Source: Candidatus Saccharimonadota bacterium (GTDB taxonomy: Bacteria; Patescibacteriota; Saccharimonadia; Saccharimonadales; Saccharimonadaceae). From it: a stretch of DNA of 32,000 bases. Below the pieces are notes generated by a model. That model did not search any database. It was not told the origin of the DNA and saw nothing but the letters and a program-made list of their open reading frames with translations. Location: positions 240,001 to 272,000 of the forward strand of contig DIRZ01000002.1 in the NCBI GenBank assembly GCA_002421785.1, in the 5' to 3' direction. Shown here in pieces: positions 1-32,000 of this stretch; positions within the stretch are counted from its first letter, which is position 1, and each line of letters starts with the position of its first letter. The position numbers were made by a program, and so were the translations under genes.

Positions 1-1626
1 ACCGCCAACCCGGCCGGTCGCTTTATCTCCCCAGCCTTGCATCTTTGCGCCCATCTTGCCAGTTGCGGCCAGGGCGCCTTTGAGCATTCCGGGCACTACG
101 AAGAGCGGCAGTGCAGTGGCGCCAAGCGCGACGATCTTCATGAATGGTTCGGATGATGTGGACAGAATTGCTGCAGCCAATGCGCTTGCGCCGAATACCG
201 CACTAACAACAGGAAATAGCATAAGTAAGCTAAAGAATAGTTTCGACCACTTTTTAAACAACGACTCGGTATTTGGTAACAGATAGGCTACAAACGCGAG
301 GGGTGCGATGACGATTAACAGCACAATGAGTGCCTGCCTGGCCAGTAGAATAAATGCGATGAGTGCAAGTGCGAAGAATGCCGCAAGGAGAACCGGTACA
401 GATACGGCAAGTAGAAGTGCCAGAACGGTCCCAATTCCAAGTGCACCGGCGAGGATTTGACCTATTAATTCGGCCCATCCACCAGAATCAGCCTTCGTGG
501 TAATAGTAATCGAACCCCCAAGCTGGTCGAATATCGCCTTTATGCCGTATCCCGCAATATTACTCAGGTCGACTGCCAGCTGGCATATAAAGAACGAAAT
601 ATTTACCAAAATGGCGGCAATGATAATTTTTGGTAACATGCGCTTAATGCCATAGTTACTAATCCCAGCACTTGTTACCTGAGAATAGATAATAATCAAG
701 AAGGCGATCACAAACATCACGTTGGCATAGTTCTTAAACACGTCCCAAGCTTTGTATGTTGTCGAATCTCTAGTGAATAGCTCCGGTTTTACTACCAGCG
801 TTCCCGCAATAAAATCGTATAACCCATCATTTAAGCTGGCGATAAAGTTCATGACAGGACAAACAATCCAGCCAATCGAGTCAACATTACACTGTGACTC
901 TTTGGTCGCGTCCGCTCCCACGACTGGTTTAGCGTCAAGCTTTCCGGTTGATATCTGGCTGGCACAGCTTAATACATTGGGCGTGGCGGTGTCTAAGTTT
1001 TCTTCGCCAGCTACGCAGTTTTTCCATGCTTCAGAACACTGGTCGCTAGTGAGCATACTGCCAGCAGTAGTTACTTTTGCACACGCCTGTATTGCTTCGC
1101 ATCGCGCCTTGAGGTAGGTGTCGGTCATCGCGGAGCAGTCTTGTTTGGTTATGTCTGTCGCGCTAATATCGAGTGGCTTAGTGGCGGCCGCGGTGTTCGC
1201 GATTGTGACGGTACCCTTGAATGCGCTGGGTGAACAATATTTTACTTCGCGCTCGCCAGTACTCGCCAGGCGATCGCTTAGTGTTCCCTTTCCGGCGTTG
1301 CTTGCATCTACTGTAAGGGTGACACTATATGTACAAATAACGTCAATCGTGTCGGTTATACCCGAGTCCCCCATTAATCGGCTATTGCTGAACGTCGGTC
1401 GACTGCCACTCAGTACAAGGGTACCTCCGTCGCCGGCAACATCTTCTCCGCCAGGCCCAAAATAGCTGTATTGAATGAGAATTTGACTACTGTTTGCCCA
1501 CTTGAGTGACATATTTGACACGGCGAACGCAGAAGGAATGAGTGGGCCGATGATATTCAACAACGAGCTTAATGCAAGGACAGTAATCGTCGTAAATAGC
1601 CCAACCCGTTTTTTTCCTATTAACAT
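1..1626 (-). CDS. TrbL/VirB6-like polytopic membrane protein, paralog A (3' end runs off the window)
   Basis: Absent from the ORF track because there is no stop in the window. I read all minus-frame codons from 1626 down to 1 by hand and found no stop. ATG at 1626. N-terminal anchor is MLIGKKRVGLFTTITVLALSSLL, followed by a Cys-rich ectodomain and a multi-TM core (GWIVCPVMNFIASL, VIAFLIIIYSQVTSAGISNYGIKRMLP, APLAFVAYLLPNTE). The core is clearly paralogous to ORF 2752..5739. Confidence 0.65.
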   Translation of the reverse strand, partial: MLIGKKRVGLFTTITVLALSSLLNIIGPLIPSAFAVSNMSLKWANSSQILIQYSYFGPGGEDVAGDGGTLVLSGSRPTFSNSRLMGDSGITDTIDVICTYSVTLTVDASNAGKGTLSDRLASTGEREVKYCSPSAFKGTVTIANTAAATKPLDISATDITKQDCSAMTDTYLKARCEAIQACAKVTTAGSMLTSDQCSEAWKNCVAGEENLDTATPNVLSCASQISTGKLDAKPVVGADATKESQCNVDSIGWIVCPVMNFIASLNDGLYDFIAGTLVVKPELFTRDSTTYKAWDVFKNYANVMFVIAFLIIIYSQVTSAGISNYGIKRMLPKIIIAAILVNISFFICQLAVDLSNIAGYGIKAIFDQLGGSITITTKADSGGWAELIGQILAGALGIGTVLALLLAVSVPVLLAAFFALALIAFILLARQALIVLLIVIAPLAFVAYLLPNTESLFKKWSKLFFSLLMLFPVVSAVFGASALAAAILSTSSEPFMKIVALGATALPLFVVPGMLKGALAATGKMGAKMQGWGDKATGRVGG

Positions 1627-1722
1627 ATAGCTATTATGCACAATTGCTTACGGTTTGGAAACACTTATGCATAATAATAACCCCCGCGAACGAGGGTTAT
1701 TAAAAGGCTGGGACCTACTAAA

Positions 1723-2646
1723 CTATTGATTGAGTAACTGAGCGTCAAGGGTTGTGAACGTATCGAGGTTCCACTTACCATCAACGACGGTTAGTTCTCC
1801 CTGAAACCTAAATAGATTGTTAAAGTCCTTAGGAAGTCCGGCATTCGTTCGCGACTCTGCAACGCCTGGAGACACCGAGCCGGCGTTGTCTGCCATAGTT
1901 ATACCAAAGGCGGTATCAGCTGCGTAGCCTGCGTCGGTAGGTTCTTTGCCATTATCGACGACTGTTTGATCTACCAGCTTAACATCTACAATAATGTCGG
2001 AGTCGATACCATTCATTTTGGCCGCCCCTTCATATCCTGCTACGGTTGCATGATAGTCAAATAACGCTGCGGTTGCCTGATCATCAAAGGTTATTTCGGT
2101 GGTGCCGGTAACTGCTTTTTTGAAAGCATTGCCATAAAAGAAGTATGCCGCAGATGGACAGCCGGTTGCCACGCTGCTTGTTGGGGCGAACTTATCACGC
2201 GGCGCTTGTTGCATATCTGCAGGGGCACAACCTGTGTTCATGTATTCGCCAATAACCACGGCAAGTCGTTGATTAACGTCTGCGGGGGTTGGGTATTCAG
2301 CGAGTGGAATTGACCATCGATCGACAAGCTCCTCATAGGTGAGAGACTCGCCACCGACAGTATAACTATATGTTTCAGTACGAAGACCATCCGGGTTATT
2401 AGCAGGATCAAGTACTTCCGGTGGATCGATACTTGATACCGGCGCTTGGGTTTCGACGGGAGTTGGTGTAGCGCTTGGGGTATATTCTCCAGGATCGGCA
2501 GGCGCAGAAGCTGAGGGTGCGGGTGCGGGAACCTCGGTTTTTGCTGGTCCACAAGCCGAAAGGCCCGTGACACCTAGAATACCAATGAGGCCGCTAGCAA
2601 CTCGGCGTTTCCATTTTTCAGCTGAAGTAGGTTTACGGTTTTCCAT
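1723..2646 (-). CDS. Secreted lipoprotein, unknown function (Pro/Ala/Thr-rich linker plus globular domain)
   Basis: 307 aa. Signal peptide with lipobox (GILGVTGLSAC followed by GPAKTE), then a low-complexity PAPAPSASAPADP linker. Has its own promoter and sits between the two VirB6-like paralogs. Confidence 0.6.
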   Translation of the reverse strand: MENRKPTSAEKWKRRVASGLIGILGVTGLSACGPAKTEVPAPAPSASAPADPGEYTPSATPTPVETQAPVSSIDPPEVLDPANNPDGLRTETYSYTVGGESLTYEELVDRWSIPLAEYPTPADVNQRLAVVIGEYMNTGCAPADMQQAPRDKFAPTSSVATGCPSAAYFFYGNAFKKAVTGTTEITFDDQATAALFDYHATVAGYEGAAKMNGIDSDIIVDVKLVDQTVVDNGKEPTDAGYAADTAFGITMADNAGSVSPGVAESRTNAGLPKDFNNLFRFQGELTVVDGKWNLDTFTTLDAQLLNQ

Positions 2647-2703
2647 AGGTTGGATGATTCTCCTTGTACGCTATTACTGTTGAGGGCACGTACTATAGTG
2701 CAG

Positions 2704-2732
2704 ATTATACACCATATGCTTAAATTTGTCAA
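2704..2732 (-). promoter_or_regulatory. Sigma70-type promoter for the lipoprotein gene
   Basis: On the minus strand: TTGACA (2732-2727), 17-nt spacer, TATAAT (2709-2704). AAGGAG lies further downstream, before ATG 2646. Confidence 0.55.
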
Positions 2733-2751
2733 TATGCTGCTTGGGCGATGA

Positions 2752-5739
2752 CTATGGACCGGTATACTTAGGGCCAGCAAACTTCTTGAGGAGCTCGACT
2801 GACTGGCTGTTGGCGCTTTGGCGAACCGTGGTGTTGCCAAGGACTTGGACGGCCATTTCGCGCATAGTATTACGTTGCACTTCAAACTTCGCCACAACAG
2901 ATGCGCGAGCTTCTGCTTCGGTGGCTGTGGGATTCGTTTCTCTGAGTGCGGCGAGCTCACCTGGCACATTATCTTCCACGAGCTTGTTAAACATGTTTTG
3001 TGTGAGCGGCGAGGAGTCGGTGTCAGCAAACAACAGCTTGAGCGACTCGGCATTCGCGGTCGCGAGCGAGTTCATCTTAATGCGACCTTCCAGCACTTCG
3101 CGGAATGAGTGGTACTGCCAGCTCGACATGCCGTTGAACTTACCGTTGATCAAGTCATCGAGAGTCTTGTCGGCAATCGCAGGTGCGATGCCGCTGATAC
3201 CGCTTTTAATCGCAGCCTGCTGAATCGTGCGGCGATATTCGAAGTTGATGTCTTTGATTTTCTCTCCATTTGCATCGAGGATGAAATCCCCCTTGTCGTC
3301 CTGCTTGTAGCCGGCGGTCATGAGCACCTTCATCTTCTGGCCATGCGAGCCGACGGTGAATATTTCATCTGCGGCCATGTCGTGAACGTGCTCATCACTT
3401 GCATCAAAGGTGTAGCTGTTGCCGCTGTCGTCATGAACGGTTGCGATACGCTTCCCCATTGCAAGGTCTTCGATTTGACCGGCGTTCAGCTTGAAGTGGC
3501 TCGAAAGCTCTTTGATTTCCGCTACGTGTTCCCCGAACTCTTTGCGATCCTTGCTGACCACTTGGGCAAGCACGGTCGTTTCGCTGCCGATGCCTGCTGC
3601 GTAGGCGCGAGCTTTTTTGCCATCGATAGTAATCGAGTCTTTGAGCATGATTTTATTGATATCGCTATTCAGTTCTTGTTCTGCCATCGACTTCGCGATA
3701 TTTGTGAGGTTTGATTCAACCTGTCCCTTGTTAATATCCCGTGCAATCGTCAGCATGCCTGAACGAGCTTGAGCGTCAACACCTTGTAGGTTGAGGATAT
3801 GTTCAGATTTGTCGCCCTGAGCAACTACTTCGGCATGCATTTTGTCAAGTTTCACCTTGGATAGGTCGGCTTGAACACTGCTTTGCTTGAGAGCAAGTTC
3901 TTGCTGTAATAGGACGCCATCGGTGCGCACAGCGTTGTTCCAGCTGGCTTCGTGCTGGTTTTCGATGCGCTTTTTGTCGCTTTCGACGGTGCGGTGGGCG
4001 CGACTGACGGCATGACCGTAGTGGCTGCCTTCAAACTCGTTTTCGACCCGCTGCTTATCGACACCAAGCATTCGCGATTGATACTCGAGCTGTCGCCCGA
4101 CGCGGGTACGCGCAAAGGTGTTATCGATTTCTTGCTTGCGGTTGGTGTTACCGCGATTCTGCGCTTCAATTGCCATGCCGTCGCGTGAGCCGGCAAAGTT
4201 ATTGTCTGCCATACCTTCGTACGCCTTCTTCCACCCCTCACGGCGGCGTCGTTTGCGGTCGATACCCTGAGTACGGCGGTTTGCCCAGGTGTTGCGTGCC
4301 TGGCCGGCGAGAATTTTCGCCTTTTTCTCCTGTGCCCTGCCCTGCGCCCAGTTTCGCGTGCGGTCAATGGCGCCCTTTTTAGGGTTGTTGACAAGGCCTG
4401 CGATTTTACCAATAAGTGAACCGCTGAACTTGATGAGTAGTGGGGTGACAACCACGGGCGCCACCATGACCGCCATACCGAGGATAATAAGGTTGAGCGA
4501 GCTGCCGGCGTTCTGGATAATTGCGAGTCCGGCAAGCTGTGCACCTGCAAATACTGTCGAGAATGCCGGGAACATCACGAGCATAGTGACGAATAAGTCC
4601 TTCCATTTGTCAAAGTATTTTTCGGTGTTTGGCAGCAAGTACGCGACGAATGCGAGTGGTGAGATGACGACCAGGCAGATGATAAGCGCCTGACGTGCCG
4701 CCATGACCAGAATGGCGACCAGTGCGGCGATAAGCACGCCTACGAGTGTAGGAATGAGCAAGATGAGCGACCCACCCAGCCCAGTAGATAGGACCGAATA
4801 GGCACCAAACCCTGCCAGCGTGGCAATGGTGCCACCTGAGAGGATGTAGGTTGTGAGGCTTGACCAAGTGACATTGTCATATTGCCCTGTTGTGTTGAGT
4901 GACGTAAAGACACCAGTAAACAGGGTGTGGATAGACTCTCCAACGACATTTGATACATCGACCGCAAGTGATGTGACCCAGAAGGATACGTTGACGAGGA
5001 TGGCGGCGACCATAAGTCGTGGCAACATTCGCTTGATGCCATAGTTGCTGATTCCGAGGCTCGTTACTTGTGAGTAGACGATTACAAGAAACGCAATGAC
5101 GAAACAAACGTTCGCGAGGTCACGAACGATTGCCCACATGCGATAAATCGAGCTGTTTGTATCACCCCTGATGGGCTGAACAATCAAGAAACCCGACAGG
5201 ATGTCGTATAGGTGGTCCATGCCCGAGGCGAGGAAGTTAACCACGGGGCAAAGGATCCACCCGATACCCTGGGTTAGGTTACCATCACAGCCTGTTGCGC
5301 TGCCGCCGGCCGCAGTCTCTAGGCTGCTGGGTGGCCCATCGGCGATACTCACTGATTTTGGTGGAGAAGGATTGCTAAAGTTGCCAGACGGAATGCCGTC
5401 GTAAAAGACGTATTGTCCTGTTGTAGCGGTTTTTGCATCACCAGATGTAAGGATAAAATATGTTTTGTTTGCGGCGGTATCGACAAACTGGTAACCACTT
5501 GTGCTGCTTGGGAGGCCCGGGGGTAGTTTGTCGGGGTTCGAGCCTGTTGTGGCGAGAATGGTAAACGTTTTACTGTCGTAGGTGAGGCTGTTGCCGTTCC
5601 GTGTGGCATCGGCAGCAAGTACAGGGGTTGTAAAGACGGTAAGTACCGAAAATATGGCCACCATAAGGGATGCGGCCAAAGTGGTAATACGTCGCTGGCG
5701 ATACCTACCCAGCGAGAACTTTTTTGGAAGATCCCACAT
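2752..5739 (-). CDS. TrbL/VirB6-like polytopic membrane protein, paralog B, with a ~520-aa charged C-terminal extension
   Basis: 995 aa. N-terminal TM anchor, ~150-aa ectodomain, then a multi-TM core sharing long blocks with paralog A (GWILCPVVNFLASG, VIAFLVIVYSQVTSLGISNYGIKRMLP, SPLAFVAYLLPNTE). A long Arg/Lys/Glu-rich soluble tail follows. Confidence 0.7.
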   Translation of the reverse strand: MWDLPKKFSLGRYRQRRITTLAASLMVAIFSVLTVFTTPVLAADATRNGNSLTYDSKTFTILATTGSNPDKLPPGLPSSTSGYQFVDTAANKTYFILTSGDAKTATTGQYVFYDGIPSGNFSNPSPPKSVSIADGPPSSLETAAGGSATGCDGNLTQGIGWILCPVVNFLASGMDHLYDILSGFLIVQPIRGDTNSSIYRMWAIVRDLANVCFVIAFLVIVYSQVTSLGISNYGIKRMLPRLMVAAILVNVSFWVTSLAVDVSNVVGESIHTLFTGVFTSLNTTGQYDNVTWSSLTTYILSGGTIATLAGFGAYSVLSTGLGGSLILLIPTLVGVLIAALVAILVMAARQALIICLVVISPLAFVAYLLPNTEKYFDKWKDLFVTMLVMFPAFSTVFAGAQLAGLAIIQNAGSSLNLIILGMAVMVAPVVVTPLLIKFSGSLIGKIAGLVNNPKKGAIDRTRNWAQGRAQEKKAKILAGQARNTWANRRTQGIDRKRRRREGWKKAYEGMADNNFAGSRDGMAIEAQNRGNTNRKQEIDNTFARTRVGRQLEYQSRMLGVDKQRVENEFEGSHYGHAVSRAHRTVESDKKRIENQHEASWNNAVRTDGVLLQQELALKQSSVQADLSKVKLDKMHAEVVAQGDKSEHILNLQGVDAQARSGMLTIARDINKGQVESNLTNIAKSMAEQELNSDINKIMLKDSITIDGKKARAYAAGIGSETTVLAQVVSKDRKEFGEHVAEIKELSSHFKLNAGQIEDLAMGKRIATVHDDSGNSYTFDASDEHVHDMAADEIFTVGSHGQKMKVLMTAGYKQDDKGDFILDANGEKIKDINFEYRRTIQQAAIKSGISGIAPAIADKTLDDLINGKFNGMSSWQYHSFREVLEGRIKMNSLATANAESLKLLFADTDSSPLTQNMFNKLVEDNVPGELAALRETNPTATEAEARASVVAKFEVQRNTMREMAVQVLGNTTVRQSANSQSVELLKKFAGPKYTGP

Positions 5740-5796
5740 ATCAGTTTTATACTAACACTTTTCACTCAAAAAGTCAATGCATATACAGGGTAAAAC

Positions 5797-5826
5797 TTTA
5801 CTTTTATCAGGGTGTGCGTGTACACT
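5797..5826 (+). promoter_or_regulatory. Candidate promoter for the pilin-like operon
   Basis: TTTACT (5797-5802), 18-nt spacer, TACACT (5821-5826). AAGGA lies 9 nt before ATG 5847. The match is weak. Confidence 0.3.
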
Positions 5827-5846
5827 AAGGGCTAAGGATATTTACC

Positions 5847-6296
5847 ATGAAATACAAATACATATTCGCCCCACTTTTTGCCGGTATTGTGGCTATCGCC
5901 CTGGGGCAAAACGTCAACGCATTGCACGCAGTGCAAACACCCGTAACCGCGGTTTCATACCCGCCTACTTCCTTCGCTGTCGAAGGTGTAAGTTGCGCCA
6001 TACTTCCCCAAGATATCTGTAACGCAGCAACCCAAAAACCCAACGGGAGTGACGTACAGCAGACGGGTATATTCCAGCTACTGACTTTTGTGCTTCGCAT
6101 CATGACTGCACTCGTCGGTATCGCTGCAGTTGGGGCGCTCATCTACGCGGGGGTTCTGTATTCGAGCGCCGGCGGCAGCAATGAGCAGGTTGCGAAATCG
6201 AAAAAACTTATCACCGACACCGTCATTGGCATTGTCGCGTATGCACTAATGTTTTTCGCACTAAACTGGCTTATTCCAGGGGGAGTTATCGGGTAA
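5847..6296 (+). CDS. VirB2/TrbC-like (T4SS pilin-like) small membrane protein P1
   Basis: 149 aa. Signal peptide, one Cys pair (VSCAILPQDIC), then TM helix, polar loop (YSSAGGSNEQVAKSKKLI) and a second TM helix. Confidence 0.6.
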   Translation: MKYKYIFAPLFAGIVAIALGQNVNALHAVQTPVTAVSYPPTSFAVEGVSCAILPQDICNAATQKPNGSDVQQTGIFQLLTFVLRIMTALVGIAAVGALIYAGVLYSSAGGSNEQVAKSKKLITDTVIGIVAYALMFFALNWLIPGGVIG

Positions 6297-6715
6297 TGAT
6301 TAAAAAGTCTTACATCGCCATTATGTTGGTACTAACAATGCTTGGTACAGTGGTAACATTCGGGCAGACCACTGCGGCTGCCTGTCCTCCAGCTGAGTTC
6401 CTGGGAATAAACGCATGGTATAAGGGACTGCAAGATGCGAACTGTGGTGTTGCGATGAAGACAAACGGCAGTGCGGACGAGGTTCGTGTATTTGTGACCA
6501 CTATTGCACTCAACGTGTTGCAAGCAGGCCTGGCGATTGTCGCATATGTCACCGTATTCTTTATTATAAAGGGTGGATTCATGTATATGACGAGCGCTGG
6601 CGCGCAGGATGGAATGGCGAGCGCGAAGAAAACGATCACCAATGCAATTATTGGCTTGGTGATTGCCGTATTTGCCGCATCTATTGTTAACGCTATCGCA
6701 GGAGCCATTAAATGA
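6296..6715 (+). CDS. T4SS pilin-like small membrane protein P2
   Basis: 139 aa. The start overlaps the P1 stop (TAATG). Signal peptide, Cys pair (AACPP...DANC), TM-loop-TM with loop YMTSAGAQDGMASAKKTI. Confidence 0.6.
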   Translation: MIKKSYIAIMLVLTMLGTVVTFGQTTAAACPPAEFLGINAWYKGLQDANCGVAMKTNGSADEVRVFVTTIALNVLQAGLAIVAYVTVFFIIKGGFMYMTSAGAQDGMASAKKTITNAIIGLVIAVFAASIVNAIAGAIK

Positions 6716-7011
6716 TTCCCTACTACTTTCTTCAATTCGCTGCGCTTATCGATGCTAACCAAGTCGGCATTCCAAAAGCGACGAGTGACCAGAAGGTACT
6801 GGTGCAAAACATATTGTATCCAACATATTTCTGGGCCAGTGCTATCGCGGTTATCGTCATTATTGCGGCAGGGTTCTTTTATGTCACGAGCAACGGCAAT
6901 CCACAGCAGGTGACCCGGGCGAAAAACGCTATACTTGGTGCCGTTGTTGGCTTCATCGTGGTATTACTGGCGTTTACGATCACCTTTATCGTGATAGGAG
7001 GCCTAAAATGA
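6712..7011 (+). CDS. T4SS pilin-like small membrane protein P3 (no obvious signal peptide)
   Basis: 99 aa. ATGA overlap with P2. TM-loop-TM with loop FYVTSNGNPQQVTRAKNAI. The N-terminus lacks a classical signal peptide and has no Cys. Confidence 0.5.
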   Translation: MIPYYFLQFAALIDANQVGIPKATSDQKVLVQNILYPTYFWASAIAVIVIIAAGFFYVTSNGNPQQVTRAKNAILGAVVGFIVVLLAFTITFIVIGGLK

Positions 7012-7385
7012 GACAAAAACTGATTGCCGCCCTACTTGTGGTTGTAGGGATAGTTGCACTGTTTGAGCAGCCCGCCCTCGCCGTTGACATCATTCCTAAT
7101 TGCCAAACTACTGGCGGTGCATCCTGTAGTATTGTAAAAGAAGACCGCCTGAACTATATGACAGGGGCAACGGGTATATGGGGTATCATACAGCTTGTCA
7201 TGACGATTCTCGGCGCCGTTGCAGTAATCATGATTGTGATTGGCGGCATTAAGTATACAATTTCACAAGGCGATAGCTCGGCGGTGACCAGTGCAAAGAA
7301 TACAATTCTGTATTCGGTGATTGGACTCGTTGTCGCGATATTCGCTACGGCTATCATTGGGTTCGTAAGTAGTTATTTTGCATAA
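7008..7385 (+). CDS. T4SS pilin-like small membrane protein P4
   Basis: 125 aa. ATGA overlap with P3. Signal peptide ends PALA, Cys pair NCQTTGGASC, core GGIKYTISQGDSSAVTSAKNTILY between two TM helices. Confidence 0.65.
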   Translation: MRQKLIAALLVVVGIVALFEQPALAVDIIPNCQTTGGASCSIVKEDRLNYMTGATGIWGIIQLVMTILGAVAVIMIVIGGIKYTISQGDSSAVTSAKNTILYSVIGLVVAIFATAIIGFVSSYFA

Positions 7386-7398
7386 AGGAGAAAACACA

Positions 7399-7770
7399 GT
7401 GAAAAACATCAAACAACTTATCATTGCGTCAATGCTTGTACTTGGTATTGGCTTCATGGCTACCCCTGCCTATGCAGCGTGTACAAGCGGCGTGGACTGT
7501 ATTAACGATGGCCTAGAGGCAACGGGCGGTACGGGAGGATCGAAGGATATCGGCCCCATTATTAAAGACATCGTAAATGCCCTGCTGTTTATTTTGGCGG
7601 CGGTTGCGGTGATTATGATTGTGATCGGTGGTATCCGTTATACGATTTCACAGGGCGACAGCTCATCTGTGACATCAGCCAAGAATACCATTCTGTACGC
7701 GGTTATCGGACTTGTTGTGGCAATATTGGCCTACGCCATCGTCAACTTTGTTGTCGACCGTCTGACATAA
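7399..7770 (+). CDS. T4SS pilin-like small membrane protein P5
   Basis: The ORF track starts at TTG 7378. GTG 7399 lies 8 nt after AAAGGAG (7384-7390) and gives a normal signal peptide (MKNIKQLIIASMLVLGIGFMATPAYA). Cys pair ACTSGVDC, core GGIRYTISQGDSSSVTSAKNTILY. Confidence 0.65.
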   Translation: MKNIKQLIIASMLVLGIGFMATPAYAACTSGVDCINDGLEATGGTGGSKDIGPIIKDIVNALLFILAAVAVIMIVIGGIRYTISQGDSSSVTSAKNTILYAVIGLVVAILAYAIVNFVVDRLT

Positions 7771-7784
7771 AGTTTCTGCTACTG

Positions 7785-7813
7785 TTAACAATTAGTGCAA
7801 CATCTGGTATATA
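7785..7813 (+). promoter_or_regulatory. Candidate internal promoter for P6
   Basis: TTAACA (7785-7790), 17-nt spacer, TATATA (7808-7813), located in the 87-nt P5-P6 gap. AAAGGAA precedes ATG 7858. Confidence 0.4.
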
Positions 7814-7857
7814 TAGTATCAAGAGTTAATCCAATTTGAAGAAAGGAATGGATAAAC

Positions 7858-8265
7858 ATGAAGATTAGTATTAAAAAACACCTGCTAACACTGCTTGCAG
7901 TTCCTGCCTTCGCACTTAGCGTTGCGGGTGTTGTTGCTGTACCTACGTACGCAGCCTGTGACACCTCTGGAGGCCTGAGCGCTGCCGCTGAATGTGCAAA
8001 GAGTGAAGATCAGCCAGCAGACCTGTTTGGAGACGGCGGTGTGTTCCAGGTCATCACCGATGTACTCCTGTTCATTATCGGTGCAGTATCAGTCGTGATG
8101 ATCATTTTCGGCGGCATTAAGTATACAATTTCACAAGGCGACAGCACTGCAGTGACGAGCGCAAAGAACACCATTCTTTACGCTGTTATCGGTCTTGTTG
8201 TAGCAATCCTTGCCTACGCGGTGATTCACTACGTTATCGGTGCGCTCGCAACACCAGCTGAGTAG
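7858..8265 (+). CDS. T4SS pilin-like small membrane protein P6
   Basis: 135 aa. Signal peptide ends PTYA, Cys pair ACDTSGGLSAAAEC, core GGIKYTISQGDSTAVTSAKNTILY between two TM helices. Confidence 0.65.
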   Translation: MKISIKKHLLTLLAVPAFALSVAGVVAVPTYAACDTSGGLSAAAECAKSEDQPADLFGDGGVFQVITDVLLFIIGAVSVVMIIFGGIKYTISQGDSTAVTSAKNTILYAVIGLVVAILAYAVIHYVIGALATPAE

Positions 8266-8289
8266 GGCTATTACGGGAATAATACAAAG

Positions 8290-8315
8290 CTGCGGGAAAC
8301 CGCAGTTTTTGTTTT
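8290..8315 (+). terminator. Rho-independent terminator of the pilin array
   Basis: Hairpin ctgcgg-gaaa-ccgcag followed by tttttgtttt. Confidence 0.7.
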
Positions 8316-8336
8316 GGCCCGCCCCACCTGTTCGAA

Positions 8337-8366
8337 CAAAATAAATAACCCTGCACGATGCAGGGC
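8337..8366 (-). terminator. Rho-independent terminator of hsp20
   Basis: On the minus strand, hairpin ccctgcatcgtgcaggg followed by ttatttatttt. Confidence 0.65.
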
Positions 8367-8386
8367 TACTTACTCGCATTGGTTGA

Positions 8387-8863
8387 TTACTGAATCGTAA
8401 TCTTTTTAGCTTGCTCTTGCTTGACCTTCGAGAAGGTGATGCTCAGAACGCCATCTTTAAGTACGGCCGCAACTTCATCTTCTTTTACTGGTACGGGTAG
8501 CGCTAGCGTGCGGCTAAATTCGCCCCAGTAGCATTCCTGGATGTGCCAGTTTGTTGCTGCGGAGTCGTCGCCGCTACTAAGTGTACCGCTGATAGTCAGG
8601 ATGCCGTCAGAAATGCTGACATCTAGGTCTTCTTTGTTAACACCGGCTGTTCGAGCTTTTACGACAAGCTGTTCGTCGGTTTCGTAGACGTCAACAGCGA
8701 GCTGTCCAGGAAAGTCATCTTCCCCATCGGCCCAGCTGGCGTCGTCGTTCATTGGTTCTTGTGGGGCAGTTACACTGGTAGCCGCCATGCTGTCGTCATC
8801 GTTCAGGAACGCTGCAGCGAGTTCATCTTCGATCAATAGATCATCGTTTTGCTTACGGGCCAT
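8387..8863 (-). CDS. Hsp20/alpha-crystallin family small heat-shock protein
   Basis: Alpha-crystallin domain (LAVDVYETDEQLVVKARTAGVNKEDLDVSISDGILTISG ... FSRTLALPVPVKEDEVAAVLKDGVLSITF). Start trimmed to ATG 8863, which has GGAGG 6 nt upstream and lies downstream of the promoter at 8909-8937. The track's 198-aa version would start upstream of that promoter. Confidence 0.85.
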   Translation of the reverse strand: MARKQNDDLLIEDELAAAFLNDDDSMAATSVTAPQEPMNDDASWADGEDDFPGQLAVDVYETDEQLVVKARTAGVNKEDLDVSISDGILTISGTLSSGDDSAATNWHIQECYWGEFSRTLALPVPVKEDEVAAVLKDGVLSITFSKVKQEQAKKITIQ

Positions 8864-8908
8864 GATATCCTCCACTTTCTCATTGGCTTTGACAATTAGT
8901 CTGGGTAT

Positions 8909-8937
8909 ATTATAGCTAACACCTGGGGTATAATCAA
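8909..8937 (-). promoter_or_regulatory. hsp20 promoter
   Basis: On the minus strand: TTGATT (8937-8932), 17-nt spacer, TATAAT (8914-8909). It overlaps a plus-strand TATAAT at 8929-8934 that could serve comFC. Confidence 0.55.
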
Positions 8938-8967
8938 CAAATAACGATTTGAGACGTAAAAAATACA

Positions 8968-9630
8968 ATGCAGATAAGCCCATTTACACTGATTGCTCCC
9001 CACTACTGTTGTTCTTGCGGTGAAATTGGAGCACTATTGTGTGAGTATTGTAAATATAACATCGAATCAGAGTCTTTGGAACAATGCATTGTGTGTGAGC
9101 GCTTGGTTAGTGGAAATGAAGCCTTGTGCAAGGACTGTGATGTCCCCTACGCCCATGCCTGGTGTGTGGGTAAAAAGTCGGACGAACTAGAACGGCTCAT
9201 TACGGCATATAAGTTTAGTCGAGCAAAGGCGGCCCATCGCTCGCTAGCACAACTCCTCGCGCAGACGGTCCCCACACTTCCCCCAGACACTATCGTTACC
9301 GCCGTTCCAACGGTCGCGGCGCATATTCGCGAGCGCGGGTATGACCATGCCGAACTAATTGCGAGGCAATTTGCCCAGCTCGGCGGGTATGAATACAAAC
9401 GAACGCTCAAACGGCTAACGACGGCACGACAGCGCGGGGCGACGCGTCGTGAGCGTGAAGCACAAGCGAAAGTAGCTTTTGGGCCCGTCGCACCGCTCAC
9501 GGGAACGTATTTGTTGGTGGATGATGTACTAACGACAGGGGCAACGCTTAAATATGCGGCGGGCGCATTATTGGCCGCAGGTGCGAAGGAAGTATGGGTT
9601 GGCGTGATTGCACGGCAACCCCTAGAATGA
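8968..9630 (+). CDS. comFC: ComF family protein (ComFC-type competence protein, PRTase fold)
   Basis: 220 aa. N-terminal paired CxxC motifs (CCSCG...CEYC, CIVCE...CKDC) and a C-terminal PRPP-loop (YLLVDDVLTTGATL). Confidence 0.75.
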   Translation: MQISPFTLIAPHYCCSCGEIGALLCEYCKYNIESESLEQCIVCERLVSGNEALCKDCDVPYAHAWCVGKKSDELERLITAYKFSRAKAAHRSLAQLLAQTVPTLPPDTIVTAVPTVAAHIRERGYDHAELIARQFAQLGGYEYKRTLKRLTTARQRGATRREREAQAKVAFGPVAPLTGTYLLVDDVLTTGATLKYAAGALLAAGAKEVWVGVIARQPLE

Positions 9631-9642
9631 TGGCGGTATCTC

Positions 9643-9651
9643 TGGTATAAT
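9643..9651 (+). promoter_or_regulatory. Extended -10 promoter element for tRNA-Ser(UGA)
   Basis: TGG-TATAAT, 16 nt upstream of the mature tRNA 5' end. Confidence 0.5.
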
Positions 9652-9667
9652 CCAAAAGACAATTTAT

Positions 9668-9755
9668 GGAGAGGTGACCGAGTGGTTTAAGGTAACGGTC
9701 TTGAAAACCGTCGTGGGGCAACTCACCGCGAGTTCGAATCTCGCCCTCTCCGCCA
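9668..9755 (+). tRNA. tRNA-Ser (anticodon UGA), CCA encoded
   Basis: Acceptor GGAGAGG/CCTCTCC, anticodon stem acggt/accgt with loop cTTGAaa, long variable arm, T-loop GTTCGAATC, 3' GCCA. Confidence 0.9.
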
Positions 9756-9763
9756 TGCAATGA

Positions 9764-9784
9764 CCAGCCGAACGGCTGGTTTTT
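9764..9784 (+). terminator. Hairpin plus T-tract after tRNA-Ser(UGA)
   Basis: ccagcc-gaac-ggctgg followed by ttttt. Confidence 0.65.
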
Positions 9785-9787
9785 GCA

Positions 9788-9930
9788 TGGCGGAGTGTGT
9801 TTTTGAACTCGCGGGTTTTGCAGGTATGCAAAACATACCGCTGTGTTCGGTGGAGTGAAGGCGGAAACGAGAGCTTGCTCTCAGGTTTCGCCAAGCAGAA
9901 AAGCGTAGCGCCACCTCGCCCTCTCCGCCA
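9788..9930 (+). ncRNA. tRNA-Ser trailer element, copy A (tRNA-derived structured element; candidate ncRNA or att scar)
   Basis: Contains two long hairpins. The arms of hairpin 1 are an inverted and a direct copy of the T-arm of the adjacent tRNA. The last 16 nt (9915-9930) are identical to the tRNA 3' end (9740-9755). See findings. Confidence 0.45.
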
Positions 9931-9934
9931 CATT

Positions 9935-9965
9935 AAAAAAGACTTGGTACATGCCAAGCCTTTTT
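9935..9965. terminator. Bidirectional terminator (trailer element A on plus, pilin P7 on minus)
   Basis: aaaaaa-gacttggtacatgccaagcc-ttttt: a hairpin flanked by an A-tract and a T-tract. Confidence 0.7.
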
Positions 9966-9994
9966 AATTTTGGAATACGTAACCAAGTGGATCG

Positions 9995-10417
9995 CTAGCG
10001 AGTCGATGCCCCATAGGCGCTCGTACCGGCAGTATTGGACGCGGTTGGCACAAAGCTGTTAACGACAAAGTTGACCGCTGCGTAGGCAAGGATGGCAATA
10101 ATCACACCAACAAGCGCGTAAAGAATCGTGTTTTTGGCTGCTTGTACCTGGGAGGCATCTCCACCAGAGATAACATAGCGGAGGCCACCAATAACAATCA
10201 TGATAACGGCGATAGCACCCACAATAAAGAGCAAAACGCTACTGATTTTTGAAAACACACCTGTATCGCCGAAAAGATCATTCGGCTGCTGGGCGCCACG
10301 TGCGGATGCGGCGCCATCGGCGATGGTTCCGACGGCATGAGCCTGGGCAACATCAAGCGCGAGAACAGTAAAAGCTGCGAGGACATATGTGCTAAATAAT
10401 TTTAGTGAACGTTTCAT
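9995..10417 (-). CDS. T4SS pilin-like small membrane protein P7 (dispersed seventh paralog)
   Basis: Start trimmed to ATG 10417, with AGGAG 7 nt upstream. Signal peptide MKRSLKLFSTYVLAAFTVLALDVAQAHA, core GGLRYVISGGDASQVQAAKNTILY between two TM helices. No Cys pair; Ser/Thr/Ala-rich C-terminal tail. Confidence 0.65.
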   Translation of the reverse strand: MKRSLKLFSTYVLAAFTVLALDVAQAHAVGTIADGAASARGAQQPNDLFGDTGVFSKISSVLLFIVGAIAVIMIVIGGLRYVISGGDASQVQAAKNTILYALVGVIIAILAYAAVNFVVNSFVPTASNTAGTSAYGASTR

Positions 10418-10511
10418 TGTTTGCTCCTTGGGTTTATGCAGTTTGCATCTATCTACCAGTATACACGCATTATAAAAACCTGCCATACCCCTGTACGTCG
10501 AGGGGTGATTA

Positions 10512-10520
10512 TGCTACAAT
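10512..10520 (+). promoter_or_regulatory. Extended -10 promoter element for tRNA-Ser(GCU)
   Basis: TGC-TACAAT, 32 nt upstream of the tRNA. Confidence 0.45.
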
Positions 10521-10552
10521 TTCAAAAGCCCATACGTTCCAACACTCGATAC

Positions 10553-10645
10553 GGAGGAGTACCCAAGTGGCTGAAGGGGACGGTTTGCTAAATCGTTAGT
10601 ATGGGGAGACCTGTAGCGGGAGTTCGAATCTCCCCTCCTCCGCCA
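10553..10645 (+). tRNA. tRNA-Ser (anticodon GCU), CCA encoded
   Basis: Acceptor GGAGGAG/CTCCTCC, anticodon loop tTGCTaa, long variable arm, GTTCGAATC T-loop. Confidence 0.9.
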
Positions 10646-10651
10646 AGAAAT

Positions 10652-10677
10652 GACGAGCCCATCTGGGCTCGTTTTTT
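10652..10677 (+). terminator. Rho-independent terminator after tRNA-Ser(GCU)
   Basis: acgagccc-atct-gggctcgt followed by ttttt. Confidence 0.75.
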
Positions 10678-10719
10678 CCTGTCTTTCACCACTAATGGCG
10701 CTCATGCTATACTAGCGGT

Positions 10720-11430
10720 ATGCAACCACAACAGCCCCAGGACCAGCAGCCCCAGGACCAGCAGCCCGAGACATGGCAAACCCCGGCACAGGCGACGCCT
10801 CAGGCGCCAATTGAAGTTCCCCAAAGTGTGCCTACTGCTTGGGAATCATCTGTTGCGGAGCCTGCGGCACCCCAAGCGCCAGAGCAGACATATGAACAGC
10901 CCGAAGGGCCGAACGCCACGGCAGAAGGCACCGAAACCCCTACTGACGAGACAGCCGATTCGCCCGATGACGGCGCAGTGATTCGCTGGCAAGCAGCTGA
11001 GTATTTGCACCAGGACCAATCACCACTGTGGTTTGTGGTGATGGGTATTATCGTTGTGGTGTTGATGGCGATTGCGTACCTATGGATGAACTCTATCACC
11101 TTTGCTATTTTGATACCGGTCATGGCGGTGGCACTTGTGGTGTATGTAAAACGACCACCAGCAACCAACAACTACACGCTGAGTCGCAAGGGTATTCATA
11201 TTAATGACCAGCTGTACCCTTTTGACACCTTTAAATCATTTGGCGTCATTTCACGTGGCGGGAACCACTCTGTCGTCCTGACGCCGCGCAAGCGTTTTCA
11301 GCTGGGACATACTATTTACTTTAGCGAAGAGCTTGGTGAACAGATTGTTGACATGTTCGCAGCACGGTTACCGATGAAAGACGTTTCACCGGATATGATT
11401 GATACGCTTTTGTCTAAACTACGCCTCTAG
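10720..11430 (+). CDS. Membrane protein with Gln/Pro-rich N-terminus, two TM helices and a small C-terminal domain; unknown function
   Basis: 236 aa. Tandem PQDQQ repeat, TM pair (LWFVVMGIIVVVLMAIAYLW / FAILIPVMAVALVVYV). The ATG lies 6 nt after TGC-TATACT (10705-10713), suggesting a leaderless transcript. Confidence 0.6.
   Translation: MQPQQPQDQQPQDQQPETWQTPAQATPQAPIEVPQSVPTAWESSVAEPAAPQAPEQTYEQPEGPNATAEGTETPTDETADSPDDGAVIRWQAAEYLHQDQSPLWFVVMGIIVVVLMAIAYLWMNSITFAILIPVMAVALVVYVKRPPATNNYTLSRKGIHINDQLYPFDTFKSFGVISRGGNHSVVLTPRKRFQLGHTIYFSEELGEQIVDMFAARLPMKDVSPDMIDTLLSKLRL
10732..10770 (+). repeat. 15-nt in-frame tandem repeat (2.6 copies)
   Basis: cagccccaggaccag occurs at 10732-10746 and 10747-10761, followed by a partial copy. 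It encodes the PQDQQ units. Confidence 0.8.
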
Positions 11431-11433
11431 CGC

Positions 11434-11462
11434 TTGCTCGTACCCCTTATTTGTGCTATTAT
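11434..11462 (+). promoter_or_regulatory. Promoter for tRNA-Arg
   Basis: TTGCTC (11434-11439), 17-nt spacer ending in TGC, TATTAT (11457-11462). Confidence 0.45.
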
Positions 11463-11503
11463 TTCTCTTTGTTAGCCAGGTTAACTGGCAGGCAGTGGTA
11501 TGC

Positions 11504-11580
11504 GCACCCGTAGCTCAGCTGGATAGAGTGCTTGCTTGCGGAGCAAGAGGTCGTACGTTCGAATCGTATCGGGTGTACCA
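11504..11580 (+). tRNA. tRNA-Arg (anticodon GCG as read), CCA encoded
   Basis: Acceptor GCACCCG/CGGGTGT, D-arm GCTCAGCTGGATAGAGT, anticodon stem cttgc/gcaag with loop ttGCGga, T-loop GTTCGAATC. Confidence 0.8.
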
Positions 11581-11587
11581 AATAATG

Positions 11588-11615
11588 AAGGTTTCCTATC
11601 AGGAAGCCTTTTTTA
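11588..11615 (+). terminator. Terminator after tRNA-Arg
   Basis: aaggtttcc-tatc-aggaagcctt followed by ttttt. The stem has one mismatch. Confidence 0.55.
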
Positions 11616-11620
11616 TTGGA

Positions 11621-12088
11621 TTAAGAGAGATTTTTTGGGACAAACATGTTTCGCAACGAAAGAAAATCGTCTTTGAGTGATGCGCTATCATCAACGATCG
11701 ATTCGATATAGGAGCTATTTTTACCCCTTATTACATCCTTGGCTATCAACATAAAAACGATTGGAATAGGTGTTGCCCGAACTTCGGCAACCCGTATGAT
11801 TTTATCGGAAAAGTCCTTAATCTGTGACCGTTCCGTAATAGTGAGTGGGCGGGGAAAGAGACGACCAGATAGGTACCAGGCCGCTGCGGCTAGTGCGACA
11901 ATGACAAGCGTAACCGGCATTAATACGACGAGCAGGAGCCACCAGAACGGGTGCACCCACCCGCCTAGATAAAAAGTAAGGAGGTAAAGGGCTGTAATAA
12001 CTGACCCGACAATCCAAGCAGCGGGGATAAAAGCGCGACGAAATACGGTCGCTGTCAGGGCGCGGAATGTTTGGATTGTTGCCTTCAT
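11621..12088 (-). CDS. Small membrane protein, unknown function
   Basis: Trimmed to ATG 12088 (155 aa) because the upstream part of the 232-aa track ORF runs through trailer element B and a terminator. Two TM helices. TACACT lies 7 nt upstream of the ATG, suggesting a leaderless start. Confidence 0.5.
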   Translation of the reverse strand: MKATIQTFRALTATVFRRAFIPAAWIVGSVITALYLLTFYLGGWVHPFWWLLLVVLMPVTLVIVALAAAAWYLSGRLFPRPLTITERSQIKDFSDKIIRVAEVRATPIPIVFMLIAKDVIRGKNSSYIESIVDDSASLKDDFLSLRNMFVPKNLS

Positions 12089-12140
12089 ACTCCCTAGTGT
12101 ACTTGATTGCACGGCACGGTCATGTGATATTTCGCACAAT

Positions 12141-12166
12141 AAAACGACCCTTGGTAGGGTCGTTTT
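12141..12166. terminator. Terminator closing the tRNA-Ser(CGA)/trailer unit
   Basis: aaaacgaccc-ttggta-gggtcgtttt. On the minus strand the hairpin is followed by ttttatt. Confidence 0.65.
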
Positions 12167-12169
12167 ATG

Positions 12170-12316
12170 TGGCGGAGAGGAAAAGATATCGCTCCGCTCC
12201 TCCGCTTGCTGGACGGAAAAACACCCTCGGTACTTTTCCGTCTGCGCGGCGCTCCGCCGAACTCCTGGCTCGCTTTGCCCGTCGGGTAAACCCCAGGAGT
12301 TCAAGTTCCTTTGTCG
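12170..12316 (-). ncRNA. tRNA-Ser trailer element, copy B
   Basis: Same two-hairpin architecture as copy A. A 10-bp perfect inverted repeat gaactcctgg/ccaggagttc (12259-12268 / 12293-12302) is derived from the T-arm of tRNA-Ser(CGA). The terminal 12 nt (12170-12181) are identical to the tRNA 3' end (12356-12367). Confidence 0.45.
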
Positions 12317-12355
12317 CATTAAATATACCTATCGCAAGGATAGATATATTTAATG

Positions 12356-12447
12356 TGGCGGAGAGGAGGAGATTCGAACTCCTGGTGCAGTTTTAGCCAC
12401 ACACCGCTTTTCGAGAGCGGCACCTTCAACCACTCAGACACCTCTCC
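12356..12447 (-). tRNA. tRNA-Ser (anticodon CGA), CCA encoded
   Basis: Reverse complement gives GGAGAGG...ccgct-cTCGAaa-agcgg, a long variable arm, GTTCGAATC and CCTCTCCGCCA. Confidence 0.9.
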
Positions 12448-12458
12448 ACAACGAGTTT

Positions 12459-12487
12459 ATTTTAACAGAGGCTGACATGAAAGTCAC
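12459..12487 (-). promoter_or_regulatory. Promoter for tRNA-Ser(CGA)
   Basis: On the minus strand: GTGACT (12487-12482), 17-nt spacer ending in TGT, TAAAAT (12464-12459). It ends 11 nt before the tRNA 5' end. Confidence 0.5.
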
Positions 12488-12533
12488 CGCCCACCCACTG
12501 CGACATGCGCAACGGGTAGACGGTGTGGTTGGG

Positions 12534-13001
12534 TTAGAGCTTGAGCGCGTTGACGGCGGTGCCGACAATTTGCCCTTCGGACTGCGCGACGTCGGTCAAC
12601 TGAACCCACTCGACGTACGACCCCGATGTATCCCGAAGCTCGGGATTGATGGCATCGGCCAGTCCGTCGGTTTCGAAGACCTCCCAGTTATGGGCGTTTC
12701 GGGCTCGAACGGTCAGCTCTCGCTTGACGTGCTGCTCGATGAGCCGGGTGCGGGCGTTCACCTTCTCGTGGCTGCGGGCGCTGTCGCCAAGGTTGAAAAT
12801 GGCGAGTTTGACCGCGGCCTCGGTCGGGTCCACGAAGCTGTGGATGAGCACGCTCACCTGTACCTTCGTGTCCTGAATCACCAGGTCCATCTTCACCGGA
12901 TCGTGAACGTTCCGGTAGGAGCTGACCTTGTGAAGGTCGAACACGATAGCGATGAATACAAGCGACTTGGGACTCTTGTGGTAGCATGATACCTCCTCCA
13001 A
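12534..13001 (-). pseudogene. GC-rich foreign-looking ORF (155 codons), possibly 5'-frameshifted; unknown function
   Basis: Third codon positions in this frame are strongly G/C-biased. A hand count gives 42/60 G+C for 12721-12780. The only good RBS+ATG (GGAGG, 6 nt, ATG 12987) is in a different frame that encodes Arg/Pro-rich junk. The long frame can only start at TTG 13001, which has no RBS. Confidence 0.35.
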
Positions 13002-13088
13002 GTGTCGGTGCTACTACAACACCTTTATCCTAGCACAGAGGTAAAAACGAACGAAGCATGAGTACTAACAGAGAGTATAATAACAATC

Positions 13089-13484
13089 ATGGAAGATTCG
13101 ATTTTTACGAAAATTATTAATGGAGAGATTCCCTGCTACAAGATTTATGAAGATGAAGCGACGATTGCGTTTCTGGACATTCACCCATCCTGTGAGGGTC
13201 ACACGCTTGTCGTGCATAAATCTCCGACGCAGTTCGTGTGGGATCTTAGCGACGAAGAGTATGTGCAACTGATGGCGACTGCTAAAAAAATTGCACGTCA
13301 CTATCGCGACGTCTCAGGTAAGCCCTATGTACGAATGGACATCGTCGGTACAGATGTCCCGCACAACCACCTTCACCTGAAGCCGTTTACACATACGTCA
13401 GATACTCATAATCCTGGGCGCGAAAATATCGAGCCGGACCATGCATCCCTGGCGCTCGTTGCCGAGAAGCTCCGTCTGGCATGA
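13089..13484 (+). CDS. HIT (histidine triad) family nucleotide hydrolase
   Basis: 131 aa. FTKIINGEIPCYKIYEDEATIAFLDIHP and the triad HNHLHLKP. TATAAT (13076-13081) lies 7 nt upstream of the ATG. Confidence 0.85.
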   Translation: MEDSIFTKIINGEIPCYKIYEDEATIAFLDIHPSCEGHTLVVHKSPTQFVWDLSDEEYVQLMATAKKIARHYRDVSGKPYVRMDIVGTDVPHNHLHLKPFTHTSDTHNPGRENIEPDHASLALVAEKLRLA

Positions 13485-13936
13485 TAACCATCATTGCGAT
13501 TGGCAAACGGCACGAGGCGTGGATAGCTGATGGTGTTGAGCGCTATTCTAAGCGGCTACAGGGCCCGTGGAAACTCGACTGGGTGCTTTTGCCACACTCC
13601 CCCTATGAGGGGCTCCAGGCGCGCCAGGACGAGTCACAGCGTATACTTACGCGCCTTAGTTCTAATGATGTCGTCGTTCTCCTCGATGAAAAAGGCCGCA
13701 TGCTTGACTCCCCTTCCCTTGCTCGTCAATTTGAGGGTTTGCAGGCCACAGGTCGCCGTATCGTTTGCATTATCGGTGGTGCGTACGGTGTTACCGATGA
13801 AGTGCTCGAGCGGGCAAATTTTGTATGGTCTCTGTCTCCTCTGGTTTTTCCCCATCAACTTGTTCGGCTTATTGTGGCCGAACAGGTATACCGCGCGCAA
13901 AGCATTGCCAGTGGCCACCCCTATCATCACGAATAG
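13481..13936 (+). CDS. rlmH: 23S rRNA (pseudouridine1915-N3)-methyltransferase RlmH (SPOUT)
   Basis: 151 aa. ATGA overlap with the HIT gene. Motifs IIGGAYGV and LSLSPLVFPHQLVRLIVAEQVYRA. Confidence 0.8.
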   Translation: MITIIAIGKRHEAWIADGVERYSKRLQGPWKLDWVLLPHSPYEGLQARQDESQRILTRLSSNDVVVLLDEKGRMLDSPSLARQFEGLQATGRRIVCIIGGAYGVTDEVLERANFVWSLSPLVFPHQLVRLIVAEQVYRAQSIASGHPYHHE

Positions 13937-13948
13937 TTCGTCACCTAC

Positions 13949-13977
13949 TTGACATATTAAAAAGTTTATGCTAAATT
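13949..13977 (+). promoter_or_regulatory. Promoter for ORF 14013
   Basis: TTGACA (13949-13954), 17-nt spacer ending in TGC, TAAATT (13972-13977). Confidence 0.55.
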
Positions 13978-14012
13978 GAGTACTGTTACATCAATTAAAC
14001 AATAAACATTTT

Positions 14013-14378
14013 ATGCAACTATTACAAACACTCTTACATAAAACCATGACATTCGTTAGCCTACTGACAGCACTTGGGGTATTTATGCACGATGGTCGCG
14101 TTGACCGAGCGGCAATCACGGCGGTGAGTAAGCCACTTCAGGAAACAGTGACCCCTGGCCTTATCGCAGTGCGCTTCAAAAGCTTCCTTGACACCGACGC
14201 GCATACCCATCCCGACCACAATACGGCTAAGTCAGCATATTTCAAAAGCTTTAAGTATCAGTCACCAAGCATCCCACCTCGTCGCGAACAGGAACACAAG
14301 CATGTGCTGAGTGATATCGAAAACGGTGGTCGCCATGCATTCGACAATGCAAACCTTCCGATTCTCGATAACGCCTAA
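14013..14378 (+). CDS. Small hypothetical protein with N-terminal hydrophobic segment
   Basis: 121 aa with a strong upstream promoter and no SD. The 3' end overlaps the valS stop by 4 nt (convergent). The alternative start at M12 is not excluded. Confidence 0.4.
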   Translation: MQLLQTLLHKTMTFVSLLTALGVFMHDGRVDRAAITAVSKPLQETVTPGLIAVRFKSFLDTDAHTHPDHNTAKSAYFKSFKYQSPSIPPRREQEHKHVLSDIENGGRHAFDNANLPILDNA

Positions 14379-16933
14379 GATTCGTCACTAATGACAGTAA
14401 GTTCGGCTTTAAGGCGCTCAACGAGGGCCTTTTTGCTTGCCAAAAGTTTGCGCGATTCGTCCACAAGCTCAGCTGGCGCGCGGCTTGTGTAGCCTTCGTT
14501 TGACAACCGTCCTTCAAGGACGCCGACTTCTTTGTGGGCATCGGCTAGGCGCTTTTCAAGGTTGTTCTGGTGCTCATAAAGCGTATCGGCATCGAGGTCG
14601 AGCCATGCATCGCGACCACTGCTCGCCAGGCGGAGTCCCCTTGCCTGGTCGGTGTGTTCAATGCTTTTTACTTTCGCGAGCTTCGTGATCAACTCGATAT
14701 TATCAGCGATGAGTGAATCATCCATGTAGAGCATGGTGTACCGCTCGTTGCCTGGGAGTTCGCTCATGACGTAGCGGGCTTCGGTGACGAGGCGCTTAAG
14801 GCGTCCAAATTCAGCCGCGGCAATCTCGTTCATTGGCTTTTGCTCAGGCCAAGCTTCATTGACGAGTAGCGTATCGTGCCAGCTGAGTGATTGCCAGATG
14901 GTTTCGGTCACAAACGGTGCAAACGGATGAGTAAGCTTCAGAACGGTATCGAGCACGTAGGCGCTCATGTTGGTGTGGTTTTCTACCTTACTTACTTCGA
15001 CATACCAGTCGGCAACGTCGTCCCAGACAACGTGATAAATGGTCTCAGCGGCTTCTGCAAAGCGGTATAAGCCCATTTGTTCGTCGATACGCTGGGTTGC
15101 GAGGTTAAGTCGGTGAATAATCCAGTGGTCAGCCAGGCTTTGTGGCTGAGGGTTGGGTACGGGAACCATTTCGTCGATTGCCGATTCGATGAAGCGCGCG
15201 ACGTTCCATAGTTTGTTACAGAAATTTCGACCTGCAACAACCTTACCGACACTAAACGCTTGGCTTTGCGCGGCGCTTCGACTTGCAACAATCCCCAGGC
15301 GGAGCGCGTCGCTTCCGTATTCGGTGACGATATCCATCGGATTGATGACGTTCCCCTTACTTTTGCTCATTTTTTTGTTGTGCTCGTCATTGACCATGCC
15401 ATGCAGGTATACGTGCTTAAACGGTACGCGGTCTGTACGGTAGAGACCGAGCATAATCATACGGCCAACCCATGAATAAAGGATGTCGAAGCCGGTTTCC
15501 ATGACGTCGTTCGGATAGAATTTAGACAAGGGGCCATTCTCGAGCGCATCGGTCGTGATAAATGGCCATTGACCACTACTAAACCACGTATCAAAGGTGT
15601 CCTCTTCCCTGATGTATGTTGTACCATTAACAACAATTTCTTTTTCATCAACACGGTCATCAAATATCCAGTCGCTGGCGTCGTTGACATTCTGAAAAGC
15701 GGGAATCGGAATACCCCAAGGGATTTGGCGACTCAGATTCCAGTCACGAAGCTGGTCAAGGTACTGACAAAGAATTTCACCACGGTTTGCTGGGGTAAAG
15801 GTGATTTCCCCGCCTCGGATAGCCGCCATGGCACGCTCAGCAAGAGGTCGCACCTTTAGGAACCACTGGTCTTTGACAAGTGGTTCGATGACGGTGTCAC
15901 ACTTATAACAGTGCCCTACTGCGTGCTCAATGTCTGTTTCGCCCCTGCGCAACTCTTCCATCTCAAGTGCTGCGAGCACGCGCTTGCGGGCTTCAGTAGG
16001 GCTCAGTCCCAGGAACTGTTGGGGGACGTTAATCATCTTGCCGTCAAAGCCAATGACTTGAATCGGCTCAAGGTTGTGGCGCAAGCTTATTTCAAAGTCG
16101 TTCGGATCGTGGGCAGGGGTAATCTTGACAGCACCTGTACCATATTCCTTGTCAACGTACGTGTCGGCAATAATGGGGATTTCTTTATTTGTGAGAGGCA
16201 AGAGTACTTTTGTGCCAATCAAATCTTTGTATCGCTCGTCGTCAGGGTGGACGGCTACTGCAACATCGCCGAGGAGTGTTTCGGGACGAGTGGTTGCAAC
16301 AACAATCTCCCCTACCCTATCAAGGGTTGGGTAGGCAATCTGGTACAGCTTTGCTTTTTCGGTTTTGTGAGTGACTTCAATGTCCGCAAAGCTGGTTTGA
16401 TGAGTCACGCAGAAGTTCACCATGCGTTCACCGCGGTAAATAAGTTTGTCGTCCCAGAGTTGTTTAAAAGTTGCATAGACGGTTTTGATAACTTTTTCGT
16501 CGAGGGTGAATACGAGGTCATTCCAGCTTGCGCCAATACCGAGTGCACGGAGTTGAAGCTCCATATCGCCGCGTTTTTGGTCGACAAAGTCCCAGACTTG
16601 CCCGTACAGTTGTTCCCGTGAGTAGTCAAACCGAGTTTTGCCTCGTTTCTCCAGTTCACGCTCGTATACAACCCAGGTTTCGAATCCGGCATGGTCTGCT
16701 CCGGGGATAAGTACTGAATCGAAGCCTTTCATGCGGTGGAAACGTACCAATATGTCTTCGAGGCCAAACGACAATGCATGGCCCACGTGCAAGTTACCAT
16801 TCGCGTTTGGCGGCGGCATGACGATGCTGTACGGCGTTCCCCTGCCCTTCGGCGCAAAGGCATTCGCCTGTTCCCATAGCGCATATATGTTTGGTTCGTA
16901 ATCGTTTGGTGTGTAGGCTTTGGCTAAGTTCAT
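14375..16933 (-). CDS. valS: Valine--tRNA ligase
   Basis: HIGH motif (PPPNANGNLHVGHAL), KMSKS motif (KMSKSKGN), C-terminal coiled coil. Start trimmed to ATG 16933, with GAGG 5 nt upstream. Confidence 0.95.
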   Translation of the reverse strand: MNLAKAYTPNDYEPNIYALWEQANAFAPKGRGTPYSIVMPPPNANGNLHVGHALSFGLEDILVRFHRMKGFDSVLIPGADHAGFETWVVYERELEKRGKTRFDYSREQLYGQVWDFVDQKRGDMELQLRALGIGASWNDLVFTLDEKVIKTVYATFKQLWDDKLIYRGERMVNFCVTHQTSFADIEVTHKTEKAKLYQIAYPTLDRVGEIVVATTRPETLLGDVAVAVHPDDERYKDLIGTKVLLPLTNKEIPIIADTYVDKEYGTGAVKITPAHDPNDFEISLRHNLEPIQVIGFDGKMINVPQQFLGLSPTEARKRVLAALEMEELRRGETDIEHAVGHCYKCDTVIEPLVKDQWFLKVRPLAERAMAAIRGGEITFTPANRGEILCQYLDQLRDWNLSRQIPWGIPIPAFQNVNDASDWIFDDRVDEKEIVVNGTTYIREEDTFDTWFSSGQWPFITTDALENGPLSKFYPNDVMETGFDILYSWVGRMIMLGLYRTDRVPFKHVYLHGMVNDEHNKKMSKSKGNVINPMDIVTEYGSDALRLGIVASRSAAQSQAFSVGKVVAGRNFCNKLWNVARFIESAIDEMVPVPNPQPQSLADHWIIHRLNLATQRIDEQMGLYRFAEAAETIYHVVWDDVADWYVEVSKVENHTNMSAYVLDTVLKLTHPFAPFVTETIWQSLSWHDTLLVNEAWPEQKPMNEIAAAEFGRLKRLVTEARYVMSELPGNERYTMLYMDDSLIADNIELITKLAKVKSIEHTDQARGLRLASSGRDAWLDLDADTLYEHQNNLEKRLADAHKEVGVLEGRLSNEGYTSRAPAELVDESRKLLASKKALVERLKAELTVISDES

Positions 16934-17113
16934 GCGACCTCTATAATTATAGCTTCGTATTTCACGCGAAAACATGCAACAACAATATATCGGTAAATGT
17001 TTTCACATGAAAACTTTTACTCAAGTAGTTATTGTATATTATACATTATCCCGCGTGTTTATGTTCACTCATAGTATACCACAATGAACAAATACAGCGG
17101 TTAGTAACAGGGG

Positions 17114-18193
17114 TCAGTTAGCCGCCCACTGAGTTTTTGACATAGAGATGCTGGGAAGTACCTCAAGTGAATAGGGGTCGACTGGTTCTGTCTTTGTTGC
17201 TTTGTAATAACCAAGCGTTGCAATCATTGCCGCGTTGTCGGTACACAAGCTCATCGGCGCGTAGGTGATAGGGAGGGGGAGACGTGTGGCAAGCTGACGG
17301 CGTAATTCCTGATTGGCGGCCACGCCCCCTGCAATCACGACAGAGGCGGGGGTGAAGTCCTTCACAGCCATTAGTGTTTTGTCGACCAACGTTTCCACGG
17401 CAATGTGTTGGAAGCTAGCGGCGAAATCATTGCGCTGTGAGGCCGTGAGAAGCTCCGAGAGCTCGTGTGAGGGGAAAGTGAAGTCTTTGCCCACTTCGCG
17501 CTGTGCGGCCCGCAGAACGGCTGTTTTAAGGCCAGAGAAGCTAAAGTCATAAGGATTTTGCAAACGCGCCTTTGGCAATGTGTATTTTGTAGCATCGCCG
17601 TCTTTTGCGGCAGCGGCAACAGATGGGCCACCAGGGTAGGGGAGGCCAAGGATTTTTGCGACTTTATCGAACGCCTCACCAACGGCATCGTCCTGCGTTT
17701 GGCCGAGTAGGTCGTAACGGCCATGGTCATGAAATAGTACAAGCTGGGAGTGGCCACCACTCACAATCAGTGCAAGCATAGGAAAGGCTGGTTGCTGAGC
17801 GGGTAGCTCGAGGAGAAGGGTTGTTTCGGTAATAAAATTGGCATACACGTGTGCTTCGACATGTTGAATGGCGAACAGTGGTTTGCGCTTTTGGATGGCA
17901 AGCGTGCGTGCGGCAAGCGTGCCGATGAGTAGCGAGCCGATAAGACCAGGCGCATAGGTGACGGCAATGGCATCGATGTCGTCCCAGGTGCAGTGGGCGT
18001 CGGCAAGCGCCTTGCTAATAACCGGATTAATGACCTCGATATGACTTCGAGCGGCGATTTCGGGAATCACACCACCGTATTCGGCGTGGATATCAATCTG
18101 GGAATGCACGCAGTTACTGAGCAATCGAAACCCGTCCTCTACAACTGCAGCGGCCGTTTCATCACAACTACTCTCGATTCCCAGAATTTTCAC
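17114..18193 (-). CDS. tsaD: tRNA N6-adenosine threonylcarbamoyltransferase TsaD
   Basis: MKILGIESSCDETAAAVV, the HxxxH metal site (QHVEAHV), GGVAAN. The GTG start lies 7 nt after TGC-TATACT (18209-18201), suggesting a leaderless transcript. Confidence 0.9.
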   Translation of the reverse strand: MKILGIESSCDETAAAVVEDGFRLLSNCVHSQIDIHAEYGGVIPEIAARSHIEVINPVISKALADAHCTWDDIDAIAVTYAPGLIGSLLIGTLAARTLAIQKRKPLFAIQHVEAHVYANFITETTLLLELPAQQPAFPMLALIVSGGHSQLVLFHDHGRYDLLGQTQDDAVGEAFDKVAKILGLPYPGGPSVAAAAKDGDATKYTLPKARLQNPYDFSFSGLKTAVLRAAQREVGKDFTFPSHELSELLTASQRNDFAASFQHIAVETLVDKTLMAVKDFTPASVVIAGGVAANQELRRQLATRLPLPITYAPMSLCTDNAAMIATLGYYKATKTEPVDPYSLEVLPSISMSKTQWAAN

Positions 18194-18298
18194 TCCCTGT
18201 AGTATAGCAGGTAACTGGGGTGATGACTAGGAACAGGCGCAGCATTTAAAGATGATTAGTGGTAAAATGAAGGCAAGATAAACGAGAGGGAGAGAGCG

Positions 18299-19357
18299 GT
18301 GAAAAGCGGATCAGAAAAAGCTGCACGGTTACGAAGCAAAATCGCATCGCTTCGTTACGGTCGCGGATCGCAATCGGCGAAAATTATTGCCGTGACGGGC
18401 GCGCACGGTAAGTCAACCGTCGTGAAACTGATTGCCGAACTGCTACGTGAGGGTGGGCTAAAGGTGGTTGAAATGGTGGCCGCTTCCGACGCCGACCATA
18501 GTTTCGAGACTGATCCATTTTTACTACACCGTCGGCTTGTCGATGCTTCGCGTCAGAACTATGATTATGTTGTTTTGGAAGTACACGCCGCTTTGGTTAA
18601 AAGTCATGCGATTCCTACACTTGCTATCGACACCCTGGTCGCAACCGGAGACTCCCCGGAACTTACCGCGTTTAGCGCCGTCCCCGTGCGCCGCGCAGTG
18701 CTGCCCTGTGGACTCCAGCCACCTGCTGGCGTGGAACATCACAATCTGATGACCTACGGAACGCACGAAGACGCTGATATGAAAATTGTGGCGAAACAGC
18801 TGTACCGCAAAGGCACAGAGGTCTCACTTGTCATTGATCAGCACACAGAACTTGACGTCGCATCATACCTTGTCGGTGAAGCGAACGCCCTCAATGTTGC
18901 AACGGCTCTGGCTACCGCCTATGTGATTGGCGTCGATATCGCGAAATTCGCCGAAGGGCTGGCACGAGTCGAGCGTGTAATGGGGAACTATGACTATTTG
19001 GCAACGGGCGCGCCGTACGCGATCGCAATCGATAGGGGTGGTGCTGTGGACGCACTGCCCGCTTTACTTGAGTCTGCACGGCAACTCGCCAAACGGCGCT
19101 TGATTGTGGCGCTGGATATGCCACTAGGCCATGACGAACTGAAGCAGCTCTACAAACAAGTCGACCGCCTCATCGCAGTGGCTGACACTACGCCAGTTGA
19201 AATCGACAAAGCGACCGATCACGAAGAAGCCGCATTTGTGGCGGTGCGCGGCGCGAAACGAGACGATTTGGTGCTGCTCGTGGGGCCGCGATACGCGCGG
19301 TATAACGACCAGGGGCGACCTGACATAGAAAGTACGATTGGAGTTTGGCATGAGTAG
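18299..19357 (+). CDS. Mur ligase family paralog, apparently degenerate (P-loop retained, other catalytic motifs lost)
   Basis: 352 aa. VTGAHGKST P-loop. Collinear with the downstream MurE-like protein, but the TSHA, DYHG, DxAHTPD and GxxGxRD equivalents read EVHAA, absent, DRGGAVD and DMPLGHD. Confidence 0.55.
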   Translation: MKSGSEKAARLRSKIASLRYGRGSQSAKIIAVTGAHGKSTVVKLIAELLREGGLKVVEMVAASDADHSFETDPFLLHRRLVDASRQNYDYVVLEVHAALVKSHAIPTLAIDTLVATGDSPELTAFSAVPVRRAVLPCGLQPPAGVEHHNLMTYGTHEDADMKIVAKQLYRKGTEVSLVIDQHTELDVASYLVGEANALNVATALATAYVIGVDIAKFAEGLARVERVMGNYDYLATGAPYAIAIDRGGAVDALPALLESARQLAKRRLIVALDMPLGHDELKQLYKQVDRLIAVADTTPVEIDKATDHEEAAFVAVRGAKRDDLVLLVGPRYARYNDQGRPDIESTIGVWHE

Positions 19358-20651
19358 TATCAAGGCAAAAATAAAAGGAATGATTCCCCAGGGTGTTTAC
19401 CGGGTACTCGAGCCTGAATATCACCGAATTATCGCCATCGCCGCCAATATTCGGTACGGGTTTCCAGCCCGTGATATGCATGTGATTGGTGTGACGGGCA
19501 CTAATGGCAAAACGACCACTAGCTGTATGATCCACCGTATGCTCACAGATGCTGGATACAAAACGGCACTCATGACAACCGTCAGCTATGGTGTCGGTAA
19601 CGACATTACGCCACAGCAACTCCATATGACGACCGCCTCGGCGCCGCTCTTACAACGACGTATCGCCGAGTTTAAAAAAGCAGGCGTAGAATGGCTGGTG
19701 CTCGAAACCACCAGCCACGCACTAGCGCAGCATCGAACGCTGGGAGTGCCCTACGAAATTGGTGTCATGACCAATGTAACCCACGAACACCTGGACTACC
19801 ATGGTACATTTGAACATTACTTGCGCTCGAAACTCCGTTTATTCCAGGTAGCCGCCCGTCATGGACGAGCGTTTGGGGTGTACAACGCTGATGACGATTC
19901 AGCAGAGCGGTGGCGTCATGCTGTTCCGCGCTCACTTGCCTACGGGGTGAGGAACGGAGAACTGATTGCCACCAATATTCAGATGACCGCCCAGCAAAGT
20001 ACGTACGATGTGCAATACCGCGAGGTGCAGTATCATATTACTTGCCAGATCCCCGGTGAATTTAACGTTTACAACAGCTTGGCTGCAGTGGCGGTAGGAA
20101 TCGAACTCGGGCTGAGTAAAGAACAGATAGAGAAGGGGATTGCCGCACTCGAAAGCGTCGAAGGCCGCATGAATACCATTGATGCCGGCCAGCCCTATGC
20201 TGCGGTGATTGATTTTGCTCATACCCCCGATTCATTTGAACGTTTGTTGTCAGATTTACGACAATCTACCAAAGGCAAACTTGTGGTCATGTTTGGGTCT
20301 GCGGGCAGGCGTGACGAAACCAAGCGTGCCATCCAGGGGCAAATTGCTGGTAAGTACGCTGACGAAGTCGTGTTGACCGAAGAAGATGATCGTGATGTTG
20401 ATGGCAACGAAATCCTCGCGCAAATCGCCGAAGGAGTCAAGCAGAGCGGGAAGGTAAAAGACCAGAACTTATTTTTGGTGCTAGATCGCCCGAGCGCCAT
20501 TCAATTTGCCGTATCCCGCGTGTCTGCTGCTGATGACGCGGTGATCTTCCTTGGTAAGGGTCATGAGAAGGTAATTGAACGAGCTGACGGTGAGCACCCC
20601 TGGGATGAAGCCCAGCAGGTTCGCGACGCGATTACTCGAGCGTCAGCGTAG
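19350..20651 (+). CDS. Mur ligase family protein (MurE-like; short N-terminus)
   Basis: VTGTNGKTTT, ETTSHAL, NVTHEHLDYHGTFEHY, IDFAHTPDSFERLL, FGSAGRRDETKR. ATG 19350 lies 7 nt after GGAG and overlaps the upstream stop by 8 nt. The position of the DNPR motif reads EEDDRD. Confidence 0.75.
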   Translation: MSSIKAKIKGMIPQGVYRVLEPEYHRIIAIAANIRYGFPARDMHVIGVTGTNGKTTTSCMIHRMLTDAGYKTALMTTVSYGVGNDITPQQLHMTTASAPLLQRRIAEFKKAGVEWLVLETTSHALAQHRTLGVPYEIGVMTNVTHEHLDYHGTFEHYLRSKLRLFQVAARHGRAFGVYNADDDSAERWRHAVPRSLAYGVRNGELIATNIQMTAQQSTYDVQYREVQYHITCQIPGEFNVYNSLAAVAVGIELGLSKEQIEKGIAALESVEGRMNTIDAGQPYAAVIDFAHTPDSFERLLSDLRQSTKGKLVVMFGSAGRRDETKRAIQGQIAGKYADEVVLTEEDDRDVDGNEILAQIAEGVKQSGKVKDQNLFLVLDRPSAIQFAVSRVSAADDAVIFLGKGHEKVIERADGEHPWDEAQQVRDAITRASA

Positions 20652-21501
20652 TACAGCGGATATAGCCACCGCCCTTCACGAGCTCTTTAATCTCAGGATG
20701 CAAGAGGGTAAGGCCGCGGGCTGTTAACTCGGCGGATAACTCGGGCGCGTGGGCGCTCATAACGACTGTTGAGCCCGTCGAAACCAGGTTGCACGCAAAG
20801 GCTTCTTTGGCTTCGTGTTCGCTGACGATGATTTTATCGACTTCGTCTAGCTCTGCTAGAATTTGCTGGCTTTCATCGGTAAATGCCTCGGGACAGTATG
20901 CAATCAGACCCTTCTGGCCGTTTTCTGGGGCTTTGATAATACTTAGTGCCAGGTCGATATCATAGTAAAAACTGTCAGGCCAGCCAGATGATGCATTTGT
21001 GACGGGCTGCCCATGGATATCCAGCTGTGGTTTCGCTTGGAGCTGTATGCGGCGATACTCTAATATATCCGCCGCCATTGTCTGCGCCTCCACATCACTG
21101 CGGTAGTTACTTCCGCAGAACAGTAGGTCGCCACACGGCAAGGCATCGCCCTGACCACTAAAGCGAAGGTGGGGCGGCAGCTCGAAAACCTCGATACCCA
21201 GTGCTTCGAGCGCCTGTTTGGCATGAGGCTGTTCGCTTTCACGGGCTGTGGGCAGATGAGCGAGCACAGCCTTGTTGCCACGTACGAGTGCCCAGTTGGC
21301 GGTATACACGCCGTCCTGGCTAGTAGCAGGCGAGGGCACGCCTATGACGGTAACGCCCGCTTGCTGCAGTAGCTCTCGAATGTGGGTATGTTCGGCTTGT
21401 GCCTGTGAAAGGTCAATTGACTCCTGGTGATAGTATGGGTTTATTGGCTGCTCATTGCTAAAGTGCAGGGCATCAGACATGAGGACTTTTGAATTTAACA
21501 T
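20632..21501 (-). CDS. Guanidino-group modifying enzyme superfamily protein (amidinotransferase / DDAH / CtlX-like)
   Basis: 289 aa. FYYDIDLAL (the hLDt-like motif) and C-terminal GGGYIRCTT containing the catalytic Cys. AAAGG precedes the ATG. Confidence 0.6.
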   Translation of the reverse strand: MLNSKVLMSDALHFSNEQPINPYYHQESIDLSQAQAEHTHIRELLQQAGVTVIGVPSPATSQDGVYTANWALVRGNKAVLAHLPTARESEQPHAKQALEALGIEVFELPPHLRFSGQGDALPCGDLLFCGSNYRSDVEAQTMAADILEYRRIQLQAKPQLDIHGQPVTNASSGWPDSFYYDIDLALSIIKAPENGQKGLIAYCPEAFTDESQQILAELDEVDKIIVSEHEAKEAFACNLVSTGSTVVMSAHAPELSAELTARGLTLLHPEIKELVKGGGYIRCTTLTLE

Positions 21502-21517
21502 AGGAACCTTTCAGGGG

Positions 21518-22549
21518 TTAATAGTAGGATTCGTGATGCTTAGTAAACCAGAGTCGGCGAACGACTTTTTCGGCAAATTTCATCCAGAAACGTGACTTCC
21601 AGCCGACGATTGGCACCTCAAGCGCACCGACGTAATCGGTCACTGTTTTATTGAAGCTCGTTTTGAAACGACCCAGGCCATAGAACCGGTGGTTCGGGTT
21701 GGTGATTTCGGCAGCAGACGGTGTTCCGCATAAATCGTGCGCCACACTGCCCTTACTTTTTGCCCACTCGATGACGCGCCATTGTAAGTAGTGGCTTGCG
21801 CCGTATGTCACTTTGTCGCGGATACTCGCGCCGTCTTTGTAGGTGCTTTTATCGCTATAAATTAACGCGTAGGCACCAGCAACGAGCTTGCCCTCAAAGT
21901 AGGCGAAGAATAACTGTCCTTGCCCAGCTTCGCTGTAGCGGCGATAAAAGTTTCGGTAGTAGCCGGGGTTGCGGATGGCGAATCCCGCACCCTGCGAGGT
22001 TTCGACAAATAGCTGGTACATTTTTTCGCAGTTTTCAGGGGTGCTGTCTACTAGCTCTACCGTCACGCCATCGCGCTCCGCACGTTTAATCGCATGGCGG
22101 CCCTTTTGTGGCAGGCCTTTCATGACGGCTTCGAGGTCAGGGCGTAAATCGACAACAACCGTCGAACAGTTGTACTGAATAGGGCGGGTTTGGATAATTG
22201 GCAGGGTACTAAGGTCGGTACCAAGCGGCAATTCCGGCTCGATTTTAATGGTGAATACTCCTTGCTTCTTAGCAAAAGGAATCAGTTCATCGAGCACTGC
22301 CTGTAACTGCTCAGTCGTAGCAACGCCAGGACCCTTGGGAATATACCAGATGAGGCCGAGGAGAGGAATGTGCTTCTCCATGGCGACCATCGCCGCAGTA
22401 TCGCACACGATATGGCGTACTTGCCATCCACTTGCTCGTTTTAAATCGGTAAATATAATACCCTGCAAGACGTTGCCGCCATCAGGGTTCTGGGGGACAA
22501 TAGTGTCCCACTGGGTAATTTCGTCAGGAGTGGCAAATCGTATATTCAT
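21518..22549 (-). CDS. FemAB/MurM family peptidoglycan interpeptide-bridge aminoacyltransferase
   Basis: Approx 343 aa. YIPKGP, KGRHAIKRAERDGV, FAYFEGKLVAGAYALIY, GASHYLQWRVIEWAKSKG. The ATG at 22549 lies 8 nt after TGC-TACAAT (22566-22558). Confidence 0.7.
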   Translation of the reverse strand: MNIRFATPDEITQWDTIVPQNPDGGNVLQGIIFTDLKRASGWQVRHIVCDTAAMVAMEKHIPLLGLIWYIPKGPGVATTEQLQAVLDELIPFAKKQGVFTIKIEPELPLGTDLSTLPIIQTRPIQYNCSTVVVDLRPDLEAVMKGLPQKGRHAIKRAERDGVTVELVDSTPENCEKMYQLFVETSQGAGFAIRNPGYYRNFYRRYSEAGQGQLFFAYFEGKLVAGAYALIYSDKSTYKDGASIRDKVTYGASHYLQWRVIEWAKSKGSVAHDLCGTPSAAEITNPNHRFYGLGRFKTSFNKTVTDYVGALEVPIVGWKSRFWMKFAEKVVRRLWFTKHHESYY

Positions 22550-22574
22550 CACTCCCTATTGTAGCAAAGTCCCG

Positions 22575-22627
22575 AAAAGGTGAAGCGCCCACCCCGATAG
22601 CACATGAGCTTGGATCGGGGCGGGCGC
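22575..22627 (-). terminator. Terminator of the basic mini-protein cassette
   Basis: 14-bp GC-rich stem (22585-22598 / 22614-22627, one G-U pair on the minus strand) followed by cttcacctttt. Confidence 0.55.
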
Positions 22628-22646
22628 GGATTGAGGGAGAGGAGTG

Positions 22647-22850
22647 TCAGGAGCCGGAGTCGGCGATGGCGTTGCGCTTCTGCGCTGCCTTCGTTCGGGT
22701 TTCGCGGCTCTTGCCGTCGTGGGCGCTTGCGGCGCTCGAGCGACGGAGCTCGGACATGGCCTTGGCCATCTCCGGGTTGGATGTGCGGTGGGGGTTGGCG
22801 TCATGACGACGCTTTGCCCTGCGCTCCTTCGCGGCGTGGGTTTTGGCCAT
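22647..22850 (-). CDS. Highly basic 67-aa protein, unknown function (GC-rich cassette)
   Basis: MAKTHAAKERRAKRRHDANPHRTSNPEMAKAMSELRR.... AAGGAG lies 9 nt upstream of ATG 22850 and the gene has its own terminator. A hand count gives 42/60 G+C for 22681-22740. Confidence 0.5.
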   Translation of the reverse strand: MAKTHAAKERRAKRRHDANPHRTSNPEMAKAMSELRRSSAASAHDGKSRETRTKAAQKRNAIADSGS

Positions 22851-22949
22851 GAGATTACTCTCCTTCGTTTGTCGGGCAACCGCCCGAATGTGGGCGATTG
22901 TCCTATGTAGTATCATAGCACTTATGGTATAAAAAGTCAATAGCCAGGA

Positions 22950-23867
22950 CTAGGCTGCAAGAGGCATAGCCGCCTGTTGTTCCTCAAGATATGCCAAGTG
23001 TTCGTTGCGTGCTGCGCGGAGCTTTTCGAGCAGGCTAGGCGCAAGTGTACGTGCTTTGTCCGGAGAAACCCGAAAGGCGCCGCCAAGCTCTCGTGTGTGA
23101 ATACCCGTAGCAATGATTGAGTTTGGCTTCCGGCTCTTTTTACGTGCGTGCTGCGCGGTACGCTCTGATGCTTTGATGTCGATAGGGAAGGTAACGCCGT
23201 CAAGGGTTACGAACATATCCACACCCTTTACCTCATCTTGAATCGTGACATTGGTATTGACGCTAATGTCGATCGGGTTGCCGTCCTCGTCGGTCAGTTC
23301 ACCAATCGCGGTGATGATTTGACTAGCGATGACTTCGTGCTGCATACCACGAACGCATTGGTCGATGTGTTGTTTAAACCAGGCCTGCTCACTGTGCCAG
23401 CCGTCTTTGTCGTCGCCCCAGCGGTCTGAGTTCATGACGCCGTACATATCAGTGATGACCACAACCAGATTTTCGGCATCCAGGTTTTCGTCGGCTTCGA
23501 GCAGTGCTTTCAGGCTATGATTGAACCGGATAACATGGTGTTTTGCTGCGTGGAATTCACCTGATTGTGGCGGCGTATCGCGGAAGTGTTGGCGCATGCC
23601 TTCGAGCCCTTCTACGTACTGGGGCAGGGTGCCAATCATACGATCAACGCGAGCTTCGGGGGTGGTAGCGAGTTTTTTGGCGTCGTATCGTCGCTCGTCT
23701 TTTACCTTAGGGAACATGCCGGCACGGACGAAGGCGGTGCGAGCAAGTGCGCGCGCGAAGGGGTAAACTTTTTTCGCCTCACCAAATTCGGGCGTCGCGG
23801 CAATACCACTCAGCAGCTCGGCGGCGCTGAGCTGATGTTTGGTGGTGGTTGGGGATTGCTCGAACAT
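22950..23867 (-). CDS. Hypothetical protein with possible C-terminal PD-(D/E)xK nuclease-like motif
   Basis: Trimmed to ATG 23867 (305 aa) because the promoter at 23901-23929 lies inside the longer track ORF. Candidate motif: HEVIAS ... GVDMFVTLDGVTFPIDIKAS. Confidence 0.5.
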   Translation of the reverse strand: MFEQSPTTTKHQLSAAELLSGIAATPEFGEAKKVYPFARALARTAFVRAGMFPKVKDERRYDAKKLATTPEARVDRMIGTLPQYVEGLEGMRQHFRDTPPQSGEFHAAKHHVIRFNHSLKALLEADENLDAENLVVVITDMYGVMNSDRWGDDKDGWHSEQAWFKQHIDQCVRGMQHEVIASQIITAIGELTDEDGNPIDISVNTNVTIQDEVKGVDMFVTLDGVTFPIDIKASERTAQHARKKSRKPNSIIATGIHTRELGGAFRVSPDKARTLAPSLLEKLRAARNEHLAYLEEQQAAMPLAA

Positions 23868-23900
23868 GGTGTTTGTGTTTGATTTTACGTTAGCATATAC

Positions 23901-23929
23901 ATTTAAGCATAAACGAGAAGATATGTCAA
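23901..23929 (-). promoter_or_regulatory. Promoter for 22950..23867
   Basis: On the minus strand: TTGACA (23929-23924), 17-nt spacer ending in TGC, TTAAAT (23906-23901). Confidence 0.55.
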
Positions 23930-23974
23930 TTGCAACGTACATTCGGTTACCCGCATGACTGACGATTGACCGCA

Positions 23975-24003
23975 TTGACAAAGCATAAATAGTATGCTAA
24001 TCT
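23975..24003 (+). promoter_or_regulatory. Promoter for 24037..25167
   Basis: TTGACA (23975-23980), 17-nt spacer ending in TGC, TAATCT (23998-24003). Confidence 0.55.
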
Positions 24004-24036
24004 ATTCACAGAAAATCAACCAAAACAAAAAAATAC

Positions 24037-25167
24037 ATGATACGCGCAAATACACACAACCAACGCCCCAAGATTACTCCTGAAGAACTCGCAACGCTAG
24101 ACGAGCGGTTTGGGCGCGATCCTGATGGCAATTATGAACTATTAACTGGCGAGCGCCAGGAAGTTATCGGTGAGGTATGGGATTCGCGCTATGTTCGTGA
24201 AAAAACAATCGAATTTACAAGTGATATTATCCTTGCACTCGACGGAACAGACAGTGAGCGAACGAAGGTAATAGGTGACGCAGAGCTGGCTCGTCAGGCT
24301 CCTGATAGGGTAATCTGGATGGATAAGTCTGCGCGCCCCGTTTCATGGCTTGTGGATGCTTTTTGGGATGATTTTGCCGCGGATGGCGCCCCCAAGCCCC
24401 CATACTCGTACTTGAACTTTGAGCGTGCCGACTGGTTTGCAAAGATAGGCAAGACCGAGCAGGACTACATGGACGGTGATAGAACAAAATTCAACGCTGA
24501 TCTGCTCGATGAGGATGAAATTTTGCGCATACGGGCATTGTTTTCAACACGGAATATACAGGAAGATAATTGGCGTGACGAGTTGCGTGACGATGAATCT
24601 ATTTTTAATGGCGAGCATATCATGGTCGTTGATGAAGTTCAGTCTACCGGCGGTGCAACAACAGATATAGCCCTCCGTGTACTAAAACGTGCTTTTCCGG
24701 GTGCGACGATTAGTGCTCGATATTTTTGGAAGTCGGGCATTGTTGACTCAGTAACTGCGATGACTGGAGAGCGGCAGATGAAGAGCTCGCCCGTCTGGTA
24801 TAAGACGAATGAGCTTGGCGGACGAGGAATTGGTGATACAAACGAGGATTATTACCGCCGACAATACGAAGCAGTGGCTAACAGTGAAGGGGATTCGGCA
24901 CTAAAGGCGGATCTGTTTCGGCAATACTTAGGAGCGACTGCCTTGAGTCAGCCACTTCGAGGCTTTGACCCTTTGACAGCTAAGCTACAGCAAGACATTG
25001 CCTACCTTACCTATGCATGGGGAAGGGGCGAGTTATTTCGAGGAACACTCACTGATGACGATGAAGCTGAGGAACGAATATATCGCGAACAAGGACTCAG
25101 TACGACGCAAGCGCGTGAGTATCGCAAACACCGGTCACAAGCAGGCGTTAAAAAATTACGTCGTTAG
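24037..25167 (+). CDS. Atypical phosphoribosyltransferase-fold protein with large insertions and a basic C-terminus
   Basis: 376 aa. PRPP-binding loop HIMVVDEVQSTGGATT (nt 24613-24660) preceded by RVIWMDKSARPVSWL. No match that I recognise to a specific purine or pyrimidine PRTase. Confidence 0.55.
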   Translation: MIRANTHNQRPKITPEELATLDERFGRDPDGNYELLTGERQEVIGEVWDSRYVREKTIEFTSDIILALDGTDSERTKVIGDAELARQAPDRVIWMDKSARPVSWLVDAFWDDFAADGAPKPPYSYLNFERADWFAKIGKTEQDYMDGDRTKFNADLLDEDEILRIRALFSTRNIQEDNWRDELRDDESIFNGEHIMVVDEVQSTGGATTDIALRVLKRAFPGATISARYFWKSGIVDSVTAMTGERQMKSSPVWYKTNELGGRGIGDTNEDYYRRQYEAVANSEGDSALKADLFRQYLGATALSQPLRGFDPLTAKLQQDIAYLTYAWGRGELFRGTLTDDDEAEERIYREQGLSTTQAREYRKHRSQAGVKKLRR

Positions 25168-25691
25168 GCCTGCTGCTGTGAACCGTTCAAGAAATCGATT
25201 TCTTTGATGATATCGAGCAACGCCTGTGCGCGTCGGGTTTCATCGGCGATAGACTTGGCAGCTTCGTGCGCAGGAGCAATGAGTGTCTTGTCATCAGTTG
25301 AACGAATGAGGAGCAAGTAGGTATCGAATTTTTCTTCTGGTGCGAGGCTGAGTTTGTCGACAAGGGGGCGGAGCTCGTTAATCGCATCCAGCTTCACGCT
25401 GTCGAGCTCGCTCGGAGCAGTACTCAGCACGGGTGTAGCGGTGCTTGGGAACGCGTCAGCGGGTGGCAAAACGGGGTCGACAGTGAGCGGGTCGCTACTT
25501 GGAGCAACAGCTGCGTCGTCGACGGCGGGTAATGTCGGCATGGCGCCAGGTGCAACTGGTGCTTCGATTTGGCTCATGGCTGTGCCTGAGGATACTTCAT
25601 CTGACTCGCCGTTGACACCTGCAAGAACCTTTGCCAGCTCCTGATCGTCACTAATCGGTTGTGTTGATTGCGGTTGAATATCCATGCCCAC
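25164..25691 (-). CDS. Acidic hypothetical protein (Pro/Ala-rich N-half, helical C-half)
   Basis: 175 aa. GGGGTGG lies just upstream of the ATG. Convergent with the PRTase-like gene, with a 4-nt overlap. Confidence 0.45.
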   Translation of the reverse strand: MGMDIQPQSTQPISDDQELAKVLAGVNGESDEVSSGTAMSQIEAPVAPGAMPTLPAVDDAAVAPSSDPLTVDPVLPPADAFPSTATPVLSTAPSELDSVKLDAINELRPLVDKLSLAPEEKFDTYLLLIRSTDDKTLIAPAHEAAKSIADETRRAQALLDIIKEIDFLNGSQQQA

Positions 25692-25769
25692 CCCTGTATT
25701 ACAATTTACTTATGCTTATTAGTACTGTACCATAGAGTCAGTAATATTCGCAAGAATAAAGGTGGATAA

Positions 25770-26813
25770 ATGTTAGACGATGTCAATGTGTTGAAGCAAC
25801 GTGATGGTCAGGGCGCCCTGGGGGTTGCCGCAAGTTTATATAAACAAGTAGGCTACACGGTGGAGTTGGTTGATGCCGAGAATGACGGTCGCGCATTGAC
25901 GGGTGTCGTGGTAGCAGGGATGGGGGGATCTGCCCTGGCTGCTGACTTTGTAAAAGTGTTGCTTGGCACATCACTCAATATCCCTTTTGAAGTAGTAAAA
26001 GGCTATGAGTTGCCGGCATACGTGGGGCCGAGTACTTTGGTGATTGCGAGCAGTCATAGTGGCAACACAGAGGAAACCATGGCGTGCATGGAGCAGGCAC
26101 TTGAGCGCGGGTGTCAACTAGCAGCCATCGCGACGGGCGGCAAGGTGAAGGCGAAGGCTGCTGAAAAGCAGGTAATGTTCGCCGAGATACCCCACGACAC
26201 GCAGCCGCGAATGGGAATGATCTATAACTTGCGTGTTTTACTGCAGATTTTGGTTGCGTACAAATTGGTTTCGGTTGACGTGTATGACGAACTTGCCGAA
26301 ACGGAACAGTGGTTGGAGAGCGAAAGTGACGCCTGGACGCACGAGATGCCGACGACGCATAACTACGCCAAACAGCTCGCGCTGATTGCGGTTGGCAAGA
26401 CGCCAGTGTTTTATGGCGGCGGATTGACGGCGCCGGTTGCTTATAAATGGAAGATAAGCTGGAATGAGAATGCCAAAAACGTGGCATTTTGGAATCAATA
26501 CCCAGAGTTTAATCACAATGAATTCCTCGGCTGGACAAGCCACCCGGTTGACAAGCCATTTGTCGTGTTTGATCTCGTCAGCGACCTTGAGAACCCCCGC
26601 ATACTAAAGCGATTCGAGTTGAGCGACAAGCTACTGAGCGGTAAGCGACCGAAAGCGAACACCGTTCACCTCGCTGGTGACACCTTGATGAAGCAAATGC
26701 TGTGGAGCTGTGTACTGGCAGACTTTGTGAGCATTTATGTAGCGATTCTGAATAATGTCGACCCAACCCAAGTTGATTTGATCGAGAAGTTCAAGCAAGA
26801 ATTAGCGGGGTAA
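25770..26813 (+). CDS. Bifunctional phosphoglucose/phosphomannose isomerase (SIS domain, archaeal-type PGI/PMI)
   Basis: 347 aa. GMGGSALAADFV, ASSHSGNTEET. AAAGGTGGA RBS. Confidence 0.75.
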   Translation: MLDDVNVLKQRDGQGALGVAASLYKQVGYTVELVDAENDGRALTGVVVAGMGGSALAADFVKVLLGTSLNIPFEVVKGYELPAYVGPSTLVIASSHSGNTEETMACMEQALERGCQLAAIATGGKVKAKAAEKQVMFAEIPHDTQPRMGMIYNLRVLLQILVAYKLVSVDVYDELAETEQWLESESDAWTHEMPTTHNYAKQLALIAVGKTPVFYGGGLTAPVAYKWKISWNENAKNVAFWNQYPEFNHNEFLGWTSHPVDKPFVVFDLVSDLENPRILKRFELSDKLLSGKRPKANTVHLAGDTLMKQMLWSCVLADFVSIYVAILNNVDPTQVDLIEKFKQELAG

Positions 26814-27314
26814 GATTTGTTCTATTTGGTCGCACCACTCGTCGAGTGAGCGCGCGACTGGGACATTGTGATCTTCACAATCCTGTTCCATGTATGTTTG
26901 ATTACCGCTGTTATACAGCGGGTCAACGCCAAACACAAAGCGCATACTAGGGTTGTAGTCCATCCATCCAATGATTTTGCCGAATTCGATTCGGCTTGTT
27001 TGAGCATGTGCTCGACCGGGTGTTTGGTAGTCTTGAGCGGCCATCCACATTGCTAGGACGCCGGTTTCGCGCGCAAGGCGCAGGTGGTACTTTTCCCATG
27101 GGGTTTGTTGCTCTGCATCGAGCCATGCAGATGGTTTCTTGTAAAGTTCTGGTGCTCCGCGTGGTGAGATAATCGACATTGCTGATGGTGATGCGAGTAA
27201 CTGATTTGCCGCCACAGCTTGCCAGTTATAACTTCCTTGTACGGGGCCGGCAAAAAACACGACAGGATTATCTGGCTGGCTGATATTGTGGGGTGGAATG
27301 ATAAATTCTGACAT
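26802..27314 (-). CDS. Nucleoside 2-deoxyribosyltransferase-like protein
   Basis: 170 aa. VVFFAGPVQGSYNWQ, WEKYHL, SRIEFGKIIG, resembling the Nuc_deoxyri_tr2-type pattern. Starts 5 nt downstream of the ABC permease gene. Confidence 0.45.
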   Translation of the reverse strand: MSEFIIPPHNISQPDNPVVFFAGPVQGSYNWQAVAANQLLASPSAMSIISPRGAPELYKKPSAWLDAEQQTPWEKYHLRLARETGVLAMWMAAQDYQTPGRAHAQTSRIEFGKIIGWMDYNPSMRFVFGVDPLYNSGNQTYMEQDCEDHNVPVARSLDEWCDQIEQILPR

Positions 27315-27319
27315 GTGCT

Positions 27320-28549
27320 TTAGTGATACTGCCGAAGCGATTCGATGGTGTCTTTGCGGGCAGCTTTGAGGGCGGGGAAGAGCCCGAACAGAATTCCCAC
27401 GCCGAGTGCCATAACGGCAGCAGCAGCGGCTGTAACCCAGGTAAATGTTGGGTTGAAGTACAGGAAGGTGCTGGCGATGAAGGCAAATACGTAGCCCGCA
27501 AAGTAACCCAGCAGTCCGCCAATGAAACTTATCATGAGGGCTTCGATGAGAAATTGAGTAACGATGTTTCCATTGCTCGCCCCAACTGCTTTGCGGATAC
27601 CAATTTCCCTGGTGCGTTCTGCGACGCCAACGAGCATGATGTTCATAATGCCGATACCACCAACAAACAATGAAATAGCCGCGATTGCTGCGAGTACCTG
27701 GGTGAGGGCGATGAATAACTGGTTTGTAGGTTGTCCAATGGCTTGTCCACTCACTACTGTAAAATCTTTTTCTCCCAGGTGGGCTTCGGTTAGCTTTGTG
27801 GTAATTTCGTTGGTGACAGCACCCATGTCGGCATTTGGTTTGACCCGCACATCGATTTGCTGAATTTGAGCCCTGGATTGATGGAATTGTTTGCCCTGGC
27901 CAAAGCTCACGACGGCGGCGTGGTTAAGGTCGACGTTGTTGTAATTGATAGGGTTATTGGAATTTCTAATCACGCCGATAACTGTGAAGCGCTGGCCACG
28001 AATGGTAAAGGTGCTGCTGATGGGTCGGTCGGTGCCAAACAGTTCGACGGCGAGATCTTCGCCAACAACGGCGGTATTGTTCGCTGTTTCATCATCGATG
28101 AACTGGCCAGACTTCATTTCGAAGCTGGCTACTTTGGTGAAGTCAGGCGTTGTTGCAAGTACAACGTTATTTTCGACTGTATCAGTTGTCGACTTGAGTG
28201 TACCGTCGATGGTCATGAGGGGAACGGCAGCATCGACGCCGGCAATTTGGCTGATGGTAGCGACATCAGCTTCGGTGAGTGTGCTGGTGCTGAATGATTG
28301 CTGGGCGACTGGGTTGGTGAGGGCGTTGGGGTCGCGGGTTTGAAGGCCGGGGCGAACGATAGCGAGATCGCCAGAATAGGCGTCGACCTGCTGGTTAATC
28401 ATTGAGGTGACACCGCCGCTCAGTGCAAGGATGCAGGTTACGCTGGCAATTCCGATAGCAATGCCAAGAGTTGTTAGTACGCTTCGTCCCCGGTTGCGGG
28501 CGAGTGAGTGGTAGGCGTCTTCGACGTAATCAATCAATATATGGCTCAT
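27320..28549 (-). CDS. MacB/FtsX-type ABC transporter permease
   Basis: 409 aa. N-terminal TM, ~220-aa periplasmic domain, then three C-terminal TM helices with the FtsX motif (RTREIGIRKAVGAS). Confidence 0.85.
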   Translation of the reverse strand: MSHILIDYVEDAYHSLARNRGRSVLTTLGIAIGIASVTCILALSGGVTSMINQQVDAYSGDLAIVRPGLQTRDPNALTNPVAQQSFSTSTLTEADVATISQIAGVDAAVPLMTIDGTLKSTTDTVENNVVLATTPDFTKVASFEMKSGQFIDDETANNTAVVGEDLAVELFGTDRPISSTFTIRGQRFTVIGVIRNSNNPINYNNVDLNHAAVVSFGQGKQFHQSRAQIQQIDVRVKPNADMGAVTNEITTKLTEAHLGEKDFTVVSGQAIGQPTNQLFIALTQVLAAIAAISLFVGGIGIMNIMLVGVAERTREIGIRKAVGASNGNIVTQFLIEALMISFIGGLLGYFAGYVFAFIASTFLYFNPTFTWVTAAAAAVMALGVGILFGLFPALKAARKDTIESLRQYH

Positions 28550-29415
28550 GATTTTGCCTCCTTGGTTGTTTTGCGTTTTTTGGCTTTCGGCTTCCGAGGA
28601 ATAGACTTTGTTGTGCGTTTTACAGCAGGGCTTTTTGCAGCGACTTCTACCGTGCTGGTGCGCTTGCGGTTAAGGGGAATCGTGACGGCCTTGTTGCTGC
28701 TTGACTGGCTGACTATAATCTTCGTGTCACTAGCGATCTTACCATCGAGCATGTTGATAACGCGGCTGGCATAGCTGGTGAGGTTGGGGTTGTGGGTCAC
28801 CATAATGATAGTGTTGCCTTTTTTGTGAAGCTCGCTCAGTTCTTCCATAATGACATGGCTGCTACGGCTGTCGAGGTTGCCTGTGGGTTCGTCGGCGAGG
28901 ATGATACTGGGCTCGTTAACGAGCGCACGGGCAATGGCGACGCGTTGCATTTGACCACCGCTGAGCTGCCAGGGCATGTAATACTCACGTTCTTGCAGGT
29001 GAAACTGTTTGAGCACTTCACTGGCCCGCTCTAGGCGTTTGGTGCGCCACATACCTTTGTAGGTAAGGGGAAGGGCGACATTTTCGAGTACAGTCAGACG
29101 GTTGATGAGGTTGAAGTTTTGGAACACAATACCCACTTGGCCGCTTCGCACGCGGGCATGCTGCGCGCCACTCAGGCTACTGACGGGTTTGCCGTCCAGA
29201 ATGTATTCACCCTCATCGGCAGAATCGAGCAGGCCGAGGACATTAAGGAGGGTAGTTTTACCACAGCCGCTCGGTCCCATAATGGCAATAAATTCGCCTT
29301 TTTCAATCTTTAAGTTCACCTCGTCGAGGGCGTTAAACGCAGCGTCACCAAGCCCATACCGCTTGGTAAGAGCATGCAGCTCAATAACCGGTGTTGTCTT
29401 TGCACTTTTTGGCAT
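28546..29415 (-). CDS. ABC transporter ATP-binding protein (MacB/LolD class) with Lys-rich C-terminal tail
   Basis: Walker A GPSGCGKTT, signature LSGGQMQRVAIARAL, Walker B ILADEPTGNLD. ATGA overlap with the permease. ~60-aa basic tail (KRTTKSIPRKPKAKKRKTTKEAKS). Confidence 0.9.
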   Translation of the reverse strand: MPKSAKTTPVIELHALTKRYGLGDAAFNALDEVNLKIEKGEFIAIMGPSGCGKTTLLNVLGLLDSADEGEYILDGKPVSSLSGAQHARVRSGQVGIVFQNFNLINRLTVLENVALPLTYKGMWRTKRLERASEVLKQFHLQEREYYMPWQLSGGQMQRVAIARALVNEPSIILADEPTGNLDSRSSHVIMEELSELHKKGNTIIMVTHNPNLTSYASRVINMLDGKIASDTKIIVSQSSSNKAVTIPLNRKRTSTVEVAAKSPAVKRTTKSIPRKPKAKKRKTTKEAKS

Positions 29416-29500
29416 CTGTTATCTAGTATGTTGCGGAACAGGGGATACTGCAAGCGGAATGGCGTGTTTTGTGCCGTTAAAAATACAACTAAACCAGTAT

Positions 29501-29535
29501 GAAAATAGCCGTTCTCCCACGTAGGGAGAACGGCT
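29501..29535 (-). terminator. Terminator of the GC-rich membrane protein gene
   Basis: 12-bp stem agccgttctccc/gggagaacggct. On the minus strand it is followed by attttc. Confidence 0.65.
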
Positions 29536-29559
29536 GATGCCAGCAGGGCGGGCGGTTGG

Positions 29560-30018
29560 CTAGGATTGCCTGGGGCGCGGACTCATGATAAGCAGCGCAC
29601 CGAGGCAAACGAACCCCGCAAAGGCTGCGAAGATGAGACCTGCGCAGAGGAACATGACGAGGCCCATTCCCCAGCCCTGAACTGCTGTGAACAGTAGGCC
29701 GAATGCGCCACCCGCCATGAAGAAGGCGGCGGTCATGACCCACAGCGTACCGCCCAAAAGAGTCTCGGGTGGTTCGCCTTGGGGCTCGACGTAGCTGATG
29801 GTCAGGAAGGCCATCGGTAGCGCCACCAAGAAGTCGACGACAGGATGGGTTTGGGCCAGAATGTCGCCGAAAACGGCGTAGAACATCCCGCCGTTCGCGA
29901 GCGCCAACTCGGGGGAGTGGATCATCGCGTGGACGGGAAGTGCCAGGCGAAACCACCAGAACGCACCTGCAGTGAGTAGGATTGCCAGGATGAGCTGCTG
30001 ACGGAGTGTCTTAGACAT
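29560..30018 (-). CDS. Small polytopic membrane protein, GC-rich, unknown function
   Basis: Trimmed to ATG 30018 (152 aa), with AGGAG upstream. Four or five hydrophobic helices. A hand count gives 36/60 G+C for 29641-29700. Confidence 0.55.
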   Translation of the reverse strand: MSKTLRQQLILAILLTAGAFWWFRLALPVHAMIHSPELALANGGMFYAVFGDILAQTHPVVDFLVALPMAFLTISYVEPQGEPPETLLGGTLWVMTAAFFMAGGAFGLLFTAVQGWGMGLVMFLCAGLIFAAFAGFVCLGALLIMSPRPRQS

Positions 30019-30102
30019 TTCTCTCCTTTTTGACGTACAACAGGTAATTCCTATCAATTATATTATACAAATAAAATGTATAAATGTCAATGCACCTCTA
30101 TC

Positions 30103-30111
30103 TGTTATAAT
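30103..30111 (+). promoter_or_regulatory. Extended -10 promoter element for tRNA-Ser(GGA)
   Basis: TGT-TATAAT ending 8 nt before the tRNA 5' end. Confidence 0.5.
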
Positions 30112-30119
30112 ACAATTAT

Positions 30120-30211
30120 GGAGAGGTGTCCGAGTGGTTGAAGGAGCACGCCTGGAAAGTGTGTGTGCGGGGCAACTCGTACCGTGAGTTCGAATCTCAT
30201 CCTCTCCGCCA
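30120..30211 (+). tRNA. tRNA-Ser (anticodon GGA), CCA encoded
   Basis: GGAGAGG...cacgc-cTGGAaa-gtgtg, long variable arm, GTTCGAATC, CCTCTCCGCCA. Confidence 0.9.
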
Positions 30212-30216
30212 AATTC

Positions 30217-30250
30217 AAATGACGAGGCCCTAGCCTGGTCATTTTAATTT
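30217..30250 (+). terminator. Hairpin plus T-rich tract after tRNA-Ser(GGA)
   Basis: aaatgacgagg-ccctag-cctggtcattt (one mismatch) followed by taattt. Confidence 0.45.
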
Positions 30251-30400
30251 GCACGCGATGGACTGAGGTTTGAACTCACGGGTTTTGCAAAGCAAAACGA
30301 CCGTGCGGTTCGGCGTAGCGCCGTGAAATTCTGGAAAAGCTAGCTTTTGCCAGAATGAGCCAGTGGAGGAGCGAGCTCGCGAGCGATATCTCATCCTCTC
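30251..30400 (+). ncRNA. tRNA-Ser trailer element, copy C (3' end degenerate)
   Basis: Same architecture as A and B. Hairpin 1 is gaac-tcacgg-gttttgc/gcaaaac-ccgtg-gttc (30272-30311); hairpin 2 is 30328-30357. The terminal 13 nt (30388-30400) are identical to tRNA positions 30194-30206, then the sequence diverges before GCCA. Confidence 0.4.
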
Positions 30401-30404
30401 TGTA

Positions 30405-31271
30405 TTAGATTTGCGCTAGCTGTGTGAGTGCGCTCGCCTCACGATCATGTCGAGAATATACTCTAAACAAAGGCATCGTTACTTCTCTGGGTATGTCGAA
30501 GAGCGTCTTTCCGTCAGTAGTTGCGCTTACGCGTACGTCACGCGCCTGCACATCGCCCCTGTTGTTTATTTGTTTGAAGCGTTCTACGGCGTGTCGTATC
30601 GCGTCTGAAAGTGAGCATGCTGGAATGATTTCACAGTAGTCATTCTCACCTTCTCTTCGCCATGCGGACTCGATACTCACTTGGTACATATTGATTGGCG
30701 TGGTTTCGCTCATCACCACACTTCGTTGACGGCGGAGTTCATCTAGCGTTGCCTCGGTGGCTGCGATGTGTTCATCCAATTTATGGAGTGAGTAGCCACG
30801 GATGTCAAACTCATCAGTTTTGCTAGTGAGAGCCTGTCGGTATTCTTGGTCTAGGACATCCACTAGGTTACGAACCTGGTGAAGGTCTGCGGGGTCAACA
30901 ATCAAATGGCCCTTTCCGTCTGCAATATGTTTGTTCGTAGTATCAAAGACAATCCAAATCGCAGGGTCACGTTGGTCAGGAGTTTTAACATATATATTGC
31001 AGAGCCCGTAGTCTTGAATGTTGCGGCCTGCAAAAACAGTTGCAAAGTCAGTTTCAGATTCGCTGCTGATGTTGAGTTGAACTTCGGGGGTGAACACAAA
31101 GGTATTGTCGGGGGCCACTTCTGTCGGCTCGCCATACCTGTCTACGAGCATATTGCTCGCCGCAATCAGCACGCTCGGGTCCCGTAGTGCATCATGCTGA
31201 CCGGTGTCTTGATCTATTCTTTGATCGTCCAAAGCAAGGCGCTCGCCAGTTTTAAATTTTGTCAATGGCAC
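30405..31271 (-). CDS. Hypothetical cytoplasmic protein, no recognisable motifs
   Basis: 288 aa. GTG start lies 7 nt after AGGAG. Own promoter at 31297-31325. Confidence 0.5.
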   Translation of the reverse strand: MPLTKFKTGERLALDDQRIDQDTGQHDALRDPSVLIAASNMLVDRYGEPTEVAPDNTFVFTPEVQLNISSESETDFATVFAGRNIQDYGLCNIYVKTPDQRDPAIWIVFDTTNKHIADGKGHLIVDPADLHQVRNLVDVLDQEYRQALTSKTDEFDIRGYSLHKLDEHIAATEATLDELRRQRSVVMSETTPINMYQVSIESAWRREGENDYCEIIPACSLSDAIRHAVERFKQINNRGDVQARDVRVSATTDGKTLFDIPREVTMPLFRVYSRHDREASALTQLAQI

Positions 31272-31296
31272 AGAACTTCTCCTTTATTATGCCGCA

Positions 31297-31325
31297 ATTA
31301 TACCTACCTCAATAAAGGAGCGCAA
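31297..31325 (-). promoter_or_regulatory. Promoter for 30405..31271
   Basis: On the minus strand: TTGCGC (31325-31320), 17-nt spacer, TATAAT (31302-31297). Confidence 0.5.
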
Positions 31326-31356
31326 ACAAGAGCGTTATAAGGTGATGCGACGGCAG

Positions 31357-32000
31357 CTAGGAGCGACCAAAGATTTCTTTAATCGAGAGTTTGCGACTGT
31401 ATTCCAGCGCGCCGTAGCGGAACAGTCGAATCGCGATGAACATTACTACTACAGCGGTAATCGTAAGCAGGGTAATGCTTAGTGCAGCCTCGCTACCCGA
31501 GAGATTTCCCACGGCATTACGCAACATTAGGGGGATGGGCGAGGTGAGCGGGAAGGTAGATAGGAACTGAACGAGCGAATTGTCGGGATTGGAAATAAAG
31601 AGTGATACGGCGTAGAGTGGCCCAAAGATCAACATCATGACGATGCCGAAGAACTGCCCTGCTTCCTTGGCGGTAGGAACGGCGGCGCCCACAGCAACTA
31701 ACAGTCCGGTGAACATCATGAAACTGGCTGCAAAGATAGCCGCGCCCACGCCGATGCGTCCCCAGTTGACGGGAAGTGTAGTCAGGTCAACAAACGGCAA
31801 GTTGAGCTGGTCGTGAAACAGCAGATACCCTATGAGGGCCGGCAGGATGATAATGAGACCCTGAATGAACGCCAGGATAATCAGCGAGATGATTTTGCCG
31901 ATAATCAGTGTGCGCGCTTCGATGGTCGTGAGTATCATTTCAATGACGCGGTTTTCTTTTTCCTCCGTGGTACTGGTAAGCATCTGGTTGCCAAAGAACG
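31357..32000 (-). CDS. ABC-2 type transporter permease (5' end outside window)
   Basis: EKENRVIEMILTT motif followed by five hydrophobic helices. The frame stays open upstream of the listed Met to the window edge (..FFGNQ-MLTST..). Confidence 0.7.
   Translation of the reverse strand, partial: FFGNQMLTSTTEEKENRVIEMILTTIEARTLIIGKIISLIILAFIQGLIIILPALIGYLLFHDQLNLPFVDLTTLPVNWGRIGVGAAIFAASFMMFTGLLVAVGAAVPTAKEAGQFFGIVMMLIFGPLYAVSLFISNPDNSLVQFLSTFPLTSPIPLMLRNAVGNLSGSEAALSITLLTITAVVVMFIAIRLFRYGALEYSRKLSIKEIFGRS

Follow-up and report, generated by a model that had tools for sequence, protein, structure and literature searches.

The T4SS of Saccharibacteria, its pilin arrays and its lack of a relaxase have been described by McLean 2020 (PMC7427843), Quinonero-Coronel 2025 (PMC12102498) and a 2025 FEMS review (PMC12857230). 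For Southlakia epibionticum ML1, the locus was published by Wang 2023 (PMC10633639), and transposon sequencing showed that it is essential for epibiotic growth. The six pilins, both VirB6-like proteins, PrgI, VirB4, the peptidases and Hsp20 are essential in ML1; the lipoprotein counterpart SEML1_0012, ComFC and the seventh pilin are non-essential (PMC10633639). Gram-positive-type (MPF-FATA) T4SSs are normally without pili (PMC12102498), and no T4SS filament has been reported for any Patescibacterium in the published descriptions of these systems. That such an apparatus serves an episymbiont as a host-contact or uptake device, an idea also raised in an earlier note on the DNA analysed here, is a speculation already in print (PMC10633639, PMC12857230).

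Here we analysed a stretch of 32,000 nucleotides (the window) whose T4SS locus belongs to a Saccharibacterium (TM7; class Saccharimonadia, Patescibacteria), as do all 44 related loci that we found. The locus is already known, including its seventh pilin, and has been genetically tested in a cultivated relative. We conclude, with a probability of about 0.85, that positions 1-10417 are the pilin-proximal half of a chromosomal, ML1-orthologous and non-conjugative Saccharibacterium T4SS, in which, as we propose, six distinct pilins are subunits of one structure.

Two VirB6/TrbL-like paralogs flank a lipoprotein gene

All features that the earlier note had listed were found in place. By translation, paralog A (1..1626, minus strand) covers 542 aa, the N-terminal part of an extended VirB6 of 813 aa whose gene runs past coordinate 1; this part consists of a signal/TM segment, a Cys-rich ectodomain and a polytopic core. 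Paralog B (2752..5739, minus strand) is an extended VirB6 of 995 aa, for which the ORF and its hydropathy give an N-terminal TM segment, an ectodomain, a polytopic core (approximately residues 150-450) and a C-terminal stretch of about 530 aa that is hydrophilic and charged; the C-terminal 525 aa contain no Pfam domain. The two proteins are 46% identical over 267 aa (E 5e-72), with the alignment confined to the polytopic core. As the note had described, the N-terminal ectodomains do not align in this comparison, and residues 98-256 of paralog A contain 10 Cys vs 2 in the corresponding region of paralog B.

Both proteins have precomputed matches to PF19590 (TrbL_3), that of paralog A being for the full-length protein encoded on an identical contig (L001). 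Furthermore, 11 of the 45 members of the large-protein family match Pfam TrbL (best E 4.4e-7), to which paralog A itself scores below the cut-off (E 0.11; 12.7 bits against 25.9) and paralog B shows no match. An AF2 model of the paralog B core (pLDDT 81.4) has R388 TrwI/VirB6 as all of its top five PDB matches, which are statistically weak (prob 0.92, E 0.14, TM 0.34-0.39), and no relevant hit came from a profile search of PDB sequences with the VirB6 core. The proposed link of the large proteins to TrbL/VirB6 is therefore supported through the family and the predicted fold, the fold matches being weak, and the identity suggested in the note holds on this basis.

Between the two VirB6 genes lies a gene for a 307-aa lipoprotein (1723-2646, minus strand), which appears to be its own transcription unit. 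The protein has an L-S-A-C lipobox at Cys32, a Pro/Ala/Ser-rich linker and a fast-evolving globular C-terminal domain. Its sigma-70-type consensus promoter, TTGACA-17-TATAAT (2732..2704, minus strand), sits in the intergenic gap 2647-2751, matches at 12 of 12 positions as the note had read it, and is the sole perfect match in 1-10700. No family was found for the lipoprotein in Pfam, NCBIfam or PHROG, only 5 homologs exist among 5.8 billion proteins, and its structure model (pLDDT 35.6) is unusable. The positional counterpart SEML1_0012 is annotated as NTF2-like (ECOD e4ec6D1; Wang 2023, Table S2).

A tandem array of six pilin-like genes

Divergent from the VirB6-like genes, six pilin-like ORFs lie in tandem on the plus strand (5847-8265). 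P1 (5847..6296, 149 aa) has a signal peptide, a Cys pair and a two-helix hairpin, and reaches 24.8 bits on PF18895 (T4SS_pilin), slightly below the Pfam gathering score of 26.6 bits that we used as cut-off. This score is passed by the other six of the seven small proteins: P2 (6296..6715, 139 aa; 34.2 bits), P3 (6712..7011, 99 aa; 36.3 bits), P4 (7008..7385, 125 aa; 44.4 bits), P5 (7399..7770, 123 aa; 51.4 bits), P6 (7858..8265, 135 aa; 35.1 bits) and the dispersed copy P7 (36.8 bits). P5 additionally scores 26.2 bits on TrbC/VirB2 (PF04956; cut-off 27.9). These searches bear out the VirB2-like pilin identity proposed in the note; pilin profile searches against PDB sequences found nothing relevant. 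The note had named a holin-like family and a relaxase-bearing module as findings that would speak against its reading, and we found neither, with no match to phage or holin families and no relaxase in the window or its flank.

The start of P2 overlaps the P1 stop as TAATG, and P2/P3 and P3/P4 overlap as ATGA. The mechanical ORF of P5 begins at TTG 7378, but the most likely start is GTG 7399, with AAGGAG 8 nt upstream, and P4 and P5 therefore do not overlap. After an 87-nt gap and P6, the last array gene, the operon is closed by an intrinsic-terminator-like hairpin (8286..8309, plus strand) whose 10-bp stem contains 5 GC pairs and leads into a T-rich tail.

All seven small proteins align, with a variable N-terminal segment and a conserved C-terminal two-helix hairpin. 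The common plan drawn in the note needs small corrections. A signal peptide precedes the two hydrophobic helices in six of the seven; P3 consists of the two helices alone and lacks a recognisable signal peptide. Five copies carry the Cys pair, which is missing from P3 and P7, and the loop motif Y-T-I-S-Q-G-D-S occurs only in P4-P6. Identity to the other copies is 23-35% for P1-P3 (P2/P5, 41%), and P4, of the P4-P7 subfamily, is 49-60% identical to P5 and P6.

The six members are fixed across genomes

The array contains exactly six genes in 39 of 39 complete arrays, although many of these genomes are closely related oral lineages and the counts are not independent. The best cross-genome match falls at the same position for P1, P2, P3 and P5 in 100% of cases, for P6 in 99.7% and for P4 in 78%, even though VirB6B identity across these genomes is only about 31-35%. 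P1 has positional orthologs in all 38 other genomes, and the position-3 member is short everywhere (96-122 aa, median 97, in 39 genomes). We found no recent gene conversion, the P4 hairpin DNA being about 75% identical to the P5 and P6 copies, and no long near-identical DNA tracts within the array of the kind expected for recombinational switching.

At the level of sequence, the constant set of six positional orthologs favours a single, presumably fixed multi-subunit structure over interchangeable variants. Since the array genes are ancient, non-interchangeable paralogs, we propose that their products are distinct subunits of one structure, possibly with major, minor, base or tip roles. We did not find a statement of this fixed six-gene positional orthology in McLean 2020, Wang 2023, Quinonero-Coronel 2025 or the 2025 FEMS review.

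Conserved neighbours and the other half of the T4SS

Next to the array lie genes for an Hsp20 small heat-shock protein (8387..8983, minus strand; Pfam HSP20, 66.9 bits), which adjoins the array in all complete related loci, and for a ComFC/GntX-like phosphoribosyltransferase-domain protein (8968..9630, plus strand; Pfam Pribosyltran), whose position is conserved; GntX in the T4SS region was mentioned by McLean 2020 (PMC7427843). The seventh copy that the note had placed on the opposite strand, P7 (9995..10417, minus strand, 140 aa), lies between tRNA-Ser(tga) and tRNA-Ser(gct) and starts at ATG 10417, preceded at 7 nt by AAGGAG. P7 carries a signal peptide, is nearest to the P6 orthogroup (top scores against P6 orthologs), and is also found in related loci L003, L004 and L006. 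The setting is chromosomal, with ValRS, TsaD, Mur ligases, FemAB, PGI and five tRNAs within the window.

Contig L001, which is public and 100% identical to window 1-7271, continues past coordinate 1 with the rest of paralog A, a PrgI/VirB3-like protein (PrgI, 41.5 bits), a TraC-like (TraC/TrsD-like) protein, VirB4 (P-loop_TraG 98.9 bits; AAA_10; DUF87) and an M23 peptidase. The note was right that the window holds no VirB4, but the ATPase lies just beyond its edge. The window edge thus truncates a complete chromosomal T4SS, and the locus is not an ATPase-less remnant. The two halves are not tightly linked everywhere: in oral G1-type genomes, unrelated genes follow the pilin array and VirB6B, and the 10 kb past VirB6B contain no further T4SS gene.

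Function and alternative explanations

Neither a relaxase nor a coupling protein is present in the 32-kb window and 7-kb flank, in agreement with the note's view that this is no ordinary conjugative element. DNA conjugation is therefore unlikely, and the T4SS probably serves an exchange of proteins or small molecules, or contact with the host, that epibiotic growth requires. For filament formation, heteromeric composition and substrate, we infer the following. The pilin-like proteins would be inserted into the cytoplasmic membrane via Sec, six of the seven with cleavable signal peptides, and would rest there as two-helix hairpins until extracted by VirB4. The two extended VirB6 proteins may form the platform for their assembly, and the M23 peptidase could open the cell wall locally, so that a short pilus or conduit might engage the actinobacterial host.

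A possible, though clearly less probable, alternative is that the small hairpin proteins are membrane-retained parts of a translocation channel that acts on contact and has no filament, comparable to the small membrane proteins (VirB3-like or 'pilin-like') in the conjugation systems of wall-less and Gram-positive bacteria. Mycoplasmas lack a cell wall, and on the Mycoplasma ICE Mbov_0395 model (an NCBIfam pilin-like conjugal transfer protein; cut-off 40) P3 and P5 reach 38.1 and 36.5 bits. P3 has no signal peptide, six fixed and individually essential paralogs would fit a membrane complex as well as a filament, and the VirB4 lineage is MPF-FATA-like, a pilus-less class (PMC12102498). Against this, six of seven proteins pass the T4SS_pilin model, most have a cleavable signal peptide and a variable, Cys-paired N-terminus that would be exposed when mature, as in VirB2 pilins, and the published structure-based annotation calls the array proteins pilins (PMC10633639).

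Interchangeable variants have been proposed for the Bartonella and Anaplasma arrays of VirB2 paralogs. [quoted passage not shown] We nevertheless consider this unlikely: each position in an array of constant number is its own orthogroup, near-identical tracts are lacking, and all six genes are individually essential in ML1, so the array pilins are not redundant. An ordinary integrative conjugative element, with relaxase and coupling protein outside the examined sequence, is very improbable. VirB4, VirB3-like and VirB6-like proteins with a cell-wall hydrolase do form a conjugation-type mating-pair module, and many Patescibacteria genomes have VirD4-like genes elsewhere (PMC12102498). However, the locus with its Hsp20/ComFC flanks is conserved in the examined Saccharibacteria species, with tRNA-Ser following here and in ML1; it is surrounded by housekeeping genes, and no integrase occurs in the window and 7-kb flank; the T4SS is essential for ML1 growth and the distant ML1 coupling-protein homolog is not (PMC10633639); and only 109 relaxase homologs occur in 103 Patescibacteria genomes, just 15 of them near virB4 (PMC12102498). 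Least credible of all is that the array products are Sec-exported subunits of an effector or toxin secreted by the T4SS, as proposed by McLean 2020 by analogy with the pertussis toxin ptx/ptl locus; the signal peptides and the position beside T4SS apparatus genes would fit this (PMC7427843). The original comparison was based on 11% amino-acid identity to pertussis toxin S1 (PMC7427843), all array proteins match pilin HMMs and have two hydrophobic membrane helices at the C-terminus, and they were later re-annotated as VirB2-like (PMC12102498, PMC10633639, PMC12857230).

Comparison with the ML1 locus

Taken together, these results place the locus, as a T4SS with six distinct pilins, beside that of ML1. 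Gene identities, synteny and positional orthology are observed directly; essentiality is known from ML1 only, a relative of the source organism. The gene order is that of SEML1_0007-0024, gene for gene. Paralog A is the positional ortholog of SEML1_0011 and paralog B the ortholog of SEML1_0013, both essential in ML1, as is SEML1_0020, the counterpart of Hsp20. The counterparts of the ComFC-like protein (SEML1_0021; K02242, ComF family) and of P7 (SEML1_0024, 'pilin') are non-essential in ML1.

Gene organisation of the locus

Within its first 10.4 kb, the window carries what the earlier note had listed: two polytopic membrane proteins, a lipoprotein, and six plus one small ORFs. On the minus strand lie paralog A (1-1626; partial, with 542 aa before it runs off the window end), a 307-aa lipoprotein (1723-2646) and paralog B (2752-5739; 995 aa), both paralogs being VirB6/TrbL-like. 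Six small pilin-like ORFs, P1 to P6 (5847-8265, plus strand), are divergent from these minus-strand genes. Beyond the array we found Hsp20 (8387-8983, minus strand), a ComFC/GntX-like gene (8968-9630, plus strand) and then a tRNA-Ser, past which lies a seventh small ORF, P7 (9995-10417, minus strand). Coupling of the small ORFs by TAATG or ATGA overlaps, as had been claimed, was seen at P1/P2, P2/P3 and P3/P4, and a terminator-like hairpin directly follows P6. For P5, a GTG at 7399 preceded by AAGGAG is a more plausible start than that of the annotated ORF.

The 5′ ends of the Hsp20 and ComFC/GntX-like genes overlap by 16 nt in the window, and these two genes border the pilin array wherever a related locus is complete; Hsp20 might be a chaperone for the hairpin proteins. 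The window has four tRNA-Ser genes (tga, gct, cga, gga) and a single tRNA-Arg (gcg), at 9668-12447 and 30120-30211. Three of the tRNA-Ser and the tRNA-Arg fall within 2.8 kb, interleaved with P7 and two small membrane-protein ORFs (10720-11430 and 11621-12319) for which we found no family match. A search of the intergenic gaps against Rfam returned no RNA elements besides these five tRNAs.

Identity of the small proteins

A Pfam scan placed six of the seven small proteins above the gathering cut-off of PF18895 T4SS_pilin (26.6 bits), with scores of 34.2 (P2), 36.3 (P3), 44.4 (P4), 51.4 (P5), 35.1 (P6) and 36.8 bits (P7), while P1, at 24.8 bits, fell 1.8 bits under it. The TrbC/VirB2 family PF04956 was matched by P5 only (26.2 bits, E 9.6e-6), under the cut-off of 27.9 bits. 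Near-cut-off matches were obtained to the NCBIfam Mycoplasma ICE "pilin-like conjugal transfer protein" model, and a profile of all seven pilins had no relevant match among PDB sequences. These HMM results uphold the identification as VirB2-like pilins. A holin or phage origin (holins had been given as an example of a family that would overturn it) was rejected because a PHROG search of the small proteins gave no phage or holin family match.

By hydropathy and alignment, six of the seven follow the VirB2-type plan of a signal peptide, two hydrophobic helices and a short polar loop. The common plan described in the earlier note thus holds for the two helices, which are present in all copies including P3, but not for every other element: no signal peptide is recognisable in P3, a Cys pair occurs in five of the seven only, and the loop motif that had been ascribed to all the small ORFs is confined to P4-P6. 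P3 (6712-7011, plus strand) is also the short member, position 3 measuring 96-122 aa (median 97) in 39 related arrays, and of all copies it comes nearest to the Mycoplasma ICE model (38.1 bits, cut-off 40). Its role may be different from that of the other pilins.

Within the window P4-P7 form one subfamily with 40-60% identity, and P1-P3 are each distinct (23-35% identity to the other copies, except 41% for P2 against P5). The shared 140-nt hairpin segment of P4 is only about 75% identical as DNA to its P5 and P6 copies, and we therefore rejected recent gene conversion among P4-P6.

Two extended VirB6-like proteins and the lipoprotein between them

As the earlier note had it, paralogs A and B share membrane blocks while their ectodomains are unrelated: identity is 46% over a 267-residue core (E 5e-72), and nothing aligns elsewhere. 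The paralog A ectodomain is indeed Cys-rich, with ten cysteines. The full length of paralog A is 813 aa, as read from L001, a public contig 100% identical to window 1-7271.

Relatives and, weakly, the predicted fold link the large proteins to VirB6/TrbL, but the proteins' own Pfam scores are sub-threshold. In current Pfam, paralog A reaches 12.7 bits (E 0.11) on TrbL PF04610, for which the cut-off is 25.9 bits, and paralog B has no match to TrbL. Precomputed matches to PF19590 TrbL_3 exist on both paralogs and on most of 88 homologs, and PF04610 is matched by 11 of 45 aligned homologs (best E 4.4e-7). An AlphaFold model of the paralog B core is all-helical (pLDDT 81.4), and its best five Foldseek matches in the PDB are all R388 TrwI/VirB6 chains, although these are statistically weak (probability 0.92, E 0.14, TM 0.34-0.39, 12-14% identity). 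A profile of the core found nothing relevant among PDB sequences, where only low-complexity and coiled-coil regions were matched. Several lines of evidence thus link the large proteins to VirB6, though both lie below the Pfam TrbL threshold, and both would be "extended VirB6" proteins. Despite its precomputed matches, PF19590 was never returned by the current Pfam-A scan, even at E up to 1; the family may have been dropped from the copy of Pfam searched, or merged into another.

The C-terminal 525 aa of paralog B (2752-4329, minus strand) form a long charged extension rich in Lys, Arg, Glu and Gln. We found no Pfam domain in this hydrophilic tail of about 530 residues; to its counterpart in Southlakia epibionticum ML1, a cultivated relative, ARM-repeat-like ECOD domains have been assigned (PMC10633639).

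The lipoprotein has an LSAC lipobox and, in agreement with the earlier claim, a promoter of its own at 2704-2732; no other perfect match to TTGACA-17-TATAAT occurs in 10.7 kb. A stem-loop, AACCCTCG-TTCG-CGGGGGTT, is located past the gene near 1679-1698. With a consensus promoter before it and the stem-loop after it, the gene looks like its own transcription unit. Only five homologs were found among 5.8 billion proteins, which indicates that the lipoprotein is fast-evolving. Its structure model was unusable (pLDDT 35.6, from an alignment of 6 sequences), and its profile had no relevant match among PDB sequences.

The structure 4EC6 is pIP501 TraM, a VirB8-like protein. The positional counterpart of the lipoprotein in ML1, SEML1_0012, carries ECOD domain e4ec6D1, which is NTF2-like (PMC10633639). 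By this analogy the lipoprotein may be a VirB8-like component of the system. A VirB8-like component is missing according to Quinonero-Coronel et al. 2025, who did not detect VirB8 in the ML1 proteome (PMC12102498), and is listed as present in another paper.

The rest of the machine and its chromosomal setting

Beyond the window edge, L001 encodes the remainder of paralog A, then a PrgI/VirB3-like protein (41.5 bits) and a 295-aa TraC-like protein. It also encodes a 612-aa VirB4 ATPase (P-loop_TraG 98.9 bits, AAA_10, DUF87) and a large M23-type peptidase, so that a VirB4-family ATPase is encoded together with other components, the arrangement by which we recognise a T4SS. In L001 coordinates, VirB4 starts about 4.1 kb past the last base that the contig has in common with the window. 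The earlier statement that no VirB4, relaxase or coupling protein is visible is correct for the window itself, but VirB4 is present just beyond its edge, and its absence is a window-edge effect. Looking upstream of coordinate 1 for ATPases thus yielded VirB4 on L001 and, in the 7-kb flank, no VirD4-like coupling protein.

When the ORFs of the 32-kb window and of the 7-kb flank were scanned against Pfam, neither relaxase nor coupling protein was detected, and no integrase in the window. The rest of the window is housekeeping chromosome, with ValRS, TsaD, Mur ligases, FemAB, PGI, ABC transporters and five tRNAs. With no linked relaxase or coupling protein and with housekeeping genes around it, we rejected an ordinary ICE or conjugative element, which agrees with the earlier view of the locus. 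Outside the T4SS, an amidinotransferase-fold protein (Pfam DDAH_eukar, 41.9 bits; 20632-21501, minus strand) adjoins a FemAB-family gene and may relate to the arginine catabolism important in Saccharibacteria.

The locus in ML1 and across Saccharibacteria

The locus is already known from other species, where it has been described, surveyed in thousands of genomes and tested by Tn-seq. In ML1, Wang et al. 2023 (Cell, PMC10633639) described the T4SS locus SEML1_0006-0019 and the "pilin" SEML1_0024, which lies on the opposite strand past ComFC and a tRNA-Ser. The gene order here is the same as that of SEML1_0007-0024: a peptidase, VirB4, a protein of about 295 aa, PrgI, a VirB6-like protein, a small exported protein and a second VirB6-like protein, then six divergent pilins, Hsp20, ComFC, tRNA-Ser and the opposite-strand seventh pilin. 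VirB4 has 612 aa in both, the pilins measure 99-149 aa here and 103-185 aa in ML1, and the VirB6-like proteins have 813 and 995 aa here against 998 and 1088 in ML1. Unlike the window, ML1 has a glycosyltransferase between the tRNA-Ser and the seventh pilin. In ML1 the locus is origin-proximal, with dnaA, dnaN and recF near it. Orthology with ML1 rests on position, size and shared family matches.

Tn-seq showed the T4SS to be essential for epibiotic growth of ML1 (PMC10633639). Each of the six pilins of the array is essential, as are the two VirB6-like proteins, PrgI, VirB4, Hsp20 and the peptidases, whereas ComFC, the seventh pilin SEML1_0024 and the small protein encoded between the two VirB6-like genes are dispensable (PMC10633639).

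For a wider comparison, ORFs were called in 44 related loci, all of them from Saccharibacteria genomes, and searched with window-derived profiles. Exactly six pilin genes, divergent from VirB6B (paralog B) and followed by Hsp20 and ComFC, were present in 39 of 39 complete arrays, a raw count that overstates the independent observations, since the 39 genomes include many close relatives. The best cross-genome match lies at the same array position for P1, P2, P3 and P5 in 100% of cases, for P6 in 99.7% and for P4 in 78%. The window comes from a species other than those of ML1 and TM7x, its VirB6B sharing just 31-65% identity with the relatives found, and the positional orthology holds between this environmental-type genome and oral lineages in which VirB6B identity is 31-35%.

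L003 and L004 show the complete order with the VirB4 module, and the part made up of VirB6B, pilins, Hsp20 and ComFC recurs in 39 Saccharibacteria genomes. In oral G1-type loci (L008-L046; for instance L009, 12427-21730), an ABC-2 transporter, a methyltransferase and ribonucleotide reductase come after VirB6B and the array. No further T4SS gene, be it a second VirB6, PrgI, VirB4 or any other, was found in the 10 kb beyond VirB6B in these genomes; an 827-aa ORF downstream of VirB6B in L009, considered as a paralog A candidate, proved to be the ribonucleotide reductase. The T4SS genes of oral Saccharibacteria appear to be split over at least two chromosomal sites, and the contiguous layout of the window and ML1 is therefore not universal.

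Collectively, the constant number of six, the positional orthology and the individual essentiality in ML1 argue for non-redundant subunits of one structure rather than interchangeable or antigenically variable pilins. Between the options of the earlier note, major plus minor subunits or alternative filaments, this favours distinct subunits and disfavours interchangeable variants.

A possible mechanism and its rival

Gene identities, synteny and orthology come from our own data, and essentiality from the relative ML1. For the mechanism we followed the R388 model of VirB4-driven VirB2 recruitment on a VirB6 platform. Pilins would be put into the membrane through Sec, pulled out of it by VirB4 and built up on a platform of VirB6A (paralog A) and VirB6B; the assembly would then cross a wall opened by the peptidases, and the finished surface structure would touch the host. 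The lack of a relaxase and of a linked coupling protein makes DNA an improbable substrate.

We tentatively hypothesize, with a probability of roughly 30%, that the six pilins are obligate, non-interchangeable subunits of one heteromeric monoderm surface structure, forming base, shaft and tip on two different extended VirB6 proteins, with the tip replacing the missing VirB5 (no homolog is evident) and with the strongly promoted lipoprotein as a divergent, dispensable VirB8-like accessory. The main rival to the assembly mechanism, itself doubtful, is that the hairpin proteins stay in the membrane as embedded parts of a channel, as in pilus-less monoderm systems. Filament formation by these VirB2-like pilins is treated in the literature as a possibility only (PMC12857230). 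A pertussis-toxin analogy for the array (PMC7427843) was considered and rejected. If the heteromeric pilus is real, it would be the first one known from a T4SS to be built from a defined set of several pilins.

Taken together, the observations of the earlier note are confirmed and its interpretation is supported. Its suggestion of a host-contact or uptake device is nearly the same as the speculation of a 2025 FEMS review, which repeats the survey of these systems and proposes a pilus-like conduit that exchanges signals or takes up host molecules (PMC12857230). The system matters biologically and is still an important problem for the field. No T4SS before it had been reported essential for its own bacterium (PMC12857230); it is possibly the sole Gram-positive-type T4SS that has pilins, and it is a leading candidate for host exploitation by ultrasmall epibionts. 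What our analysis adds is modest and comparative, and narrows which experiments are worth doing.

Comparison with known systems

Like the present locus, the vir-homolog T4SS of Rickettsiales (Anaplasma, Ehrlichia, Rickettsia) is non-conjugative and belongs to bacteria that depend obligately on a host and have reduced genomes. Both also have several divergent VirB2 genes, and in both the extended VirB6 proteins are duplicated and carry large hydrophilic domains. The Rickettsiales system differs in being diderm and of MPF-T type, with VirB7, VirB9, VirB10, VirB11 and VirD4, and in its eukaryotic targets; its paralog expansions are of independent origin. The R388 TrwI/VirB6 and VirB2 pilus-biogenesis platform (PDB 7O3V, 8RT9) has an all-helical polytopic core, as is predicted for paralog B here, although the match is weak. 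The VirB6-like proteins here are three times as long as TrwI and have ectodomains at the N-terminus and, at the C-terminus, an extension of about 530 aa.

Monoderm MPF-FATA systems (pCF10 Prg, pIP501 Tra, pGO1 Trs, Mycoplasma ICEs) likewise have VirB4, PrgI/VirB3-like and VirB6-like proteins and a large cell-wall hydrolase, and likewise are without an outer-membrane core complex. Those systems carry a relaxase and coupling protein on mobile elements and have no VirB2 pilins, whereas the present locus is chromosomal and has two extended VirB6 paralogs beside its seven VirB2-like genes.

The closest likeness is to the T4SS of the Patescibacteria themselves. McLean et al. 2020 described the same region in Nanosynbacter lyticus TM7x, conserved across Saccharibacteria, with VirB4, VirB6, VirB2, a "novel array" that encodes four to six small proteins with signal peptides, and GntX/ComF nearby (PMC7427843). 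Quinonero-Coronel et al. 2025 placed Patescibacteria VirB4 next to the monoderm MPF-FATA class, found relaxases to be generally absent, and counted 441 VirB2 arrays, each with 2-11 genes that average 25% identity, Saccharimonadia and Microgenomatia being especially rich in them (PMC12102498). With chromosomal location, MPF-FATA-like VirB4, PrgI/VirB3, TrsD-like, VirB6 and hydrolase components and no relaxase, these systems (PMC12102498; PMC12857230) show no qualitative difference from the locus studied here. The difference lies in how the arrays are read: the published view is one of sequence-divergent pilin variants that may serve adaptation to host strains (PMC12102498), whereas the positional orthology in our comparison suggests that each subunit has a fixed role.

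Follow-up and report, generated by a model that had tools for sequence, protein, structure and literature searches.

Hairpin-rich units behind serine- and arginine-tRNA genes of Saccharibacteria carry arms matched to the local tRNA and behave like patchily distributed DNA insertions

Three of the four tRNA-Ser genes in a 32,000-nucleotide stretch of DNA from a Candidatus Saccharimonadota bacterium (the window) are followed by a foldable element, and the question raised by this locus is whether that element is an RNA kept for its structure or a piece of DNA settled behind the tRNAs. The original prediction had recognized the same unit behind all three genes and proposed an ncRNA specific to tRNA-Ser whose fold is maintained, with a MITE-like element that copies its target or T-loop-targeted integration as other readings. 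The tRNA-Ser genes called by ARAGORN are as follows.

9668-9755, plus strand: tRNA-Ser(UGA), whose positions ~47-76 (segment S, consisting of x and y) serve as arm template of element A
10553-10645, plus strand: tRNA-Ser(GCU)
12356-12447, minus strand: tRNA-Ser(CGA), arm template of element B
30120-30211, plus strand: tRNA-Ser(GGA), arm template of element C

The three elements, A, B and C, share homology and are rich in hairpins, and each repeats the T-arm and 3' end of its own tRNA. The frame TTGAACTCNNGGG has three exact occurrences in the window, at 9803, 12304 (minus strand) and 30270, with 0.38 expected at one mismatch, and GTTCGGYGKAG is found exactly at 9845, 12262 (minus strand) and 30308. 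A covariance model built from 15 copies gave A, B and C 82, 99 and 103 bits, with E-values between 1e-24 and 1e-30. The CGA gene lies on the minus strand, so element B is read on that strand, at about 12321-12170. The window's fourth tRNA-Ser gene (GCU) and its tRNA-Arg gene have no element. ARAGORN calls no tRNA within the elements, and a gathering-threshold scan of the window against Rfam 15 returned tRNAs only; in E-value scans of A, L022 and a second family described below, the other Rfam matches were far below threshold and came from long hairpins.

The unit begins behind the tRNA with a palindromic terminator (t1), followed by an inverted copy of tRNA ~47-76 (S-bar) and a hairpin (h). 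Then come a direct copy of tRNA 47-57 (x), a constant core of ~65-85 nt with two hairpins (U), the tRNA segment ~59-76 (y) and often a second terminator (t2). The unit period is 175-190 bp and no ORF lies within it. The T-loop-to-CCA segment of the tRNA thereby stands as a direct repeat at both unit ends, as in attL/attR of tRNA-integrating islands. The parts of the three elements are given below.

9756-9787, plus strand: t1 of A, a palindrome that folds into a terminator-like hairpin (tgca..ccagcc gaac ggctgg ttttt gca), at the centre of a long S/S-bar inverted repeat
9788-9815, plus strand: S-bar of A, which copies the 3' third of the tRNA in inverted, decayed form and gives hairpin 1 its 5' arm
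9816-9837, plus strand: h of A, inner hairpin ttttgca-ggta-tgcaaaa
9838-9850, plus strand: x of A, imperfect direct copy of tRNA 47-57 (ccgc tgt GTTCGG); 3' arm of hairpin 1
9851-9914, plus strand: U of A, the constant core, in which hairpin 2 spans 9860-9892 and hairpin 3 is degenerate
9915-9930, plus strand: y of A, exact 16-nt direct repeat comprising T-stem 3' strand, acceptor 3' strand and GCCA
9931-9973, plus strand: t2 of A, second terminator hairpin, A/T-flanked
12137-12355, minus strand: element B with its terminators (99 bits)
12355-12317, minus strand: t1 of B
12316-12291, minus strand: S-bar of B
12290-12269, minus strand: h of B
12268-12257, minus strand: x of B
12256-12188, minus strand: U of B
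12187-12170, minus strand: AT and y of B (14/16)
12169-12137, minus strand: t2 of B
30212-30405, plus strand: element C (103 bits), which has no t2
30212-30251, plus strand: t1 of C
30252-30282, plus strand: S-bar of C
30283-30300, plus strand: h of C
30301-30313, plus strand: x of C
30314-30387, plus strand: U of C
30388-30405, plus strand: AT and y of C (12/16, CCA side decayed)

Much of what had been predicted for these elements can be read directly in the sequence, including the outer stem of hairpin 1 in A (gcgg at 9811-9814 with ccgc at 9838-9841), hairpin 2 and the second terminator behind A and B. The 16/16 repeat of the tRNA 3' end in A (9915-9930 = 9740-9755) was likewise found, while the corresponding repeat matches at 14/16 positions in B and 12/16 in C. 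The S-bar of A includes TGGCGGAG, the reverse complement of CTCCGCCA, together with TTGAA, a mutated T-loop, and CTCGCGG, the exact reverse complement of tRNA 47-53 (7/7 against the cognate). One point of the prediction needs correcting: that tggcggag (9788-9795) can pair at the 3' end of A follows from 9788-9815 being a decayed inversion of the entire 3' third of the tRNA, which runs on from the palindrome of the terminator. The U of A occupies the T-loop place of a pseudo T-arm and is a diverged variant with GCAGAAAAG in place of GCGGAGGAG. Its t2 lies just beyond the stop of a convergent pilin gene (9995-10417, minus strand). In the relative L042, the hairpin that serves as t1 of A is the t2 behind an orthologous unit, and an ortholog of B has a U that is 94% identical. 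A 232-aa ORF call overlies element B. Two other origins or contents were considered and dropped: the inner hairpin shows no similarity to the tRNA variable arm or anticodon arm, and a small ORF inside the element fails because stops and indels differ among copies.

Searching with the covariance model for further copies was productive and yielded 24 strong copies (at least 56 bits, with chance loci at 24 bits or less and several unmatched), every one in Saccharibacteria. They stand behind tRNA-Ser UGA, GCU, CGA and GGA and behind tRNA-Arg GCG, always on the tRNA strand, and each of the 24 directly follows a tRNA gene, except that in L040 the contig begins too late to include the tRNA; no strong copy was found away from tRNA genes in ~220 kb of loci. 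Eleven of 15 genome-scan loci and 4 of 16 metagenome-scan loci were set aside as chance pattern matches without an adjacent tRNA-Ser. A viral origin was rejected as well, the core pattern giving four chance matches in a viral contig collection, none of which fitted the model.

The arms of the units follow the tRNA beside which they stand, and the prediction was correct both on the anatomy and on the tracking of the cognate tRNA. The left arm is the exact reverse complement of cognate tRNA 47-53 in 16 of 23 copies, the cognate tRNA is the best left-arm match in 22 of 23, and in Arg-associated copies the arms switch to Arg sequence. In 8 of the 23 copies y matches at 16/16 positions although the other arms of these copies are decayed, a pattern that might stem from selection for the 3' end of an RNA as well as from use as an att site; the direct repeat reaches 21 nt in the Arg copy of L008. 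We also considered a constant element-borne left flank with a T-loop hybrid junction, which was rejected because the flank follows the local tRNA in L022, L021-Arg and L006 versus L003. The internal modules are distributed differently. The h module (TTTTGC..GCAAAA type) recurs at other tRNA genes and in other genomes, the same h and U modules occur at five tRNA genes in many species, and the mutated T-loop forms TTTGAA, GTTCGG and CGATAT are common to almost all copies. U is similar across tRNA identities (0.88 between L022-GGA and L003-UGA, 0.76 between L008-GCU and L008-Arg), its copies form a mosaic of similarity, and it is found in either orientation between the same flanks; the L008 pair has the hairpin-3 stretch GAGGAGCGACAGGCCTTGGCCTGGAGCGAT in common, in opposite orientation.

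Relatives carry the unit unevenly. In an unbiased sample of loci fetched via the neighbouring protein, 5 of 15 tRNA loci were filled, 2 held remnants and 8 were empty; two of the "empty" sites, L044 and L046, retain a few S-bar bases past the terminator. Among the identical-pilin contigs examined, element A is kept in nine (the window's, L040, L050, L054, L056 and L060-L063), while beside an identical pilin protein x-U-y-t2 is missing from L038 and S-bar through U from L039; these deletion variants are imprecise, with their ends inside repeats. At the tRNA-Arg of L008 two units stand in tandem, the distal one more decayed. Flanking genes vary from locus to locus, and an ArsR-like gene with two further ORFs (L030) or a P-type ATPase (L042) is lodged beside the unit. 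A second family has a different core in the same position and of the same size, with a 21-nt T-loop-to-CCA repeat. Between the tRNA end and the repeat lie 159-174 nt in the ten distinct copies whose repeat can be recognised, and 171, 170, 168 and 169 nt in four more loci. Judged from these comparisons, cores have evidently been exchanged between different tRNA genes, and units have been gained, lost, truncated and stacked in tandem.

The folding of the units is conserved. In an alignment of the 24 copies that was fitted to the model, standard pairs fill 93% of cells versus 81% after shuffling, double-sided changes number 69 versus 22, and slid controls reach 23-44% standard pairs. The predicted stem covariation is thus present, but it does not separate RNA from DNA, because palindromic mobile DNA predicts it equally. 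Hairpin 1 keeps U.G pairs at its base, with C-G instead in L019. In absolute folding energy the tRNA-sense strand is better in 18 of 18 cores, with 74 G.U pairs in sense versus 20 in antisense; dinucleotide-shuffle z-scores are equal or better for the antisense strand of A, B and C, and flipped cores show no strand asymmetry. Since the z-scores do not favour the sense strand, strand energies were not used as evidence for an RNA. A terminator hairpin with a T-run stands behind each tRNA in A, B and C, and no promoter-like site was found in or before the elements. A cloverleaf closed by the stem GAGAT:ATCTC was abandoned, as the stem is lost in L005, L025 and B and the left flank is decayed inverted tRNA.

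According to the above-described analysis, the unit behaves like a patchily distributed, gene-less DNA insertion, which fits better than a conserved serine-tRNA-specific RNA. On balance, we think it somewhat probable that the units are non-autonomous palindromic DNA elements that integrate or recombine at the tRNA T-loop or 3' end without a recombinase of their own, and in this respect the two earlier readings of a target-copying MITE-like element and of T-loop-targeted integration both pointed in the right direction. A unit (y - t1 - S-bar - h - x - U) would enter at the T-loop or 3' end of a tRNA gene, by a recombinase acting in trans or by recombination anchored on the conserved tRNA sequence; it would bring or regenerate a working tRNA 3' end and terminator, and the older 3' end would be displaced downstream. 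Movement would require the hairpins, either as sites acting in cis or as structures of a folded strand, and this need would be why they covary. Mobility is inferred from the distribution of the units: the loci examined showed neither a recombinase nor an excised circle, nor any empty site that could be matched precisely to a filled one across a clean junction, and a Pfam scan of the 30 longest ORFs of the window gave no domain of a recombinase, transposase or RT. Some observations speak against a DNA element of this kind. Standard T-loop integration leaves the local match of the inverted and x arms unexplained, and likewise the transfer of cores from Ser to Arg genes without a chimeric tRNA stage; the strong covariation and the sense-strand energy bias would also be expected of a sense-strand RNA. 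A more specific version, which we consider quite unlikely, is that the unit moves as a folded single strand (DNA, or RNA followed by reverse transcription). S-bar and x..y would zip into a rod mimicking the T-arm/acceptor duplex of one tRNA gene, U would branch off exactly where the crossover takes place, a recombinase of the host or of a helper would insert the strand at the T-loop, and the arms would be re-templated for each tRNA.

Several rival explanations have to be weighed against a DNA element that moves. One is a functional structured RNA, transcribed when the polymerase reads through from the promoter of the tRNA, with a tRNA-type 3' end that is processed as in a tRNA. Such an RNA, tRNA-like or antisense to the T-arm, might take part in tRNA maturation, work as a decoy or be a substrate of SerRS, the CCA enzyme or FemAB. 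Helix covariation with the conserved U.G pairs and the better absolute energy of sense cores are what such an RNA would show, and the eight copies with y exact including GCCA, then a tRNA-style terminator, fit it too, as do FemAB-type tRNA-dependent transferase genes in the vicinity. The GGAGGAG of U is able to pair with the acceptor 3' strands of tRNA-Ser, but Arg copies keep it where it cannot pair with the Arg acceptor, and an acceptor-like helix as a general minihelix mimic was discarded on that ground. As it was stated, the maintained serine-specific fold of the original prediction lacks support in other respects too. Copies also stand behind tRNA-Arg, and U is inverted in otherwise intact copies; most homologous tRNA loci of relatives are empty, and partial deletions occur beside an identical pilin protein. 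A strong T-run terminator separates tRNA and element, promoter-like sites are absent, and antisense z-scores equal or exceed those of the sense strand. There is also no consistent downstream gene, with convergent genes facing A and C. We regard a functional RNA as unlikely.

Two other rivals keep the DNA but dispense with mobility of the unit itself. The order S - t1 - S-bar - h - S - t2 could have arisen by replication template switching (snap-back) at the tRNA terminator palindrome, giving a tandem-inversion duplication, with gene conversion from one palindrome arm to the other and from locus to locus spreading h and U. The continuity of S-bar with the t1 palindrome and the alternating orientation of the three tRNA copies agree with this, as do the paralogous t1 and t2 of L022 and L030, the S-bar bases left at "empty" L044 and L046, deletion ends within repeats, and the mosaic similarity of U, which suggests conversion. 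However, local duplication cannot create a constant h and U at five tRNA genes in many species, and a second core family of the same size and position, T-loop variants shared by almost all copies and a size held to 175-190 bp also count against this account, which we find improbable. The remaining rival, inert scars of integrase-bearing islands or prophages deleted down to their ends, appears very unlikely. A directly repeated tRNA 3' segment is what attL and attR classically leave behind, and islands of the lineage do use tRNA 3' ends, as seen in the serine-recombinase and DGR island of L062 and the cargo in L030 and L042. Nevertheless, independent decay would not yield the same ~180-bp architecture and a homologous core at many loci and in many species, and a scan of the viral contig collection turned up no carrier of the core. 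Of the integrase-bearing islands named as refuting the original prediction, a single one was seen, at tRNA-Arg in an identical-pilin strain, and its 8-bp CCA-end core would not leave such a scar, so that this refutation is borne out by half only. Its ends are unrelated, and with no sequence in common with the units it was rejected as their origin.

Full-text literature searches found no description of such elements, and comparison with known systems gives partial likenesses. Williams in 2002 is said to have described a T-loop sublocation class of tRNA-gene-targeting integrative elements, and CIMEs are integrase-less derivatives of tRNA-targeting genomic islands. Like these, the units lie directly 3' of an intact tRNA gene with a T-loop-to-CCA direct repeat, show presence/absence polymorphism and accrete in tandem with distal copies older and more decayed. 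Unlike them, the units measure ~180 bp with an integrase neither inside nor adjoining, add a locally matched inverted tRNA 3' third and second T-stem 5' strand, and place one core at five different tRNA genes; an excised form was not seen. MITEs, Neisseria Correia elements, Rickettsia palindromic elements, REP/BIME and ERIC are small palindromic non-coding bacterial repeats; in these families the terminal repeats are fixed, the target duplications short and the sites dispersed. The units resemble them in being short, gene-less, foldable, multi-copy and patchy, with structure kept while sequence drifts, and in causing ORF mis-annotation, as with the call over B. They differ in that they always stand behind a tRNA, that their "terminal repeats" copy that tRNA and that the duplicated target is 16-21 nt; no MITE-type parent element appeared in the fetched loci or the viral-contig scan.

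Structures used in folded-strand recombination offer a further comparison. With integron attC sites and the CTX-phi attP(+) hairpin the units have in common structure conserved over sequence and tandem, apparently irreversible copies. Their inverted arms could fold as a mimic of the target duplex (tRNA gene 47-76), and S - X - S-bar - loop - S is the topology left by hairpin-att integration; yet no integron integrase, Xer/dif context or ssDNA replicon was seen, and the U branch at the presumed crossover has no counterpart. As in the T-shaped ITRs of parvoviruses and AAV, x - U - y can form a T-stem-half stem with two small hairpins, and the two-hairpin module in both orientations between the same flanks recalls AAV flip/flop. 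There is, however, no sign of a linear hairpin-ended replicon or Rep, and the inversion could equally be recombination between short inverted flanks. T-box leaders, tmRNA, YrlA and viral tRNA-like structures are similar in their tRNA-derived T-arm and acceptor sequence with a CCA end, whereas the units have no Rfam match, no cloverleaf or minihelix across copies (the Arg copies having no acceptor-like helix) and no regulated downstream gene. The bridge/seek RNA of IS110-type elements, which is encoded beside a DEDD/serine-type recombinase, has target-matching guide segments, and in the units, too, segments matching the target flank a constant scaffold, but no recombinase ORF adjoins any unit copy.

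Saccharibacteria are epibiotic CPR bacteria with ~1-Mb genomes, in which little mobile DNA is expected. If the units are DNA elements, they would represent a previously undescribed class of ~180-bp protein-less elements in this group, homing to tRNA genes with arms fitted to the local tRNA. Standard integrase and transposase mechanisms do not account for these arms, and their tailoring hints at templated or folded-strand recombination. The units would also mark hotspots for cargo such as the ArsR-like gene with two ORFs, the P-type ATPase and the DGR-bearing island. They inflate ORF calls, for example the 232-aa "gene" over B, and could serve as strain markers or genetic landing sites in cultivable Saccharibacteria. 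Were they transcribed instead, they would form a new tRNA-linked RNA class; and if the folded-strand reading is true, an ultra-small CPR genome would harbour a natural "programmable" integration module that mimics its target.

The window is part of a metagenome contig of 208 kb and has genes of the Saccharibacteria core type (ValRS, TsaD, Mur ligases, FemAB, ComF-like, a T4SS pilin row, HSP20 and ABC transporters), whose homologous proteins and loci carry the names Candidatus Saccharibacteria or Saccharimonas. Among the 30 longest window ORFs, Pfam revealed no domain of a recombinase, transposase or reverse transcriptase. ARAGORN and Rfam identified five tRNA genes, all of which encode CCA and are followed 3' by a hairpin between an A-run and a T-run, in the style of a bidirectional terminator.

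tRNA genes and hairpins flanked by A- and T-runs in the window
9668-9755, + strand, tRNA-Ser-UGA (ARAGORN, Rfam)
10553-10645, + strand, tRNA-Ser-GCU (ARAGORN, Rfam)
11504-11580, + strand, tRNA-Arg-GCG (ARAGORN, Rfam)
12356-12447, - strand, tRNA-Ser-CGA (ARAGORN, Rfam)
30120-30211, + strand, tRNA-Ser-GGA (ARAGORN, Rfam)
9756-9787, 9931-9973, 10646-10680, 11581-11615, 12137-12169, 12317-12355 and 30212-30251, hairpins flanked by A- and T-runs

The original prediction placed homologous structured elements behind Ser-UGA, Ser-CGA (read on the minus strand) and Ser-GGA, here A, B and C, and all three were borne out. Its invariant frame TTGAACTCNNGGG occurs exactly 3 times in the window against 0.38 expected, GTTCGGYGKAG likewise occurs exactly 3 times, the quoted stems are legible in the sequence, and the 16-nt repeat at 9915-9930 is identical to 9740-9755. 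Behind the window's Ser-GCU and Arg-GCG there is only a terminator. The observation was thus confirmed and, as described below, extended, and the interpretation was supported in part.

By reading many copies side by side, we derived a common architecture, in which x denotes tRNA positions ~47-57 (two bases, the T-stem 5' strand and TTCG) and y positions ~58-76 (the remaining T-loop, the T-stem 3' strand, the acceptor 3' strand and GCCA). The locus order is tRNA(...x y) - t1 - S-bar - h - x' - U - y' - (t2). The first terminator, t1, is a long, bidirectional-terminator-like palindrome with A/T flanks, and S-bar, which is y plus x inverted, runs on from it without a break, so that the tRNA 3' third, t1 and S-bar form a single long inverted repeat, clearest in the relative loci L022 and L008 and in element A. 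What the prediction described as tggcggag pairing with the 3' end is simply where S-bar begins. After a short hairpin (h), x' pairs with the x-bar portion of S-bar, giving the predicted hairpin 1; the constant core U (~65-85 nt) comprises GCG(T/A)AGCG, hairpin 2, AGCGGAGGAG, hairpin 3 and CGAT and occupies exactly the T-loop place of the pseudo T-arm x'..y'; and y' is the predicted 3'-end repeat. Ten distinct copies have a repeat that can still be recognised, and it lies 159-174 nt from the tRNA end; in four further loci this spacing is 168-171 nt. The resulting period is 175-190 bp. A palindrome reaching into the CCA/acceptor strand was seen in several loci, even unit-free ones (L044, L046).

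A pattern scan of 185,579 species genomes returned 15 stretches, four of them true copies, all in Saccharibacteria and each directly behind a same-strand tRNA-Ser; the other eleven, with neither an adjacent tRNA-Ser nor a strong model match, were discarded. Scanning metagenomes added 12 element-carrying loci (nine different copies), with Ser-GCU now included. A covariance model built from 15 copies and run on the fetched loci then detected further copies, including those at Ser-UGA in L019, Ser-GCU in L008 and tRNA-Arg(GCG) in L021, and gave 24 strong matches (56-135 bits) over fetched and added syntenic loci. No Rfam family matches any element copy, and literature searches found no published description of such elements. 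A second family of the same layout lies behind tRNA-Ser(CGA) in L021 2128-2320(+) and L030 2338-2150(-); it has an exact 21-nt T-loop-to-CCA repeat of the tRNA and a different ~150-nt structured core (GAGGGTGAGA-hairpin-GCAAGG ... GCGGGGTCGCGGAA ... GTGAC), which is unrelated to the first and likewise has no Rfam match.

In the 24-copy alignment, standard pairs filled 93% of cells versus 81% in shuffles, double-sided changes numbered 69 versus 22, and 12 pairs showed compensatory changes; slid controls were 23-44% paired. The base of hairpin 1 has conserved U.G pairs, replaced by C-G in some copies. The tRNA-sense strand of the core regions folds better in 18/18 copies (G.U pairs, 74 versus 20). 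However, the element sequences are G+T-rich, the dinucleotide-shuffle z-scores of A, B and C are -6.4, -3.9 and -2.6 for the antisense strand versus -3.2, -2.8 and -1.5 for the sense strand, and inverted cores have no strand asymmetry. The helix covariation therefore does not single out RNA, and the structure was selected or inherited as a palindrome. Treated as a circle, the unit is highly self-complementary, with z-scores of -6 to -9 in 6 of the 7 units tested (the L008 Arg unit, at -2.6, being the exception) and 66-76% of bases paired.

Units at tRNA-Arg(GCG) in L021 and L008, with a remnant in L030, demonstrate that the element is not Ser-specific. Here the arms are copies of the Arg T-arm and acceptor, and U keeps (A/G)CGGAGGAG, which is unable to pair with the Arg acceptor strand. 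In 16 of 23 copies the left arm is the reverse complement of positions 47-53 of the cognate tRNA, which is the best match in 22 of the 23. U relatedness ignores tRNA identity and sometimes tracks the genome: the closest U of L022-GGA is L003-UGA (0.88), that of L008-UGA is element C (GGA), and that of L008-GCU is the L008-Arg copy, with a common hairpin-3 stretch despite opposite orientation. By these sequence comparisons, the arms are local and the core is travelling. Moreover, U is found in either orientation between the same flanks, as in the intact proximal L008-Arg unit, the L030 remnant and a degenerate extra copy in L027.

Inverted U, flanked by two pseudo-T-stem halves, in some otherwise intact units
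L008 5624-5245, - strand, inverted U
L027 330-456, inverted U

Two units stand in tandem behind the L008 tRNA-Arg, the proximal with a perfect 21-nt repeat and the distal with a decayed one. L042, with a neighbouring protein of 76% identity and an identical tRNA-Ser-UGA, has the orthologous unit; there the window t1 hairpin is the second terminator, t2, and a new t1 precedes the unit. After this unit comes a 962-aa P-type cation ATPase gene (L042 2251-5139) missing from the window. In L030 (5103-6571), tRNA-Arg is separated by an ArsR-like gene and two more ORFs from the unit remnant, which itself has decayed Arg 3' ends on both sides. With such cargo directly beside units, the 3' flanks of tRNA genes act as small hotspots of gene insertion.

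Of the 15 tRNA loci in four loci that were obtained by way of a neighbouring protein, a choice independent of the element, 5 are filled, 8 are empty and 2 have remnants. Among contigs with an identical pilin protein, element A is kept in nine of those examined (the window's, L040, L050, L054, L056 and L060-L063); L038 is without x'-U-y'-t2, and L039 is reduced to t1, 'TGGC', a decayed y' and t2. The element is dispensable. A terminator hairpin with a T-run stands between tRNA and element, no sigma-70-like site was found inside the elements, and A and C face convergent genes, leaving nothing downstream to be regulated. These signals give no indication of independent transcription. Together with the Arg copies, the local arms and travelling core, the inverted U, the tandem units, the turnover in L042 and L030, the second family, the patchiness and the deletions, they point to dynamics at the level of DNA.

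A 232-aa ORF called at 11621-12319 (-) has its start within t1 of element B and extends over the entire element and its terminator; relatives (L042, L038) have a 155-163-aa gene at this site, so the call is probably over-extended across element B. Between Ser-GCU and Arg-GCG is encoded a 236-aa conserved hypothetical protein with an N-terminal, Gln/Pro-rich tandem repeat, cagccccaggaccag x2 (10730-10775), which causes a false terminator-like match on the minus strand. FemAB-family (aminoacyl-tRNA-dependent peptidoglycan transferase) genes near the tRNA-Ser cluster are conserved (window 21518-22552; L042 from 11480; L046 from 12005; L047 1-634), a possible link to Ser-tRNA use outside translation.

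On balance, we lean towards the view that each copy is a unit of a family of palindromic, non-autonomous DNA elements, which enter tRNA genes at the T-loop/3' end or recombine there. The inserted unit would be [y - t1 - S-bar - h - x - U], with its junction at the T-loop; it would provide a working tRNA 3' end and terminator and displace the former 3' end, with its own terminator, downstream. This model fits most comparisons and accounts for the direct repeat and second terminator, for tandem stacks in which the distal copies are older, for the permuted order of terminators in L042 and for the S-bar stubs at 'empty' sites. Beyond the distribution, anatomy and core/arm mosaic, which the data show, we infer an integrating enzyme supplied in trans. 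The inverted arm and x' might come to match each new tRNA by arm-to-arm gene conversion within palindromes, by templated synthesis during insertion, or through a folded single-strand intermediate obliged to mimic the target duplex.

A functional read-through RNA would agree with the helix covariation, with conservation of the U.G pairs and with a CCA-ended repeat that is perfect, but the orientation flips of U, the Arg copies, and the patchiness and deletions make it unlikely. Equally improbable is purely local template switching at the terminator palindrome, which explains the alternating S / S-bar / S copies but neither the core common to five tRNA genes nor the second core family of the same size. 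That the units are decayed ends of larger islands is more doubtful still, since repeated convergence on a single architecture would be required. The only island found, ~6.3 kb at the extreme 3' end of tRNA-Arg(GCG) (L062 2540-8930; GCA_032229745.1 JAVTWT010000002.1), occurs in a strain whose pilin protein is identical, at the site that corresponds by homology to window ~11580-11600. One of its ORFs, which lies on the strand opposite the tRNA gene and overlaps it, is for a large serine recombinase of 587 aa (Resolvase + Recombinase + Zn_ribbon_recom). The island also encodes a bAvd-like protein, a reverse transcriptase (RVT_1) and a protein of 388 aa, and looks like a diversity-generating retroelement (DGR) cassette. 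Because it has an 8-bp core, GTACCAAA, at both ends and a sequence unrelated to the units, it would not leave a unit-type scar and was ruled out as their origin.

The favoured DNA element would share the insertion pattern of classic tRNA-integrating islands (new 3' end in, old one pushed downstream). These islands and their integrase-less derivatives are among the known systems closest to it; it resembles them in site, repeat and accretion, but differs in size, gene content and extra target-matched arms. Small palindromic repeats (Correia, RPE, REP) are alike in size and behaviour, whereas site specificity and target-derived arms set the units apart. By analogy, folded single-strand att sites (attC, the CTX-phi hairpin) may have the target-mimicking hairpin logic in common, and the inverted U resembles the flip/flop states of T-shaped hairpins. 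The islands and the small palindromic repeats each have at least one defining feature that the units lack, and we assign the element to no named family. The element family is real and apparently undescribed in CPR bacteria, with arms tailored to the target, and it probably represents selfish or neutral DNA and not a new functional RNA.
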